Part shown: one piece after another, positions 1 to 64,000 of the stretch
Layout of the letters: each line of letters begins with the position of its first letter
Numbering within the stretch: position 1 is the first letter of the stretch
NCBI GenBank assembly: GCA_948890655.1
Contig: CAQTYU010000006.1
Coordinates: 7,655-71,654 of the forward strand
Reading direction: 5' to 3'
Source: Christensenellaceae bacterium
GTDB lineage: Bacteria; Bacillota; Clostridia; Christensenellales; Borkfalkiaceae
Length of the DNA: 64,000 bases
Position numbers and translations under genes: made by a program
The notes under the pieces: model-generated
Seen by the model: the letters and a program-made list of their open reading frames with translations, nothing else
What the model was told of the DNA's origin: nothing
The model's database searches: none

Positions 1-136
1 AAATTTTGTGAAAAGTGAAAGATATAGCAGGGGATATTTTGGTGAACGCGGGATATATGGGGGGTAACGGGCAAAATCTTTGACGTTTCGGGCGTGTTTT
101 GCGGGAAATTGCGGCATATTGCGGGGGTTTCTGTTA

Positions 137-165
137 TTGACAAATTAATAAAATAACAGTATACT
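137..165 (+). promoter_or_regulatory. SigA-type promoter candidate (TTGACA-17 nt-TATACT)
   Basis: -35 TTGACA at 137-142, a 17-nt spacer and -10 TATACT at 160-165 lie about 30 nt upstream of the 195 start. Confidence 0.5.
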
Positions 166-194
166 GTAATATACCACAGTGACAGAGGTGTAAA

Positions 195-1829
195 ATGAGC
201 GAGCTTACAACCGGAAAAGGACCGATGAGAAGATTACAGAGCAAATTAATACCGTTGAATATTATTGTTTCGATAATATCGGTTATTGCGGCGGTTACGC
301 TGTTTTTTATGCCGCTTTTAGAGATAAAACTGGAAAAAATAACAAGCAACCCCGAGGTTGTTAAATTTGTGGACGACAAAATAAGCGAGGCGCTGGATAA
401 CGGCGCGGACTCGGTTGAGGGACAGACGGGGGATTTGCTTGCCGATATCGACATACCGAAAATAATTGTGCCCGTGGTGGAATCGGTGTTTATGCAGGTC
501 AAAGGCAACGTTGCCGTTTCGGCTTTCAGCCTTTTGGGGCTTGCTATGTCCGAAGCCCCGGGAGAAGCGGTTGCGGAAATGTTGTTGAGCGAGAAGGACG
601 GGCTTTTAACTCAGCTTACCGACAGCCTTGTAAAGGCGGTTATGGATTTGCCGCAGAATAAGCAGGTGCAGGACGCGATTGAGGAAGTTATTCTCGTTTC
701 GATGAGCACGCAGGTGAAAGCGAACGTGCCCGAAGAATTTAAGAGCTTTGTTGAGCCCGACGAGTTGGCGAAAACTCTTAAATCGATGGACGAGGCTAAG
801 AGCGAGGAAGAGGCCCTTCAAAAAATAGACGAATATCTTGCGGCGGTTGAGGCGAAAAACACCGACGGCGGGGAGATGGACGCCGCAAAGAAACAGGAAA
901 TCAGGGATATGGTGAGCAAGGTGTATCAGGACACCGTCGAGCACACCAAGGACGAAAACGGAGAAGATAACTTTTCGGTAGAGGCGATGGTCTGCGTGGC
1001 GGCTTCGGGGGTGCTTAATTCGGAAGAGTTTGACGAAGTGAGAAACGAGGACGGTTCAGTCGATTTGATGGCGTTTATCAATAAAATGATGGGCGGCACG
1101 CAGGAAGGCGAAGGCGGCGAAGTGGCAGAGCCTTCGGCAAAGGCTTTGAAGAGCGCGGTTGTTTATGACGGTGAAGTTACCGCACCCGCGCCTGCGGACG
1201 GAAACGAAGACGGCGCAACCGGCGGCGGTGAAGGTAACGAAAGCGGCGGAACGGAAGAAAATCCCGAAGAGGGCGGCGAAAACGGCGGTGCGGCGGTTGA
1301 AGTTAAAGTCGTTTATACCACTTATGTGGATTTGTTCGGTAAAGCCGTAAAACTGGATGAAAACGAAGTGCGCACGGAAGTTGAAAAGTTGGTTGACGGC
1401 TACGTGGGCGTTTATATAGAACAGGCGGTGACGACGATAAACGATATGAACGCGGCTTTCCCTGTGTTCTGGGTTGTGTTCGGCGCGTTTGCGTTGTTTG
1501 CAGGCGTTTGGGCTATAATGTTCCTGTTCGCGTTTTTAAGGTTGTTTTCAAAAAATAAACGGTTTACAATGTGGTACGTAAAACTGTTCGGAGCGATTCC
1601 CGTGATTTTGTTCTGGCTGGCGCCGATTGTTGCGGGTTGGGCGATTCCCGCTTATTTCCCCGCGCTTTTGGGTGAGTTTGCGTGGGCGCTGCCCGTAATT
1701 TTGGGCGCGCTTGGCACCACGACGTGGGTGAGCGGCATTTGTTACGTTGTACTGTGGGCGCTTTCGGTTTTCTGGGCGTTCCCCGTTAAGTGCAAAATAA
1801 GAAGGTTGATTAAACAGCGCAGAGGCTGA
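195..1829 (+). CDS. hypothetical membrane protein (N-terminal TM helix, long acidic/helical middle region, C-terminal multi-TM block)
   Basis: This is a 544-aa ORF with ATG preceded by AGAGGTG. A hydrophobic helix lies near residue 20, a G/E/N-rich acidic stretch is central, and about 4 hydrophobic helices fill the last 150 aa. I recognise no family. Confidence 0.7.
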   Translation: MSELTTGKGPMRRLQSKLIPLNIIVSIISVIAAVTLFFMPLLEIKLEKITSNPEVVKFVDDKISEALDNGADSVEGQTGDLLADIDIPKIIVPVVESVFMQVKGNVAVSAFSLLGLAMSEAPGEAVAEMLLSEKDGLLTQLTDSLVKAVMDLPQNKQVQDAIEEVILVSMSTQVKANVPEEFKSFVEPDELAKTLKSMDEAKSEEEALQKIDEYLAAVEAKNTDGGEMDAAKKQEIRDMVSKVYQDTVEHTKDENGEDNFSVEAMVCVAASGVLNSEEFDEVRNEDGSVDLMAFINKMMGGTQEGEGGEVAEPSAKALKSAVVYDGEVTAPAPADGNEDGATGGGEGNESGGTEENPEEGGENGGAAVEVKVVYTTYVDLFGKAVKLDENEVRTEVEKLVDGYVGVYIEQAVTTINDMNAAFPVFWVVFGAFALFAGVWAIMFLFAFLRLFSKNKRFTMWYVKLFGAIPVILFWLAPIVAGWAIPAYFPALLGEFAWALPVILGALGTTTWVSGICYVVLWALSVFWAFPVKCKIRRLIKQRRG

Positions 1830-1875
1830 AAATCATAAATTAAAATTTAACGAGAGATGAGCTTAAGGAGAGAAT

Positions 1876-2757
1876 ATGAGCGTGCTTTTATGCGATTCGA
1901 ATTGCGAATTGTGGTACACCAGGGTTAAAGAGCTTGGATTGGATTATATTTCTATGCCGTACTGTTACGGCGGAGGGGAATACGGTTACGATTTGGGCGA
2001 GAATACGGATTTTAAAAAGTTTTACGACGCGGTGCGCGGCGGTACGGTGCCAAAGACTATGGCGCTGAACCCCGAAAATTACAAGGAAATTTTAACGCCG
2101 TATTTCAAGGCCGGAGAGGACGTGCTGTATATCAGTTTTTCGCATGCAATGAGCGGAACTTTTGCGCAGCTTGACGCCGCGCTTAAAGAACTGAAAAAGG
2201 AATTTCCCGAAAGAAAGTGCACTGTTTTTAACACGAATTCCATTTGTCTGGGCGCGGGCATTCAGGTTGAAACGGCGGCGGAGTTAAAACAAAAGGGCGC
2301 AAGCGACGAAGAGATTATTGCGTTTTTAAAGGAATTTACAAACCGCGTTGCCGTGTATTTTGTTGTGGACGATTTAATGCACTTAAAGCGCGGAGGAAGG
2401 CTTTCGGCAGGCGCTGCCGTGGCGGGAACGTTGCTTTCGATTAAGCCTATGCTTACGGTAAACGAGGAAGGCGGGCTGAACGTAATAGAAAAGGTAACGG
2501 GCAGAAAAAAAGCCGTGCGCGCGCTTGCGGACAAGGTTATAAAAGGGCTTACGGGCACGGAGTACAGCGTTTATATTCTGGACGCCGATTGCAAAGAGGA
2601 CGGCGACAAGCTTGCGGAACTGATAAAAGCAGAAAGAAGCGACGCAAAAATAGTGCGGCAGACTATAGGGCCCGTTATCGGAACACACTGCGGCCCCGGC
2701 ACGCTCGGCGTTATATTTATTGCGGACGAGCGCCCCGTAAAACTGAAGGTGGACTGA
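1876..2757 (+). CDS. DegV family (fatty-acid-binding) protein
   Basis: This 293-aa ORF has a GGAG RBS. Its size and sequence pattern (SGTFAQL, HLKRGGRLS, PVIGTHCGPGTLG) are typical of the DegV/DUF194 family. Confidence 0.85.
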   Translation: MSVLLCDSNCELWYTRVKELGLDYISMPYCYGGGEYGYDLGENTDFKKFYDAVRGGTVPKTMALNPENYKEILTPYFKAGEDVLYISFSHAMSGTFAQLDAALKELKKEFPERKCTVFNTNSICLGAGIQVETAAELKQKGASDEEIIAFLKEFTNRVAVYFVVDDLMHLKRGGRLSAGAAVAGTLLSIKPMLTVNEEGGLNVIEKVTGRKKAVRALADKVIKGLTGTEYSVYILDADCKEDGDKLAELIKAERSDAKIVRQTIGPVIGTHCGPGTLGVIFIADERPVKLKVD

Positions 2758-3896
2758 TGATAGAAATAAAAGAGATAAGTTTGAACGATAAAAAAGGCAA
2801 GAAGAAGTTTTTTAAATTTTTGATTGATTTGTATAAGGGGAACAAGCATGCGGCGCCGAATTTGTATATGGACGAGTTTGCGGAGTTTGACCCCGAAATA
2901 AACGACGCGTTCAGGTTTGCGGACTGCCGTATGTTTTTGGCATACAAGGACGGCAAGGTTGCAGGCAGAATAGCCGGCATATGGCACCGCGGGGTAAACG
3001 AGAAGAACAACGTAAAACAGCTGAGGTTTACGAGATTCGACGTAATAGACGACTTCGAGGTTACGAAAGCTTTGTTCGGCGAGCTGATTAAATGGGCTAA
3101 AGAGCTGGGGATGACGGAAATTATAGGACCTATGAGCTTTTCGGATTTAAACGAAGAGGGAATGCTGATTGACGGGTTCGATAAAGACAGCTGTTATATA
3201 GAGATATATAATTATCCTTATTACGTTGAGCATATGGAAAAGCTGGGCGCATATAAGGTGGTGGACTGGAACTGTTACCGTGTTAAGGTGCCCGATAAGC
3301 ACGACGAGAGACTTCAGAGACTAAGCGATATGATTGCGCGGAAGAACGGTTATGAAATTCTTGACGTAAAATATTGGTTAAAGCACGACAAAAAGAAACT
3401 TAAAGATTACATTATGCAAAGCATGGACGTTTTGGACGAGGCTTTCGAGGACCTTTACGGGACAAGCCCTTTGAACGAAAAACAGAAAGCGCGCATGATG
3501 GATACTATTTTTCAGGTGCTTGTGCCTGAGTTTGCGGGCGTAATTTTAAAGGACGGAAAGGTAATTGCTTACGGACTTGTTATACCTTCGATGCTGGAAA
3601 CGATGCAGAAGGCGCGCGGCAGCCTTTTCCCGAGGGGGATTATTCCTTATTTAAAGACGATGAAACATTCGGACGTTGCCGATATGCTGTCTATCGGAAT
3701 TGTCAAAGCCGAAGCGAACAAGGGAGCGGTGGCGCTTATTATGAACACCGTTTTAAAAGGGCTTATCAAGCGCGGGGTGAAGTTTTTGGAAACCGGTCCC
3801 GAACTGGAAACCAACGACAACGTGCAGAACCTTTGGAAGAATTACGAAAGAGAGCTGTTAAAAAGAAAGCGTTGCTGGGGATTGAAAGTGGAGTAA
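2757..3896 (+). CDS. GNAT-like acyltransferase-fold protein, paralog 1 (about 379 aa)
   Basis: The ORF track begins at 2589, but the paralog at 4806 aligns from MIEIKEISL. ATG 2757 overlaps the DegV stop (TGATG). The family call is made by eye and is tentative. Confidence 0.6.
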   Translation: MIEIKEISLNDKKGKKKFFKFLIDLYKGNKHAAPNLYMDEFAEFDPEINDAFRFADCRMFLAYKDGKVAGRIAGIWHRGVNEKNNVKQLRFTRFDVIDDFEVTKALFGELIKWAKELGMTEIIGPMSFSDLNEEGMLIDGFDKDSCYIEIYNYPYYVEHMEKLGAYKVVDWNCYRVKVPDKHDERLQRLSDMIARKNGYEILDVKYWLKHDKKKLKDYIMQSMDVLDEAFEDLYGTSPLNEKQKARMMDTIFQVLVPEFAGVILKDGKVIAYGLVIPSMLETMQKARGSLFPRGIIPYLKTMKHSDVADMLSIGIVKAEANKGAVALIMNTVLKGLIKRGVKFLETGPELETNDNVQNLWKNYERELLKRKRCWGLKVE

Positions 3897-3958
3897 AATT
3901 CAAAAAACCAAAGCGCGGGGAACGGTTTCTTTTTTAGAGAATTTTCGCGTATGAACAA

Positions 3959-4006
3959 ATAGCCCGCTATGTTTCGTGAACGAAACATAGCGGGCTATAT
4001 TTTTTA
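3959..4006. terminator. rho-independent terminator, probably bidirectional
   Basis: A perfect 18-bp stem (3959-3976 with 3981-3998) closes a TGAA loop and is followed by ATTTTTT. It lies between convergent genes. Confidence 0.8.
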
Positions 4007-4030
4007 ACTTTTAGAGCGCTGAATTGAAAT

Positions 4031-4550
4031 TTATAATTCAATATCAACTTTATATTCTTTATCTATAAAAATGTAATTCAGTCCGTATTTTTTGCACGTT
4101 TGCAGATTGCTTTCGTTTTCTTTAATTAGATTTTCCTGTGCCAAATCGCCGCTTATAAGTCTTTGTTCAACTATACTTTCATTTGCCAAAATATCTGAAA
4201 AACGTTTTAGTATAGTCTTTGCTCATTATTAAACAATAGTATTTGATTTGCAACAAATACTCTTTATTAAAATCTTTTTCCCAATCAAATGGTATGTAAC
4301 AGCCTTCCGCAATAAGATTTTGTCCGTTTTCTATCGCCGTTTTGATTATTTCTTTAACTATTGACCACAAATACGGAGTTAACTTTTCGTCGTCACTTAC
4401 GCTTATTGTAGTTTGATTACTTCTTATCAATCCCATTTTTAAGTGGTCGATAGACAAATATGGAAATTTATACTTTTCCAACAATCTTTGCGCTAAAACG
4501 GTTTTTCCCGTATGCGTTGCCCCTGCAATTAAAACTATCATAAATTCCAC
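4031..4550 (-). pseudogene. P-loop NTPase/kinase-like gene with an apparent frameshift
   Basis: The N-terminal ORF (4179-4550) carries the Walker A motif GATHTGKT. It stops after ...TKTFFRYFGK, but another frame continues as AKTILKRFSDILANESIVEQRLISGDL...KVDIEL to a stop at 4031. A sequencing error cannot be excluded. Confidence 0.5.
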
Positions 4551-4722
4551 GCTGATTTACTTTTTATCGTAGTTATAGTATAGCAAAATTACAACAAAAA
4601 AGCAAGAACCGTTAAACTCAGTTCATTTTATCAAAGTTAAATACGCATTAAGCCGCGCTTTTTGCCGCAATTTGTCAATTTTTGCGACAAGTGTTTATTA
4701 ACCGTGCGCGGGTTTGCAGGGG

Positions 4723-4751
4723 TTGACATTCGGAACGGAAAGTGGTAAAAT
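4723..4751 (+). promoter_or_regulatory. SigA-type promoter candidate (TTGACA-17-TAAAAT)
   Basis: -35 lies at 4723-4728 and -10 at 4746-4751, upstream of the GNAT-like paralog 2. Confidence 0.5.
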
Positions 4752-4805
4752 TACCGTGTTTGGTTTTCAGGAAAAGCCGAAAGTAATTTAAGGGAAAAAA
4801 TCAGA

Positions 4806-5942
4806 ATGATAAAGATTAAGGAAATATCGCTTAACGATAAAAGAGGTAAAAAGAAATTTTTTAAATTCTTTATAGACCTTTATAAGGGGAACAAGCACGC
4901 GGCGCCGAATTTGTATATGGACGAGTTTGCGGAGTTTGACCCCGAAATAAACGACGCGTTCAGGTTTGCGGACTGCCGTATGTTTTTGGCATACAAGGAC
5001 GGCAAGGTTGCAGGCAGAATAGCCGGCATATGGCACCGCGGGGTAAACGAGAAGAACAACGTAAAACAGCTGAGGTTTACAAGATTCGACGTAATAGACG
5101 ATTTCGAGGTTACGAAAGCTTTGTTCGGCGAGCTTATTAAATGGGCTAAAGAGCTGGGGATGACGGAAATAATAGGACCAATGAGTTTTTCGGACTTGAA
5201 CGAAGAGGGAATGCTCATAGACGGGTTCGATAGGGACAGTACCTATATAGAAATATATAATTATCCTTATTATGTGGAGCATATGGAAAAGCTGGGCGCA
5301 TATAAGGTGGTGGACTGGAACTGCCATCTTGTTAAAGTGCCCGATAAGATGGACGAAAGACTTAAAAAGTTGAGCGAGTACGTTAAAAAGCGCAACGGTT
5401 ACACCGTTTTGGACGTTGCGTGGTATTTAAAGCACGATAAAAAGAAACTTAAAGAATACATTATGCAGTGCCTTGATATTCTCGACGAGGTGTATGCTCC
5501 GCTGTACGGGACAAGCCCTTTGAACGAAAAACAGAAAAAGCGCGAAATGGATTCCATTTTTATGGTGCTTGTGCCTGAATTTGCAACAGTTGTTTTAAAG
5601 GACGACAAAGTTATAGCTTACGGCTTTTTAATGCCTTCGATGACTAAAATGATGCAGAAGGCAAAGGGCAAGATTTTTCCCAACGGGCTGTTGCCTTATT
5701 TGCACTATATGAAGCATATCGAAGTTGCGGATATGATGAGTATAGGCGTAACGAAATCCGAAAGCAATAAGGGTGCGGTGGCGATTATTATAGAACACTG
5801 CCTTGAAGGGCTTATCAAGCACGGAGTAAAATACGCCGAGGGCGGTCCCGAGCTTGAGCACAACGATAACGTGCAGAACCTTTGGAAGAATTACGAAAGG
5901 GAGCTTGCCAAAAAGCGCCGTTGCTGGGGAATAAAAGTTTAG
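4806..5942 (+). CDS. GNAT-like acyltransferase-fold protein, paralog 2 (378 aa)
   Basis: It is a full-length paralog of 2757-3896. The first ~175 codons are nearly identical and the remainder is about two-thirds identical. Confidence 0.6.
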   Translation: MIKIKEISLNDKRGKKKFFKFFIDLYKGNKHAAPNLYMDEFAEFDPEINDAFRFADCRMFLAYKDGKVAGRIAGIWHRGVNEKNNVKQLRFTRFDVIDDFEVTKALFGELIKWAKELGMTEIIGPMSFSDLNEEGMLIDGFDRDSTYIEIYNYPYYVEHMEKLGAYKVVDWNCHLVKVPDKMDERLKKLSEYVKKRNGYTVLDVAWYLKHDKKKLKEYIMQCLDILDEVYAPLYGTSPLNEKQKKREMDSIFMVLVPEFATVVLKDDKVIAYGFLMPSMTKMMQKAKGKIFPNGLLPYLHYMKHIEVADMMSIGVTKSESNKGAVAIIIEHCLEGLIKHGVKYAEGGPELEHNDNVQNLWKNYERELAKKRRCWGIKV

Positions 5943-5970
5943 TTTGTAAAAATCCGCTTAAAATTATAAA

Positions 5971-6000
5971 GGGCTTTCCCGTTATTTGGGGAAGCCTTTG
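5971..6000 (+). terminator. rho-independent terminator candidate
   Basis: GGGCTTTCCC (5971-5980) pairs with GGGGAAGCCT (5988-5997), including G-U pairs, and TTTG follows. Confidence 0.45.
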
Positions 6001-6029
6001 TAATGTGTTGATTAAATTGAAATTTGGTA

Positions 6030-6058
6030 TTGCAATTTGGAAATTTACGTGTTAAAAT
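6030..6058 (+). promoter_or_regulatory. SigA-type promoter candidate (TTGCAA-17-TAAAAT)
   Basis: The hexamers lie at 6030-6035 and 6053-6058, upstream of eda. Confidence 0.45.
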
Positions 6059-6101
6059 AGATTAGGTTTATAGACTGTGATTTCAATTCCGGAGGAGAAA
6101 A

Positions 6102-6716
6102 ATGGATAACGAAAAACTTTTACAACAAATTAAGGCGACGAAGATTGTTCCCGTTGTGGTGCTCAATTCGATTGAAGAAACTTTGCCCAAAATGAAGGCG
6201 CTTGTGAACGGCGGATTACCTTGCGCCGAAATTACTTTCCGTACCCCCTGTGCGGCGGAGGCTATTGCGCTGACCGTAAAAACTTATCCCGATATGCTTG
6301 TGGGCGCGGGAACGGTCATTAACAAGGAGCAATGCGAAAAGGCGATTAAAGCGGGTTCGAAATTTATCGTTTCGCCCGGATTTTCGGAAGAGGTTGCGGA
6401 CTGCTGCAAAAAACACGGGATGCTTTATCTGCCCGGTATCGTAACGCCCACCGAAGCTATGGCGGCGATTGCAAAAGGTTTGACGACTCTGAAATTCTTC
6501 CCCGCTTCGAATTACGGCGGATTAAAGACGATTAAGGCGATTTGTGCGGCGTTCCCTTATTTGCAGATTATGCCTACCGGCGGTATAAATGCGGAGAATA
6601 TTCTGGAATATCTGGCTTACGATAAAATTATCGCGTGCGGCGGCAGCTGGATGATGACCGGCACGCCCGAAGAAATAGAAGCTAAGACCAAAGCGGCGGT
6701 AGCGTTGGTTAAATAA
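6102..6716 (+). CDS. eda: 2-dehydro-3-deoxyphosphogluconate / 4-hydroxy-2-oxoglutarate aldolase
   Basis: The 204-aa product has a GGAGGAG RBS. Characteristic Eda/KDPG-aldolase blocks are present: IVPVV, AEITFRTP, VGAGTV, FIVSPG, LKFFPA, PTGGI. Confidence 0.9.
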   Translation: MDNEKLLQQIKATKIVPVVVLNSIEETLPKMKALVNGGLPCAEITFRTPCAAEAIALTVKTYPDMLVGAGTVINKEQCEKAIKAGSKFIVSPGFSEEVADCCKKHGMLYLPGIVTPTEAMAAIAKGLTTLKFFPASNYGGLKTIKAICAAFPYLQIMPTGGINAENILEYLAYDKIIACGGSWMMTGTPEEIEAKTKAAVALVK

Positions 6717-6795
6717 AGAAGATTGAAACAATAAAAAGCGGCGGACGAAAAAAGAACGCTTTTAACAGGGAATTAAAACAGAAGATGATAAAAAA

Positions 6796-6826
6796 CCTCT
6801 CGAACAAAATGTTCGAGAGGTTTTTG
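6796..6826. terminator. rho-independent terminator
   Basis: CCTCTCGAAC (6796-6805) pairs with GTTCGAGAGG (6811-6820). TTTTT follows and an A-run precedes. Confidence 0.75.
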
Positions 6827-7002
6827 CTATCGTGGTGCGGAACAGATAAAAGCATAACTACGCCAAATAAAAACAGGGCAGGTATGTATTATTGATGACC
6901 AAAGCATTTATAATTTTAAATTACTGCTTATCGTATGTGCGGCGTATCGGATGTAAAAAAACAGGCGGTAGTTGAATTAAAAATTCTTGGCGGAGAATTA
7001 TG

Positions 7003-7977
7003 TCAGACTGTGGAGTCGCGGAAACCTTTGCCTAAAATTTCGTTAGTGTCCGTTAAGATTACGAAAGCCGAAGGGTCGGTCTGGTGGATGTGATGTTTTA
7101 ATTTGAGGGCTTCGCCGCGTTTCATTACGGCGAGCATAACCGTGCGTTCTTCGCGGGTGTAGCCGCCCGTCGCCTTGTAAGAAGTAAAACCGCGGTGCAT
7201 TGTGTTGAGTATGAATTCAGCCGTCTGTTCCGGATTGGAAGTGATAATGGTGACGTATTTGCTTTTGCCTATGTTTTCGATAACGCTGTCAACTATAAAT
7301 GATTTTGCAAACAGACCGAGTACGGAATATAACCCCGTGCGCACGCCGAAAATCAGAAATGAGGAAGCGGCTATCAGAATATCGGTTATTAACAGCGCTA
7401 AGCCTATGTTTTTTAAGTTTGTATATTTTTTTATTATCAGCGCGATTATATCCGTGCCGCCGGACGACGCTTTACAGTTGAATAAAATTGCCGCGCCCGC
7501 GCCCGTTAAAAGCATTGCAAAAACAAATTCCAGAAAAACCTGTCCCTGAGGTAAAGCTTCTGTTGCTGTAAGCGGTAAATTAACACCAACCGCCTTTAAA
7601 ATCGCCTCTATGGCGATAGATTCAAGCGTGTATGCAAGTGTGCAGTACGCCGTTTTGAACGAGCAGCCTTTACCCAAAAATATAAAGCCGATAATAAGCA
7701 GTATGACGTTTATTATCCACATAATAACCGTCTGCGTAAGAAATTTTTCGGTAAACGCGTTAATCGGCGTAATAAATTTGCTTAAAATTATAGAAAGACC
7801 GCTTACCCCGCCAGTGGCGAAATTGTTTGGCGCCTTAAAAAGCACCACGCCGAGAGCGGTGAGTATTGTACCGAGATTTAAAATAACCCAGTATAGTATG
7901 GTGCTTTTTGTCTTTTTGCGCTTTTCCTCTTTGGTTAAAAAGGGTTTTTCTTTGCGCTTTTTCATTTTTTCTTTCAT
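7003..7977 (-). CDS. YitT family membrane protein (DUF2179 C-terminal domain)
   Basis: The 324-aa product has multi-TM segments carrying GGVSG and SSGGTDI motifs. The C-terminal soluble domain ends in ILGKGF, which is typical of YitT. Confidence 0.8.
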   Translation of the reverse strand: MKEKMKKRKEKPFLTKEEKRKKTKSTILYWVILNLGTILTALGVVLFKAPNNFATGGVSGLSIILSKFITPINAFTEKFLTQTVIMWIINVILLIIGFIFLGKGCSFKTAYCTLAYTLESIAIEAILKAVGVNLPLTATEALPQGQVFLEFVFAMLLTGAGAAILFNCKASSGGTDIIALIIKKYTNLKNIGLALLITDILIAASSFLIFGVRTGLYSVLGLFAKSFIVDSVIENIGKSKYVTIITSNPEQTAEFILNTMHRGFTSYKATGGYTREERTVMLAVMKRGEALKLKHHIHQTDPSAFVILTDTNEILGKGFRDSTV

Positions 7978-7989
7978 ATTGTTTTGCGG

Positions 7990-9147
7990 TTAAAACGCGT
8001 CTCCGAAGCCCTTGCCCAAAATTTCGTTTGCGTCGGTTAAAATTACGAACGAATCGGGGTCGATTGATTTAACCTTCGACTTTAATTTTAAAGCTTCGCC
8101 GCGCTTGCAGACAGTTACGAGAATTTTACGCTTTTCGTGCGAGTATCCGCCTTCGGCGTCGTAAGAGGTGAAGCTGTGGTTTACCGTTTTTAATATGTAT
8201 TCGCCTATTTCTTCGGGCTTGGTAGTGATTATCGTTATATACTTCGTTTTGCTTATGCTTTCGATTACGCCGTCGAGAAGGAAGGACTTTGTGAACAAGC
8301 CCAAAACGGAGAAAAGTCCCTTGTCAACGTCGAACGTGTAGAACGAGATGAGCACGACAATCATGTCTATAATCATGAGCGCCATGCCTACGTTGAGCTT
8401 TGTGTACTTTTTTAAAATGAGCGCTATTATGTCGGTGCCGCCGGACGACGCGCCGCAGTTGAATATCATTGCGCCGCCCACGCCGAAGAAGAGAATGGCG
8501 TAAACGAGCTCTAAAAGAGGTTCGTCGGTAAGCGTTCTTAAAGCCCGGGTTACGGTTTCGCCGGTTTCGGGGTTGATTATCGTTTCAACTCTGCCGACGG
8601 CGGTGTTGATTAGCCCGACAATGTCCAGATATTCAAACAGCCAGATTATGCAAGTGTAAAAGAGGGAGCAGAAAATCGTCCTTACCGTGCATTGTTTGCC
8701 GAGGACTATAAGGCCTATTATTAAGAGGGCTACATTTATAATAGCCATAATTACGCCCTGCGTAAGAATCTGGTTTACGGGCGCGGGAATAAAGCTGTTT
8801 ATTATGATTGCAATACCCGCGATGCCGCCCAAAGTGAAGTCGTTTGGCGTTTGGAAAAAGTAAACGCTGCACGACATCATAATTATGCCGACGACGAGGA
8901 GCGTCCAGCGAAGAACGGAGCGCTTTCTCATTTGGGCGGCGGTTAAAACCTTGCCGTTTACTATATTTCTTTCGGCTTTGGGGGCAAAAAAACTGCGCAA
9001 AGCGAATTTGCGTTTGCGTTTTTTTTCTTCTTTCCCGTCGGGGGATGTATTATTATCGGGGGCGGGAAGTTCGGAGGGAATTTGCCCCTCGGTTACCTTT
9101 TCGGATTCGGGTTCGGGCGAGGGTGCGGGAGTAAGATTTTCTTCCAT
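7990..9147 (-). CDS. YitT family membrane protein, paralog with an extended charged N-terminus
   Basis: The 385-aa product has the same GGIAG / SSGGTDI / ILGKGF architecture as the neighbouring gene. Confidence 0.8.
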   Translation of the reverse strand: MEENLTPAPSPEPESEKVTEGQIPSELPAPDNNTSPDGKEEKKRKRKFALRSFFAPKAERNIVNGKVLTAAQMRKRSVLRWTLLVVGIIMMSCSVYFFQTPNDFTLGGIAGIAIIINSFIPAPVNQILTQGVIMAIINVALLIIGLIVLGKQCTVRTIFCSLFYTCIIWLFEYLDIVGLINTAVGRVETIINPETGETVTRALRTLTDEPLLELVYAILFFGVGGAMIFNCGASSGGTDIIALILKKYTKLNVGMALMIIDMIVVLISFYTFDVDKGLFSVLGLFTKSFLLDGVIESISKTKYITIITTKPEEIGEYILKTVNHSFTSYDAEGGYSHEKRKILVTVCKRGEALKLKSKVKSIDPDSFVILTDANEILGKGFGDAF

Positions 9148-9324
9148 AAAATATTCTCTTAAATATTATTTGTTTATGCGAATAAATGATAGCATAACCG
9201 AGTTGTAAAGTCAATAAAGAAAAGGTTTTTGCCGATGGAAATTTGGGGGAATTGCCTTATTGACTTTAAGGGTAGGGTGTGGTAAACTTTATTAAGTAAA
9301 TTGCTGTGATTTAAGGACTTTGCA

Positions 9325-11376
9325 ATGATTAACAGAAAGGCTTTGTTTTGCGACGAGACTGAAAATTTTAAATTCCCTTACGAGCCCGACGCGGGCAATA
9401 CGGTTAAATTGAAAATACGCACGCTGGCGAACGACGTTTTAAAGGTTTACGCAATGATAAACGGAATTAAGCGCACGGCTGTGAAGATTAAGAGCGTGAA
9501 CGGTTTTGATTATTACGAGACTTCGTTTAAATGCCCCGAAAAGCCCGTGCATTATCATTTTGAGTTGTTCGACGAGGACGATAAGGTTTGTTATAACCGC
9601 CTTGGTTGCGTTGAAAACGCGCAAGCGGAATACGATTTTTCGTTTGTTCCCGGCTTTAAGGTGCCGGACTGGGCCAAGGGCGCGGTGTTTTATCAGATTT
9701 TTACGGACAGGTTCTGCAACGGGAATCCCGACAACGACGTTGACGACAACGAGTATTATTACACTAAATCGCACTCAAAAAGAATAAGAGAGTGGGATAA
9801 GTTTCCGGACGATTTGGACGTGCACAACTTTTACGGCGGGGATTTGCAGGGCGTTTGGTGCAAGCTCGATTATTTGCAGGATTTGGGCGTGGAGGCGGTT
9901 CTGTTCAATCCGCTGTTCGTTTCGCCTTCAAATCACAAGTACGACACGCAGGATTACGATTATATAGACCCGCATTTAGCGGTTATAGAGGACGATTGCG
10001 ACCACAGAATGCAGTTCTGGGAAAAGCATAACGGTTTTGCGCCAAAGTATATAAAGCGTTCCACTTCGCTTAAAAACCTTGAGAAGAGCAACGAATATTT
10101 TGCTTTGCTTGTAAAAGAAATGCACCGCCGCGGTATGCGCATAGTTATGGACGGCGTGTTCAATCATTGCGGTTCGTTTAACAAGTGGCTTGACAGAGAA
10201 GGGATATATTTGAATAAGGAGGGCTATGAAGTCGGCGCGTATCAGTCGGCGAAGAGCCCTTACAGAAGTTATTTCAAATTTAAAAAGCCTGCGGAAGCTA
10301 AGAGCGCTTACGAGGGATGGTGGGGCTATGAAACCCTGCCTAAGCTTAATTACGAGCACAGCCGCGAGCTGGAGGATTATATTCTATCAACCGGCGCAAA
10401 GTGGGTTTCGGAGCCTTATAATGCAGACGGATGGAGGCTGGACGTTGCCGCCGATTTGGGGCACAGCGAAAGATTTAACCACGCGTTCTGGAAAAAATTT
10501 CACCAACGCGTGAGGGAGGATAATCCGGAAGCTTTTATATTTGCCGAGCACTACGGCTCGCCGGCAAAGTGGTTTGCTGGTTGCGAGTGGGATTCGGTGA
10601 TGAATTACGACGCGTTTATGGAACCGGTGACATATTTTTTAACCGGTATGGAAAAACACAGCGAGAGCTTCGACGCGGGCAGGCTGCACGACGGGAAGCA
10701 GTTTTTCGACACGATAATCAAGAATATGGCGCGCTTTCCCCGTCCTGCGCTGGACGCGGCTTTGAACCAGCTTTCAAACCACGACCATTCGCGTTTTTTA
10801 ACGCGCACTAACCGCACGGCGGGCAGGCTTGCGACGAAAGGACCGCATGCGGCGGCTGAGGGCGTGGACGCGCGCACTATGGAGCTTGCCGTTTTGATTC
10901 AGATGACGTGGCCAGGTTCGCCCGGCGTATATTACGGAGACGAGGCGGGGCAGGTAGGCTGGACGGACCCCGACAGCCGCAGAACGTACCCTTGGGGGCG
11001 CGAGGACAGGGGGCTTTTGGAATTTCATAAGGCCGCCATTGCGTTAAGAAAGCGCATAAGCTGCCTTAAAATGGGGAGCGTTAAGCCGCTTGACGCGGGA
11101 AACGGTTATATTGCTTACGGACGTTTTGACAAAAACGATTGTTGCGTGGTGGTTTTAAACTGCTTAGACAACGAAATTTCTTTAAGCGTGCCCGTTTGGG
11201 AGATAGGAGTTCCGCGCAACGGCGCTAAGATGACGAGAAAATTCTTTTGCGGCGGCTGGGATTTTTCAAGCGTGGAAACAGAGAGCGAGGTTAAGTACGG
11301 AAGGCTTTTCGTGACTCTGCCCGAGCAGTCGGCGTGCGTGTATTGTTATAATTTTGAAAAGAGTTCAAACGTTTGA
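9325..11376 (+). CDS. GH13 alpha-amylase-family glycosidase (neopullulanase/cyclomaltodextrinase-like)
   Basis: The 683-aa product carries the GH13 conserved regions DGVFNH, GWRLDVAADL, FAEHYG and SNHDHSR, plus the N-terminal FYQIFTDRF motif. Confidence 0.85.
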   Translation: MINRKALFCDETENFKFPYEPDAGNTVKLKIRTLANDVLKVYAMINGIKRTAVKIKSVNGFDYYETSFKCPEKPVHYHFELFDEDDKVCYNRLGCVENAQAEYDFSFVPGFKVPDWAKGAVFYQIFTDRFCNGNPDNDVDDNEYYYTKSHSKRIREWDKFPDDLDVHNFYGGDLQGVWCKLDYLQDLGVEAVLFNPLFVSPSNHKYDTQDYDYIDPHLAVIEDDCDHRMQFWEKHNGFAPKYIKRSTSLKNLEKSNEYFALLVKEMHRRGMRIVMDGVFNHCGSFNKWLDREGIYLNKEGYEVGAYQSAKSPYRSYFKFKKPAEAKSAYEGWWGYETLPKLNYEHSRELEDYILSTGAKWVSEPYNADGWRLDVAADLGHSERFNHAFWKKFHQRVREDNPEAFIFAEHYGSPAKWFAGCEWDSVMNYDAFMEPVTYFLTGMEKHSESFDAGRLHDGKQFFDTIIKNMARFPRPALDAALNQLSNHDHSRFLTRTNRTAGRLATKGPHAAAEGVDARTMELAVLIQMTWPGSPGVYYGDEAGQVGWTDPDSRRTYPWGREDRGLLEFHKAAIALRKRISCLKMGSVKPLDAGNGYIAYGRFDKNDCCVVVLNCLDNEISLSVPVWEIGVPRNGAKMTRKFFCGGWDFSSVETESEVKYGRLFVTLPEQSACVYCYNFEKSSNV

Positions 11377-11402
11377 AACTCTTGCATGTTGGGGGGCAAT
11401 TT

Positions 11403-11927
11403 GTGAAGGCGGCGGCGGTTAAAATCAATTTTGAGCTTATCGACGAAATAATCAGGGAATCGTTTGCAGAGGGGCTTATGCCTGAAACGGACAGAACGCT
11501 TTATTACAAAATAAATTTGCAATGCGGAAACGCGGGGTTATACGCTTTCGGAGCGAGCGTGTACGCCGAAGATATTAAGGCGACAGAGGCTTTTTATGAA
11601 AAGTGCGGTGACGCGGAAAGCGCCGGAATTCTTATTAAAAATGTTTCTGATTATGAAGATTTTGCTTTTGTCCGCACGGACAGGCGGTCTATGTTAAGGT
11701 TAATTGCCGAACACATAACGGCTATGCCCGTGAGCGGTATGCCGAAAAACAAATACGTTGCGGCGATTGATTTTTTCGGCGAAACGGAAGAAGATTTAAG
11801 GTGCGTTGCCGTGGTTGTTTGCGAAAAGCAGAAAGACGAAAAATTCGATTTGTGTGAAGTGGACGGGTTAAGCGGCTTTTCCAACGGGGATTTTAACGGT
11901 TTTTATAAGGTTACGAAATTAAAGTGA
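11403..11927 (+). CDS. hypothetical protein
   Basis: The ORF is open from 11373. I place the start at GTG 11403, 6 nt after a GGGGGG SD-like run. No family is recognised. It sits between the GH13 gene and glgB. Confidence 0.5.
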   Translation: MKAAAVKINFELIDEIIRESFAEGLMPETDRTLYYKINLQCGNAGLYAFGASVYAEDIKATEAFYEKCGDAESAGILIKNVSDYEDFAFVRTDRRSMLRLIAEHITAMPVSGMPKNKYVAAIDFFGETEEDLRCVAVVVCEKQKDEKFDLCEVDGLSGFSNGDFNGFYKVTKLK

Positions 11928-11960
11928 CCGTATTAAATAAAGCATATTACGGGGGTAATT

Positions 11961-14045
11961 ATGGAAAATAAATTTTTCGGGGATTTGGACAGATACCTTT
12001 TTCACCACGGAACGCATTACGAACTCTATAATAAAATGGGCGCGCATATCCGCGAAATAAACGGGGTAAGGGGCGTGCACTTCGTTTTGTGGGCGCCGAA
12101 CGCAAAGGCGGTTTGCGTTATATCCGACGGAAACGGCTGGACACCGTGGCGGGATATTATGGAAAAGGTTGACGACTCCATTTGGGAACTTTTTGTGCCC
12201 GGTATGTGCGAGGGCGTTAAGTATAAATTTCTTGTCGCCGGCGCGGACGGAAGAGAGGTGCAGAAAATCGACCCGTATGCTTTCCGCACTGAATTGCGCC
12301 CGCATAACGCTTCTATCGTTGCCGACCTTGAAAACTTTAAGTGGGGCGACGGGAAGTGGTGCAAGGAAAAGAAGGGCGAGAACTTCCTTGAAAAACCGAT
12401 GGCTGTTTACGAAGTGCATCTGGGCAGCTGGAAGAAAGACCTTTCAAAGTGGGACGAGGACCAGTATTTCGATTACAGAACGCTTGCGCACGAGTTGTGC
12501 GATTACGTAAAGTGGATGGGGTACACCCACGTTGAACTTATGGGTATTTGCGAATATCCCTTCGACCCGTCGTGGGGGTATCAGGTTACGGGCTATTTTG
12601 CCCCGACTTCGCGTTACGGTTCGCCCGAAGATTTTATGTATTTTGTAGACCATATGCACCGCAACGGCATAGGCGTTATTTTGGACTGGGTACCCGCGCA
12701 CTTCCCCAAGGATAGTTGGGGGCTTGCCGACTTTGACGGCACGCCTCTTTACGAATACGCCGACCCTTTGCGGGCGGAATATCCCGAGTGGGGTACCAAG
12801 GCGTTTGATTTGGGCAAAAAGGAAGTAAGCAACTTTTTAATTGCTTCGGCTTTTTTCTGGGTGGAAAAATATCACGTGGACGCGTTGCGCGTTGACGCGG
12901 TTGCCGCTATGTTATATACGAGTTTCGGCAGGGAACAGTGGCGGCCGAACGTGCACGGCGGAAATGAGAATTTGGAAAGCTTTGAATTTTTCAGGCACTT
13001 GAACAGCATAATGCGCCAGCGCACGGACGCTTTTTTAATCGCAGAAGATTCTTCTATTATAGAGGGGATTACGAAGCCCGCGAAAAAGGGCGGGTTCGGA
13101 TTCGGGCTTAAATGGAATATGGGCTGGATGAACGATTCCATTAAATATTATAACAAGGACCCCATTTATCGTCCTTACCACCACTATTTAATGACGCACA
13201 CCTTTGAATACATATTCGACGAGCATTATATGCTTGTGCTTTCGCACGACGAGGTGGTTTACGGCAAGGGGAGCATGATTAACAAGTTCCCCGGCAATAA
13301 ACAGGACAAGCTGGGCAGTTTGAAAACTGCCTACACGATGATGATGGGGCACCCCGGCAAAAAGCTTTTGTTTATGGGGCAGGACTTTGCGCAGGAACGC
13401 GAGTGGGACTATAAACGCGGTTTGGACTGGTATCTTTGCGACGACGCGGGGCACAGGGAAGTTTTGGAGTGCTACCGCGCGCTGTTGCACCTTTATAATG
13501 AGCGCCCCGTGCTGCACAACGACTGCGGCGGACCAGTAACATGCGAATGGATAAACAGCGGCGACTTTAACCGCAACATATTCACGTTTATAAGGCGCAA
13601 CCCGTGGAATTATAATAACGCGCTGATATTCGTTTGTAACTTTGCGCCCGTGGAGCGCTGGGAATTCGGCGTAGGCGCGCCCGTGGACGGCATATATAAG
13701 CGGGTGTTTACCACTTATCCCGACGGTAATCCGCTTGAGATTGAGGCGAAGGAAGAGCTTTGCGACGGCAGAAGATATAAGTTGACGTTTACGCTGCGTC
13801 CGTTTGAATCGGTTATTTTCGAGGTACCTTATAAAGAGGCAACCGAAGAGGAGAAAAAAGACGAAAAGACGGTAAAACGGCGCATCAAGCGCGAGCACGA
13901 CGAGGTCAAAAACGACCTTAGCCACGTACCGCAGGTGCCCGAATATGGCGAAGATAAGCGCGTTTTAAAGGCTGAAAAGGCAACGAAAACCGTGAAAAAT
14001 ACGACAAAAGAAACCGCAGTAAAAAAGAAAACTGTGAAAAAATAA
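11961..14045 (+). CDS. glgB: 1,4-alpha-glucan branching enzyme with a lysine-rich C-terminal tail
   Basis: The 694-aa product has typical GlgB N-terminal and catalytic blocks: VHFVLWAPNA, GYTHVELM, WGYQ, DWVPAHF, LRVDAV, IAEDSS, SHDEVV. Confidence 0.92.
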   Translation: MENKFFGDLDRYLFHHGTHYELYNKMGAHIREINGVRGVHFVLWAPNAKAVCVISDGNGWTPWRDIMEKVDDSIWELFVPGMCEGVKYKFLVAGADGREVQKIDPYAFRTELRPHNASIVADLENFKWGDGKWCKEKKGENFLEKPMAVYEVHLGSWKKDLSKWDEDQYFDYRTLAHELCDYVKWMGYTHVELMGICEYPFDPSWGYQVTGYFAPTSRYGSPEDFMYFVDHMHRNGIGVILDWVPAHFPKDSWGLADFDGTPLYEYADPLRAEYPEWGTKAFDLGKKEVSNFLIASAFFWVEKYHVDALRVDAVAAMLYTSFGREQWRPNVHGGNENLESFEFFRHLNSIMRQRTDAFLIAEDSSIIEGITKPAKKGGFGFGLKWNMGWMNDSIKYYNKDPIYRPYHHYLMTHTFEYIFDEHYMLVLSHDEVVYGKGSMINKFPGNKQDKLGSLKTAYTMMMGHPGKKLLFMGQDFAQEREWDYKRGLDWYLCDDAGHREVLECYRALLHLYNERPVLHNDCGGPVTCEWINSGDFNRNIFTFIRRNPWNYNNALIFVCNFAPVERWEFGVGAPVDGIYKRVFTTYPDGNPLEIEAKEELCDGRRYKLTFTLRPFESVIFEVPYKEATEEEKKDEKTVKRRIKREHDEVKNDLSHVPQVPEYGEDKRVLKAEKATKTVKNTTKETAVKKKTVKK

Positions 14046-14060
14046 AATTTTTGATATAAA

Positions 14061-14098
14061 GAATATCCCCGTGCAAAATCTGCACGGGGATATTCTTG
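14061..14098 (+). terminator. rho-independent terminator
   Basis: A 15-bp stem GAATATCCCCGTGCA (14061-14075) pairs with TGCACGGGGATATTC (14081-14095). The T tract is short. Confidence 0.6.
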
Positions 14099-14533
14099 CT
14101 GAAAGCTTGCCGTTTTTAAATAACTTACGCATTGTTTTAATAGTCAGATTTCCTTATAAGATAATTTTGACTGACGTAAAAAACCGCACAGCTTTAAAAG
14201 CGCGGCGGCTTCTGTCTGTTACGTTTTCAATAAGAAACTTTACGTTGGGTTGTGTTTAACGCTTTTGAAATATTGTCTTGCGAAGGTTTTTTTGTAATTC
14301 TGTTTTGTGCGGATATGTTTTTGCAGCCATTGCGGGTAATTTGTTTGAAGACCACAACGGCGACTTTAAGCTGTTTAAATCGACAAGCCCGTTTGAAAAC
14401 AAAGTTATATTGATAATACGCGACAAAATAAGAGAATTACGGTTACAGTACGTATCCTTTTGTATATTTTAGATATTTTTAAAAGACGAACGTAACGTCC
14501 GACGGCGCGAAAACGCAGTCGGACGTAATTTAT

Positions 14534-14562
14534 TTGACACTTTTCCGCCGCGGTAGTATAAT
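14534..14562 (+). promoter_or_regulatory. perfect-consensus SigA promoter (TTGACA-17-TATAAT) overlapping the first nadA ATG
   Basis: -35 lies at 14534-14539 and -10 at 14557-14562. The predicted TSS of about 14569-14570 coincides with the second in-frame ATG. Confidence 0.55.
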
Positions 14563-15484
14563 GAAACAGATGATTAAAGACTTGCAAAGAGAAATTTTAA
14601 AACTTAAGAAGCAAAAGGACGCGTGTATTCTGGCGCACAGCTATATGAGCGAGGACGTGTGCGAGATTGCCGACTTTGTGGGCGACAGCTACGCGCTTTC
14701 CGTTAGGGCGAAGAGCGTGCCGCAAAGCACCGTTTTAATGTGCGGGGTGAGATTTATGGCGGAAACGGTTAAAATGCTTTCGCCGAGCAAAAAAGTTTAC
14801 CTTGTCAACCCGCAGGCGGGCTGTCCTATGGCGGAGCAGTTTGACAAAGAGGTAATTGCGGAAGTAAAGAAAATGTACCCCGATTACGCTGTGGTGGCTT
14901 ATATAAACACAACAACCGAGCTTAAAACCATTGCGGACGTTTGTGTGACTTCGGCAAGTGCGGTTAAAATCTGCCGCGCGATTCCGCAAAAAAATATCCT
15001 TTTTATTCCCGACATAAATTTGGGCGCGTACGTTAAAGGGCTGGTTCCCGAAAAGAATTTTAAACTTTTGTCGGGCGGTTGTCCCACGCACGCTAAAATA
15101 GAAAAACACGATGTTATTGCGGCGAAAAAGGCGCACCCTGCGGCGCTTTTACTCGTTCACCCCGAGTGCAGGCCCGAAGTAACCGAAGCCGCGGATTTTG
15201 TGGGTTCGACCACGGGTATTATGGATTTTGCGATAAAATCGGACAAAAAAGAGTTTATTATAGGCACGGAAAATTCGATTGTGGAACACTTGCAGTTCAA
15301 GTGCCCCGAAAAGAATTTTTATCCGCTTTCAAAGGACCTTGTTTGTCACAATATGAAAATAACCACTTTGCCCGACGTTTTTAACTGTTTGTCGGGGCGA
15401 GGCGGCGAAGAGATTATTTTAGACGAGGAAACGCGGTTAAAGGCGGTTAAGTCTATTGAAAAAATGATAGAGTACGGCGGTTAG
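14561..15484 (+). CDS. nadA: quinolinate synthase
   Basis: NadA blocks are present: ILAHSYM, VGDSY, GVRFMAET, CPMA, AYINT, and GCP.H in the form GGCPTHA. The start could be ATG 14561 or ATG 14570, and neither has an SD. The track start 14534 is rejected. Confidence 0.88.
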   Translation: MKQMIKDLQREILKLKKQKDACILAHSYMSEDVCEIADFVGDSYALSVRAKSVPQSTVLMCGVRFMAETVKMLSPSKKVYLVNPQAGCPMAEQFDKEVIAEVKKMYPDYAVVAYINTTTELKTIADVCVTSASAVKICRAIPQKNILFIPDINLGAYVKGLVPEKNFKLLSGGCPTHAKIEKHDVIAAKKAHPAALLLVHPECRPEVTEAADFVGSTTGIMDFAIKSDKKEFIIGTENSIVEHLQFKCPEKNFYPLSKDLVCHNMKITTLPDVFNCLSGRGGEEIILDEETRLKAVKSIEKMIEYGG

Positions 15485-15639
15485 GAACGCGTATAAGCGG
15501 CGCAATAGGGCGTTTGGTTCCGCTTTTCTTAGGGTTGTTTACGGCTTAGTAAACTCCCCTTGAAAATGCCGCTCGCCTTGTCTTGCTTGCTTCTCTGCGT
15601 TTTTACGGTTGCGGTGTTTGCGATAAATCAGAGGGATAT

Positions 15640-16038
15640 ATGTTTATTACAACGAAGGGCAGGAACGCCTTAAAAATTATGGTGGATTTGGCGCGGCGCG
15701 AGGGTGAGGGCTTTATTTCGCTTGCCGACGTTGCCGAAAGACAAAAGGAAAGCCTGAAATATTTGGAGGCTTCGGCAAAGACGCTTTCTGCGGCGGGGCT
15801 GATTGTGAGCGCGCGCGGGAAAAGCGGCGGTTATAAGCTTGCGAAAAAGGCTGAAGAATACACCGCGGCGGAAATTTTGCAGGCGGGGGAGGGCACGCTT
15901 GCACCCGTTTCTTGTCTGAGCGGTTCAACTCCGTGTGAAAACGCTTGCACTTGCCAGACTCTGCCTCTTTTTAAAGAGCTGGACGAAGTGATTATGAATT
16001 TTTTAAATTCCAAAACGCTTGCGGATTTGGTGAAGTAG
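15640..16038 (+). CDS. Rrf2 family transcriptional regulator (IscR/CymR-like, Cys cluster present)
   Basis: The N-terminal winged HTH (TKGRNALKIMVDLAR, GGYKLAK) is typical of Rrf2. A C-X6-C-X3-C-X-C cluster lies near the C-terminus. A GAGGGA RBS precedes ATG 15640. Confidence 0.85.
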   Translation: MFITTKGRNALKIMVDLARREGEGFISLADVAERQKESLKYLEASAKTLSAAGLIVSARGKSGGYKLAKKAEEYTAAEILQAGEGTLAPVSCLSGSTPCENACTCQTLPLFKELDEVIMNFLNSKTLADLVK

Positions 16039-16083
16039 TGATTTAAAGACGTTTCCATACGTAATCTTATTAAAGTTAAGTTT

Positions 16084-16114
16084 AAAACGCGCGACATTGT
16101 TTTGCGCGTTTTTA
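16084..16114 (+). terminator. rho-independent terminator
   Basis: AAAACGCGC (16084-16092) pairs with GCGCGTTTT (16104-16112), followed by a T-run. Confidence 0.6.
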
Positions 16115-16175
16115 TTATGCAAAAGCAACGGGCTAATGTTCAATGGAATAAAAAACTTTGCTAATTATTGATTTT

Positions 16176-16351
16176 TTTAGCATAATATGATAAACTGATT
16201 ATGCTAAACTAACTTAATATGTATCGTTGGGGTATTTTTCTGTTTTAGAGAATATTTTTTTTGCGTTACGATAAAACTTGAATTTGATAAAATGCAAATT
16301 CCAAATCTTTATCGTAATGAGTATATCCCATTCGTATTAGGTTAGTTTAGC
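16176..16351. repeat. nested inverted repeats / about 150-nt imperfect palindrome in an AT-rich leader
   Basis: An 11-bp perfect IR TTTAGCATAAT (16176-16186) matches 16198-16208. An outer IR GCTAAACTAAC+TTAAT (16203-16218) matches 16336-16351. An inner IR TTACGATAAA (16266-16275) matches TTTATCGTAA (16308-16317). Confidence 0.7.
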
Positions 16352-16492
16352 GACAATCGGAATTTGCGTTTTTGTGCGTCAATTTCGGTTGGCGCACTTT
16401 TTATTTTTGGAGGAATTATTAATGATAAAAAGAACTTAAAAAATATTTGAAATACACAACTAATTATTCTAAATTTTTAAGGAGATTACATA

Positions 16493-18151
16493 ATGAAAAC
16501 ACAACTTTTTAAGAAAACGGCAATGTTAGCGCTAAGTATGTCGTTGTTGATTAGCTTTGCGTTCGGGTTAAATTTTGCGGGTTCAAGTTTAAGCAGCGAA
16601 TCGGCTGACGCAAAAACAGTAGGCGCAATATTTGACATAGGAGACGAAGTTTCAGACTTTAATTCCGAAAATTTGACAATACTTTACGACAGAATAAACC
16701 GCGGTTCAACTACCTATAAAGAGCTGAGCGACAGCCTTGGGACGGAGAACGGAAAGGTTTTGCGCACCTCTGCTCAAATGTCGGCATTAGGTATGACAAG
16801 TATATTATTGGGCGGATTGAAATGGAATGCTGTGGCGGCTTCAAAGGACGCTAACGGCGACGTGGTTTTAACGCTTTGGTTAGCCAACAGTCTTGCTTCC
16901 AAATCGTTTGCTAAATGTTCTTCAACTTCCGTAGGGAAATATGCGGCGAACGAATACGGAACGAGTTTTGTGCGGGCATGCATTGTCGGCGGAGATTACG
17001 CCGAAACTGCCTACGCAACAAACACGGCAACACAAGACGAAACGTTAAAAGCTTTTTTAAATAAATATGAATCGTTTATTATAACGCCTTCGCAAATAGA
17101 ATATCAAGGCGCTGAAAGAGCGTCTGTTTCGTGGGGCGAAAGTAACGATTACATTAATGAAGCGTATAATACTATTTCGGGCAGTTGGTCTTCTGCGACG
17201 GGGCAAATACAAAATTGTACGGGCTATGGGCAATGGAAGGACGATAAGCTATGGCTTCCTTCAAGAACGGAAACGGGTTATAATACATCCAATACGGGAC
17301 TTTGGAATTTGTCTGCCACCGTAAGAGCGGATAGCTGTCACACCTGGGTGCGTACAGGTACTACCGGGGGAAGCAGAGGAGAACAAACTTACGCAGTACT
17401 TTTGGGGAGCAACGGTAATAGTTTTTATACCGATAATGTCAACAGCTCCGGAGGGCGGCTTGGTTCAGGAACTACTTACGTTTCTTACGGCGTGCGCCCC
17501 GCATTTCATCTGAATTTAAAATCGGCAGCCAATGCGGCGGGACAGGACACCGGTGAGGACGCGGACGAAACGTACTCAGTCGCCGTCCCTACTTTTAATC
17601 CGACAACAGGGTTTGTATTGTCGGCAGACAAGATGACGGCTACTACTACATTTTCATCTGAAATGCGCACGATAAGCACAACCGAAATCAATGCAAGCAT
17701 AACTGTAACGCCGACAAATAATATAACGATTAACGGGGATATAATTACCCTTCCGAAAAACCTTGCGGCAGGAACTTATTATCTGACTATGAATTTACCT
17801 GAGAGCGGTTATATTTGGGAAGATACCGAAAACGCGGATGAAAGACAATTGATTATAATTATAAATGCCGAAGAGTCGAATCCCGATAAAGACACCGACA
17901 CCGATAAAGATACTGATACGGGTGCGGACACCGATACTGACACCGATAAGGATACTGATACGGGTGCTGATACCGATAAAGATACCGACGTGGGGACCGA
18001 TACGGATACCGGAGCAGATTCAGGCGCTGACAAGAATGACAATTTGTTTAAGACACTAAAAATTGTGCTCATCGTTTTAGGCGTTGTATTGCTGCTTGTT
18101 ATGCTGTTATTGCTTATTATATTCCTAAAAAAGCGCAATCGTAAAAAATGA
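16493..18151 (+). CDS. secreted, membrane-anchored surface protein with a DUF6273-like domain and a D/T-rich repeat stalk
   Basis: There is an N-terminal signal peptide. A WLPS...WVRTG...GVRPAFHLNL pattern is typical of DUF6273. An Asp/Thr-rich repeat follows, then a C-terminal TM helix and KKRNRKK stop-transfer. Confidence 0.75.
   Translation: MKTQLFKKTAMLALSMSLLISFAFGLNFAGSSLSSESADAKTVGAIFDIGDEVSDFNSENLTILYDRINRGSTTYKELSDSLGTENGKVLRTSAQMSALGMTSILLGGLKWNAVAASKDANGDVVLTLWLANSLASKSFAKCSSTSVGKYAANEYGTSFVRACIVGGDYAETAYATNTATQDETLKAFLNKYESFIITPSQIEYQGAERASVSWGESNDYINEAYNTISGSWSSATGQIQNCTGYGQWKDDKLWLPSRTETGYNTSNTGLWNLSATVRADSCHTWVRTGTTGGSRGEQTYAVLLGSNGNSFYTDNVNSSGGRLGSGTTYVSYGVRPAFHLNLKSAANAAGQDTGEDADETYSVAVPTFNPTTGFVLSADKMTATTTFSSEMRTISTTEINASITVTPTNNITINGDIITLPKNLAAGTYYLTMNLPESGYIWEDTENADERQLIIIINAEESNPDKDTDTDKDTDTGADTDTDTDKDTDTGADTDKDTDVGTDTDTGADSGADKNDNLFKTLKIVLIVLGVVLLLVMLLLLIIFLKKRNRKK
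17885..18031 (+). repeat. in-frame tandem repeat encoding a (D-T/K/G/A)n acidic stalk
   Basis: GAY-ACN/GAY-AAR units encode DKDTDTDKDTDTGADTDTDTDKDTDTGADTDKDTDVGTDTDTGADSGAD. Confidence 0.85.
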
Positions 18152-18212
18152 AAATAATTAAATTTTAATATAATATCCCGCAAATTGACGGCAAAACGTT
18201 TAATTGGTAAAA

Positions 18213-18245
18213 AAAGTTCCCGGATAAATTCCGAGAACTTTTTAG
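18213..18245. terminator. bidirectional rho-independent terminator
   Basis: AAAGTTCCCGG pairs with CCGAGAACTTT with one mismatch. It is flanked by an A-run and a T-run and lies between convergent genes. Confidence 0.65.
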
Positions 18246-18281
18246 TTTATCGGATAATTGTGTTTTTGCGAGCCGGCTTTT

Positions 18282-18485
18282 TTATTTTGCGTGGTATTCT
18301 TCGAACAAGTCGTTCGGCGTGCATTCCAGAATTTCGCACAAAGCTTGCAAGGTTGAAAATTTAATCATAGTCGTTTGGTTGTAAACTAATTTGTTGAAAT
18401 TTTGAAAACTCAAACCTAATTGCATGTTTAGCCAATATTTTGTTTTATCTTTTTCTTTTAAAATTTCTAAAATCCTCAATTTCAT
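18282..18485 (-). CDS. XRE/Cro-CI family helix-turn-helix protein (67 aa)
   Basis: The small HTH pattern is ...KYWLNMQLGLSFQNFNKLV...LCEILECTPNDLF. Confidence 0.8.
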   Translation of the reverse strand: MKLRILEILKEKDKTKYWLNMQLGLSFQNFNKLVYNQTTMIKFSTLQALCEILECTPNDLFEEYHAK

Positions 18486-18611
18486 ATCTCACCTCCGCAT
18501 ACACTAATTTAAACATTAGATAATGCAAAGATTATACGGAAAAAAATTGCTTGACATAAAGATATTATGATTAATATAATGTAAACATTAGCTATAATAA
18601 AGGCGGTGTAT

Positions 18612-18944
18612 ATGGACGAGATAGAATATAGTTTTGCCGAACTGCGCGAGCTTGAAGAGGAAATTATAAAAGCGGAAAAAAACAGGCGAAAATTTAAAAT
18701 TTTAAATAAGGCGGTTAAGCTTTATAAAGAGCTTGCCGCCGCCGAAAAAAAGTTAAATTTGCCAAACCGCACGAAGGCGGATTTTAAAAGACGTGCGAAG
18801 ATTTTAACCGAAATTTGCGTTTTGTTCCGCAGGGACGCGGAAAATTCAGCGATAAAAGAGATTAAAAAAGAAGCCGAACTTTTAAACGGGCTGTACGGCG
18901 GCTTAAAACAAGTTTTTGAAAATATTTTAATAAAGACGAATTAA
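18612..18944 (+). CDS. hypothetical helical protein, divergent from the XRE gene
   Basis: The ORF is open from GTG 18606. ATG 18612 lies 8 nt after AAGG. No family is recognised. Confidence 0.5.
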   Translation: MDEIEYSFAELRELEEEIIKAEKNRRKFKILNKAVKLYKELAAAEKKLNLPNRTKADFKRRAKILTEICVLFRRDAENSAIKEIKKEAELLNGLYGGLKQVFENILIKTN

Positions 18945-18963
18945 AAAATATTATTTTATGTTC

Positions 18964-19028
18964 TAATTCCTATTGACAAAGTAGGAATTATTTTTTATAA
19001 TAAAATCATACTGAATAAATAGGAATTA
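18964..19028 (+). promoter_or_regulatory. perfect-consensus promoter of nifS with flanking operator-like repeats
   Basis: The promoter is TTGACA (18973-18978), a 17-nt spacer and TATAAT (18996-19001). A 9-bp IR TAATTCCTA (18964-18972) / TAGGAATTA (18982-18990) brackets the -35. A third TAGGAATTA lies at 19020-19028. Confidence 0.6.
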
Positions 19029-19075
19029 AAATTTTGAAAAACATAAATAGTTTCTGTTTTTCAAAGGAATATACG

Positions 19076-20266
19076 ATGAGGACAATTTACGTTGACAATG
19101 CGGCTACGACCGCGATGAGCGATACGGCAATTGCCGCGATGACGGATTATTATAAAACCGTTTACGGCAATCCTTCTTCGTTGCACACCGTAGGGCAACA
19201 GGCGAAAGAGGCGTTGGAAAGGTTCCGCGGGCGTGTGGCGAAATGCCTTAACTGCGAGCCGAGGGAAATATATTTTACTTCGGGCGGGAGCGAGGCGGAC
19301 AACCAGTGTATTCGTTCCGCCGCTTTACTCGGTGCGAGAAAAGGTAAAAAGCACATAATTTCTACTGCGTTCGAGCATCACGCGGTTCTGCACACCCTTA
19401 AAAAACTTGAAAAAGAGGGGTTTGAGGTGACTTATCTGGACGTGCACGAGAACGGGCTTGTTACGGCGGACGAGGTTGCCGCGGCGATAAGAGAGGATAC
19501 GGCGCTTGTAACCGTTATGTTTGCCAACAACGAGGTGGGCACGATTCAGCCGATTGAAGAGATTGGCGCGGTTTGCCGCAAAAAGGGCGTGATTTTTCAT
19601 ACGGACGCGGTACAGGCGGCGGGGCATATTCCGGTTGACGTTAAGTTGCAAAACGTGGACATGCTGTCGCTTTCGGCGCATAAATTTCACGGACCGAAGG
19701 GAGTCGGCGCGCTTTATTGCAGGCGGGGTGTTCCGCTTTTGACCTTTGTGGAGGGTGGGGCGCAGGAACGCGGCAAGCGCGCGGGAACTGAAAACTTAGC
19801 CGGCATTGCCGGGATGACGGCGGCGCTGGAAGAGGCTTGCGCGAATATGGAAAAGAATTCCGCAAAGCTTTTGAAACTCAGGGAAAAGCTGATTGACGGA
19901 CTTTTAAAAATTCCGCATTCTAAGCTTAACGGCGACAGGCATAAAAGACTGCCCGCGAACGTGAACATGTGCTTTGAGGGAATAGAGGGTGAAAGCCTTT
20001 TACTGCTTTTAGACGCAAAAGGGATTTGCGCGTCTTCCGGTTCGGCCTGTACTTCCGGCTCTTTGGACCCTTCGCACGTGTTGCTGGCTTTGGGGTTGCC
20101 GCACGAGGTGGCGCACGGCTCTTTGCGGATTTCGCTTTCGGAGAGCAACACAGAGGCGGACGTGGATTATATTATATCCGAAGTGCCCAAAGTTGTGGAA
20201 TATTTAAGGGGTATTTCGCCGGTTTGGGAGAAATTGGAAAAAGGTATTCAAGAGCACCTTATTTAA
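19076..20266 (+). CDS. nifS: cysteine desulfurase (NifS/IscS type)
   Basis: Class V aminotransferase blocks are present: [18 protein letters not shown], the PLP lysine context [12 protein letters not shown], and the active-site loop SSGSACTSG. The start is set to ATG 19076 (MRTIYVDN). Confidence 0.92.
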
Positions 20267-20337
20267 ACGCGCGGAATTGATTTTTGCGTTTTTGAAATAC
20301 TTATGATATTACTAAAATAAAATTCAGAGGTTTTACG

Positions 20338-20778
20338 ATGGCTTTATACAGCGAAAAGGTTATGGACCATTTCACCAATCCCAGAAACGTTGGGAAAATT
20401 GAGGACGCCGACGGAATAGGCGAGGTGGGCAACGCAAAATGCGGCGACATAATGAAGATTTACCTTAAAATTAAGGACGGAATTATAGAGGACGTAAAGT
20501 TTAATACTTTCGGTTGCGGAAGTGCGATTGCGTCTTCTTCGATGGCTACGGAACTCATTAAAGGCAAGCCGCTTACGGAGGCGCTTAGTTTAACCAACAA
20601 GGCGGTTGCCGAGGCTTTGGACGGATTGCCCGCGCATAAACTGCACTGTTCGGTTTTGGCGGAGGAGGCTATCCGCGCGGCGATTAAGGATTATTACGAT
20701 AAGAACGGAATTGCTTATGATAAATCGCAGTTCCCCGACCCGCACGACGAGGACGAACACGTAGTTGAAGAGGATTAA
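20338..20778 (+). CDS. nifU: Fe-S cluster assembly scaffold protein (NifU/IscU N-terminal type)
   Basis: Motifs are HFTNPRNVG, GNAKCGD, FGCGSAIASSS and LHCSVLAE, which include the three Cys ligands. Confidence 0.9.
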   Translation: MALYSEKVMDHFTNPRNVGKIEDADGIGEVGNAKCGDIMKIYLKIKDGIIEDVKFNTFGCGSAIASSSMATELIKGKPLTEALSLTNKAVAEALDGLPAHKLHCSVLAEEAIRAAIKDYYDKNGIAYDKSQFPDPHDEDEHVVEED

Positions 20779-20800
20779 CCCCCGAATATTAGGGATTTAA

Positions 20801-21670
20801 GTGCGTTTGAGAGGGCGAAAAGCGGTGAAAGAGCTTACTGAAGTGCAAAAAATCGAGCGGTCGATAATTACCAAATTCAGAAAAGGTATATGGTCGCGTT
20901 TTCTTGAAGCTGTAAAGAAATACGAGCTGATTGAAGAGGGTGACAAAATCGCCGTTTGCGTTTCCGGCGGGAAGGACAGCTTTTTGCTGGCGAAGCTCTT
21001 TCAGGAACTTAAAAGACATTCCGAAATTAAATTCGACGCCGTATATATAGGCATGAATCCCGGTTATAACGCTGAAAACGCAGAGCTTATAGCACGCAAT
21101 GCGGAGCTTTTGGAAGTGCCGCTGAAAACGTTTAATTCGGATATATTCGAAGTGACCGACGAGATAGGGGGCAATTCCCCCTGCTATTTATGCGCGAGGA
21201 TGAGACGCGGGTTTTTGTATGCGAGGGCGAAAGAGCTTGGCTGCAACAAGATTGCGTTGGGGCACCACAAGAGCGACGTTATAGAAACGACTTTAATGGG
21301 TATGCTTTACGGCGGACAGATTCAGGGAATGCTGCCTAAGCTGAGGAGCAACAACTTTGAGGGGATGCAGCTCATTCGTCCTATGTACTGCATTGAAGAA
21401 GAGGATATAATACGCTGGGTGAATTATAACGGCCTTAAATTCATAGCTTGCGCGTGCAAAAAGACCGAGGGGCTTGCGCTCGGCGAACAGGGGTATTCGG
21501 CACGGCAGGAAGTTAAGGAAATTATAAGGCGGGTTAAAGATAAGAACCCCGACGTGGAGAGCAGTGTGTTTAAATCTATTCACAACGTGCAGTTGGATAC
21601 GCTTGTCGGCTATAAAAAGGGCGGCAAAACTTATTTTATGGAAAAGTTTAAAAGTGATTTAAAAGAGTAA
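20801..21670 (+). CDS. PP-loop ATPase, TtcA-like tRNA thiolation enzyme
   Basis: The PP-loop is CVSGGKDS. CYLCARMRRG and GHH..D blocks are typical of the TtcA family. The start is uncertain: GTG 20801, or GTG 20825, which has a GAGGG SD. Confidence 0.75.
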   Translation: MRLRGRKAVKELTEVQKIERSIITKFRKGIWSRFLEAVKKYELIEEGDKIAVCVSGGKDSFLLAKLFQELKRHSEIKFDAVYIGMNPGYNAENAELIARNAELLEVPLKTFNSDIFEVTDEIGGNSPCYLCARMRRGFLYARAKELGCNKIALGHHKSDVIETTLMGMLYGGQIQGMLPKLRSNNFEGMQLIRPMYCIEEEDIIRWVNYNGLKFIACACKKTEGLALGEQGYSARQEVKEIIRRVKDKNPDVESSVFKSIHNVQLDTLVGYKKGGKTYFMEKFKSDLKE

Positions 21671-21710
21671 CCGCCGCCGTGTTGGTGTGTAAAAATATTT
21701 TTTATAAAAG

Positions 21711-21748
21711 AAAGCCCCGCGGAGTTTGAAAACTCCGCGGGGCTTTTG
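21711..21748 (+). terminator. rho-independent terminator
   Basis: A 16-bp stem AAAGCCCCGCGGAGTT pairs with AACTCCGCGGGGCTTT around a TGAA loop. Confidence 0.8.
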
Positions 21749-21957
21749 GCGTTAAAGTAAGCGTTTACAAAGCAAATTATGCACAGGGCTTAATCCTTCT
21801 CCATTTTATGTCGGGAAAATTGAGGCGGAAATTTTGAAATGCGTATTGATTTTATAATTATTGTATGGTAATATGGTATTTGTGAAAATTGGGTGACAAT
21901 GTACCGGTGCCCTTTCGGGACGGCGGTTTCATATTATATTATACAAAAGGAGAAAAA

Positions 21958-24210
21958 ATGGAGAATTTGCTGTTGATTGTTGCAGGCGCGGCGATTATTC
22001 TTGCCGTTGCCTACGCGGTGTTCAACTTCTTTTCGGTTAAAAAACTGGAAGAAGGCACCGAGAAAATGGGTGAAATTGCGGACGCCATAAGAATAGGCGC
22101 AAACACTTTCATTAAGTATGAGTATAAACTCGTTGCCATAATCGGCGCAGTTATTGCCGTTGTTGTGTTTATCGTTATAAGCTGGCAGGCGGCTATCGCG
22201 TTTATTATGGGTGCGGTTTTGAGCGCCGCAGCGGGCTGGGTCGGAATGAAGATTGCAACCTACGCCAACGTGCGTGTTACAAACCGTGCGAGAGAGAGCA
22301 AGGACCTGGGAAAAACCTTAAAGGTCGCTTTTAAGGGCGGCTCGGTTATGGGGCTTTGCGTTGCGGGCTTTGCGCTTTTGGGGCTTGTGACCGTTTATCT
22401 CATTTTCGGTTTGGGCGCAGGGCAGATAAACGACATAATAAACGATACGATTGGTACAAATTTTATTACCGGACTTAAAGCTTCGTTTACAATGACGCTT
22501 TCGGGTTATGCGCTCGGATGCTCGATTATTGCAATGTTTAACCGCGTGGGCGGAGGTATTTATACAAAAGCCGCGGATATGGGCGCGGACCTTGTGGGCA
22601 AGACCGAGGCGCACATACCCGAGGACGACCCGAGAAACCCCGCCACCATTGCCGATAACGTAGGCGATAACGTGGGCGACGTTGCCGGCTTGGGCAGCGA
22701 CCTTTTGGAAAGTTACGTCGGAGCGATACTTTCCGCCGTTATGCTTGCGTGCGAACTGTTTATGCACACCGCCGAATTTACCGACGCGGAGTTTTTGAAC
22801 AAGCTTATGCTGTTCCCCATAGTGTTTGCGGGGTGCGGACTGATTGCGTGCATTATAGGTATTTCTTACATAGTTATAAAGCCGAGACTATCTAAAAACG
22901 TGCATATGGAACTGAACGTTGCAACGTGGATTTCGGCGGGCGTAACCGTGGTTGCGGGCATTGTGTTAAGTTATCTGATGTTTAAGGATATCCCCGCGGA
23001 GACTATGAAATCGATAGGTTTCAGAGTGAGCGAATTCTCGCCCTGGCTTGCGGCGGTTTGCGGAATTATTGCGGGCATAGTTATTGGCGTAATTTCGGAA
23101 TATTACACGAGCTATGATTATAAACCCACCAAAAAGATTTCGCACGCTTCGAAGGAGGGCCCCGCGCTTACCGTTACGCAGGGGCTTGCAAACGGAATGA
23201 TAAGCTGTATGCTCCCCGTAGTCGTTCTTGCGGTTGCTATTTTCGGTTCTTACGCTATAGCGGGAATGTACGGCGTTGCGTGCGCGGCGTTCGGTATGCT
23301 GTCGTTCGTGGCGGCTACGGTTTCGGTTGATACTTACGGACCGATATCAGACAATGCGGGCGGCATTGCCGAAATGAGCGGACTTGACGAGGAAGTGCGC
23401 GGAATTACCGACAAACTTGACAGTGTGGGCAACACCACGGCGGCAATAGGCAAGGGCTTTGCAATAGGTTCGGCGGCGTTTGCGGCGCTTTCGTTAATGA
23501 CTTCGTATCTGTACGCGTTTACGGGGCACGATTTGGTGCTTGATATAATAAATCCTTTAACGCTTTGCGGAGCTTTGTGCGGCGGGGCGTTGCCGTTCTT
23601 CTTCTCGGGACTTTTAATAGAAGCGGTTGCCAAAGCCGCAAGAAAGATGGTTGAAGAGGTTCGCCGTCAGTTCAGAGAAAATCCCGGCATTCTTGCAGGT
23701 ACGGAACTGCCCGATTACAAGACCTGTATTGGAATTTCTTCGCAGGGGGCGCTTAAGGAAATGCGTATTCCCTGCATATTCTGCATACTTTTCCCGCTTG
23801 TTACCGGCTTTGTTTTCGGACCTATGTTTGTAGGCGGTGTGCTAATAGGCGCAACGCTTTCGGCGATTATGCTTGCGCTCTTCTGCGGCAATGCGGGCGG
23901 AGCGTGGGATAACGCGAAAAAATACATAGAGGCGGGCGGACTTGCCGAGGTTAAAGCCGAAATAGAAAAGGCGAAGTCGGAAGCCGGCGAAACTGCCGAA
24001 AACGTTGTGTTTGAAGAGAACGTCGGCAAAGGTTCGCCTGCGCACGACGCGGCGGTAGTAGGTGACACCGTGGGCGACCCCTTGAAAGACACGGTTGGAC
24101 CTTCACTGGATATATTGATAAAGATTATGTCTACCATTTCGCTTGTGGCGGTTGTGGTGTTCAGCCAATACAATTTGTTTGACGTAATTCAAAGGGCGAT
24201 AGGCGCTTAA
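21958..24210 (+). CDS. hppA: membrane-integral pyrophosphatase (K+-dependent type, possibly Na+-translocating)
   Basis: The 751-aa polytopic protein has GGGIYTKAADMGADLVGK, DNVGDNVGD and GNTTAAIGKGFAIGSAA. Ala rather than Lys in GNTT(A/K) is the reported K+-dependence marker. An AAAGGAG RBS precedes ATG 21958. Confidence 0.9.
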   Translation: MENLLLIVAGAAIILAVAYAVFNFFSVKKLEEGTEKMGEIADAIRIGANTFIKYEYKLVAIIGAVIAVVVFIVISWQAAIAFIMGAVLSAAAGWVGMKIATYANVRVTNRARESKDLGKTLKVAFKGGSVMGLCVAGFALLGLVTVYLIFGLGAGQINDIINDTIGTNFITGLKASFTMTLSGYALGCSIIAMFNRVGGGIYTKAADMGADLVGKTEAHIPEDDPRNPATIADNVGDNVGDVAGLGSDLLESYVGAILSAVMLACELFMHTAEFTDAEFLNKLMLFPIVFAGCGLIACIIGISYIVIKPRLSKNVHMELNVATWISAGVTVVAGIVLSYLMFKDIPAETMKSIGFRVSEFSPWLAAVCGIIAGIVIGVISEYYTSYDYKPTKKISHASKEGPALTVTQGLANGMISCMLPVVVLAVAIFGSYAIAGMYGVACAAFGMLSFVAATVSVDTYGPISDNAGGIAEMSGLDEEVRGITDKLDSVGNTTAAIGKGFAIGSAAFAALSLMTSYLYAFTGHDLVLDIINPLTLCGALCGGALPFFFSGLLIEAVAKAARKMVEEVRRQFRENPGILAGTELPDYKTCIGISSQGALKEMRIPCIFCILFPLVTGFVFGPMFVGGVLIGATLSAIMLALFCGNAGGAWDNAKKYIEAGGLAEVKAEIEKAKSEAGETAENVVFEENVGKGSPAHDAAVVGDTVGDPLKDTVGPSLDILIKIMSTISLVAVVVFSQYNLFDVIQRAIGA

Positions 24211-24230
24211 TTTAAAGTAATAAAAACAAG

Positions 24231-24266
24231 AGCCGCCCCGCACAAACAGCGCGGGGCGGCTTTTTG
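24231..24266 (+). terminator. rho-independent terminator
   Basis: AGCCGCCCCGC (24231-24241) pairs with GCGGGGCGGCT (24251-24261), followed by TTTTT. Confidence 0.85.
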
Positions 24267-24376
24267 TGTAACTAAGTTTGCGCGGTAAATTTTTACGCTA
24301 CGCGGCTACGGCACTTAGGTTGACGGAGGACAGGCAGAGGATTTATATTTACAATTACGAAACGGATAAACTGAAT

Positions 24377-24580
24377 TTAATCTTCTAAGCCTAAAAGATA
24401 ATTGCATTTTACATTATACAATTTTGCAAGCGCAATTACTTGGTGAAGTTTTGGCAGTTGTTTGCCGTTTTCCCAATTTGAAACTGTATTGCGGCATATT
24501 TTAAGCATTGCGGCAAGTTCTTTTTGGGTTAAATTACGGTTTGTTCTCAGTTCTTTCATTCTATTTATAAAAGTTTTCAT
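24377..24580 (-). CDS. XRE family helix-turn-helix protein (67 aa)
   Basis: The HTH pattern is MKELRTNRNLTQKELAAMLKICRNTVSNWENG. The track ORF extends to 24769, but the upstream part is low-complexity and I place the start at ATG 24580. Confidence 0.75.
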   Translation of the reverse strand: MKTFINRMKELRTNRNLTQKELAAMLKICRNTVSNWENGKQLPKLHQVIALAKLYNVKCNYLLGLED

Positions 24581-24654
24581 AAAAGCATTATAACAAATTA
24601 AAATTTTGAAATTGCACCTATATAAGCGCAATATGAAATTAATAAGAGAAAAAT

Positions 24655-24849
24655 TTGAAAAAGAGTGGGCATTTGTTTGCAAAGGAATTGGAAAACCTTG
24701 AAGTAAGGGTGGATGAAGCGAGTATGCTGTTGGATTTAAAGGTGCTGTTAAAGGATTATTATACAGCAACGTTTACCGCAAACGAAAAAAAGCTTGAAAT
24801 AAAGTTTGATAACGGACAAAAATTCGAAATATCGGTAAAAGAGAAGTAA
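24655..24849 (+). CDS. small hypothetical protein (41-64 aa depending on start)
   Basis: The ORF is followed directly by a strong terminator. Start is TTG 24655 or an internal ATG. No homology is recognised. Confidence 0.3.
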   Translation: MKKSGHLFAKELENLEVRVDEASMLLDLKVLLKDYYTATFTANEKKLEIKFDNGQKFEISVKEK

Positions 24850-24871
24850 GCCCGTTTGTTTGGAGTGGTTG

Positions 24872-24908
24872 AGCCGCGGCGCGTTAAAAAACGCGCCGCG
24901 GCTTTTTG
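24872..24908 (+). terminator. rho-independent terminator
   Basis: A 13-bp GC-rich stem (24872-24884 with 24891-24903) is followed by TTTTT. Confidence 0.8.
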
Positions 24909-25086
24909 TTGGCGATATTGAGTTTGTTGTAGGAGAAATTTTTTAAGTTAAGCGGTTACTTCCGCTAGAAATAGCGGCAATAAGATTTGAATATAAATAC
25001 GGGAGTGAGGAGGAAAGAACAACGGCAGAGGGCATTAAAGGGGCATAAGCGCGGGACAAGGTGAATAACATAAACCGAGGTAGTTT

Positions 25087-27786
25087 ATGGGTAATTTTTG
25101 CTTTGAAGAAGGCGAACAGACTTTAAAAAGGCTGGGAACTTCCCGCGAGGGGCTGAGCGCGGCGGAGGCTGCGGCAAGACTTGAAAAACATGGCGCGAAC
25201 GAATTGGAAAAAAGCAAGTCCGCCGGTCCTATAAAACTGTTTTTTGCGCAGTTTAAGGATTTTATGACAATTCTTTTGGTGGTTGCCGCGGCGGTTTCGG
25301 GGTTGATTGCGTTTATTTCGAAGGATTTAAACGATTTGACGGATACCGTTATTATAATAACCATAATTATTCTGAACGCCGTTGTTGGAACGGTTCAGCA
25401 ATACCGCGCAGACAAGGCGATTGAAAATTTAAAGAAACTTTCCGCTTCGTTTTGCAAAGTCAGAAGAGACGGACGGGAGACCGTTATCCCCTGTGAAGCG
25501 CTTACCGTAGGGGACGTGGTGCTTTTGGAAGAGGGGGACGTGGTGCCTGCCGATTGCAGGATTTTAGAGTGCAATTCGCTTATGTGCGACGAATCGGCGC
25601 TGACGGGAGAAAGTACGGGCGCGGAGAAAAGCCCCGAAAGAATACGCGGAAACAAGGTTGCGCTCGGAAATATGAAAAACACGCTGTTCGGTTCGACTTT
25701 CGTTTTGCGCGGCAATGCTACCGCCGTGGTTACAAACGTTGGAATGGGAACGGAAATGGGCAAGATAGCTTCGCTTTTGCAAGGGGGCAAGGCGGGAAAA
25801 ACTCCGCTTGAAAACTCGCTTGTAAAGCTTGGAAAGATTATTTCCGCGTTCGTTCTGGCGGTTACGGCAGTTATATTTATAGTCGGGCTGTTTGTGAGAC
25901 AGGACGGACTTTTGAAGAACTTTATGTCCTCGGTTGCGGTGGCTGTTGCCGCTATTCCGGAAGGACTGCCCGCCGTGGTGACGATTATTATGGCTATGGG
26001 CGTGCAGAGAATGTCGAAGCGCGGTGTGGTTATAAGAAAGCTGAAGTCGGTGGAAACGTTGGGGAGCTGTTCGGTGATATGCTCTGACAAAACGGGAACT
26101 TTGACGCAGAATAAACTTAAGGTGGTTGCCGCATATTGCGGGGGTAAACGTCGTTCAAACGAGGATATAAGAGGGGCAATTTCTTTAAATAGGGCAAAAA
26201 ACAGCCCTGAAAACAGGCTTTTGCAATGTATGTCCGCCTGCATTAACGTTAAAGGCGAAAAGGGGCGCGAGTTGGGAGACCCGACTGAGGTTGCCCTGAA
26301 GATATATGCGGGGGAATGCGGATTTTCGGGGAGTTTTGCGAGGACTGGGGAGAAACCGTTTACCTCGGAAAGAAAGATGATGACCGTTGCGGTGGACGAC
26401 GGCGGAAAGAAAACGAGCTTTACCAAGGGCGCGCCGGATATTCTGATTAAAAAATGCACTCACATACTGACCCCGTCGGGGATAAGGGAAATGACCGAAG
26501 CGGACAGAATTGCGGTTGTTAACGAAAACGACGGTATGTCTGACGAGGCTTTGCGCGTTTTGGGTTTTGCTTATAAAAACGGCGGGGATATGTGCGAAGA
26601 AAGCCTTGTTTTTATAGGGCTTTGCGGTATGATTGACGCGGTTAAAGAGGGCGTGGGCGAGGCTGTGGAAGAATGCCGCGGCGCCGGAATAACTACGGTT
26701 ATGATAACGGGAGACCACGTGCGGACTGCGCTTGCAATCGCAAAAAAAGCTGGTATAGCAAGCGATATGAGCGAAGTTATGACGGGAGAACAGCTGGACG
26801 CGCTTCCGGAAAACGAGCTGGACGAGAGGATAGAGAACTGCCGCGTGTTTGCGAGAGTTTCGCCAAAGCATAAAAATATTATTGTGCAGGCTTTGCAGAG
26901 GCGTGGAAAGGTTGTTGCGATGACGGGCGACGGAATAAACGACGCCCCGAGCATAAAGAGCGCGGATATAGGCATTGCTATGGGCAGAGCCGGTACGGAC
27001 GTGACGAAGAGCGCTTCGGATATGGTTATAACCGACGATAACTTTACCACAATTGTTTCCGCCGTGCGCGAGGGCAGAAGAATTTCGGGCAATATAAGAA
27101 AGACTATACAGTTTTTTATTTCGACCAATCTTGCCGAAGTGCTTGCCATTTTAATTGCGTCGCTGTTTTTGTTCAGGTTTGACTTTTTACTTTCCACGCA
27201 GCTTTTGTGGCTGAATCTGATTACGGACAGTTTGCCTGTTCTGGCGCTTGGTATTGAGCGCGAGGAGAGGGACGTTATGAAACGCCAGCCCGAACGCGCT
27301 GAGAAAGGGTTGTTTTCAAAATTGTCGCTGTGCTCTATTGCGTATTACGGGTTGTTTATGACGGCGGTGACCGTGGGCGTTTTTGCGGGCGCATTGAAAG
27401 CTTGCGGAAACGAAGTCGCCACGACAATGACCTTTATGACGCTTTCGTTTTTGGAGCTTTTTCAGGCGTTCAATATTCGTACGGAACGCGGAACGGCTTT
27501 CGGCAAAGGGATGTTTTCGAACAAAGTGTTGCTTTTGACCGTGGGGGCGGGAGTGCTTGTGAACGTGCTTTTGTGCGTAAGTCCGTTATCCGTTGCATTC
27601 GGACTTGTTGCGCTGTCACCCGCGCAGTGGGCTATTGTGTTCGGGTTGTCGCTTTCGGTTATTCCCGCGGGGGAACTGTTTAAGCTGTGCGTAAGAATTT
27701 TTACAAGGCGTAAATTGCGTTTGCCACTGCATATTAAGGGGGCAAGCGTGATGAAAAGAACGGCGGAAATGAAAAATAAGGCGTAA
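25087..27786 (+). CDS. P-type (P2-type, Ca2+-transporting-like) cation ATPase
   Basis: The 899-aa product has TGES, PEGLP in TM4, the phosphorylation site CSDKTGTLT, TGD, and the hinge MTGDGINDAPS. Confidence 0.9.
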   Translation: MGNFCFEEGEQTLKRLGTSREGLSAAEAAARLEKHGANELEKSKSAGPIKLFFAQFKDFMTILLVVAAAVSGLIAFISKDLNDLTDTVIIITIIILNAVVGTVQQYRADKAIENLKKLSASFCKVRRDGRETVIPCEALTVGDVVLLEEGDVVPADCRILECNSLMCDESALTGESTGAEKSPERIRGNKVALGNMKNTLFGSTFVLRGNATAVVTNVGMGTEMGKIASLLQGGKAGKTPLENSLVKLGKIISAFVLAVTAVIFIVGLFVRQDGLLKNFMSSVAVAVAAIPEGLPAVVTIIMAMGVQRMSKRGVVIRKLKSVETLGSCSVICSDKTGTLTQNKLKVVAAYCGGKRRSNEDIRGAISLNRAKNSPENRLLQCMSACINVKGEKGRELGDPTEVALKIYAGECGFSGSFARTGEKPFTSERKMMTVAVDDGGKKTSFTKGAPDILIKKCTHILTPSGIREMTEADRIAVVNENDGMSDEALRVLGFAYKNGGDMCEESLVFIGLCGMIDAVKEGVGEAVEECRGAGITTVMITGDHVRTALAIAKKAGIASDMSEVMTGEQLDALPENELDERIENCRVFARVSPKHKNIIVQALQRRGKVVAMTGDGINDAPSIKSADIGIAMGRAGTDVTKSASDMVITDDNFTTIVSAVREGRRISGNIRKTIQFFISTNLAEVLAILIASLFLFRFDFLLSTQLLWLNLITDSLPVLALGIEREERDVMKRQPERAEKGLFSKLSLCSIAYYGLFMTAVTVGVFAGALKACGNEVATTMTFMTLSFLELFQAFNIRTERGTAFGKGMFSNKVLLLTVGAGVLVNVLLCVSPLSVAFGLVALSPAQWAIVFGLSLSVIPAGELFKLCVRIFTRRKLRLPLHIKGASVMKRTAEMKNKA

Positions 27787-27826
27787 AAAAGCCCTGCTGC
27801 GTCAGCTGACGCGGCAGGGTAATTTT
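27785..27826. terminator. bidirectional rho-independent terminator
   Basis: CCCTGCTGCGTCAG pairs with CTGACGCGGCAGGG, with an A-run upstream and a T-run downstream. It lies between convergent transcription units. Confidence 0.7.
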
Positions 27827-28108
27827 ATGTTTAACCGAAAGCGCGCCGAGGGAACCTTTGAGGTGATTGTTGGGCGCCTCTTTAAAGTCCTTATTTTCGG
27901 CGTAGATAATTGAATTAATGCCGGCGACGCTTTCTTTGCAAAGACTTATAGTAAGATTATCTGCTCTTGCTTTAGTTGAGGTTTCCGCTGAACGGGACGT
28001 AATCTTTTCCGAGTCCGCCGTTGTCGTAAATTATCTGACATATTTTTGATTTCGGCGCTGTTACGATTGCTATTATCGTTTCGGCATTCATTATAAAGAC
28101 TCCGTATA

Positions 28109-29224
28109 TCAGATTAAACCGATTATGTCGCGGGCGACTTCTGCGGAAGGATTGCCTGTGCACAGGGCGGAAAAGTTGGCGTGTTTTTTGCGGGAATTTT
28201 CGTCGTCGTTCAAATATGCGGAGATTGCCTTTACAATTTGTTTATACGATTTGACCACTATAGCCGCGTCGCGCTTTTTTAAAAACAGTATGTTTTTTAC
28301 TTCGGGGAACAGTTTGTTGTCGTAAACTATAAATTTAACTTTGCAGGTCGACGCTTCGCATATGGAACTGCTTCCGCTTTTGCCGACCATGATTTGGCTG
28401 GCTTTCATAAGCCCGGGCATATTTGTTACAAAACCGAGATTTATAACGTTGTTTATATTGTTGCGTTTGATAAACGCGTCGATTTCTTTTTTGCTCTTTT
28501 CGTTATTGCCGTTTACGATAATCAGATTATAGTCTTTTATTTTGTCGTAAAGATATCTTACTAATTTGCAGTTGTCTCCAAAACCCGCTCCGCCGTTGGA
28601 GACGAGAATGAATTTATCGCTGTTAGCGCCAAGTTTTTTTACTACCTCGTTTACGGAAACGTCGGAGTAGAATTTTTCGGCGATAGGAACGCCGTATGTT
28701 TTGATAATATCGGGGTTTGCTCCCTTTTCGGTAAGTATAGACGTGACTTCTTTGCAGGAGGAAAATATTTTACTGCAATGTTTCAGCTGCTGAGAATACC
28801 ACGAAACTACAAAATCGGGCATCTGAAACACGTACTTAATGCGGACGCCTTCTTCGATTAACTCGTCGAGAGCCATTGCCGTTGTGTTCAGCGGCGTGTA
28901 AATTACGTCGGGCGAATATCTTTTGATGTATTTTACAAGTTCCTTTTTCATTTCGGAAACGTCTTTATTGATGAAAAAGTGTTTCCTTTTGGAACGCAGA
29001 GCGATTTTATAAGCTACGCTCTGTCCGAATGCAACGGTGCGGGGAATGTGCTTTACCAATTTGTAGTAATTTTCGCTTGAAAATTTAGCCATTTTAGGAT
29101 TTTCGGCATAAATATCAACGTAATCGCAGACCACGCCGTCGTGCTTTTTAAGCGCGTCCATTACCGAATAACAAATCGATTCGAGTCCGGCGCCGACTTT
29201 TAATCCGATACACAGAACTCTCAT
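28109..29224 (-). CDS. glycosyltransferase, GT28 / MGDG-synthase (UgtP-like) fold
   Basis: The 371-aa product has the overall MGDG_synth N-domain pattern and a MurG-like C-domain (NGGAGFG ... GKSGSSSICEA). The substrate is unknown. Confidence 0.6.
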   Translation of the reverse strand: MRVLCIGLKVGAGLESICYSVMDALKKHDGVVCDYVDIYAENPKMAKFSSENYYKLVKHIPRTVAFGQSVAYKIALRSKRKHFFINKDVSEMKKELVKYIKRYSPDVIYTPLNTTAMALDELIEEGVRIKYVFQMPDFVVSWYSQQLKHCSKIFSSCKEVTSILTEKGANPDIIKTYGVPIAEKFYSDVSVNEVVKKLGANSDKFILVSNGGAGFGDNCKLVRYLYDKIKDYNLIIVNGNNEKSKKEIDAFIKRNNINNVINLGFVTNMPGLMKASQIMVGKSGSSSICEASTCKVKFIVYDNKLFPEVKNILFLKKRDAAIVVKSYKQIVKAISAYLNDDENSRKKHANFSALCTGNPSAEVARDIIGLI

Positions 29225-30876
29225 TCAAGTCCTCTCTTTTTAAGCTGATTGTTCAGACACTTCAGTCCCGTAATATAATACAGAATTTGGGTATTGCTGT
29301 TGTCGGAGTGAAGCGGAATCATACTGATAAACAACAGACCTTCAATCAGTTCGATGTCGTCCACGTTAAATCCGTGTGCGGCGATAATTCTGTCAAAGAC
29401 GTCGGGGGAAATCATATCGTTGGAATAGAAATGATATTCGAAATCGTTGCAGGACCTTTCGGTCATATTGAACAGGTTTAAGGTTATTAAATCGTATAAG
29501 CCGTGATAGTTGTGCCTGAGTTTGGCTATATCGTAACGGCAATCGCCGTAGATTGTATCGATTTTGAAGTTGCCGCGGGGGTCGAGAAGTTTGAAAGTTC
29601 CGGAGGGGGGGAAGAAGATGATGTTGCTGAAGCAGCTGTCGCCGTGGATTATGGTTGCGAATTTGCGGCTGTCTTCAACCAGCTTTTCGAAAGCGGGCAT
29701 AAGCTTTGGAAAGATTTTGTATACGCCCGTCAGCGGTTCTCCGTTGGCGTAAATTACGTCCTGTTCCAAAACGTCCTGCCGCGACCACTGTTTTATGCGT
29801 TCGAGAGTTTTGTCTATATACATAAAACGCGAGCAGTCTTTTATGTCGAAATCCTTGGGCGCTTTGTGTTTCCAGAGTTCGTTTAAGGTGCGCAATAATT
29901 TATCGAATATGTACGCCCAGTTATTTTGTCCGATTTTATAATAATTGAAGTATTCGGTTAAAGTGCTGCCGTTTACGAATTCGGTTTTGTAGGATACGAC
30001 TTCCTTTCCGTCTACTTTTTTAACGGTGCTGCCGAAATAATTGGGGATGAGATAGCCCAGTCTGCGTCTGGATATTTCTTTAAGCCACATGATTTCGGAT
30101 TTCAATTTGAGGTAAGAGCTTTCTTTTGTAAGTACTCCGAATTCATCCAGCTTGAATTTGTTGAAATTTCTACCGGCGATATTTTTAGCCAGAGTCTGGT
30201 TATAATCCTTGAGCGTGCCGGTATCGTACCAGGAATTTATACGCATACCCTTGATTCGTTGACTTTTGCCGTATTCGCTTATCAGAGAACTGAGTTGCAG
30301 TTCGTTGCGGATTTCAGGGTATTGTTTGCCGAGACAATTGCGGAGAAGTTCGGGATTAGTAAAATAGTAGAGACCTATGAGAACTTTGTTTGTTTCCGGC
30401 GTGTAATCCGGCTTGTCTATTATGTCGGTAACAACTTCGTCGGCGTTGGTTTTGATGAGACACCAGCGGGAGTGGGAGTTGTCGCTTATCGTTTTATATC
30501 CTATCCAGTCGTAACCGTAATCCAAATCAGTTTCGCACAGGGTGTCGCCCAAAAGCAAAATTGTGGGTTTGGTTATCAGTTCCCTGCATAGCTGAAAAGC
30601 GTGCAACGGCCCCTGGGGGTTGTCCTGAATTACGTAATTAAGCTTGATATATCCGCCGCCGAAGCTTTTTTCTGCAAATTCGCGAACAATCAGGTTGTTT
30701 GCCGTGCTTGTTACAAACGTTACGTCGCAGACTTCTTCATTGGTTGCCAGGTCGGCTATCATATTGAAACACGCCGGTTTCTGGTTGATGGTCATCAGCC
30801 CTTTGGGCAGAGTAAAAGACAACGGAGCCAGACGTGTGGCTTTACCTGCGATTAAAATGACAAGTTGTTTTTCCAT
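29221..30876 (-). CDS. fused sugar-phosphate nucleotidyltransferase (N-terminal) and APH/choline-kinase-like phosphotransferase (C-terminal)
   Basis: N-terminal G-K-A-T-R-L-A-P-L...LPKGL is the NTP-transferase signature. The C-terminal half has the Brenner motif HGDSCFSNI and LLDPRG. It overlaps the downstream GT gene by 4 nt. Confidence 0.7.
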   Translation of the reverse strand: MEKQLVILIAGKATRLAPLSFTLPKGLMTINQKPACFNMIADLATNEEVCDVTFVTSTANNLIVREFAEKSFGGGYIKLNYVIQDNPQGPLHAFQLCRELITKPTILLLGDTLCETDLDYGYDWIGYKTISDNSHSRWCLIKTNADEVVTDIIDKPDYTPETNKVLIGLYYFTNPELLRNCLGKQYPEIRNELQLSSLISEYGKSQRIKGMRINSWYDTGTLKDYNQTLAKNIAGRNFNKFKLDEFGVLTKESSYLKLKSEIMWLKEISRRRLGYLIPNYFGSTVKKVDGKEVVSYKTEFVNGSTLTEYFNYYKIGQNNWAYIFDKLLRTLNELWKHKAPKDFDIKDCSRFMYIDKTLERIKQWSRQDVLEQDVIYANGEPLTGVYKIFPKLMPAFEKLVEDSRKFATIIHGDSCFSNIIFFPPSGTFKLLDPRGNFKIDTIYGDCRYDIAKLRHNYHGLYDLITLNLFNMTERSCNDFEYHFYSNDMISPDVFDRIIAAHGFNVDDIELIEGLLFISMIPLHSDNSNTQILYYITGLKCLNNQLKKRGLE

Positions 30877-30965
30877 TAGTTTATTACCTCATAATAATTT
30901 TAACAAAACGAAAAAAATAAGTCAATCGTTTGCCTTTCACATTGACGTCTGATATAATAAAACCG

Positions 30966-31610
30966 ATGGTAAAAACGCATGAAAAAAAATTAAAAATAAT
31001 CGTATTTGACTTTGACGAGACTTTATACTATCATCCGCGCGCTCTTGAGTTTTATGTTGAGTTTATAAAGAACGCTATATGCAGTTTGTCTTCGCGCAAC
31101 GGTGACGAGGCGATGAAGATTATAAGAGAATATGGATTTGACCGAAGAGGCGAGAAACGCGTATCGTTCGGGAAAACGTGCGGGAAGTTCGGAATAGACG
31201 AGAAGGCGTGGGACGAATATAAACTTTCGCACTTTTTCGAGGTGGATTACAACGGCGCGGACACGGTTGATAATAAGCTGCTTATCGAACTGGCAAAAAA
31301 GTATACTCTTGTAATACTTTCTAACGAATTATACGAGAACATTATATATAAATCGGAAAGACTGGAGATAGACCTTTCGGTGTTTGACAGAATATACGCG
31401 CCGAGCGTTGCGGACGGGGGACATTCCGTGGATAAAAAGGAGTCGTTTAAAAAGATTTGCGAAGATTACGGCGCGGAGCCTGACGAACTCTTTGCGTTGG
31501 GTGACCGTTATCAGGTGGACGTTGCGCCGCTTGTCGAACTCGGCGGTGCGGGCGTGCAGATATCTTCAGTGGCTGACGCCGAGAACATTATTAAAACGAA
31601 ATTAATGTGA
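30966..31610 (+). CDS. HAD superfamily hydrolase
   Basis: DFDETLY is the DxDxT motif I and GDRYQVD is a motif IV-like block. The start is placed at ATG 30966 rather than the track start 30930. Confidence 0.7.
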   Translation: MVKTHEKKLKIIVFDFDETLYYHPRALEFYVEFIKNAICSLSSRNGDEAMKIIREYGFDRRGEKRVSFGKTCGKFGIDEKAWDEYKLSHFFEVDYNGADTVDNKLLIELAKKYTLVILSNELYENIIYKSERLEIDLSVFDRIYAPSVADGGHSVDKKESFKKICEDYGAEPDELFALGDRYQVDVAPLVELGGAGVQISSVADAENIIKTKLM

Positions 31611-31654
31611 TTTGCCGTAAAAAGACCGGCGCATATTGCGCGATTTCGTGTAAA

Positions 31655-31690
31655 AAAGGACGAACCCTGACGGTTCGTCCTTTAATATTT
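31655..31690. terminator. bidirectional rho-independent terminator
   Basis: AAAGGACGAACC (31655-31666) pairs with GGTTCGTCCTTT (31672-31683). Confidence 0.7.
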
Positions 31691-31992
31691 TGCGGTGATA
31701 TAAGTTTTGACTTTCGTATCGTGAGAGCCGGTTTTTATTTCGGTTTCGTAAACCGTATCGGGGATATTCTGCATAAACTCCGCGTAGTTTCTATTTGCGG
31801 AAATAAATTTTTTAAGTATAGCATAATTAAAATTTATCTATAAAAGTTTTATTAACCTTTAATCAAAAATATTATCAATAATTTCGCCGATTATGCTTTT
31901 TTCGTAATCTACTTTCCTTTTTATAAAACCGCTAATTTTGTATGGAGTAAAAAACACAACCGTTAATCCGCTTTTTACAAAAATATAGGTCT

Positions 31993-32296
31993 TTAACGCA
32001 TTGTCGATTTACCGTTGCTAAGTCCTATTTGCGTGCTATAAGAAAACCAAGCATATTCAAAATCAATATTCTTTAATATGTTTATAGCTGCCGATAATGC
32101 CGCGTCAACGTCAGTTTGTCCGTTTTTAGGTTGCAAACTCATAATTTTATTTGAATTCGGTATATTTCCTTGCGTTACAAGCATAGGCAACACAACACTT
32201 ATCTTTCGACAAATTAGAAGCAGACATTGATAAATGATTATTTAATAATTCTAATATTTTATCGGTAATTTCATTTGGTATATCCTGAAAATTCAT
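31993..32296 (-). pseudogene. possible frameshifted small gene (unknown family)
   Basis: A GGAGG RBS precedes ATG 32296, giving MNFQDIPNEITDKILELLNNHLSMSASNLSKDKCCV. The frame then breaks, and the +1 frame continues as LPMLVTQGNIP...GKSTMR to 31993. Confidence 0.3.
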
Positions 32297-32558
32297 AATT
32301 TTAATTGTCCTCCGCTAAATTACTGTCAGCTTAGAGAAATTATATCATAATATAATAGAATAAGCAACTTTATAATATTAAATGACAGACGGGCGTGAGC
32401 TTGTTTTGACGCGGTGAAGTCTGCCGAGCCGGTGTGGACGGACGGCGCCCGCTACGCAATAATCAAGGTGACGTAAGACGCAGTGTTCCGTCTGCGCAAG
32501 CAGGCGGCTTTATGACGGTTCGCGTTGCCGTTGCGGTTAACGGGCGGGATAGTGGTAG

Positions 32559-32933
32559 TCTGTTTCGAAAAGTTTTCAAATATATCTTCTATCAATTCCG
32601 ACGGTGTTTTCAAACGCCGCATTCATGGTGCGCGAATACATTGCCGCACGCCCCGAAGAATGGAATGAGATAATATCAGCTGCCGAGTTCCAAAAATATT
32701 TTACGGTAAAAGGTACCGCGCTTAAAAACGTCCCCGCAGGGTTTGACAAAGAGCATCCGCAAGCTCGATATTTAAAATACAATTCTTGGTATCTGGAATA
32801 CTACATGGCGGACGGGGATGTCTGCGGGGGAGAAGGTTTTTTGCGCAAATCGCTTGAAGTGTTTAAGGCAATGAAGCCGTTTAACGATTATTTTAATTGC
32901 GCGTTGAAGGATTTTACAATGCCGACGAGATAG
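32559..32933 (+). pseudogene. DUF2461 (TIGR02453) family gene fragment, C-terminal half only
   Basis: ...EEWNEIISAAEFQKYF...LKNVPAGFDKEHPQARYLKYNSWY...MKPFNDYFN matches the C-terminal pattern of ~220-aa DUF2461 proteins. The N-terminal ~110 aa are absent or degenerate. Upstream DNA switches abruptly to AT-rich sequence. Confidence 0.55.
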
Positions 32934-33024
32934 AAAAACGCGCGCTTAAATTTGTGTCGATACTTGAAATCGCGTCTAATATATGATACAATACAAAAGT
33001 AAGAATGTAATAGGAGAGTAAAAT

Positions 33025-35715
33025 ATGCACAGATATGATAATTGCGGCTTGATACAGGACGGCAAGGTAATTACTTTCAGGGCGCCCAACGGCTTTGACG
33101 GAAATATAACCATTCCCGACGACGTTACCGAAATAGGCAACCGCGCCTATGAAGTGGCGTTTTGCAACATAAAAAGGGTTGATATTTCGCCTACCGTAAA
33201 AAAAATCGGTGAAAGGGCGTTTGCCTGTTGCGAAAAATTAGAGGAAATAGATATTCCCGCGGGTGTAGAAGTTATAGGCAAGGAGGCATTCTCGGATTGC
33301 CACAGCCTTAAAAAAATTCATATTTCCGAAACGGTAACGTCGATAGGCAAGGGCGCGTTCGACGACTGCGGCGATATAGAAGAAATTACCGTAGCGGAAA
33401 ACAATCCCGTATACCGCAGCAGGGGTAACTGCCTGATAGATATTAAGAAAAAAACCTTGATACGCGGCTGTAAAAACAGCGTTATTCCCGAAGACGGCAG
33501 CGTTACGGTTATAGCGGATTGTGCCTTTTCCAACAACACCGCGCACCCGAGAAACAGAGTTCACAGCAAGGGCAGCTCTGAAATAGTTATTCCCGACGGA
33601 ATAACTAAAATAGGCAAACGCGCATTCGACTTCAATTTCGGGCTTGAAACCGTTATTATGGCCGACAGCGTTAAAACCATTGAAAAAGACGCGTTTGCTA
33701 ATTGCTATAATCTAAAAAGCGTACAATTCGGAAACGGCGTCGAAACGATAGGGGATAACGCTTTCGGTTATTCGCGCTCTTTAAAGGTCGGGCTGAAGCT
33801 TCCCGACAGCGTTAAAAAAATAGGCGCATATGCATTTTTCGACAGCGGCGTGCAGAGCGTTATCTTTGGTAAAAACGTTAAATCGATAGGAAAAAACGCT
33901 TTCAGCGACTGTAAAAATTTAACCGAACTGACTTTTTCAGACGGCGGCACCGAGGAAATTTGCGACTGGGCGTTCCACTACTGTAAGGCGCTTGAAACAA
34001 TAAACTTTTCAAACAGCCTTAAAATAATAGGCAGAAGCGCTTTTTACCGTTGCGACAAACTCGAAAATTTAACTTTTAAAAACGGTTTGGAATCGATAGG
34101 CGAGTCCGCTTTTGAGTGTTGCAGTCTGCTGAGAAGCATCGACGTGCCCGACAGCGTTAATTACATAGGCGCCGAGGCGTTTGCGTATTGCGAAAAGCTT
34201 ATATCGGTTAAAATACCCGCAAGCGTGGATTTTATGGGCAGCAACGTGTTTAAGGAATGTCCTGCAAAGGTTACGGCTCCCAAAAAAGTGGGCGCCGTAG
34301 GCTTTGAAATTGCGAGCAACGAGCTTATCAAATACAAGGGCACTTCCGTTCACGCTGTAATTCCTGACGGGGTTACTAAAATTGCCGCCAAGGCGTTTTT
34401 AAGAAAGAAGAATCTTGAAAGCATTACCATTCCCGCAAGCGTCACTTCGATTGCAAACAAGGCAATCGAAGGCTGTGCAAATCTTAAAACCGTTATCGTA
34501 GACGGTGCAAACGCGGCGTACAAAAGCATCGGCAACTGTCTTATAGACGTCAAGAAAAAGTCGGTTCTTTACGGTTTTACGGACAGTGTGATACCTGACG
34601 ACGGAAGTGTAAACGCCATTGCGGCGAATGCGTTTGCAGGGGTGGAATTGACCGAAGCGAGTATTCCCGAGGGGATTAAAACGATAGGCGCGAACGCCTT
34701 TAAAGGCTGTACGAATTTAAAGAGCCTTACCCTGCCTAATACTGTAAAATCTATCGGACCGAGCGCGTTTAAATACTGCAAGGGGCTTGAAAGCGTTACC
34801 GTACCCAAAAACGTCACGTCGCTGGGAACAGAGGCGTTTGCCGGGTGTACGGCGCTCAGGGAAATAAACTTTAACCCCGAGTGCGACACATTGTCCGTCA
34901 ACAGCGCGTTCGACGGCGCCGGCAAAAATTCGGAAGGCGTTATAATCAGGATAGGAGCAGCCGTAAAGTGTATTCCCCACTCTTTTTTGATGCCTCAGGA
35001 TAAAGAAGAAACGCCGAACGTCGTACTTGTCGATTTTTCCGGAAACAACGCTTGCGAATATATAGGCAGCAGCGCATTCTGGGGGTGCCATGCGTTAAAG
35101 CGCGTAAATCTGCCGGAATGTTTAAAAGAAATAAAAAGAGACGCATTCCACGAATGTAATATGCTGGAGCATATAAATTTTCCCGAAGCTTTGACGGCAA
35201 TAGGCGCCTATGCGTTTGAAAAATGCACAAGCCTGAAAGAGATTTATATTCCTGCGGGCGTGACGAAACTCGTTTCGGTTTTCAAGGGCTGCGGCGGGGT
35301 GGAAAGCATAAAGGTAGCTGAGGGCAATCCCGTATTCCACTGCGTAGACAACTGCCTCATCGAAACTCAAACAAAAATACTGCTGCGCGGGTGTAGCAAC
35401 AGCGTTATTCCTGCGGACGGCAGCGTGACCCGACTTGACAATTATTCATTTGACAAGTGCGGTAAGCTTGAAAGCATAGTTATTCCCGACGGCGTGGTCG
35501 AAATTTATAATAACGCATTCAAAAAATGCGAAAATTTGAAAAGCGTGACTATTGCAAAAACGGTTACTTACGTTTGTAACCCGTATTTTGAAGATTGCAA
35601 CGAGCTGATTAAGATAACCGCTGCGAAGGAGCTTTTGGAAAAATACGATTATTTCGGGTTTAAAGATAAGGAATTCGGACTTAAAAACAGGCGCGTGGAA
35701 TTTGCGTTTATATAA
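33025..35715 (+). CDS. BspA-type leucine-rich repeat (LRR_5) protein, 896 aa
   Basis: Dozens of ~23-aa repeats follow the pattern I(P/G)..V..IG..AF..C..L. A ~45-aa module (N-P-V-Y..GNCLID.KKK.L..G...SVIP.DGSV) occurs three times. I see no obvious signal peptide. Confidence 0.85.
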   Translation: MHRYDNCGLIQDGKVITFRAPNGFDGNITIPDDVTEIGNRAYEVAFCNIKRVDISPTVKKIGERAFACCEKLEEIDIPAGVEVIGKEAFSDCHSLKKIHISETVTSIGKGAFDDCGDIEEITVAENNPVYRSRGNCLIDIKKKTLIRGCKNSVIPEDGSVTVIADCAFSNNTAHPRNRVHSKGSSEIVIPDGITKIGKRAFDFNFGLETVIMADSVKTIEKDAFANCYNLKSVQFGNGVETIGDNAFGYSRSLKVGLKLPDSVKKIGAYAFFDSGVQSVIFGKNVKSIGKNAFSDCKNLTELTFSDGGTEEICDWAFHYCKALETINFSNSLKIIGRSAFYRCDKLENLTFKNGLESIGESAFECCSLLRSIDVPDSVNYIGAEAFAYCEKLISVKIPASVDFMGSNVFKECPAKVTAPKKVGAVGFEIASNELIKYKGTSVHAVIPDGVTKIAAKAFLRKKNLESITIPASVTSIANKAIEGCANLKTVIVDGANAAYKSIGNCLIDVKKKSVLYGFTDSVIPDDGSVNAIAANAFAGVELTEASIPEGIKTIGANAFKGCTNLKSLTLPNTVKSIGPSAFKYCKGLESVTVPKNVTSLGTEAFAGCTALREINFNPECDTLSVNSAFDGAGKNSEGVIIRIGAAVKCIPHSFLMPQDKEETPNVVLVDFSGNNACEYIGSSAFWGCHALKRVNLPECLKEIKRDAFHECNMLEHINFPEALTAIGAYAFEKCTSLKEIYIPAGVTKLVSVFKGCGGVESIKVAEGNPVFHCVDNCLIETQTKILLRGCSNSVIPADGSVTRLDNYSFDKCGKLESIVIPDGVVEIYNNAFKKCENLKSVTIAKTVTYVCNPYFEDCNELIKITAAKELLEKYDYFGFKDKEFGLKNRRVEFAFI

Positions 35716-35723
35716 TTAATAAA

Positions 35724-35751
35724 CGGGCGGGAAGCTTATGCTTCCCGCCCG
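35724..35751 (+). terminator. hairpin after the LRR gene (weak terminator)
   Basis: GGGCGGGAAGC pairs with GCTTCCCGCCC around a TTAT loop, but no T tract follows. Confidence 0.4.
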
Positions 35752-35940
35752 CTTGCAAGGTTGGCGGGTTGTCGTTTCTGTTTTTCGAAAACCACAAGCA
35801 GTGTATAAGCCACGTAACACATCATTGTGTAGGCGACTTTATCAATTGCATTGCGTAAAACAGCTCAGATATTTTCCTTGACTGCGCAAAAGCCGAAAAC
35901 AGGCAAGCGCTCATTGATACATTTGTAAACAAGTCTTAAA

Positions 35941-37596
35941 CTACGGCAATAAAAAAGGAAAAGTCTGTTGCATCGCAACAGACTTTTCTACGGGTTCGTC
36001 GAACGAGTGGTGGAGCGTGGCTTTTGAAATACGAACACTGCCCCCGCCCGTTGAGGTGGGGGTATTTTCGTTTTCCTCGAAATTTTCCGCCAGCTCGACG
36101 TCCTCGGAGGCTTGCGGATACCCGACAACCTCGCCACCGTCTATATTAAAGTAAATTATGAATTTATCGTCATACAAGTAAAAGCTATTTATCAGAGCGT
36201 CCACAACACGCTTTTGGAAATCCTTATCGGCGGGATTGCCGCGCTCAAAGGTTTTGAGCCACGCTATAAATTGAGCCTTTGACACCGGAATTTTTGACGC
36301 AGCCACGAGCCCGTCCCGGTCGTTGAGGAGCTCGTTTTTTTGTGCCTCCAAATCCTCCACGCGCTGGTTGAGCTTTGCGCGTACCATTTTGCTGTCGGCG
36401 TCTATAAAGGCGTTGACGGCTTTTTCTATTTCCTCCTCGAGTGCTGCGACGCGGCGCTCAATAGCTTTTACGTTTTCCTCGTTGAATTCGTTTTGATAAA
36501 GCGCCATAACGCGGTCGGCTATAAAATCCATACGTTTAGGCTCGAGCACATACTCAAGGGTAAGCTCGACGACGAGCTGCTCGAGAAAGTCTTTTCTTTC
36601 GCTGCGCTTATTGCAAGTATGGTATTTATACTTTTTGCCGCAAGCATAATAGTAGTAGGTGGCAGCGCGTCCCGTGCCACTCACTCCGACCATACGAGCC
36701 CCACAATGCCCGCAGTACGCTTTCCCTTGCAAAATGTAGTCCTCTTTCGCTTTGAGGGCTGCCGGGGCTAATTTGCGCCTTGCAAGCCGTTTCTGCACGA
36801 TTTCAAAGGTAGCTTTGTCTATGAGTGGGGGATATATATTTGTGTACACCGTGCCGTCGTGCTCAACCTCGCCTATATACTTGCGGCTGGTGAGGTTGTT
36901 TTGAAAACTTGTAAGTGATAGGGGTTTATTTTTACTATTTTTATAACCGCGTCGCGTAAGCTCCGCCATTATATCCTTTTTTGAGGTGCCTTTCGCGTAC
37001 GCCTCGAACACATACCGGACAAGCGGCGCCGTATCCTCGTCAATCACCACGATTTTGCGCGGCTTGCGGTCGCCGGCACTGCGCGGGTCGTCTATGACTT
37101 TATAACCGAGCAGGGGGCGCCCGCCGGTAAAATTGCCCTTTGCGTAACTTTCACGCAGCCCGCGGGTAACTTTCTGCGAGAGCTCCTCGCTGTAGTATTC
37201 CGCCATACCGATATAAAAGTTTTCGAGGAGGATACCGTCAAGATTTTTCGAGCCGTCCACGTTGCGAGCGGTGCGCTGCGTGGCGGATATTACCGTCTTG
37301 CCGTTTTTCTGCAAGTGGTATTTGTTTATCGCTATTTCGATACTGTTACGTCCGAAACGGTCGATTGCATACACGAGCACAATATCCCACTTTGCGGCGG
37401 CGCTGTCTTTGAGCAACTGCTGGAACGCCGGGCGAATATCATTTCGCCCAGTGAGGTGCTCGTCCTCGTATGTACGGACTATTTGCAAATCGTTTGCGGC
37501 TGCAAACTTGCGGCACTCGGTAAGCTGCCCCTCGATAGACTGGTACGTCTGCGTGCTGCCGGGGCTATACCGCGCATATACGACGGCTTGCCTCAT
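35941..37596 (-). CDS. large serine recombinase (phage integrase)
   Basis: The 551-aa product has an N-terminal resolvase domain (VVYARYS...SIEGQ, DRFGRN), a recombinase domain, the zinc ribbon CGHCGARM...YYACGKKYKYHTC, and a coiled-coil C-terminus. Confidence 0.92.
   Translation of the reverse strand: MRQAVVYARYSPGSTQTYQSIEGQLTECRKFAAANDLQIVRTYEDEHLTGRNDIRPAFQQLLKDSAAAKWDIVLVYAIDRFGRNSIEIAINKYHLQKNGKTVISATQRTARNVDGSKNLDGILLENFYIGMAEYYSEELSQKVTRGLRESYAKGNFTGGRPLLGYKVIDDPRSAGDRKPRKIVVIDEDTAPLVRYVFEAYAKGTSKKDIMAELTRRGYKNSKNKPLSLTSFQNNLTSRKYIGEVEHDGTVYTNIYPPLIDKATFEIVQKRLARRKLAPAALKAKEDYILQGKAYCGHCGARMVGVSGTGRAATYYYYACGKKYKYHTCNKRSERKDFLEQLVVELTLEYVLEPKRMDFIADRVMALYQNEFNEENVKAIERRVAALEEEIEKAVNAFIDADSKMVRAKLNQRVEDLEAQKNELLNDRDGLVAASKIPVSKAQFIAWLKTFERGNPADKDFQKRVVDALINSFYLYDDKFIIYFNIDGGEVVGYPQASEDVELAENFEENENTPTSTGGGSVRISKATLHHSFDEPVEKSVAMQQTFPFLLP
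35951..35988 (-). terminator. rho-independent terminator of the integrase operon, lying inside the last codons of the integrase ORF
   Basis: On the minus strand GAAAAGTCTGTTGC-GAT-GCAACAGACTTTTC is followed by CTTTTTT. The ORF stop codon lies 12 nt beyond the T tract. Confidence 0.75.
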
Positions 37597-38165
37597 TTTG
37601 ACCCCCTCGGCTTATAAGTATAGCCTTTTGCGTGTTTCGCTTGTGCTTTCATAAGCTCATTATCAACGACGCGACGAAAAGAGGGGTATTTCATATATTC
37701 CCGCGACATAGCAGCGTCTTGCCAATATTCGACAGCCTTTGCGGTTGAAATCTTGAGATAAAGGCGTCCGAGTTTTGTGTTTGGTATCGGGTCGCAAATC
37801 TTTGCTTGAGGGCTCTTTTTATATTCCTGCTCTTGTAAAATATAAAAACGTTCCGCGCTTTCAAAATCCAGCTCCGCCTCGTATAATTCGGCGAGCGTAC
37901 CGTAAACACTCCACAGGTCGAAATCGTCATTTTTCAATGGAGCCGATAGGTATTTTTCAAATTGCAAAATCGCCTCTTTTCGATATTGAGCGCCGAGGTA
38001 CGTATAGGCAAAAGCACAAGCCAGCCAAGCGAGTGGGTCGTCAGTATCGCGTCCGCGCTCAATCACTTGCATAGCGACGGCTGCACGGTTAGGGTTGTCA
38101 ACCTCAAAATTTTTATGTAGTAGCGCGCAAAGTGCGTTGCCGTCCATTTTCTTAAATACACCCAT
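37593..38165 (-). CDS. hypothetical TPR-like helical protein in the lysogeny module
   Basis: The 190-aa product is helical-repeat rich (W/Y/A/L spacing like TPR). It abuts the repressor stop and overlaps the integrase start by ATGA. No HExxH or other catalytic motif is seen. Confidence 0.6.
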   Translation of the reverse strand: MGVFKKMDGNALCALLHKNFEVDNPNRAAVAMQVIERGRDTDDPLAWLACAFAYTYLGAQYRKEAILQFEKYLSAPLKNDDFDLWSVYGTLAELYEAELDFESAERFYILQEQEYKKSPQAKICDPIPNTKLGRLYLKISTAKAVEYWQDAAMSREYMKYPSFRRVVDNELMKAQAKHAKGYTYKPRGSK

Positions 38166-38558
38166 TTACGCCTTGCCCTCCTTAAGCTCGTAAGCATAAG
38201 AGAGCAGGGCGTTTTTTTGCCGTGTACTCAATTCGCCGAAAATCTGCAAGAGCTCCGTTTCAAACTCCGAAAGCTCAAGCGTGGCGGTGCCGTTTATCGT
38301 TACCACGTTGTGGCTGTTTTCATTGCCGAAAATTCCTTGTGCGACGACGGAGTGCTGCGGCTCGCGTCCGCTTACGAGATAGTCAACCGATACGCCGAAA
38401 AAGTCCGCTATACCCTCCAGTAGGTCGGAGGCTGGGCTTGTGCGCTTTGCTTTCCAGTCCGATATTGTGGCAGGGCGAACACCTATTCGCTTTGCGAGGT
38501 CGCCTTGTTTTTTGTTTTGCTGCTCCAAGAGTGTAAAAACACGCTCCGAAATTGTCAT
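38166..38558 (-). CDS. CI-like phage repressor (XRE HTH, 130 aa)
   Basis: The HTH is QNKKQGDLAKRIGVRPATISDWKAKRTSP. The start at ATG 38558 is preceded by the conserved GGAGGACATACCAAA sequence. The gene is divergent from the early operon. Confidence 0.8.
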   Translation of the reverse strand: MTISERVFTLLEQQNKKQGDLAKRIGVRPATISDWKAKRTSPASDLLEGIADFFGVSVDYLVSGREPQHSVVAQGIFGNENSHNVVTINGTATLELSEFETELLQIFGELSTRQKNALLSYAYELKEGKA

Positions 38559-38573
38559 TTTGGTATGTCCTCC
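38556..38573 (-). promoter_or_regulatory. start-associated sequence copy A (GGAGGACATACCAAAATG)
   Basis: This is an exact 18-mer on the minus strand ending in the repressor ATG. Confidence 0.85.
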
Positions 38574-38614
38574 GATATTTTTTTGCAAAACCGTAAAAAA
38601 TCCCGTAAAAACCC

Positions 38615-38643
38615 TTGACAAATTCGCAAAACCGTAATAAAAT
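38615..38643 (+). promoter_or_regulatory. rightward early promoter candidate (TTGACA-17-TAAAAT)
   Basis: -35 lies at 38615-38620 and -10 at 38638-38643. The spacer contains the repeat GCAAAACCGTAA. Confidence 0.55.
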
Positions 38644-38734
38644 ATAAGCAAGGTTATGGAAAACCGAAACAAATCCATAACGAACTTGCAAACGGCAAGC
38701 GGGATTTTTTGCGATAATTGATAGTAGCGTATTT

Positions 38735-38763
38735 ATTATAGCAAATTAAATTCCGCTTGTCAA
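38735..38763 (-). promoter_or_regulatory. leftward repressor promoter candidate (perfect TTGACA-17-TATAAT on the minus strand)
   Basis: -35 lies at 38758-38763 and -10 at 38735-38740 on the minus strand. It points toward the rightward promoter. Confidence 0.55.
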
Positions 38764-38801
38764 TAAGCAAGACTATTAAAAACCGTAAAGTTTCGGAAAT
38801 A

Positions 38802-38819
38802 GGAGGACATACCAAAATG
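38802..38819 (+). promoter_or_regulatory. start-associated sequence copy B
   Basis: This is an exact GGAGGACATACCAAAATG, followed by AAC. Confidence 0.85.
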
Positions 38820-39506
38820 AACAAACAACGCAGACAACAATTTAACGAGCTGGCGGAAAAAATCCGCGCGCTTAAGGACGAGGTGGAAACGCTCCGCGAC
38901 GAGGAGCAGGACTATTACGACAATATGCCCGAAAGTTTCCAAAACGGCGAGAAAGGCGACAAGACACAAGAGGCAATCGACGCGCTGGACGAGGCGCTCG
39001 ACAGCCTCGACAGTGCAGCAGACAGCCTCGACACGGGCGGATACATCTACGACGACGGCGGCAGAGCGGCTGCCGGTTTCAAAGGCACAACAGGCGACTG
39101 CGTTACCCGGGCAATAGCTATTGCAACCGGCAAGCCTTACAAAGAGGTTTACGACGCGCTCAACGAGCTTGCAAAGCGCGAGAGGACGGGGAAAAGAAAG
39201 CGCAAGATTTCCTCCTCGCGCACCGGCGTATATCGCAGCACCTACGGAAAATATTTGCAGACGCTGGGGTGGGAGTGGGTGCCCACTATGAAAATAGGGC
39301 AAGGCTGCCGGGTACATCTGAACGCAGCAGAACTGCCGAGCGGCACCATTATGGTAAAAGTTACGCACCACCTCACGACAATGATTGACGGCGTTATACA
39401 CGACATTTACGACCCGCGCCGCATTGCACCAAACAACGCAACCGAGGGGGAGCTCTCCGAGCGCTGCGTTTATGGATACTATCACAAAAAGGAGGTGAAA
39501 GGCTAA
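38817..39506 (+). CDS. early protein: N-terminal acidic coiled coil plus C-terminal papain-like (C39-like) putative cysteine peptidase fold
   Basis: The start is defined by the conserved start sequence. The C-terminal half has the order GDC(V)TRAIAIATG ... G ... THHLTTMIDGVIHD, that is Cys ... His ... Asp. The fold assignment was made by eye only. Confidence 0.6.
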   Translation: MNKQRRQQFNELAEKIRALKDEVETLRDEEQDYYDNMPESFQNGEKGDKTQEAIDALDEALDSLDSAADSLDTGGYIYDDGGRAAAGFKGTTGDCVTRAIAIATGKPYKEVYDALNELAKRERTGKRKRKISSSRTGVYRSTYGKYLQTLGWEWVPTMKIGQGCRVHLNAAELPSGTIMVKVTHHLTTMIDGVIHDIYDPRRIAPNNATEGELSERCVYGYYHKKEVKG

Positions 39507-39721
39507 TGCTACACGAAAGGCTCAAAGAGGCAAGAACAAAGGCGGGACTGTCGCAGGAAAAAGTCGCCAAAGAGTGCGGAATTACGCAGCCGGCGTATTT
39601 CGATATTGAGCACGGCGACCGTGCGCCCTCGCTGGCAGTGGCAAAGCGTCTTGCAAACCTTTTCGGCGTGTCGCTTGACTGGCTTGTCGGGACGGACGCG
39701 GGCGGAAAAGGCACCGCATAG
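39506..39721 (+). CDS. Cro-like XRE HTH protein (71 aa)
   Basis: The HTH is LKEARTKAGLSQEKVAKECGITQPAYFDIEHGDRAPS. The start overlaps the upstream stop (TAATG). Confidence 0.8.
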   Translation: MLHERLKEARTKAGLSQEKVAKECGITQPAYFDIEHGDRAPSLAVAKRLANLFGVSLDWLVGTDAGGKGTA

Positions 39722-39731
39722 GAGGCGCAAG

Positions 39732-39747
39732 GGAGGACATACCGGTG
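39732..39747 (+). promoter_or_regulatory. start-associated sequence copy C (variant with GTG start)
   Basis: The sequence is GGAGGACATACCGGTG. Confidence 0.7.
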
Positions 39748-39978
39748 GAAACTTACGTGCAAATCGGCGTCGCGGTGCTGCGCGACACCACAACCGGGGA
39801 GCCGCTCAAGCCTACCATACCACTATTTGCGCAAAGCAAGACGGAGCCCCAAGCGTCGGGTATCACCCGAGGCGAGGAAAAACTTTTAACCGACGTCGCC
39901 GGCGTATTCGTGGATATATTCCGCAGATACAGCGACGAAATCAAAAAAATCAAGTCTATGGAGGACACGCCAAAATGA
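39745..39978 (+). CDS. hypothetical early protein (77 aa)
   Basis: The GTG start is preceded by the conserved sequence. Confidence 0.6.
   Translation: METYVQIGVAVLRDTTTGEPLKPTIPLFAQSKTEPQASGITRGEEKLLTDVAGVFVDIFRRYSDEIKKIKSMEDTPK
39960..39977 (+). promoter_or_regulatory. start-associated sequence copy D
   Basis: GGAGGACACGCCAAAATG has two substitutions and is followed by AAC. Confidence 0.75.
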
Positions 39979-40313
39979 ACGAAAAGAAACTCTACAAGGT
40001 AACGATTACCGACGAAAACGGCAAAGTGGTGCACGAGGTGGAAAGCGATTGCATAATCGCGGCGATTTCCGACCCGTCCAAGGGCTCGAAAGAGCAATCG
40101 GCAATCCACGGCGTATATATGACGAATTGCCCGGGCGTTACGATACAGCACACTTTCCAAGTGCTGGATACCGTAAAGAGGGAGGCAATCGCCAAAAACC
40201 CGGCGCTCGGCATTATGCTGGCAATGGACAGCCTCGAGCGTATCGCTCAAAAGCACGGCGTAAAGCTCGGCGAGGACGAGGACGACGGCGAGGGCTCACG
40301 GGGGGGTATTTGA
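39975..40313 (+). CDS. hypothetical early protein (112 aa, acidic tail)
   Basis: The start is defined by copy D. It is the downstream part of track ORF 39606-40313. There is an ATGA overlap with the previous gene. Confidence 0.6.
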   Translation: MNEKKLYKVTITDENGKVVHEVESDCIIAAISDPSKGSKEQSAIHGVYMTNCPGVTIQHTFQVLDTVKREAIAKNPALGIMLAMDSLERIAQKHGVKLGEDEDDGEGSRGGI

Positions 40314-40346
40314 CCTTTTTAACGAAATAATGAAACGGAGGTAAAT

Positions 40347-40853
40347 ATGCGACTGAAAGAGTTACGCGGCGACCTTAAGCAAAAGGAGGTCGTGCAGCAC
40401 ATCAAAAAAACCGATAAGCGGGTGGATAGCGGGCTTTATTCCAAGTATGAAAACGGCGTCGCGCTGCCCACTCCGGAGCAACTGAAAGCTATTTGCGAGC
40501 TGCTGGGCGTTGAGCCGCTGGACATTTACAGCGAGGTGGAAATCAACCTCAAAGGCACCAAGGCGACCGTACATAAAGCTGCCGCCAAGGATAGCGAGGA
40601 GCCGGACACGTACAACCTTTGCGTGAGGCTCGAGCGCGGCGCTGCAAGGTGGTTTCGCAAAGATATACTCGCGGCGTGCGGGTATCGCAACCTTACCCAC
40701 TGGGTAAACGTCGGACTGCTGCGGCTCAAAAAAGAGTACGAGAAAGTTACGGCAAAGGCAAAGAAAAAAAAGCCGCCCGAATTGAGCGACAAAACGGACG
40801 GCACGATAATTGAGGACATACCAAAATCAACAACTAACGCTATAAGACTATAG
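40347..40853 (+). CDS. HTH (XRE-like) domain protein, 168 aa
   Basis: The N-terminal HTH-like segment is LKQKEVVQHI...YSKYENGVALPTPEQL. An ACGGAGG RBS precedes the start. The C-terminal region is unknown. Confidence 0.6.
   Translation: MRLKELRGDLKQKEVVQHIKKTDKRVDSGLYSKYENGVALPTPEQLKAICELLGVEPLDIYSEVEINLKGTKATVHKAAAKDSEEPDTYNLCVRLERGAARWFRKDILAACGYRNLTHWVNVGLLRLKKEYEKVTAKAKKKKPPELSDKTDGTIIEDIPKSTTNAIRL
40811..40828 (+). promoter_or_regulatory. degenerate relic of the start-associated sequence (TGAGGACATACCAAAATC)
   Basis: It matches 16 of 18 positions, with the SD G changed to T and ATG changed to ATC. It lies inside the last codons of 40347-40853. Confidence 0.7.
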
Positions 40854-40875
40854 CACAAAAATTTCAATTTGTCAA

Positions 40876-40893
40876 GGAGGACATACCAAAATG
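40876..40893 (+). promoter_or_regulatory. start-associated sequence copy F
   Basis: This is an exact GGAGGACATACCAAAATG. Confidence 0.85.
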
Positions 40894-41202
40894 AAAACGA
40901 TTTACAAGTGCGAAATTTGCGGCAAGGAGTTTCCCGACTGGGAGGAGTGCAGCAAGCACGAAAAGACTTGCAAGGAAATTCACGCAACCGGCTTGCGCCT
41001 TGCGTCGGAGCTTAACGACGCGGTGAAAGCCGCAAACGAACGCGGAGGCTGCGAGGTCGGTATCTGCGTCGGAGCGGACGAAACGATTTACCGCTTTATC
41101 GGCGCCGAATACAGCGCAAAAGAGCGCCTCGTCGTGCTCGACATAGACACGGACGACAACCTCGGCAGAAAGATAGGAGGAGCAAGCAATGGCAACGACT
41201 AA
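40891..41202 (+). CDS. small zinc-finger-like protein (103 aa)
   Basis: The N-terminus carries CEICGKEF...CSKHEKTC, a C2HC/C2H2-like motif. Confidence 0.6.
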   Translation: MKTIYKCEICGKEFPDWEECSKHEKTCKEIHATGLRLASELNDAVKAANERGGCEVGICVGADETIYRFIGAEYSAKERLVVLDIDTDDNLGRKIGGASNGND

Positions 41203-42016
41203 CGGAATTTATACCGCTATAAACGGAATTATGGAGGAAATCGGGGCAATCGGTAAGACCTCGAAAAACCAGCAGCAGGGTTTTATGTATCGCGGTATCG
41301 ACGCGGTTATGAACGCGCTACAGCCGGCGCTCGTCAAGCATAAGGTTTTCGTTGTGCCGGAAATCCTCGAGCAAAAGCGCGAGGAGCGCGTTACCGGAAA
41401 GGGCGGCAATCTCATATATTCAGTGCTCAAAATCAAATACACCTTTTACGCAGAGGACGGCTCCAGCGTTTCCGCTACCGTCATAGGCGAGGGTATGGAC
41501 AGCGGCGACAAGGCGAGCAATAAGGCTATGAGTGTGGCGTTTAAGTATGCTTGCTTTCAAGTCTTATGTATCCCGACGGAGGAAATGAAAGACCCGGACG
41601 CGGAAACGCCGCCCGAGAGCTTACCGAAACCCACGCCGGCGCAGCTGGAGGAGCTGCAAAAGCTCAATATCGACCTTAACAACGTGGCAACCTATTTCAA
41701 GGTAAAAGTGGAGTTTTTGAGCGCGCAGCAAGTCCAGTCCGCTATTGATATGAAACGCAAGAGGCTGGCAGCACAAGAGGCGAACGCGGCAGAGAACGGC
41801 GAGCAGACGCCCGCAGCAGCACCGCAGAAAACTGGCAAGCCCAAGACCAAATACCAGCAGATTAAAGAGCTGGGCGCAGAGCGCGGCTTTGATATGGAGG
41901 ACGTTACGGCGCTGGCGCTGGAAATGTTCGGCACCGATAAAATCAACAGCCTTTCGGACAAGGATTTCAAGGCGCTGCTTGATAGGGTAAACACCGACGT
42001 GGAGGGCACGAACTAA
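41189..42016 (+). CDS. ERF-family single-strand annealing protein
   Basis: The pattern I..I..E...I.K...N....F.YRGID.V..AL.P.L.KH is followed by the DKASNKAMS..FKY block typical of ERF. Confidence 0.8.
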   Translation: MATTNGIYTAINGIMEEIGAIGKTSKNQQQGFMYRGIDAVMNALQPALVKHKVFVVPEILEQKREERVTGKGGNLIYSVLKIKYTFYAEDGSSVSATVIGEGMDSGDKASNKAMSVAFKYACFQVLCIPTEEMKDPDAETPPESLPKPTPAQLEELQKLNIDLNNVATYFKVKVEFLSAQQVQSAIDMKRKRLAAQEANAAENGEQTPAAAPQKTGKPKTKYQQIKELGAERGFDMEDVTALALEMFGTDKINSLSDKDFKALLDRVNTDVEGTN

Positions 42017-42897
42017 TGGGCACGGCGATTTTTAACAAAGAAAATCATACCTATACGCTGGACGGCAAAATCCTTATAAGCGTTACCCAGCTTATGCGCA
42101 AGCACGGGCTCGCCCCGGATTACTCGGGAGTAAACGAGGCGGTGCTCCAGCGCAAGGTGGAGCGCGGGACGCTCATACACGAGGAAATCGAGCGCTATAT
42201 CAAACACGGCGAGCTCGGCTTTACATCAGAGCAAGACGACTTTATCAACTTTGCCAAAGAGCTGGGGCTTAAGAATATGCGCTCCGAGCAAATCGTCAAC
42301 GACGACCTCGTGGCGGGTACTATCGACCTTATGGCGGAGCGTGTCGCCGGCAAAGCTACCATAAAAGTGCTTGCCGATTACAAGACCGGCACGGCGGTGG
42401 ACAAGGAGGCGGTACGCTGGCAGCTTTCGCTTTACGAGCGTTTGAGCGGCGAGAAATTCGACGAGTTTTACGTTTTCCACCTTTGCGAAAAGAGCAAGTA
42501 CATACTGCTGGAGCATATCCCCGCCGAGGAGGTCGAAAAGCTGCTCGAGTGCGAGCGCAAGGGTGAGATATACAAACCTCGCACGCTTGTGGTGCCGAGC
42601 GAATTACTGGCAGCCGCAGAACAAGCAGAGCGCGCCGTTAAAGTGGCAGAGGCAGCCAAGAAAGAGGCAGACGCCAGCGCCGCAAAGATACGCGCCCAGC
42701 TTATCGCGGCAATGGAGGCGCAGGGCATAAAGAGCTTTGAAACCGCCGACAAGTCTATGCTTATCACTTACGTGGCACCCTCGGAGCGCGAAACTATCGA
42801 CAGCGCAAGACTGAAAGGGGAGCACCCGGAGCTTGCCAAAAAGTACGTAAAGACCTTGACAGTCAAGGCGTCGGTGCGCATAACGGTGCAAGGTTGA
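42016..42897 (+). CDS. PD-(D/E)XK family nuclease (recombination exonuclease partner)
   Basis: GTLIHEEIE ... GTIDLM ... LADYKT fit the D...(D/E)xK arrangement. The gene is adjacent to Erf. Confidence 0.65.
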   Translation: MGTAIFNKENHTYTLDGKILISVTQLMRKHGLAPDYSGVNEAVLQRKVERGTLIHEEIERYIKHGELGFTSEQDDFINFAKELGLKNMRSEQIVNDDLVAGTIDLMAERVAGKATIKVLADYKTGTAVDKEAVRWQLSLYERLSGEKFDEFYVFHLCEKSKYILLEHIPAEEVEKLLECERKGEIYKPRTLVVPSELLAAAEQAERAVKVAEAAKKEADASAAKIRAQLIAAMEAQGIKSFETADKSMLITYVAPSERETIDSARLKGEHPELAKKYVKTLTVKASVRITVQG

Positions 42898-42898
42898 T

Positions 42899-43471
42899 AT
42901 GCTGGGCTCATTTATCGGAAAGTATAAAGATTGCCTCACGGACGAGCGCGGCGCCGTTGTCGTTTCTTTCACCGTTGAGGGCTCGGAGCGATACGCTGCA
43001 AGGCAATGCGCGGCAGCGGCGCAGACGGCGCTTGCAAGTGGCAAAGAACGGCTCAAAATCGAGGTAAATATCGACAAGCCCAAGCGGTCGCTTAACGCAA
43101 ATAATTACTTATGGCAATTATGCGACAAAATCGCGGCAAAGGTCGGCAGCAGCAAGCTGGACATTTACCGCGGTTACGTGCTTGAGCAAGGCGTATTCGA
43201 GGCTATGGAAATAAACGCCGCAGCCGTAAAGCTCTTTTCCGAGGTGTGGGGCGCTCGGGGCGACGGCTGGCTCGTCGAGATTATGGACGGCACGGAGCGG
43301 GACGGTTACGTTTTACTCCACGCCTACAAGGGCAGCAGCACCTACGACAAGGAACAAATGGCGCGCCTTATTGATAGCGTCGTAACGGACGCAAAAGAGC
43401 TCGAAATCGAAACGCGAACGCCGGAGGAAATCGAGCTAATGAAACAGCGCTGGGAGGGCTCACGCTTATGA
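42899..43471 (+). CDS. NinB/Orf-like recombination mediator (tentative)
   Basis: KRSLNANNYLWQLCDKIA resembles the RSLDQNRKLWA motif of lambda NinB and its Gram-positive phage relatives. Confidence 0.45.
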   Translation: MLGSFIGKYKDCLTDERGAVVVSFTVEGSERYAARQCAAAAQTALASGKERLKIEVNIDKPKRSLNANNYLWQLCDKIAAKVGSSKLDIYRGYVLEQGVFEAMEINAAAVKLFSEVWGARGDGWLVEIMDGTERDGYVLLHAYKGSSTYDKEQMARLIDSVVTDAKELEIETRTPEEIELMKQRWEGSRL

Positions 43472-43767
43472 AATCCAAACGGACGAAAGCCCTTTCAATT
43501 ACTCCGAAAGTCAAAAAAACAGTTTACGAGCGGGACGGCGGGAGGTGTGTTTTGTGTGGTAGCCCTCACGGGCTGCCGGAGGCGCACTATATCCCGCGCT
43601 CGCGTGGTGGGCTCGGCATACCGGAAAATATCGTAACGCTTTGCCGCAACTGCCACCGTGAACTCGACCAAACTACCCGCCGGGCAGAACTGCTCGAGCG
43701 TGTCAAGGCTCACCTTGATATATGGTACCCGGACTTTTCGGACGACGACCGAATTTATAAAAAATAG
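43468..43767 (+). CDS. HNH endonuclease
   Basis: CVLCGS...EAHYIPRSRGG...NIVTLCRNCHRELD contains the HNH and zinc-ligand motifs. Confidence 0.85.
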   Translation: MKSKRTKALSITPKVKKTVYERDGGRCVLCGSPHGLPEAHYIPRSRGGLGIPENIVTLCRNCHRELDQTTRRAELLERVKAHLDIWYPDFSDDDRIYKK

Positions 43768-43784
43768 GAGGACATACCGAAATG
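43767..43784 (+). promoter_or_regulatory. start-associated sequence copy G
   Basis: GGAGGACATACCGAAATG has one substitution and is followed by AAC. Confidence 0.8.
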
Positions 43785-44213
43785 AACAAAGTTATTTTGA
43801 TAGGCAACCTCGTGCGTGATGTGGAGCTTTCCACGACGCCCAGCGGCGTATCGGTCGCAAAGTTTACCCTTGCGGCAAATCGTACCTTTACGAACTCCGA
43901 GGGCGAACGCGAGGCGGACTATCCCAACATTATAGCGTGGCGCGACCTCGCAGACCGTTGCGCGCAATACCTTTCCAAAGGCAAAAAGGCGGCGGTGGTG
44001 GGTATGCTGCAAACACGCTTGTACGAGGTGGAGGGGCAAAAGCGATACGTTACCGAGGTGGTGGCAAGCGAGGTCGAATTCTTGACACCGAAAGGCGAAA
44101 GCCAACAAGCAGCACCGCAAGGGTACGCGCCGAGAGGCGGCGCGCAACGCCAGCAGAGGAATGGACGGGACGACCTCGTGCCGATTGACGACGACGGCGA
44201 CCTACCTTTCTGA
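43782..44213 (+). CDS. ssb: single-stranded DNA-binding protein
   Basis: The OB-fold N-terminus is MNKVILIGNLVRDVEL. A Gly/Gln-rich linker follows, and the acidic tip is DDDGDLPF. Confidence 0.92.
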   Translation: MNKVILIGNLVRDVELSTTPSGVSVAKFTLAANRTFTNSEGEREADYPNIIAWRDLADRCAQYLSKGKKAAVVGMLQTRLYEVEGQKRYVTEVVASEVEFLTPKGESQQAAPQGYAPRGGAQRQQRNGRDDLVPIDDDGDLPF

Positions 44214-44224
44214 CGGAGGCGTAA

Positions 44225-44944
44225 ATGGAAATCAAAAAAGGCTATTACGCCGTGATACCCGCGACAGTACGCTACGACAAGAGAATACCGGCAAACGCTA
44301 AACTTTTGTACGGCGAAATCACGGCGTTATGCAATCAGAGCGGGCTATGCTGGGCAGAAAACACCTATTTCGCCAACCTCTACGAGGTAAACAATCGGAC
44401 GATACAAGGCTGGATAAATTCCTTACTTAATGCCGGATACATACGCCGCGATATACAGTACGGCGAGGACGGCAAGACGGTTATACGCCGCTGCTTGAGT
44501 ATAGTGTCGTCTGAATTCACCACCCCGTGCACAAATTTTCACGAGGGTGGCGACGAAATCAGCGCTACGGTAGCGCTGAAAAATTCACCTATAATATTAC
44601 AAGATAATACTACAATGAATATTACAAAAAATAATCCCCCTACCCCCGGCAAAAAGAAAGCGCTTTTTGAGCGTATGACGTCGGAAACCGACTTGCCGGA
44701 AAGAGTGAAAGCCTCCATTTATAAGTGGCTGGAGTATAAAAAGTACAACTATCAAGAAATGGGTTTCAAGACTTTGCTCACGATAGTGCAAAGAAAGGTC
44801 GAGGAGTACGGGGCGGACGCGGTTATCGAGCTGGTGGACGAGTGTATCTCGAGCACGTGGAAAGGGCTAATATGGGAAAAGCTCAACAAACGCCCGCCGC
44901 AGCAGCAGCCGAGAAAGCCGCGAAATTACGACGAGGAGGACTGA
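44225..44944 (+). CDS. phage replication initiator / replisome organiser (DnaD-like N-terminal HTH)
   Basis: GYYAVIPATVRYD...ANAKLLYGEITAL is typical of the phage replisome-organiser N-domain. The gene lies upstream of a DnaC-like loader. Confidence 0.7.
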   Translation: MEIKKGYYAVIPATVRYDKRIPANAKLLYGEITALCNQSGLCWAENTYFANLYEVNNRTIQGWINSLLNAGYIRRDIQYGEDGKTVIRRCLSIVSSEFTTPCTNFHEGGDEISATVALKNSPIILQDNTTMNITKNNPPTPGKKKALFERMTSETDLPERVKASIYKWLEYKKYNYQEMGFKTLLTIVQRKVEEYGADAVIELVDECISSTWKGLIWEKLNKRPPQQQPRKPRNYDEED

Positions 44945-44947
44945 CCT

Positions 44948-45805
44948 ATGGAGCACGTAAACGACGCTTTGAGCAAGCTCATACCGCCACCGCAACAGCC
45001 GGACGCAGACGAGTACGTCGGCGAGGACGGGCTTATTTATTGCAAAAACTGTAAGACCTCGCGGCAATTTTTCGAGAATTTTACGGGCGGCAAGCCGGCA
45101 ATCCTCCCCAAGCTATGCAAATGCAGAGCAGAGGCGGCGGAAAAACAACGCAAAGAGGAGGAGGAACGGGAACGCAGGGAGCAGATAGAGAACGCTCGAC
45201 ACAAAGCTATTTCCGTACCCTCATATCGTGGTTATCGCTTTTCGGTGGACGACGGCAAGACCCCCAAGACAACGGAAATATGCAAAAACTACGTGCGCAA
45301 TTTTGCGGAGTTTTCAAAAACGGGGCAAGGGCTCTTATTGTACGGCGACGTCGGGACAGGCAAGACCTTTTATGCTCTTTGCATAGCAAACGCGCTTATT
45401 GACCGCGAATACAAAGTGCTGCATACAAGCCTTGCGGACGTGGTAAAAATGGCGCAAGATTTCGACAACGCCGAAAGCCACTTTATGCGGCTTATGTGGC
45501 AAAAGTGTATTGTTATAGACGACCTCGGCACCGAGAGAGCGACCTCGTTTGCCGAGGAGCAAATCTATAAGTTTATAGACGGTTGCAACACGCACGGCGT
45601 GGCGCTTATCGTAACAACAAACTACACACCCAAAGAGCTGGAGGCAGCGGCGGCGGATACATCAGACTTGACGCACGCCCGAATTTACAGCCGATTGCTC
45701 GAAAAGTGTTTCCCCGTAAGGGTAAACGACATTAAACGCCGAGAGGCAAACACCGCCAAAAACAAGGCGACAGTGGCAGAACTGCTCGGCATAAGTAAAA
45801 AATAA
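44948..45805 (+). CDS. DnaC/IstB-like AAA+ helicase loader
   Basis: Walker A is GDVGTGKT and Walker B is IVIDDLG. An N-terminal Cys-rich segment is present. Confidence 0.85.
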   Translation: MEHVNDALSKLIPPPQQPDADEYVGEDGLIYCKNCKTSRQFFENFTGGKPAILPKLCKCRAEAAEKQRKEEEERERREQIENARHKAISVPSYRGYRFSVDDGKTPKTTEICKNYVRNFAEFSKTGQGLLLYGDVGTGKTFYALCIANALIDREYKVLHTSLADVVKMAQDFDNAESHFMRLMWQKCIVIDDLGTERATSFAEEQIYKFIDGCNTHGVALIVTTNYTPKELEAAAADTSDLTHARIYSRLLEKCFPVRVNDIKRREANTAKNKATVAELLGISKK

Positions 45806-45807
45806 TC

Positions 45808-45825
45808 GGAGGACATACCAAAATG
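45808..45825 (+). promoter_or_regulatory. start-associated sequence copy H
   Basis: This is an exact GGAGGACATACCAAAATG, followed by AAC. Confidence 0.85.
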
Positions 45826-46407
45826 AACAAAATCACACTTACAAGCGACCAACTCAAGAGAGTATTTGAGGTCGCGCAAAGCGCAATCTCTAAAGATGTG
45901 GCGCGCCCGGTATTACAATACGCCAAGGCTACCGTAAAGGGTAGCGAGCTCACAGTGGTGGCGTGCGGCGGCTGGCGCCTTTCAAGGTATAAGCTGGAGC
46001 TCAAAGAACAGGAGGCGGATTTCGGTTTTTATTTCAAGCCTTTTGCGCTCCCCAAGACGTTAATATCCGCGGAAATAGAAAAACTCGACGACAAGGTGAT
46101 ATTTACGCTTAACTGCTCGGAGTGGCAGCAAAGCTATATTTTCCCGCAGCCGTCCGGTGATTTTATCGACGCGGACAAAATTATACCGCCGAGAGCAGAG
46201 GGTTACTCTATAGCGTTTAACGCCAAGGGCTTAATAGAGGCACTCAAGCCTTTTGCTAAATCGGGCGACCGTTACCACATTGTCAAGCTCAATTTTGTGC
46301 CAGTAAACAGTGGCGGCACAAACGCAACGAGCCCCGGAACGCTTACGGGCAAAATCGACGACGCAAACGTGGAAATACTCGTGCTGCCGGTGCGCTGCAC
46401 GGATTAA
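45823..46407 (+). CDS. short DnaN (beta sliding clamp)-like protein, 194 aa
   Basis: The N-terminus (..L..V....SAISKD.ARPVL......V.G.ELTVVA.) resembles clamp domain I. The middle GDFIDADKIIP resembles the G.(F/Y)PDY..VIP linker. The C-terminus ..ISFNAKGLIEALK...VEILVLPVR resembles the DnaN C-terminal end. Confidence 0.5.
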   Translation: MNKITLTSDQLKRVFEVAQSAISKDVARPVLQYAKATVKGSELTVVACGGWRLSRYKLELKEQEADFGFYFKPFALPKTLISAEIEKLDDKVIFTLNCSEWQQSYIFPQPSGDFIDADKIIPPRAEGYSIAFNAKGLIEALKPFAKSGDRYHIVKLNFVPVNSGGTNATSPGTLTGKIDDANVEILVLPVRCTD

Positions 46408-46418
46408 AAGGTGGCGAT

Positions 46419-47522
46419 ATGGAAAAAGACGAATTAAAGTATTTGCAAGCGTTTGATTTCCCGCACAAGGTTATGCGCTCGCAGACAAAAATACTCGAGT
46501 ACATACTAAAACTTAAGGGCAAGGTGTATGTGGCATTTTCCGGAGGCGTCGATAGTACGGTGCTGCTGGATATGACTTGCCGAGTATGGGCGTCGCTTGA
46601 CGAATACCGCGACAAGCCGCTCACGGTTATATTTGCCGACACCGGCAACGAGTTTATGGCGATACGCCGCTTTGTGGTGGAATTCTGCGAGATATGCGAA
46701 AAGCGCCACGGTATTAAAATCGACCTCATAAAGGCGCGCAATAAAGATATAAATTTCTACAATATCCCCGCGACGGTCGGCTATCCGGTGGTAAGCAAAA
46801 AGGTTTCCCGTATGATAAGAGATATACGGACGTGGTGCCGCGAGATTATGGCAGCGCACCAAATCGAGGGCGGGCTTACCCGGGAGGTATTCGAGCGCAT
46901 AATCGTGGAGTACGAGCCCGAAATGACGCACACTATACGCCTTTACTTTACCGGGGTTACAAGCAAAGGGAAAAAGTGCAAGAGCCGCAAGCTGCCGCTC
47001 AAGTGGTATAAACTTTGTTATGCACCTTTTGAGGTGAGCGAAAAGTGCTGCGACATTATCAAAAAAGACCCTTGCAAAGCGGAGGCTAAAAAGCGCAAAC
47101 TTTACGGGCTGGTGGCTACTATGGCAAGCGACAGCAAGCAAAGAGAAAGCGCCTACCTCGCCACTGGCTGCAACTCTTTTAACGGGAGCCGCACAAAAAG
47201 CCAGCCTATGGGCTTTTGGTTTACGGACGACGTAACGGAGTACCTCCGTACCTATTCGCTGGAGTATTGCAAAGATGTTTACGGGGATATTTGCCCGCCG
47301 GGTAGCAGTAAACGCTTTACGAAAGAGCAACATACTGGCTGCAAGCTTTGTCTTTTCGGGTGCCACCTTGAGGACGAGCCCAACCGCATACAGCGCCTTG
47401 CCAGTACGGAGCCCAAGATGTACGACTTTGCTATCAGAAAGGAACAGGGCGGACTAAACTACGGCGAGGTTATGGACTACCTCGGAATACCTTACAAAGT
47501 GGAGGGCGGCGGCAATGAGTAA
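46419..47522 (+). CDS. PAPS-reductase-family PP-loop ATPase with C-terminal Cys cluster (DndC-like architecture)
   Basis: The PP-loop is AFSGGVDSTV and the C-terminal cluster is C-KL-C-LFG-C. The product is 367 aa. Confidence 0.7.
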   Translation: MEKDELKYLQAFDFPHKVMRSQTKILEYILKLKGKVYVAFSGGVDSTVLLDMTCRVWASLDEYRDKPLTVIFADTGNEFMAIRRFVVEFCEICEKRHGIKIDLIKARNKDINFYNIPATVGYPVVSKKVSRMIRDIRTWCREIMAAHQIEGGLTREVFERIIVEYEPEMTHTIRLYFTGVTSKGKKCKSRKLPLKWYKLCYAPFEVSEKCCDIIKKDPCKAEAKKRKLYGLVATMASDSKQRESAYLATGCNSFNGSRTKSQPMGFWFTDDVTEYLRTYSLEYCKDVYGDICPPGSSKRFTKEQHTGCKLCLFGCHLEDEPNRIQRLASTEPKMYDFAIRKEQGGLNYGEVMDYLGIPYKVEGGGNE

Positions 47523-47820
47523 GTTACACGACCTTAAAATACTGAAAGAATATTTTGACGCAAAGCTCGCCGGGGTAAAGCCGTTTGAAATCCGCTACAA
47601 CGACCGGGATTTCCAAGTGGGCGATTATTTGCGGCTCCGCGAAATTGTGCCGATACCGGATACGTCGCCCGTTATGTACGAGTACACCGGGCGGGTACTC
47701 ATTACGGAGGTGCTCTATATCCTCAAAGGCGTGGGGCTGCAAGACGGTTACGTCGCGCTGGGTGAGCGTCCCGAGGATTACCTCGAAAACGATTTCCCCG
47801 AGGGAGGCGGCAATGGATAA
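47515..47820 (+). CDS. DUF3850 (ASCH/PUA-like) domain protein
   Basis: HDLKILKEYFDAKLAGVKPFEIRYNDRDFQVGDYLRLRE is the DUF3850 signature. Confidence 0.8.
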   Translation: MSKLHDLKILKEYFDAKLAGVKPFEIRYNDRDFQVGDYLRLREIVPIPDTSPVMYEYTGRVLITEVLYILKGVGLQDGYVALGERPEDYLENDFPEGGGNG

Positions 47821-48031
47821 ACCGATACAAGGCTTTGCCGGCTGCACTGTCAACGAGCACGGGGAGGTAAAGGTAAACGGAAAGGTGGGAGCGGTATTTG
47901 TATCAATCGCAGCCGCAGCGAAATATTACGGCTGTAACTACCGGAGCCTTTTTGAGGCGGTAAAGAACGGAACACCCTACAAGGGGCACCTATGGCGGCA
48001 CTGCCGTATCGACATCATACTGGAGGAGTAA
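47813..48031 (+). CDS. small NUMOD1-like DNA-binding protein (72 aa)
   Basis: ATG 47813 overlaps the upstream gene by 8 nt. S...AAKYYGCNYRSLFEAVKNG.PYKGHLW resembles NUMOD1 HTH modules. It is the downstream part of track ORF 47585-48031. Confidence 0.5.
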   Translation: MDKPIQGFAGCTVNEHGEVKVNGKVGAVFVSIAAAAKYYGCNYRSLFEAVKNGTPYKGHLWRHCRIDIILEE

Positions 48032-48448
48032 ATGGACGTTAAACAATGGCTTTTGCGAGCCTATCGCATAGACCAGCAGATACAAAGCAAAAACGAGCAA
48101 ATCGAGATGTGGGAAACGCTCGCGCAGAAAGTTACGAGCGACCCCTCGGCACTGCCGGGCGGAGGCGGCGGGTACTCCAGCAGGGTGGAAACGTATTGCA
48201 TAAAGATAGCGGACGCACAGGCGGAAATCGAGCGCCAACGCGACGAGCTTATCAGCGTGCGCCGTGAAATAGAGGAGGCAATCAACAAGGTGCAAAATGT
48301 AACGCTGCGGCTCTTACTGGAGCAACGCTATTTGCTTTGCAAAGGCTGGGAGGACATAGCGGAGTTTATGGGGTACTGCGTCGAGTACGTCAAGAGGGAT
48401 ATACACAGGCAAGCCCTCCGCGCAGCTCGTGAAATTATAGCCCCCTAA
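48032..48448 (+). CDS. phage late-gene transcriptional regulator (DUF1492 / sigma-70 region-4-like, RinA/ArpU class)
   Basis: The N-terminal pattern is WL..YR.ID..I. The C-terminal LLLEQRYLLCKGWEDIAEFMGYCVEYVKRDIHRQAL resembles sigma region 4. The gene is the last one before the packaging module. Confidence 0.65.
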   Translation: MDVKQWLLRAYRIDQQIQSKNEQIEMWETLAQKVTSDPSALPGGGGGYSSRVETYCIKIADAQAEIERQRDELISVRREIEEAINKVQNVTLRLLLEQRYLLCKGWEDIAEFMGYCVEYVKRDIHRQALRAAREIIAP

Positions 48449-48664
48449 ATATTCACTTTTACCCTTTTTTATCTTGCCAAAATGCAATATAATGTACAAT
48501 GTGCTCAAGCACAAATCCCGCGGGGCGACCGAGAGGCGCGGGAAAACTGTTTGATTTCGCCGTCGGTATGTTCATTTTGGTAAAAACCTCCTTAAAAGAT
48601 TATACACGACTTGCAAGGCGGGACGGTTTAACAGTTTTACCTCCGCCGAGCAAATCCACGTCAA

Positions 48665-48693
48665 AGCTCTACCGCCCGGTAGGGCTTTTATTA
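48665..48693 (+). terminator. rho-independent terminator ending the early/middle transcription unit
   Basis: A 9-bp stem (48665-48673 with 48678-48686, one G-U pair) closes a 4-nt loop and TTTTATTA follows. Confidence 0.65.
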
Positions 48694-49100
48694 TGGGGGT
48701 TACAATGGACGCACGCAAAAAACAAACAAAGGCGGCAGCAGCAAAATGAGTATTACACCTTAAAAGAGATTGAGCGGCTCGTTGAGCAACTCAATTACGA
48801 AACGGTAAAAATCGAAATCGTTATGCCGCACGATAAGGTGCTTATGCTCGAAAAGACAAAGCACCGACCTATCGGCTTTTAACGTAAGCGGTAAGCCCGG
48901 CTGCCGGGCGGCGGGCAATAGCTCGCAATACAAGGGGCAGCACCTTGACCGCTTGCCAAAGGGAGCAACAGCGCGGGTAGCGCTGGAGGGAAAACAGACA
49001 ACAACACAATTAAAGAGGCGGCTTTTGAGGGTTTCGTCGTTGTCAATCAATCTATACCACGCAGGAGGTACACAATAGAACAGTAAGGAGGCACAACATA

Positions 49101-49520
49101 GTGGGACATAGTAAACTCACCGACAAAGAGAAAAAGCAAATACTGGCTCACTATGTGGAAACGCAAAACTATTCAGAAACGGCACGCTTAACGGGTGTAT
49201 CAAGGGCAACCGTGCAGCGTGTCGTTAAAAATATGCCCAATGTGAGCGAAAAAGTGCACCAAAAAAACGAGCAAAACACCAAGGACGTGCTGGGCTATAT
49301 GCAGACGCAAAAGGAAACCGTTTGCAAGCTCATTACGACGTACCTTTCTGCTATGCTCGACCCCGAGAAAATCAAAAAGGCAAACGTGGTGCAGCTCGCC
49401 ACAGCGCTGGGCATATTGATTGATAAGTTTACGACGCAGGACGAAAAGCCCGCGGATACCTCACTTATGGAGGCGCTGCTCAATGCGGTAAAGGGAGGCG
49501 GCAATGGCGATACAGTTTAG
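49101..49520 (+). CDS. terS: terminase small subunit (HTH type)
   Basis: An AAGGAGG RBS precedes the GTG start. The N-terminal HTH is NYSETARLTGVSRATVQRVV. The gene lies immediately upstream of, and overlaps, terL. Confidence 0.7.
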   Translation: MGHSKLTDKEKKQILAHYVETQNYSETARLTGVSRATVQRVVKNMPNVSEKVHQKNEQNTKDVLGYMQTQKETVCKLITTYLSAMLDPEKIKKANVVQLATALGILIDKFTTQDEKPADTSLMEALLNAVKGGGNGDTV

Positions 49521-50808
49521 TGATAAGCAGCTCGCGCTTATACGGCGCCCGTTTATTGACGGCAGCCTCGAGGTAAACGAGGGGACGCCGAGGAGTGGCA
49601 AGACAACCGCCGGAGCTTTCAGAGCGGCGCGCTACTACATAGAAACGCAAGACCGCGACCACCTCGTACTCGGGTATAATCACGAACAGGCTTTCAAGCT
49701 GTTTATAGACTGCGACGGTATGGGGCTGCTCCACATATTCGCCGGTAACTGCCGGATACGGCACGACCCCGATTATGGGGATTTCCTCGGAATTACCACT
49801 CCGGACGGACGCGGCGGCAGCACTGAAAAGCGTATATTTTACAAAGGTGGCGGCAAAGCAGACAGTTACAAGTCTTTCCAAGGCTTGAGTTTCGGCTCCG
49901 TCGTCTTTTTGGAAATAGACCTCTTGCACTCGAACACGTGGCAAGAGGCTTTCCGTCGTACAATGGCAGCGCGCAAGAGGTGGCACCTTGCAGACCTCAA
50001 CCCGCCGAGCCCGCAGCACCCCGTTATTAAAGACGTATTCGAGGCGCAGCGGACTATATGGCAACACTGGACAATGGACGACAACCCGATACTCACGCCG
50101 GAGCGCAAGCAAGCCCTTTACGAGCAGCTCAAGAAAAGCCCGTACTTGTATGAGCGCGACTGGCTGGGGCACCGCTGTATCCCGCAGGGCGTTATATATT
50201 CTATGTTTTCACAGCGCGAGAACGTCAAGGCAAAGCTCGAGGGTGATATTGTGGAAATGTATTTCTCGGGCGACGGCGGACTATCGGACGCGACGAGCGT
50301 ATGCTGCAACATAGTTACCCGCGACAGTAAGGGCGGCAAGCCTATTTATCGGCTTTACCGCGCCGCAAATTACTACTATAGCGGCAGCGACACGGGCACC
50401 GTCAAAGCTATGAGCGTACAAGCGCGAGAAATCGCCCTCACGTTCGTGCCGTGGTGCCGTAACAAATTCGGACGACGGGAAACGTGTTTGCTCATAGACC
50501 CCGCTTGCAAGGCGCTACGCGAGGAGTTAAAGCTCTACGGGCTGGACGCAAGGAACGCCGACAACAACGGGCACGAAATCGCCGGGAATTCCAAAGGTAT
50601 AAAGGTCGGTATTGAGCGCGTGCAGTCCTCTATCGAGGAGCGCCGGCTCTTGTGGCTTGATACCGAGGAGTACGGGCATTATGATTGTTTCCGAGAGCTG
50701 GGGCTTTACGTGCGCGACCAGCACGGCAACCCGGTTGACGCATACAACCACGCAATGGACGATATGCGTTACGGGCACAATTATTTTTATAAGCATTACA
50801 TCAAATAG
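49504..50808 (+). CDS. terL: terminase large subunit (PBSX-type)
   Basis: Walker A is GTPRSGKT and Walker B-like is VVFLEID. The C-terminal nuclease-region acidic motif is HAMDDMRY. The product is 434 aa. Confidence 0.88.
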   Translation: MAIQFSDKQLALIRRPFIDGSLEVNEGTPRSGKTTAGAFRAARYYIETQDRDHLVLGYNHEQAFKLFIDCDGMGLLHIFAGNCRIRHDPDYGDFLGITTPDGRGGSTEKRIFYKGGGKADSYKSFQGLSFGSVVFLEIDLLHSNTWQEAFRRTMAARKRWHLADLNPPSPQHPVIKDVFEAQRTIWQHWTMDDNPILTPERKQALYEQLKKSPYLYERDWLGHRCIPQGVIYSMFSQRENVKAKLEGDIVEMYFSGDGGLSDATSVCCNIVTRDSKGGKPIYRLYRAANYYYSGSDTGTVKAMSVQAREIALTFVPWCRNKFGRRETCLLIDPACKALREELKLYGLDARNADNNGHEIAGNSKGIKVGIERVQSSIEERRLLWLDTEEYGHYDCFRELGLYVRDQHGNPVDAYNHAMDDMRYGHNYFYKHYIK

Positions 50809-50820
50809 GAGGCTCGGCAA

Positions 50821-52425
50821 ATGGGCTTATTTGAAAAAATCAAAGGAGCGTTCGGTAAAATGGGCGGAAAATTTGCAGCACCGCAGACGGTGAAAGACAT
50901 TTTCGACATAAACGGCGTGCCCAGCTTTCGACAATTTTATGAAAGCGGGATATTGATATGGAAACGCATATACCGCGGTTACTATTCACAGTGGCACGAC
51001 GTCAAGGCTCCGACCATAAACGACAGCGGCGCAAAGCGTCGGCGTGATACACTCAACGCCGGCAAAGCCGTTTGCAGTGAACTGGCGGGGCTTATATGGG
51101 CAGAGAGGTGCAGCGTCGGAGTATCGCGTAAGGATTACAAAGCGGACGAAAAGCACCCCGACAAGCTGGCGGCGTTCGTTGAGCACGTACTTAACGAAAA
51201 CAATTTCAACACAAAAATGCGCGAGCATATCGAGCAAGTTATGGCGCTGGGCGGCGGTACCTTAAAAACGTGGTGCGACATCAAAAAGGACGAAAACGGC
51301 GCCGACATCAAAGGCTCGGAAAAAATCAAGGTCGGCTATGGTATGGCAGACCAATTCGTCCCGCTTGCGTGGAACAACGCCGAGGTTACGGAGGGCGTTT
51401 TTATTTCCCGCGAGGCGAAAGCCGGATACTATTACACAAGGCTGGAGTTTCACCACTGGGACGGCAGCGAGTACGTTATAAGCAATGAGTTATACCGTCA
51501 TAAAATCGGCAGCTCGGAAAATCAAGACATATTCGGGGAGCGCGTGCCGCTCAATGAGTTATACGTAAACCTTTCCAGCGAGGCAAAGGTAAGCGGCTTG
51601 CAAAGGTCGCTTTTTTCGTATTATCGCACGAACATAGCAAACAACCTCGACGACAACAGCCCGCTGGGGGTAAGTATTTACGCAAATGCACTCTCAACGC
51701 TTAAAGCGCTGGACGTTTGTTTTGACAGCTTTGTGCGCGAGTTTACGCTGGGCAAAAAGCGAATAATCGTGCCGTCGTCCGCTATCAGATACGTAAACAA
51801 CCCGGACACCGGGCAGCGGTGCCGTTATTTCGACGCCGACGACGAGGTTTACGAGGCAATGGACACGGACGACCTCGAGAGCTTGCAAATCAAGGACAAC
51901 ACGGTGGAGTTGCGCGTCGAGGAGCACGAGGCGGCAATCAACGCCTTTCTCGGTATCCTTTCCTTTCAGCTGGGGCTTTCGCCCGGCACTCTTACCTTTG
52001 ACAAGGTGGAGGGGCTCAAGACTGCTACCGAGGTTATCTCGGAAAAATCCAAGACCTACAAGACAGTAAAACAACATCAAAGCAGCGTCGAGGAGGCAGT
52101 CAAAAAGCTGGTGCGCAACATCATAGACGTGGCAATCCTTTACGGCATAGAGTACGAGGGTGAAAGCGTCGAAAGCCTTGCGGCTGGCGGGTACGACATT
52201 GCAATCTTTTTCGACGACGCTATTATCCAAGACCGACAAACGAACATCAACGAGGGAGTGCTGCTTGTGAGCAATTCGCTTATGAGCAAAAAAAAGTTTA
52301 TGACCGATAAACTCGGATACACTCCGGAGGAGGCGGACGCGGAGCTCGGACAAATAGCTGCGGAAAGCAATATCACCGGCGCCACGATAGACTTTTCAAC
52401 GCTATTCCCGAAAGGGGGTAGTTAA
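50821..52425 (+). CDS. portal protein
   Basis: The 534-aa product is encoded directly downstream of terL. Size and position are typical of SPP1-type portals. Confidence 0.75.
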   Translation: MGLFEKIKGAFGKMGGKFAAPQTVKDIFDINGVPSFRQFYESGILIWKRIYRGYYSQWHDVKAPTINDSGAKRRRDTLNAGKAVCSELAGLIWAERCSVGVSRKDYKADEKHPDKLAAFVEHVLNENNFNTKMREHIEQVMALGGGTLKTWCDIKKDENGADIKGSEKIKVGYGMADQFVPLAWNNAEVTEGVFISREAKAGYYYTRLEFHHWDGSEYVISNELYRHKIGSSENQDIFGERVPLNELYVNLSSEAKVSGLQRSLFSYYRTNIANNLDDNSPLGVSIYANALSTLKALDVCFDSFVREFTLGKKRIIVPSSAIRYVNNPDTGQRCRYFDADDEVYEAMDTDDLESLQIKDNTVELRVEEHEAAINAFLGILSFQLGLSPGTLTFDKVEGLKTATEVISEKSKTYKTVKQHQSSVEEAVKKLVRNIIDVAILYGIEYEGESVESLAAGGYDIAIFFDDAIIQDRQTNINEGVLLVSNSLMSKKKFMTDKLGYTPEEADAELGQIAAESNITGATIDFSTLFPKGGS

Positions 52426-54446
52426 TGGCAGGGCTGCCTCGTGATTTCCTCGAACAGCTGGCGCAGCCGCTTATCGACGTATATACCAGTATAGAGGACG
52501 AGCTTATCCAAAACATTGCAAAGCGTTTTAATACCGGCAAGGGATTGACGACGCAAGAGTGGCAGCTTAAAAAGCTGGCAGAGCTCGGCGGGCTCACGCA
52601 AGACAATATCAAAACTATTGCCAAGTATGTGGGGCAAGTGCCGGAACTGGTACAAACCGCGCTTGAAAGTGCAGCCTTTCAAGCACTCAAAGAGCTTGAG
52701 CCGCAATTCGCGGAGGCGGTGAGGCTGGGATACCTAAACCCGACCGATACGCCGCTTATGAGCGAAAGCGTCAAGCAAGCAATATCAAACTATGCAAAGC
52801 AAGCACTGGACGATTTCAACCTCGTAAATACTACAATGCTTAACAGCTCGCTGGACGCATACCGAAAGGGTATTACAAACACCGTCAGCGCCGCGACATA
52901 CGACAGCGCCCAAAAAACTATGAACGTGGCAGCTGGCGAGGTTGTTACTGGAGTAAAGAGCCGACAAAAAGCACTCTCGGACGCAATCAAGAAAATGGCA
53001 AACGAGGGTATAACAGCCTTTTACGATAGAGCCGGGCGCAAGTGGTCGCCCGAGGCTTATGTCAATATGGACATACGAACGACTGCAACAAACACCGCCC
53101 ACGCGACAACCTTTGCAAAATGCGACGATTACGGGCTTGACCTTATAGAGATAAGCTCGCACGCCGGCGCTCGCCCGAAATGTGCAAACGACCAAGGCAA
53201 GCTATTTTCACGGTCGAATAAGAGCGGCACCGTCCGCGACGGCAACGGGCAAAATATCACATATTACCCGTGGAGCTCGAGCAGCAACGGCGCCCCCGAC
53301 GGTATCCTCGGTATCAACTGCGGACATTTTGCAAGCCCGTTTTTCCCCGGCTTATCGTACAAACGCAGCGAGGAAACGCAAGACTTTGAAAAGAACGCAA
53401 AAGAGTACGCACAAAGCCAGCAGCAGCGTGCGCTCGAGCGCGACGTCAAAGAGGCAAAGCGCGAGGTTATGGCGCAAAAAGCGGCGGGAAATCAAGAGGC
53501 TTACGAGGAGGCGGCGGCAGCGCTTAAAGCCAAGCAAGACAAATACAAGAGCTTTTGCTCGGATACAGGCAGAACACCTCGAAATGACCGCTTGCAAGTC
53601 AATGGATACGACCGCAGAACTGCGGCGGACGTTGCCAAGACAAACAGAGAGGCGGCGGAGCGCTTAAAGCGTGAGGCGGCGGGCGGCTTGACAAAAGAGC
53701 CCGAAAAGCCTATAATAAAGACCGACAAAGTAAAAGACGCTTACGGTGCAGAGCGCGCAAGGGCGGTCGGCGAGCAAGTGGCAAATGCGCCGCCTATTTT
53801 CGGCGAGGTATGGAACAAGTACGCGGATAACATAGGCTTTGATAGTACGACGTACCGCGGCACTGCACACTATAGCCCGGCGTCGGGTAAAGTGAGCCTC
53901 AACCTTGAGCGGGACGCACTGGGTACCGCGAACAAGCCGGCTTATGAAACTACTTTCCACGAGCTGGGGCACCTTTTCGACCATAACGCTGGCGCAGACG
54001 GTTACGGCTCCCGCTTTTTTGCAGCGTCGGGCAGATATTCCGGCGGCATATTCAGCAGCACCATAAAGGCGGAGGTGGAGGCTTATACCAAAGCCGTGCA
54101 AGAGCGTTTGCGTGCGGAGGCGGTGGCAAAAGGGCTCAAGGCGTCAAGTGTGCTCATAGGCGACGCGAGGCGAGCTATTCGCTCCGAGATATGGGAGCTT
54201 GCGAAAACTCACGGAGCAATCGCCACGGGCGACATTTCCGACATTTTCGAGGGGGCTACTCGCGGAAAGATTACCGGAACAGCAGGGCACGGAGCAAGCT
54301 ACTGGAGCAGCCACGACGTAAGCGTGGAGGCGTTCGCGGAAATGTTCAGCGCGTCAATATGCAATCCGGCGTCGCTTGCGCAAATACAACACTTTTTCCC
54401 GCAGTCATACAACATCTTTTTGCAGATACTTAAGTCTATGATATAG
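52425..54446 (+). CDS. MuF/SPP1 gp7-like minor head protein fused to a C-terminal HExxH domain
   Basis: The N-terminal ~330 aa are typical of minor capsid protein 2 / head morphogenesis proteins (..NCGH...). A Lys/Glu/Ala-rich linker follows. The C-terminal ~200 aa carry HELGH (residues 512-516, nt 53958-53972) and a downstream EAFAE. Confidence 0.75.
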   Translation: MAGLPRDFLEQLAQPLIDVYTSIEDELIQNIAKRFNTGKGLTTQEWQLKKLAELGGLTQDNIKTIAKYVGQVPELVQTALESAAFQALKELEPQFAEAVRLGYLNPTDTPLMSESVKQAISNYAKQALDDFNLVNTTMLNSSLDAYRKGITNTVSAATYDSAQKTMNVAAGEVVTGVKSRQKALSDAIKKMANEGITAFYDRAGRKWSPEAYVNMDIRTTATNTAHATTFAKCDDYGLDLIEISSHAGARPKCANDQGKLFSRSNKSGTVRDGNGQNITYYPWSSSSNGAPDGILGINCGHFASPFFPGLSYKRSEETQDFEKNAKEYAQSQQQRALERDVKEAKREVMAQKAAGNQEAYEEAAAALKAKQDKYKSFCSDTGRTPRNDRLQVNGYDRRTAADVAKTNREAAERLKREAAGGLTKEPEKPIIKTDKVKDAYGAERARAVGEQVANAPPIFGEVWNKYADNIGFDSTTYRGTAHYSPASGKVSLNLERDALGTANKPAYETTFHELGHLFDHNAGADGYGSRFFAASGRYSGGIFSSTIKAEVEAYTKAVQERLRAEAVAKGLKASSVLIGDARRAIRSEIWELAKTHGAIATGDISDIFEGATRGKITGTAGHGASYWSSHDVSVEAFAEMFSASICNPASLAQIQHFFPQSYNIFLQILKSMI

Positions 54447-54458
54447 GAGGTTAAGACA

Positions 54459-54629
54459 ATGGCAGACGAGTATATCGACCTTTTAATGCAATATCAAGAT
54501 AAATTCGGGAAGCCTTATTTGCTTAATCCCGAGTATCAGACCGACGAGGAGGTTATCGCCGGCATAAAGCAGTGCCTTGAAACCGGAAAACCCCGGCAAA
54601 AGGATAGCGGCAGCGACACGATAATATAA
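54459..54629 (+). CDS. small hypothetical protein (56 aa), not in the supplied ORF track
   Basis: A strong TAGGAGG RBS lies 8 nt upstream of ATG 54459. The product is MADEYIDLLMQYQDKFGKPYLLNPEYQTDEEVIAGIKQCLETGKPRQKDSGSDTII. A terminator follows directly. Confidence 0.6.
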   Translation: MADEYIDLLMQYQDKFGKPYLLNPEYQTDEEVIAGIKQCLETGKPRQKDSGSDTII

Positions 54630-54634
54630 GCGAA

Positions 54635-54661
54635 AGCTCACCAATTCGGTGGGCTTTTTTC
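54635..54661 (+). terminator. rho-independent terminator inside the late region
   Basis: AGCTCACC pairs with GGTGGGCT (one G-U pair) around an AATTC loop, followed by TTTTTT. Confidence 0.65.
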
Positions 54662-54686
54662 ATACCGTTATATCAGCACCACGCGC

Positions 54687-54707
54687 AGCACCGCGGCGGT
54701 GCTTTTA
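54687..54707 (+). terminator. second short hairpin plus T-run
   Basis: AGCACCG pairs with CGGTGCT, followed by TTTT. Confidence 0.4.
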
Positions 54708-54811
54708 TATTGCCCTCGATATGGCGTAAAACTACCGAAAAATACGCGAGGCGCCAAGCGACACGAACGCAAATTCGCCCACTCTAAAGGCGTAAAAGAA
54801 AGGAGTAGATT

Positions 54812-55300
54812 ATGGACAGAAAGACAATCAGAGCAATTCTCGCAGACGAAACGCTCGACGAGAGCGCAAAGGTGAGCAGACTTTTGCAAATGCACCACGA
54901 CGAGGTGGCAGACATCAAAAGCGGGCTCAAGACGGACGAGGACGTAAAGGCTGCCGTTGCGGAGGCGTTAAAGAACGCACCCAAGGCGGTAAAGGTAGAG
55001 GAAACCGAGGAATACAAAAAGCTGCTGCAAGAGCTTGACGACTACAAGTATAGAACGGAGCTCACGGCGCAACTCAAGGGCGCCAAGGTAAAAGATAAAT
55101 TCCTTGCCGACGTTATCGCCAAAATCAAACGCGACGAAAAGCTGGACGAACAGCTCCCGAAACTCCGCGAGGAATTCGGCGAGTATTTCGACGAGGGCTC
55201 GCCTCAACCGCAACCGCCGGCTCCCAAGCCCGTATTTAGCGGCGACCCGCAGCCCACACCCCCGGGTGCACAACCCAAACCTATACCGAAATTATTTTAA
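54812..55300 (+). CDS. capsid scaffolding protein (GP20/DUF4355-like)
   Basis: The 162-aa product is highly charged and helical with a Pro-rich tail. The gene lies immediately upstream of the major capsid gene. Confidence 0.75.
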   Translation: MDRKTIRAILADETLDESAKVSRLLQMHHDEVADIKSGLKTDEDVKAAVAEALKNAPKAVKVEETEEYKKLLQELDDYKYRTELTAQLKGAKVKDKFLADVIAKIKRDEKLDEQLPKLREEFGEYFDEGSPQPQPPAPKPVFSGDPQPTPPGAQPKPIPKLF

Positions 55301-55321
55301 TTAAAAAGGAGTAACAAAATT

Positions 55322-56440
55322 ATGGCAAGAATTGAAACTCTCGCTATTTTAGCGAGCAACACGGGCAACGACTACCTCGCAGAAAAGTACGGCGTGGTTA
55401 TCGACAACATCAGCAACGGCACGATTTCGTCCCAGCTCAAAAACAAGGATTTGAGCGGCGACCCCTCCACGGGCTCCGTTGAGGCAAAGCGTTTTTGCAA
55501 CAGCAAGGCAAACCCCTACGGCACCGCAAGAGCGGGCGGCAAGGGCGACAAGCTCAAAGCTAAACCCGTAACCGTTGCAATCGACACCAACGAGGAAATT
55601 ATCGAGGAGGTCGAGGAAAAAGACGTATCTTTGTACGGCGTCGAGGGGCTCGTTTCCCGCCGCGTGAGCAATCACGAAATGGTTATGAAAAAGAGCCTCG
55701 AAAAATCTTTCTTTGCGTGCGCTGCCGCGCACTGCGAGGTATTCACTACCAAAGAAACCGCTATCGAAAAAATCGTTGAGGCGGCAGTGCAGCAGGTCGA
55801 GAATATCAAAAACGAGTACGTGGACGGCGTGCCCCGCGAGTACATCTCGGTTACACTCAATACCACGGCTTACGGCGAACTCGCCGAATATTTCGACAAG
55901 GTGCAAAACCCCGGCGATTACAACACGGCGACCGGCAAGGTGCGCGTTTTCCATAACGTAAAATGCTACAGCAGCACCGACTTGCCCGCCGGCGTAAAGT
56001 TTATCGTTATGGTGGACGGCGCCGTCGCGCAGCCCGTAAAAGCGAACGTATGCAACGCTGCAAAAATTCCTTTCTCGGACGCTTACGGTTTCGGCGTTTT
56101 CTACTATCACGGCGAAAAATCGGTTATGCCCGACCTTACGCTCACTTACACCAACGGCGTGCTCAATGCAACGCTTAAGGCGGGCGCGGACGCAACCCAT
56201 ACCGCTGCGGTGGTTGATACTCTCAAAGGCGCAAAATACTACTACAAGGCGGGCGCTACCGTAACCGCTCCCGCGGTCGGCGAGGAATTCAAGGCAACTG
56301 GCTTTACCGCGTGGGACGGCGAGGAGGAGCTTGTTTGCGCGAGCGGCAACAAAATTGTGATTGTCGAGGTCGTGCAGGGGCTTAAAACCGAAACCGTCGC
56401 AAGAGTTACCGCCAAACTCGACGCAGTGGTCGGCGCTTAA
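55322..56440 (+). CDS. major capsid protein
   Basis: The 372-aa product has a strong RBS. The call rests on its position after the scaffold gene. Confidence 0.75.
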   Translation: MARIETLAILASNTGNDYLAEKYGVVIDNISNGTISSQLKNKDLSGDPSTGSVEAKRFCNSKANPYGTARAGGKGDKLKAKPVTVAIDTNEEIIEEVEEKDVSLYGVEGLVSRRVSNHEMVMKKSLEKSFFACAAAHCEVFTTKETAIEKIVEAAVQQVENIKNEYVDGVPREYISVTLNTTAYGELAEYFDKVQNPGDYNTATGKVRVFHNVKCYSSTDLPAGVKFIVMVDGAVAQPVKANVCNAAKIPFSDAYGFGVFYYHGEKSVMPDLTLTYTNGVLNATLKAGADATHTAAVVDTLKGAKYYYKAGATVTAPAVGEEFKATGFTAWDGEEELVCASGNKIVIVEVVQGLKTETVARVTAKLDAVVGA

Positions 56441-56832
56441 TGGCGTACATTGATTACAAGTATTACTCGGAGCAGTACGTGGGGGAGCCTCTCGACGAGG
56501 AGGCTTTCCCGCGCTATTTGCGGCGTGCGGAGGAGGTTATCGACAGTATAACTCGGTACGCCGTAAAGCAGAAAGGACTTGCGTCTTTTGACGATTTCGT
56601 ACAGGAACAAGTCAAGACCGCGACGGCTGCGCAAATCGAGTATTACGTTATCAATGGGCTTGAGGTCGCCACCGACGGAAAGCTGCCCGAAAGTTTTACG
56701 GTCGGCAAGGTGTCGGTTACAACCGGCGGCGGCAGTGCTGGAAATGGCGGACGCAGCAATGCGGTGGCGCCGAAAGTACGAGCGGCTCTCGAGCAGACCG
56801 GGCTACTTAATAGAGGGGTGGGCGTATGTTAA
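56440..56832 (+). CDS. head-tail connector (gp6-like) protein
   Basis: The 130-aa product has the N-terminal Y..Y......E.F...L..A pattern typical of phage head-tail connector proteins. The start overlaps the capsid stop (TAATG). Confidence 0.6.
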   Translation: MAYIDYKYYSEQYVGEPLDEEAFPRYLRRAEEVIDSITRYAVKQKGLASFDDFVQEQVKTATAAQIEYYVINGLEVATDGKLPESFTVGKVSVTTGGGSAGNGGRSNAVAPKVRAALEQTGLLNRGVGVC

Positions 56833-57191
56833 GACCTATCCCGCTGCGAATTCTTAAGACCGCGGCGGTGCTTACCGTGCCGCAACAGGTGGAAAGGTGG
56901 GGCGAGGTTACACCAAGCACGACAAACCTTTCTAAAACCCACTTGCAAGCCTCCAATGCGGTAAAAAGAACAAAGGACAGCCGCGAGGTCGTGCTGCGAG
57001 CAATCCTTTTTTATGACACAAAAAACAGCTTGCCGCGAGGCGTCGATTTTAACGCTTTGAAAACGCAAGCGGACGAGGCGGGCGGGTGTATGACCCTCAA
57101 TATAGAGGGGCTTACGTACACCGTTGAAACGGTGGAGCCTATCCCGGACGACTGCGGCGGTATTCACCATTACGAGCTCGGGCTTGTATAG
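56826..57191 (+). CDS. head closure / minor capsid family protein
   Basis: The 121-aa product ends in ..GGIHHYELGLV, as in the minor-capsid/head-tail adaptor family of Gram-positive siphophages. Confidence 0.55.
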   Translation: MLRPIPLRILKTAAVLTVPQQVERWGEVTPSTTNLSKTHLQASNAVKRTKDSREVVLRAILFYDTKNSLPRGVDFNALKTQADEAGGCMTLNIEGLTYTVETVEPIPDDCGGIHHYELGLV

Positions 57192-57200
57192 GAGGCGGTT

Positions 57201-57545
57201 ATGGCGGGCGTAAAAATTGACTTTGACGCAAAAGCAATTCGCGCAAGAGTGCAAAAAGGTATCGACAAATCAGTGGCTCCACTAATGGAGCAAGTGCTCA
57301 AAGATAGCAATTACTATTGCCGACAAGACCAAGGCACGCTAATAGCGAGCAGTCAAACAGCGAGCCGCCCAGCCGACGGCGTTTTAATATGGAATACTCC
57401 ATACGCTCGGCGCGTTTATTACGTGGGCGTCCCCAGTAAAGACGTAAACAAAAACGCGGAGCTTATGTGGTTTCACAAAGCGCAAAGCGTACACGGCAAC
57501 GAGTGGGCAGCGCTCGCACAAAAGACTATCAAAAAGGAGGTGTAA
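57201..57545 (+). CDS. tail-completion / minor capsid family protein
   Basis: The call for this 114-aa product rests on position and size. PYARR.YY is typical of this family. Confidence 0.5.
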   Translation: MAGVKIDFDAKAIRARVQKGIDKSVAPLMEQVLKDSNYYCRQDQGTLIASSQTASRPADGVLIWNTPYARRVYYVGVPSKDVNKNAELMWFHKAQSVHGNEWAALAQKTIKKEV

Positions 57546-57548
57546 ACG

Positions 57549-57947
57549 GTGGACTGGATACTGGACGCAATTATCGACGAAATCGAAAAAAACCTCAAAC
57601 TCTACAGCAGCGTAAAAGTGGGCTCGCTCCCGCAGCGCAGCGGTATAGCTATGTATATCGGGGCGGGCTCGCCGCAATCCAAGTATATGGATAAAGCGAC
57701 GCTCAATACGCTATACGCAACAGTAAACGCAAAACACAAAGACCAAAGGCAAGCCGCCGCAGCACTTGAAAAAATACACTCACACCTTAATGGCTTAAGT
57801 GTTTATCCGAGTGGGGAGCGCGACGGGAAAAGCTGGCAGATTACCGACATTTCCACGTCGTCCGCGCCTAACTTTATAGGACAAGAGGGCGACGGGCAGC
57901 ACCTTTACGGCTCGATTTTGCAAATCAAATTTTATTATGGAGGCTAA
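57549..57947 (+). CDS. tail terminator-like protein
   Basis: The 132-aa product has a GTG start after AGGAGGTG. The call is positional. Confidence 0.45.
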   Translation: MDWILDAIIDEIEKNLKLYSSVKVGSLPQRSGIAMYIGAGSPQSKYMDKATLNTLYATVNAKHKDQRQAAAALEKIHSHLNGLSVYPSGERDGKSWQITDISTSSAPNFIGQEGDGQHLYGSILQIKFYYGG

Positions 57948-57951
57948 TACA

Positions 57952-58413
57952 GTGAACAAATTTTTAACTATGTACGGCGTAAGCGCGGAAATCGACACCG
58001 CGGAAAGCGGCGCAACAACGGAAAACTGGGCAGCGCTCGGCGAGGGTATCGAAAACCTCGCGGAGGCTCTCAACGAGGTAGTGTATTCCGGTTTCTACCT
58101 CCACAACGGAGGCTATGGCAATTCGGAGGTTACGGGTATGCAGCCCGTCGTAACTATGAGCGGTAAGCGTATCGTCGGCGACGCGGCACAGGATTACCTT
58201 TTCAATCCCGACCGTAAATACGGGCTCGGTGAAAAACGCAAATCCAAGCTCAAGCTCACGACCGCAAGCAAAGACGGCGACGTGGTTATTACGTGCCCCG
58301 TTACTATTGCAAACATACAGGAACTTTCCGGCAACACGCAAGACGGCTCGGCAATTTCGTTTGAGCTCCGTTTTAACGGCAAGCCGGAAATCACCACAGG
58401 CAGCAAAGAATAA
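57952..58413 (+). CDS. major tail (tube) protein
   Basis: The ORF is open from ATG 57937. GTG 57952 lies 8 nt after GGAGG. The ~153-aa product is encoded upstream of the chaperone and tape-measure genes. Confidence 0.65.
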   Translation: MNKFLTMYGVSAEIDTAESGATTENWAALGEGIENLAEALNEVVYSGFYLHNGGYGNSEVTGMQPVVTMSGKRIVGDAAQDYLFNPDRKYGLGEKRKSKLKLTTASKDGDVVITCPVTIANIQELSGNTQDGSAISFELRFNGKPEITTGSKE

Positions 58414-58482
58414 TCACAAATCAGAGCGTAAGAGGGGCGCGTCCCCTCTTATTGCTCAATTTTAATACGGAGGTTTTTTATT

Positions 58483-58884
58483 ATGTTTGAACTTAAACGC
58501 AGCGAGAAAATCGTTGAACAAATCAAGCTCGGCGACGAGATTATCGAGGTAAACCTTGACGCCGGGGCAATACAGACACGTTTTACGAAAGGGTATAACG
58601 AACTGCTCCGCGCGCAGAACGCGCTAAACGGCGCCACAAGCGACACGCTCGACGCGGTGAGCGATAAGCTGGAGCAATATGGCAACGCCGTTGTAGGCGT
58701 CTTGCAAGTCATTTTCGGCGAGGAAAATACGCAAAAAATCCTTGCTTTTTACGAAAACAATTACAGCGAGATGTTTACGCAGATTTACCCCTTTATCGCC
58801 GAGATAATAATCCCCAAGATTTCCGAGGCAAGCAAGCGCAAAGCCGAGGAACTCAAGGCGCTTTATAAGGGACGCAAGAAATGA
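58483..58884 (+). CDS. tail assembly chaperone
   Basis: The 133-aa product is encoded immediately upstream of the Gp15-like and tape-measure genes. Confidence 0.55.
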   Translation: MFELKRSEKIVEQIKLGDEIIEVNLDAGAIQTRFTKGYNELLRAQNALNGATSDTLDAVSDKLEQYGNAVVGVLQVIFGEENTQKILAFYENNYSEMFTQIYPFIAEIIIPKISEASKRKAEELKALYKGRKK

Positions 58885-59519
58885 AAATAACCTTACACTT
58901 TCCGCTCCCTTATGCGGTGGTGTACGGTGGTAAAACTTACAAATTAAAGCCTTATTTTGACAATGTGCTCAAAGTCTTTGCTTTGCAAAAAGAGCAAGAC
59001 CTATCAGAGCGCGACCGGCTCGAGGTGAGCCTCGACCTACTTGTAAAAAGTAAGCACTCCAAGCTATCGGAAAGAGATAAAACCGGACTGCTCAATGCTA
59101 TTTACGACGTCCTTATGGACGAGGAAAAGAGAGAGCCCGACGGTACAGCCCCCATATTTGACTTTGTGCAAGACGCTGGATATATCTATGCGTCTTTTTT
59201 GTCGGATTACGGGCTTGACCTTTACGAGCAGCAGGGGCGTTTACACTGGTGGGCGTTTATTCAGCTATTCCGGGGATTGTCGGAGGGGGCAAAAATCGTC
59301 CAAGTTATGCAAATACGAGCAAAGCCTATTCCGGCGCCGACAAAGTACAACGCAGAGGAACGCAAGCAGCTTGCCCGGCTCAAAGCGCAGTATGCGCTTA
59401 AGACGACACAAGAGGAACGCGAGCGCAATTTTGCGGCTGGACTTAAACGGCTGGCTGGGCTTATGCGCGGAATAGCAGAAAACGAGGAGGTGAGCAGACG
59501 GTGGCAGACGGAAAGGTAA
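58881..59519 (+). CDS. Gp15-family phage protein (second tail chaperone-like)
   Basis: The pattern FDFVQDAGYIYASFLSDYGLDLYEQQGRLHWWAFIQLFRGL is typical of the bacteriophage Gp15 family. Confidence 0.7.
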   Translation: MKITLHFPLPYAVVYGGKTYKLKPYFDNVLKVFALQKEQDLSERDRLEVSLDLLVKSKHSKLSERDKTGLLNAIYDVLMDEEKREPDGTAPIFDFVQDAGYIYASFLSDYGLDLYEQQGRLHWWAFIQLFRGLSEGAKIVQVMQIRAKPIPAPTKYNAEERKQLARLKAQYALKTTQEERERNFAAGLKRLAGLMRGIAENEEVSRRWQTER

Positions 59520-62071
59520 CAGTTATATATGACGGCGACACCTCGGGGATTGACAAAGCAAACTCGGAGGCGCAAAGCAAGGTAAGCTCTTGCGGCAGTA
59601 AGCTGGGCAGTATTGCCAAAGGCGCAGCGGTAGCAATAGGCGCCGCTTTCGTGGCTGCCGGCGCTGCGGCTTTCAAATTCGGCACCGACTTTGAAAGTGC
59701 GGTCGCCAAGGCGTCAACGCTTTTCGGCGACGTCGAGGTGGACGTGGAGGGCTTGCAAAGTAAATTGCTCGACCTTTCAGACGCCAGCGGCATAGCAGCA
59801 GCCGACCTCGGCAATACGCTTTACAATGCGCTTTCTGCCGGTATTCCCGTTACGGAGGATATGGGCAGCGCGCTTGCGTTTCTTGAGGCAAATACGCGGC
59901 TTGCAAAGGCTGGTTTTACCGACGTGGACACCGCCGTAACTACTACGGCAAAAATACTCAACGCCTACAAAATGGACGTGAGCGAAACCGAGAAAATCCA
60001 CAAGATACTAATGCAGACCCAAAACAAGGGTATTGTTACGGTGGGCGAGCTCGGCAGCGTTTTAGCTCAAGTTACCCCTACGGCTGCGGCTTTCGGGGTA
60101 TCGTTCGACCAAGTGGGCGCTGCAATCGCAAATATGACGGCGCAAGGCACGCCAGCCGCACAAGCAACGACGCAGCTCAACTCGCTTTTTGCAGAACTGG
60201 GCAAGAACGGAACAACGGCGGCAAACAGCCTTGCGGCTGCAACCGAGGGCACCGAGTACGCGGGCAAGTCATTTCAGCAGCTTGCAGCGGAGGGCGTACC
60301 TCTCAACAAAATACTTGATTTAATCGGCGACTATGCGGAGCAAAGCGGGCTCTCAATGCTCGATATGTTCAGCTCAATAGAGGCGGGCAAGGCAGCACTG
60401 GCGAACGCTGGGCAAAATTCCCAAGCCTTTGCAGACGCGCTCGCAGCTATGGGCACCGAGGCGGACGTTGTGGGCGACGCTTTCGACAAGGTAAGCGACA
60501 CGACGGCAGAGAAATTCGCAAAGATACTCAACGAGCTTAAAAATGCGGCTATAGAGCTGTTTATCGAGCTGGCGCCAATAGTGCAGCAGCTCCTCCCGGT
60601 GCTTAAAGATGTGCTCGGTAAGCTCGTGCCGGTGCTTTCCAATATAGTGCAAAAATTCTTGCCTATACTCGTAAATTTGATTGATAAACTACTGCCGCCT
60701 ATTCTCAAGCTGGTTGATAAGCTGCTGCCGGTGCTTTCAAATCTTTTCGAGGGCGTGGCGGAGGCTATAGGGGAAATAATCGACCAAGTTTTACCGGTGC
60801 TTATAGACCTATTCGACGAGCTGGAGCCTATTTTTGACGAGTTTTGCGGCGAGCTTTTGCCCGTCATAGTGGACTTGTGGAAACAGCTTGCGCCGCCGAT
60901 ATTGCAGCTTGCAAAAAGTATCTTTCCGCTTTTGGTGGAAATCTTGCGCACGCTGCTGCCGATTGTATCAAAGTTAATTCAAGACGTCCTCCCCGTGCTG
61001 GTGAAATTATTTGAAAAAATAATCCCAGTAGTGGGCGAGATTGTGCAAAAAATATTCCCGGTGCTGGTTGAGCTGCTGGAGGCGCTTTTGCCGCTTTTCT
61101 TTCAGCTAATCGACGCGGTGCTGCCTTTTGTGGTGCAGCTGTTTGACGCGCTTATCCCCGTGCTGCTTGAGATTGTGGACGCACTCCTCCCGGTGCTTGT
61201 GGCACTTATCGACGCGCTGCTGCCTATCCTTACAACGCTTATAGAATTGCTCAAGCCGATACTCGACTTATTTATCGCACTGCTTGAGCCGATACTTGAG
61301 CTTTTGATGTCAGCGCTCACGCCGCTGCTGGAATTGTTTACCGCAATTTTACAGCCGATACTTGACCTTATAATGCTGGCGCTCACGCCGCTGCTGGAAC
61401 TTATCCAGCCGATTATCGACATTATTATGGCGCTTATGGATACGGCACTGCGTCCGCTTATGGACGTATTTAGTAACGTGTTTGGCGTCATTGTGGACAC
61501 GGTAATGGTGGCTATCGGCTCCGTTACGGATATACTCGGCGGCATAATGGACTTTGTAAAAAACGTCTTTGCCGGAAACTGGAGCGGCGCGTGGGAAAGT
61601 ATAAAAAACGTCTTTTCAAATATATGGGAGGGTATAAAGAACGTCGGAAAATCGGCGCTCAACGGGCTTATTTCGATATTTGAAACTGGCTTAAACGGCA
61701 TAATCGGGTTTATCAACGGCATAACGCAAGGCGTATCAAAAATATGGGACTGGACGGGCATACCGAGCATACCGAAAATACCCGAGGTTAAAATCCCCCG
61801 CTTAAAGGTCGGCGCGGATTTCATACCGCAAGACTTTTTCCCGGCTTACCTTGATTACGGCGAGCGAGTGCTTACCGCAGAGGAAAATATCAAATTTAAT
61901 CAGCTGGGAGGGCTCGAGGGTATGGAGCGAGCGCTCGGCGGCACTGCGATTGCGAGAGCAGACAACGGCGGCGATATGCACGTGGTGGTGCAGGGCGACG
62001 TCGAAATGGACGGTTTCAAGGTCGGCACCGTCGTTATGCGCAACATTGACGACGTTAAAAAATTTACCTAA
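59501..62071 (+). CDS. tail tape measure protein
   Basis: The 856-aa product has a TP901-type core (..AADLGNTLYNALSAGIP...) and a long Leu/Pro periodic helical region. Confidence 0.9.
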   Translation: MADGKVTVIYDGDTSGIDKANSEAQSKVSSCGSKLGSIAKGAAVAIGAAFVAAGAAAFKFGTDFESAVAKASTLFGDVEVDVEGLQSKLLDLSDASGIAAADLGNTLYNALSAGIPVTEDMGSALAFLEANTRLAKAGFTDVDTAVTTTAKILNAYKMDVSETEKIHKILMQTQNKGIVTVGELGSVLAQVTPTAAAFGVSFDQVGAAIANMTAQGTPAAQATTQLNSLFAELGKNGTTAANSLAAATEGTEYAGKSFQQLAAEGVPLNKILDLIGDYAEQSGLSMLDMFSSIEAGKAALANAGQNSQAFADALAAMGTEADVVGDAFDKVSDTTAEKFAKILNELKNAAIELFIELAPIVQQLLPVLKDVLGKLVPVLSNIVQKFLPILVNLIDKLLPPILKLVDKLLPVLSNLFEGVAEAIGEIIDQVLPVLIDLFDELEPIFDEFCGELLPVIVDLWKQLAPPILQLAKSIFPLLVEILRTLLPIVSKLIQDVLPVLVKLFEKIIPVVGEIVQKIFPVLVELLEALLPLFFQLIDAVLPFVVQLFDALIPVLLEIVDALLPVLVALIDALLPILTTLIELLKPILDLFIALLEPILELLMSALTPLLELFTAILQPILDLIMLALTPLLELIQPIIDIIMALMDTALRPLMDVFSNVFGVIVDTVMVAIGSVTDILGGIMDFVKNVFAGNWSGAWESIKNVFSNIWEGIKNVGKSALNGLISIFETGLNGIIGFINGITQGVSKIWDWTGIPSIPKIPEVKIPRLKVGADFIPQDFFPAYLDYGERVLTAEENIKFNQLGGLEGMERALGGTAIARADNGGDMHVVVQGDVEMDGFKVGTVVMRNIDDVKKFT
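60585..61470 (+). repeat. 33-nt (11-aa) periodic coding repeats in the tape measure gene
   Basis: There are about 25 iterations of LLP(V/I)L..L...-type units. An exact 21-nt duplicate GCGCTCACGCCGCTGCTGGAA occurs at 61313 and 61379, 66 nt apart. Confidence 0.8.
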
Positions 62072-62085
62072 AAGGAGGTGATAGC

Positions 62086-63999
62086 GTGATAATGGCTTAT
62101 ATCGGCGGCGTAGCTTACAAGCTCGCCGCAGATTATACTATTTCAGAACAAGCCGCAAACAAAATCGCCTCCAATATCTCGGTGATACTTGACGCTGGGC
62201 AACCTATACCGCAAAGCGGCGAAATAATCGAGATACGCGACGACGACGTGGGCGAGGTGTACTTTTTAGGCGTATGCGGGATACCAAAAAGCCCGAAATA
62301 CTCCAGCCCTTACGACGTCAAAACTTATTCTATTACGTGCAGCAACGCAAACGGCATACTTGCCCGGCGCGTGGTAAACGTCGCTTATCAGGGCAATACG
62401 GTTTCGCAAATCGTCAAGGGACTTTTTGACGAGTATATCTCAAAAGAGGGCTTTACGCTGGGGGCTATCAGCGACGTGCCTATCAAGATAAATATATACA
62501 CGGCGGCGGATTACGGTTTACAGTATTGCCTCGACGAGCTGGCGGAGTATGTGAGCGGCGCGTGGTATTGCACCAATGACCGCAAATTTTACTTTATAGC
62601 CGAGGAGGATTTCGAGCCTTTCCCGCACACGATTGACAAGGATTTTTTGCCGATTACTGCGCTGGAAATAAAAGTAAAGGATACGGACTTGCGAACGTCG
62701 CAAACGATTTCGGGCGGGCGTTCGGAAACAGCAGAGCAGCAAGAGGAATTCACCTATAACGGCGAGGATAACAACTTTACGTTGTCCTTTTCGTTGTCGA
62801 AAAAGCCAGCTATAAGCATAAACGGCACCGACATATCGCCCGACCGTATCGGCGTAAAAGGCTTAAACGATACGGAAAGCAGCTATATGTTTTTATTTGC
62901 GTTTGATAGCGCGGTGCTCTCGTACAATACGCTATACGCTGGTACGAGCCCGCCGCCGCTGGCGGTCGGTGATGTGCTGCAAGTGCGGTATGTGGGCTTT
63001 TATCCTATCCGTACGGTGGTGCAAAATGCCGGAGCTATTGCCGACATAGCCGCAAGGACTGGCACAAGCGGAATAATCGACAATGTAAAAATTGATAAAA
63101 CCGTCCGCGACCTTGACGACGCGGTGCGGCTCGGCAATGCGCTACTGGAAAACTACGGGGCGACGCGCACGGAAATAAGCGGCTGGTTTAGCGTTTTAGA
63201 GGCTCAAAAAATGGGGCTCAATTTTAACGACTTTGCACTGCTGCGGCGCTGGCGATTTAATTTGCCGGAGTACGGCGCGGTCGGGGATTTCGTCTTGACG
63301 GAGCGAACGCTTACGCCGTTTATAAAGGGCGGCGGAGTGGAAAATCTTAAAATCACGCTTAAGCTGGTTGATAGAGCATATTTGCGCAGTTATGGGCAGA
63401 TATTTGACGAGTTAAGCAAAGCGACCTCGCAGCTTTCCATACGTGAGGACGACGTGGTTATCGACGTTAAGGTAACAACCGAGGAGCGAGTGCTCGCAGA
63501 GGATACCAAAACAAATGGCGACAAACTCGACACAGAGCCCGGCGAAACGGCAGACTTGACGGAGCAGCAGCGCGTCGGTGATTTTACGGATTTTATGCCT
63601 TTATGGTGTACTACGGACGCCAGCGGCGTGCTTATGTGCCCGGCGGGAATAAGTCTTGAAATGATAAGCGAGCAGCACTTTACCGAAACGCAACGCTTGA
63701 CTGGCGAAATCGCCGAGATAAGCGAGGAGCTGGGGACGTTTGAGGGTGCCGTCGATACGGAGCCCGTGGAAACAGTTACAACGAGAGAGGAAAGCGAAAT
63801 AACCGAGGGCTCGATTGACACCGAGCCGGAGGAAACCGCAGAACTGCTCGAGAGTACAACCGAAACCGAGGGCAAAAATGACGCGGCACCGGAGGAAAAG
63901 GCGGAGCTCAAAGAAAGTCAGACCGTGGAGGAAAATACGGGCTTTATGGTGCTATTTTGTACCAGTGAGGCACAATTCCAAGCCGACGGGCAAATCGCA
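62086..63999 (+). CDS. distal tail (Dit)-like protein with extended acidic C-terminal region, partial (runs off the window)
   Basis: GGAGG at 62074 precedes GTG 62086 and ATG 62092. I found no stop in this frame to the window end, giving at least 638 codons. It is absent from the ORF track, presumably because it has no stop in the window. Confidence 0.7.
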   Translation, partial: MIMAYIGGVAYKLAADYTISEQAANKIASNISVILDAGQPIPQSGEIIEIRDDDVGEVYFLGVCGIPKSPKYSSPYDVKTYSITCSNANGILARRVVNVAYQGNTVSQIVKGLFDEYISKEGFTLGAISDVPIKINIYTAADYGLQYCLDELAEYVSGAWYCTNDRKFYFIAEEDFEPFPHTIDKDFLPITALEIKVKDTDLRTSQTISGGRSETAEQQEEFTYNGEDNNFTLSFSLSKKPAISINGTDISPDRIGVKGLNDTESSYMFLFAFDSAVLSYNTLYAGTSPPPLAVGDVLQVRYVGFYPIRTVVQNAGAIADIAARTGTSGIIDNVKIDKTVRDLDDAVRLGNALLENYGATRTEISGWFSVLEAQKMGLNFNDFALLRRWRFNLPEYGAVGDFVLTERTLTPFIKGGGVENLKITLKLVDRAYLRSYGQIFDELSKATSQLSIREDDVVIDVKVTTEERVLAEDTKTNGDKLDTEPGETADLTEQQRVGDFTDFMPLWCTTDASGVLMCPAGISLEMISEQHFTETQRLTGEIAEISEELGTFEGAVDTEPVETVTTREESEITEGSIDTEPEETAELLESTTETEGKNDAAPEEKAELKESQTVEENTGFMVLFCTSEAQFQADGQIA

Positions 64000-64000
64000 A

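Follow-up and report, generated by a model that had tools for sequence, protein, structure and literature searches.

A motif shared by early-gene starts of a gut-bacterium prophage and a candidate antisense RNA complementary to it

The closest described counterparts of the sequence reported here are the start-associated sequences (SAS) of Cluster K mycobacteriophages (Pope et al. 2011, PMC3203893), for which neither a function nor a partner molecule is known in the literature. Seven early genes of a gut-bacterium prophage, the repressor gene included, share one 18-base ribosome-binding stretch at their starts, and the analogy with SAS, which the preliminary description had drawn, is borne out by every positional criterion. 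In each case short asymmetric repeats with a Shine-Dalgarno core are conserved beyond that core, lie immediately upstream of mostly ATG starts in one orientation, are restricted to non-structural genes, which belong to unrelated families, and are missing from the host genome. Each also has one odd copy, off a gene start or reversed (checked in Anaya). The SAS sequence, GGGATAGGAGCCC, is unrelated to GGAGGACATACCAAAATG here, its hosts are Actinomycetota rather than Clostridia, it occurs in 11-19 copies rather than 7-8, and it has an upstream 17-bp inverted repeat (ESAS) where the present motif has A-rich flanks only. Unlike in Cluster K, the repressor gene itself bears the motif, and there is a candidate partner molecule, a small antisense RNA.

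Two groups of phage antisense RNAs resemble that candidate (PMC12197685). The c4 RNA of P1 and P7 is likewise a small phage RNA with complementary stretches in loops, and it pairs in trans with a ribosome-binding region, blocks translation and is linked to immunity, as is predicted for the candidate; c4 controls one operon (ant), whereas here the target is shared by 7-8 dispersed genes. P22 sar and lambda OOP are, like the candidate, short antisense RNAs that end at an intrinsic terminator and run against a regulatory gene in a temperate phage, but they act on the overlapping transcript only, and here the conserved part of the RNA matches distant sites.

Copies of the motif and the genes they serve

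The prophage, which has a serine integrase, lies in the 64-kb stretch of DNA that was analysed (the window). It carries GGAGGACATACCAAAATG at early-gene starts in four exact copies and three with 1-3 changes, and these seven were confirmed where the preliminary description had placed them. The layout is a Shine-Dalgarno GGAGG, a fixed 10-nt spacer and ATG, and every one of the seven ends on the start codon of an ORF. A search for GGAGGACATACCAAAATG that allowed up to three mismatches gave seven matches, against 0.00 expected from 100 dinucleotide-preserving shuffles.

One exact copy is on the minus strand (38556-38573) and ends on the ATG of the CI-like HTH repressor gene 38166-38558. The other copies are on the plus strand. 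Exact ones start the first rightward early gene, a 229-aa ORF at 38817-39506 (motif 38802-38819), a gene for a 103-aa protein (40876-40893) and a 194-aa ORF (45808-45825). The 103-aa protein has a CxxC...HxxxxC motif and only sub-threshold Pfam zinc-finger matches; ZnF is used here as a label only. The variants are GGAGGACATACCGGTG (39732-39747), at a 77-aa ORF with a GTG start, GGAGGACACGCCAAAATG (39960-39977, two mismatches), at a 112-aa ORF, and GGAGGACATACCGAAATG (43767-43784, one mismatch), at ssb. An eighth copy, TGAGGACATACCAAAATC at 40811-40828, was overlooked earlier; it does not sit at a start codon.

Two further details of the earlier account needed correction. ATG-AAC begins four of the seven genes (38817, 39975, 43782 and 45823), not five, a count reached only by adding a partial variant at 48573-48591. 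Nor is the motif absent from coupled genes: at 39960 it falls within the upstream ORF, where stop and start overlap as ATGA, and at 43767 it shares bases with the TAG stop of an HNH gene.

The preliminary description had allowed for a generic ribosome-binding site, with the same spacer at many host gene starts. The motif is not that. It was found at 0 of about 45 host gene starts in positions 1-35,900 of the window, and a scan of the Pumilibacter muris genome found the exact 18-mer only in a homologous prophage; the prophage in strain CLA-AA-M08 is about 90% identical. It is also at none of the prophage's late gene starts, as had been noted for the late structural genes.

Pyruvate:ferredoxin oxidoreductase is typically highly expressed, and the exact 18-mer forms its start region in six other Clostridia (Oscillospiraceae/Acutalibacteraceae genomes). 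These six showed no sign of such an antisense RNA, so the sequence can serve simply as a good initiation region. The motif could then be an optimised initiation region that acts in cis and needs no trans factor. It would be kept for the high, early translation that comes from combining a strong Shine-Dalgarno sequence with an unstructured A/C-rich spacer, ATG and an A-rich second codon, and the antisense unit described below would be irrelevant. The start codons at the ends of the copies and the A-rich sequence upstream of them are consistent with this, yet we consider it unlikely. A spacing of 10 nt is among the longest in the 5-10 nt range of the phage's other GGAGG genes, and the late structural genes, which are expected to be the most highly expressed, lack the motif. 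Efficiency alone would predict neither a 10-nt spacer shared letter for letter by 12 or more unrelated gene families in 76-98% diverged phages nor an invariant non-start copy inside a promoter-terminator unit.

Homology breaks, repressor and operators

Homology of the window to four relatives (L022, L030, L040 and L046) stops exactly at 38819, where the motif ends, and past this break they carry a different gene (MLDP... instead of MNKQ... in the window). Homology to L023 and L035 stops 8 nt past the 45808 copy, and the genes that follow in relatives are unrelated (MPKI..., and MKIE... in L001). Because these breakpoints fall on the motif, the earlier idea of a module-boundary site is supported as a correlate: the motif marks gene-replacement junctions. 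These breaks, the Erf recombinase that the phage encodes and the 17 different N-termini that the same motif precedes across relatives would all fit a recombination linker, at which Erf or host recombination swaps cassettes between related phages while the copies hitch-hike with the mosaics. Breakpoints at gene starts are expected anyway, since only mosaics of that kind are viable. The opposite ends of the replaced cassettes, at the next gene starts (39483 and 46420), have no motif, 18 bp is very short for homologous exchange, and second-order selection leaves the strict conservation, the orientation and distance to the ATG, and the antisense unit unexplained, so that a linker seems very improbable.

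The motif might instead be a protein site, read on RNA by a repressor like T4 RegA or on DNA, as a stoperator-like site, by the repressor or by a different HTH or ZnF protein of the phage. Genes for ZnF and for several small HTH proteins occur among the motif genes, and two copies, at 40811 and 40876, are 65 bp apart. In T4, RegB cuts within GGAG. RegA and RegB resemble our proposal in that many early genes are jointly shut off via their initiation regions (PMC3014915; general knowledge), but the T4 effectors are proteins with degenerate targets, and no family of the RegA/RegB type was found among the 20 early proteins here. The stoperators of Cluster A mycobacteriophages (PMC3203893) are, like the motif, asymmetric, repeated, scattered and co-oriented with transcription, but they bind repressor on DNA and track repressor specificity. 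The motif does not follow the repressor in this way. In the switch, a rightward early promoter (38615-38643, plus strand, TTGACA-17-TAAAAT) faces a leftward repressor promoter (38735-38763, minus strand, TTGACA-17-TATAAT with TG), and the probable operators, five copies of AAAACCG(T/A)AA, are located elsewhere in the switch than the motif. Relatives whose operator-like repeats differ and whose repressor region is just about 79% identical, and which we infer to be heteroimmune, carry the identical motif, which is therefore not a CI operator. The fixed register with the ATG also points to a function at the RNA level. A protein operator, one of the roles suggested earlier, found no support, and we hold a protein site of either kind to be highly doubtful.

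A candidate antisense RNA and its conservation

Between a 168-aa HTH gene and the ZnF gene, the minus strand has a compact predicted small-RNA gene. Its promoter (40847-40875) consists of TTGACA at 40875-40870, where it adjoins the motif copy of the ZnF gene, a 17-nt spacer ending in TGc, and TATAGT at 40852-40847; this is near consensus (11/12, with an extended -10 TG). Only 10 sites on both strands of the whole window score as well, five of them immediately in front of host genes and two being the switch promoters. The c4 RNA is processed from a longer transcript, unlike the candidate with its own predicted promoter. The candidate RNA (40764-40841, about 78 nt, its start placed 6-7 nt past the -10 box) has a 5' hairpin that holds a seed, a terminator hairpin (40802-40772) and a U8 tail (40771-40764). 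Its predicted fold has -28.3 kcal/mol (z = -5.33; 0 of 200 shuffles fold as well), and the minimum-energy structure makes up 74% of the ensemble. No Rfam family, C4 included, matched it.

The seed, GAUUUUGGUAUGUCCUCA, is the minus strand of the non-start copy (40811-40828), and 16 nt of it match GAGGACAUACCAAAAU of the motif by perfect complementarity, a span that runs from the Shine-Dalgarno sequence through the first two bases of AUG. When 71 gene starts in the window were compared with the RNA, the longest perfectly complementary stretch was 4-8 nt at background genes and 16, 16, 16, 16, 11 and 11 nt at motif genes, with one of the 11-nt matches at the 39732 variant. Because this candidate gene was found, the role of small-RNA target, one of several suggested earlier, gains specific support.

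Each motif-bearing relative fetched with this region on its contig has one copy of the unit (13 sequence-distinct loci). A covariance model found a single full-length copy in each (70-103 bits), also in lineages whose HTH protein is only 58-62% identical. The promoter keeps its architecture while its sequence turns over: TTGACA-17-TGa-TAGAAT in L001, despite a 4-nt insertion, TTGACA-16-TGa-TATACT in L050, TTGACA-17-TATAAT in L053, TTGACT-17-TGc-TATACT in L054 and TTGACA-16-TGa-TATAAT in L056. Pairing in the terminator stem is kept through compensatory changes (C-G to U-A; GUUUUG/CAAGAC versus GCCUUG/CAAGGC), and in five lineages the terminator is 3.4-8.8 kcal/mol stabler as minus-strand than as plus-strand RNA. 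A pair-count control was not significant (2 double-change pairs, matched by 61 of 500 shuffles); it had few independent sequences and used a model-fitted alignment that misplaces a one-base bulge.

Most HTH homologues end in ...RRDN*, and their TGA stop is bases 1-3 of the non-start copy; the window reads this DNA in another frame because its A-run is longer. This DNA is about 97% conserved although different phages read it in different frames, and its conservation is not a coding constraint. The seed core, UGGUAUGUCCUCA, is invariant in all lineages and the remainder of the RNA diverges; L053 and L054 have no more than 12-13 nt of complementarity.

The RNA could also be real and act only in cis, on the early transcript that converges with it, where the HTH gene ends and the ZnF gene begins, the match to other starts being a by-product of a duplicated initiation region. 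It is indeed complementary to that transcript over its entire length, and the locus L061, which has no multi-copy motif in the 1.9 kb available, has the promoter-RNA-terminator unit at the same place. Against this, what does not vary in the RNA is precisely the stretch that matches the dispersed motif, whereas the remainder diverges freely although it is just as complementary in cis, and the dispersed copies are themselves strongly conserved; we give this reading little credence. In L061 a single-stranded linker, UUCCUUGACUU, is complementary to the initiation region of its own ZnF gene, AAGUCAAGGA, and the repeated decamer also includes a -35-like TTGACT. Evidence for covariation of seed and target rests on this one short contig because the seed core and the motif are invariant within the family.

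Proposed mode of action

The reading we prefer, with about an even chance of being right as judged from sequence, is that the 18-nt motif is both a standardised initiation region and the common address at which a phage antisense RNA prevents initiation, so that one small RNA may control translation of the whole motif gene set. A constitutive promoter of the sigma-A type would drive the RNA. Contact would begin between the apical loop of the RNA, UUUUGGUAU, and the spacer, AUACCAAA, in each target mRNA, and from there the duplex would spread across the Shine-Dalgarno sequence and the start codon, exclude the 30S subunit and probably lay the mRNA open to double-strand-specific cleavage. Seven genes would thereby be repressed together: cI, the first early gene, two small ORFs, the ZnF gene, ssb and the 194-aa ORF. 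Strong convergent rightward early transcription carries the full complement of the RNA and should therefore interfere with it and titrate it, which would set a threshold for early-gene expression. In the lysogen the RNA would add a layer of silencing at the RNA level that is independent of repressor specificity. The repressor's own start bears the motif, so a simple role as an immunity RNA is not self-evident.

A second complementary element may act late. A conserved block directly 3' of an ArpU/DUF1492-like gene (48449-48506, plus strand) is, from its position and conservation, a probable late promoter region. It is followed by about 185 nt (48507-48692, plus strand) that probably form a late-operon leader or a second small RNA and end in a strong hairpin and T-run (48663-48692). 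Within this stretch, GUUCAUUUUGGUAAAAACCUCC (48570-48591, plus strand) is complementary to ACCAAAAUGAAC and the GGAGG of the motif. The partial variant at 48573-48591, earlier taken as the start of a 38-codon minus-strand gene (48459-48575), is better read as this complementary element of a plus-strand leader RNA; the ORF is not conserved as a protein, and the relative L001 has 10 codons of unrelated sequence. The element could silence the same motif genes late in infection, and its pairing to ACCAAAAUGAAC would account for the recurrent AAC second codon.

Altogether the earlier interpretation is partly supported, and the candidate antisense RNA suggests a testable mechanism for the start-associated sequences of Cluster K phages.

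The repeated initiation region and its setting

The prophage extends from about 35.9 kb to the end of the window, with a GC content of 51-55% against 39-51% in the left part. Encoded on its minus strand are a large serine recombinase (35941-37596), a 190-aa ORF and the CI-like HTH repressor (38166-38558). The early genes on the plus strand include a Cro-like HTH protein, a 168-aa HTH protein (40347-40853) and a 103-aa protein (40891-41202) with a CxxC...HxxxxC pattern. The latter is called ZnF here as a label only, all of its Pfam zinc-finger matches being sub-threshold. After ZnF come Erf, an HNH nuclease, SSB, a DnaC-like ATPase and a PAPS-reductase-like protein. The ArpU/DUF1492-like late regulator (48032-48448) is followed by terminase, portal and tail genes. 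On the plus strand at 53688-53716, within the late gene 52425-54446, the sequence matches a TTGACA-17-TATAAT promoter perfectly; this may be an internal promoter for downstream structural genes. No match to 38000-46500 came up among 50,697 GenBank phages by megablast.

The motif is an 18-nt initiation region made of GGAGG, a fixed 10-nt spacer and ATG. The sequence GGAGGACATACCAAAATG has seven matches with up to three mismatches, four of them exact, against 0.00 expected from 100 shuffles, and a variant with a GTG start is also present at 39732. The preliminary description held such recurrence to be implausible by chance, and none of the shuffles reproduced it. The start copies lie at 38556 (minus strand, repressor), 38802, 39732, 39960, 40876 (ZnF), 43767 (ssb) and 45808 (a 194-aa ORF), and all seven end on the ATG or GTG of a same-strand ORF. 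Five relatives (L001, L025, L054, L057 and L059) have 6-8 copies each. The motif is missing from every gene start between 48.9 and 64 kb, as had been said of the late structural genes. Other details needed correction. ATG-AAC opens four of the seven genes, not five, and the motif is not excluded from translationally coupled genes, because the upstream ORF contains the 39960 copy, with an ATGA overlap, and the 43767 copy shares bases with a stop codon. The seven listed sites stand, but the list was incomplete: an eighth copy, TGAGGACATACCAAAATC, lies at 40811-40828, away from any start codon.

Across 54 distinct contexts, the conserved block begins sharply at GGAGG and stops at ATG. The sequence 5' of it is merely A-rich, and the genes 3' of it have 17 different N-termini. 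The spacer ACATACCAAA is 87-100% conserved per position and, judged by the generally known 16S 3' end (..CACCUCCUUUCU), would not be complementary to it.

Distribution, junctions and the repressor switch

The exact 18-mer was found in 21 stretches among one genome per species from 185,579 species, against about 17 expected by chance on our own estimate, and the stretches with multiple copies were all prophages homologous to this one. The prophage of Pumilibacter muris CLA-AA-M08 (L020/L023) is about 90% identical and has four copies, with none elsewhere in that genome, and a Christensenellaceae genome bin holds a homologous prophage that is 98% identical. Viral and metagenome scans led to a 76%-identical phage, L001, with eight copies, and to about fifteen close relatives; protein-guided look-ups led to the more distant relatives L050, L053, L054, L055, L056, L057 and L059. 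The motif was found at none of about 45 host gene starts in 1-35.9 kb. A generic host ribosome-binding site, which the preliminary description had named as a refuting case, is ruled out by these host starts and the species scan.

The start of the pyruvate:ferredoxin oxidoreductase gene has the identical 18-mer in six Oscillospiraceae/Acutalibacteraceae genomes, within a conserved leader (..GTATTACTTTATCCTTAAA-motif; L003 5532-5549, L006 376-393, L011 5141-5158, L015 529-546, L017 2837-2854 and L021 7038-7055). The six occurrences are one evolutionary event. Because this gene starts with it, the 18-mer is shown to be able to serve as an ordinary, probably strong, initiation region. That the motif in the phage is purely such a strong start region, acting in cis, is an unlikely reading.

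Mosaic junctions fall at two of the copies. Homology to L022, L030, L040 and L046 has 38819 as its last base, after which the first early gene is a different one, and homology to L023 and L035 ends 8 nt past the 45808 copy, with unrelated genes next. The genes at 38817-39506 and 45823-46407 are swapped for unrelated ones in L022/L030/L040/L046 and in L023/L035/L001, respectively. In both swaps the left breakpoint is at the motif and the right one at the next gene start, which has no motif. The motif correlates with module boundaries, so the suggestion of a boundary role stands to that extent, but the same would be expected for any sequence fixed at gene starts, and a recombination linker is an improbable explanation of the motif.

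At the switch, a near-consensus early promoter (38615-38643, plus strand, 11/12) and a near-consensus repressor promoter (38735-38763, minus strand, 12/12) stand face to face, with a predicted transcript overlap of roughly 80 nt. This layout is like that of coliphage 186/P2 and unlike that of lambda. Five operator-like boxes, AAAACCG(T/A)AA, lie in the switch region 38581-38788. In L025, L043, L044, L054 and L055 the repressor region is about 79% identical and AAAACGATAT-type sequences take the place of these boxes, yet the same motif stands at the repressor and the first early gene. The difference in boxes on a similar backbone suggests different immunity specificities. Because boxes and repressor region differ while the motif is the same, we infer heteroimmunity for these phages and a motif unlinked to repressor specificity. 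The motif was also considered as a repressor operator and rejected, being kept in relatives with diverged repressor regions while other repeats fit the operator role. It likewise differs from Cluster A-type stoperators, to which the immunity repressor binds and which change with its specificity. The motif could instead bind another protein. A Pfam scan of the 20 lysogeny and early proteins found no protein of the T4 RegA or RegB family among them, and we give a protein-binding site only a small probability.

The candidate antisense RNA

The eighth copy is predicted to be the seed of an antisense RNA gene on the minus strand (40875-40764). Its putative promoter consists of TTGACA (40875-40870), which adjoins the ZnF copy of the motif, and TATAGT (40852-40847), separated by a 17-nt spacer ending TGc (11/12, extended -10). 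Only ten sites in the whole window, on both strands, are this good. Host genes begin directly after five of them, and another two are the switch promoters, which makes matches of this quality predictive in this genome. The seed GAUUUUGGUAUGUCCUCA, which contains the stretch UGGUAUGUCC, lies about 13 nt 3' of the inferred start (near 40841) and is followed by a hairpin (40802-40772) and then eight U. For the predicted 78-nt RNA the fold has two hairpins and an energy of -28.3 kcal/mol (z = -5.33). All 200 shuffles folded less well, and the minimum-energy structure accounts for 74% of the ensemble. In this predicted fold UUUUGGUAU, which is complementary to the conserved spacer, is exposed in the apical loop of the 5' hairpin. 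As predicted from sequence, then, the locus has the promoter, short non-coding transcript and intrinsic terminator of an independent unit. The candidate RNA had no Rfam match at gathering score in a search of the whole window, and at E up to 10 only chance-level hits were returned for 40700-40900 and around the late-leader candidate described below.

Targets were sought by comparing 71 gene starts in the window with the first 40 nt of the RNA. Longest perfect complementarity was used as the measure instead of RNAduplex energies, which in 37-nt windows separated the motif genes only moderately and gave long imperfect pairings up to -27 kcal/mol. All background starts had 4-8 nt of perfect complementarity. 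The motif genes had 16 nt at four starts and 11 nt at two, and at the 39975 gene the complementarity is split, 7 + 7 nt around two mismatches. The predicted duplex would run from the Shine-Dalgarno sequence through the spacer to the AU of AUG; small-RNA pairing over such a region blocks 30S binding. The complementarity and the predicted loop together would provide the accessible seed of a trans-acting antisense RNA. The 3' end of the 168-aa HTH gene also runs through the antisense segment. An RNA that acts only in cis is a further but improbable reading.

A covariance model built from eight versions of the unit detected a single full-length copy (70-103 bits) in every relative with the region on its contig, and elsewhere only weak hits, which were the antisense sides of motif copies. 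The set has 13 sequence-distinct loci and two more cut off by contig ends. The promoter architecture is kept while its letters vary: TTGACA-17-TGa-TAGAAT in L001 (shifted by a 4-nt insertion), TTGACA-16-TGa-TATACT in L050, TTGACA-17-TATAAT in L053, TTGACT-17-TGc-TATACT in L054, TTGACA-16-TGa-TATAAT in L056, and a weaker -10 box in L059. The seed core UGGUAUGUCCUCA is invariant, and the 5' end and linker of the RNA vary by lineage. The 5' hairpin around the seed is predicted to form in every lineage, and the folds predicted for five lineages place the 5' half of the seed in the apical loop. Pair 6 of the terminator is C-G or U-A; the inner stem reads GUUUUG/CAAGAC, GCCUUG/CAAGGC or GUCUU/AAGAC, and pairing is kept throughout. 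Owing to G-U pairs, the minus-strand RNA form of the terminator stem exceeds the plus-strand form in stability by 3.4-8.8 kcal/mol in 5/5 lineages. Folds were made per sequence, since MAFFT, like the covariance model, puts a one-base bulge of L050/L053 in the wrong place; an automatic pair count on the model-fitted alignment, with few sequences and this bulge misaligned, was not significant.

The segment is 90-97% identical to L001 over 40770-40829, compared with 63-90% for most of the HTH gene, and its conservation is not a matter of coding constraint. Most HTH homologues have 154-155 aa and end ...RRDN* at the TGA that opens the eighth copy, so the seed is intergenic in most relatives. In the window and one other sequence the segment is read in another frame as far as 40853. 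The A-run at 40764-40771, which corresponds to the U-tail of the RNA, has eight A in the window against six or seven in relatives, and this causes the frame change in the window's HTH C-terminus. The eight-A run may be a genuine polymorphism, or it may come from a sequencing error in the homopolymer.

One relative, L061, has a 58% identical ZnF protein and Sak in place of Erf, and GGAGGACATACC was not found in its short contig. At the same position (540-680, minus strand) it has a unit with TTGACT-17-TGg-TATACT, a predicted 77-nt RNA, a 5' hairpin, a terminator and a U-tail. The single-stranded linker of this RNA, UUCCUUGACUU, is complementary to the phage's own ZnF start region, AAGUCAAGGA(G). 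The ZnF protein family has just 15 clusters, scans of viral contigs guided by the HTH protein and its alignment brought no new contig, and a sequence scan with the L061 small RNA gave no match. Because these wider searches for phages with other motifs gave nothing more, L061 is the sole apparent case of seed and target co-varying between lineages, and it is weakened by the short contig and by the -35-like TTGACT in the decamer. It suggests that the antisense gene may be older than the dispersed motif.

There may be a second complementary RNA. A partial variant of the motif on the minus strand (48573-48591) had been reported ahead of a 38-codon ORF (48459-48575). As a gene this ORF does not hold up: L001 has 10 unrelated codons there, though the nucleotide block is conserved. 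The variant sits in a 250-nt gap 3' of the late-regulator gene, and the nucleotide block of the gap, but not the ORF, is kept in L001, L030, L035 and L055. On the plus strand the gap contains a block of high conservation (48449-48506) that is probably the late promoter region; the element GUUCAUUUUGGUAAAAACCUCC (48570-48591), in a large loop of a stretch of about 185 nt that is predicted to be structured; and a strong hairpin with a T-run (48663-48692). The element is complementary to (U)ACCAAAAUGAAC(A) plus GGAGG, with perfect matches of 14 nt at the starts 38817 and 45823 and of 11-12 nt at another three, and such pairing would account for the recurrent AAC second codon. The element of L001 is the exact 21-nt reverse complement of its own ssb start, TTT variant included. 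In that phage (5472-5492, minus strand, and 776-796, plus strand) the ssb start and the late-leader element are identical over 21 nt (GGAGGATTTACCAAAATGAAC), and no other start has the TTT variant; this identity could stem from selection for pairing or from gene conversion. The element is missing from L057, a relative with a different late module. This second RNA is less certain than the first (40841-40764).

We see an even chance that the motif is the target of a trans-acting phage antisense RNA that blocks initiation, and several of the rival readings can coexist with this one. The small RNA would be made from a constitutive sigma-A-type promoter; no operator-like box lies near it. It would pair loop-first with the spacer and block initiation at seven genes, and convergent early transcription would interfere with it and titrate it. 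The effect would be a sharper on/off of the early region and silencing in the lysogen that is independent of repressor specificity. The repressor's own start as a target lies outside this simple immunity model and may be feedback. If a motif-bearing phage infects hosts with the 18-mer at pyruvate:ferredoxin oxidoreductase, the antisense RNA could also hit this central metabolic gene.

Comparison with start-associated sequences

The preliminary description likened the motif to the start-associated sequences (SAS) of Cluster K mycobacteriophages. In position the likeness is good: both are short, asymmetric, many-copy repeats with a Shine-Dalgarno core, placed at start codons (mostly ATG) in one orientation, at non-structural genes, and absent from the host. 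It does not extend to homology, since the SAS consensus GGGATAGGAGCCC (up to two mismatches) and the motif are different sequences, nor to the extended form (ESAS), in which inverted repeats lie upstream of about half of the Cluster K sites; the motif has A-richness there and no conserved upstream repeat. Because the sequence differs and the upstream repeat is lacking, the motif is best described, from these comparisons, as an SAS analogue and not a family member.

SAS were described in 2011, and Pope et al. did not decide whether an RNA or a protein, of host or phage origin, binds them; they also noted a single reverse-orientation SAS that is not at a gene start (PMC3203893). Papers from 2024 and 2025 still treat the role of SAS as ill-defined or untested. 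In mycobacteriophage Anaya (L062), 16 forward SAS and one reverse SAS were confirmed. The reverse one (L062 39871-39883; about 59870-59882 of the record) sits between gp96 and gp97 in a non-coding gap of 385 bp, just 3' of a plus-strand terminator, and a sigma-70 scan called no promoter around it. A plus-strand RNA from this gap would carry the SAS complement, in parallel to the antisense unit here. Like the c4 RNA of P1/P7 (PMC12197685), the candidate RNA would present complementarity to a ribosome-binding region in a loop. The candidate differs from c4 in having no Rfam C4 match and a predicted promoter of its own, and it would address many genes instead of one operon.

Altogether the original observation is confirmed and extended to an SAS-like system paired with a predicted trans-acting phage antisense RNA. 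A wider reading, which we put forward tentatively and with more doubt than confidence, is that one antisense RNA gates the early set and the repressor, that the late-leader element may do so too, and that SAS, those of Cluster K included, are RNA addresses. The locus presents the SAS phenomenon in an unrelated phage-host pair, in mouse and human gut Clostridia. What is new is a first concrete candidate for the partner molecule of start-associated sequences, which makes the SAS question directly testable. Other phages can be searched by the same rule, a repeated start motif plus a single antisense copy with a promoter on one side and a terminator on the other. If confirmed, this would be a phage regulon set by a shared initiation region, not by promoters, on top of the repressor switch, and because it would not depend on repressor specificity, cross-immunity would be possible between phages with different repressors.
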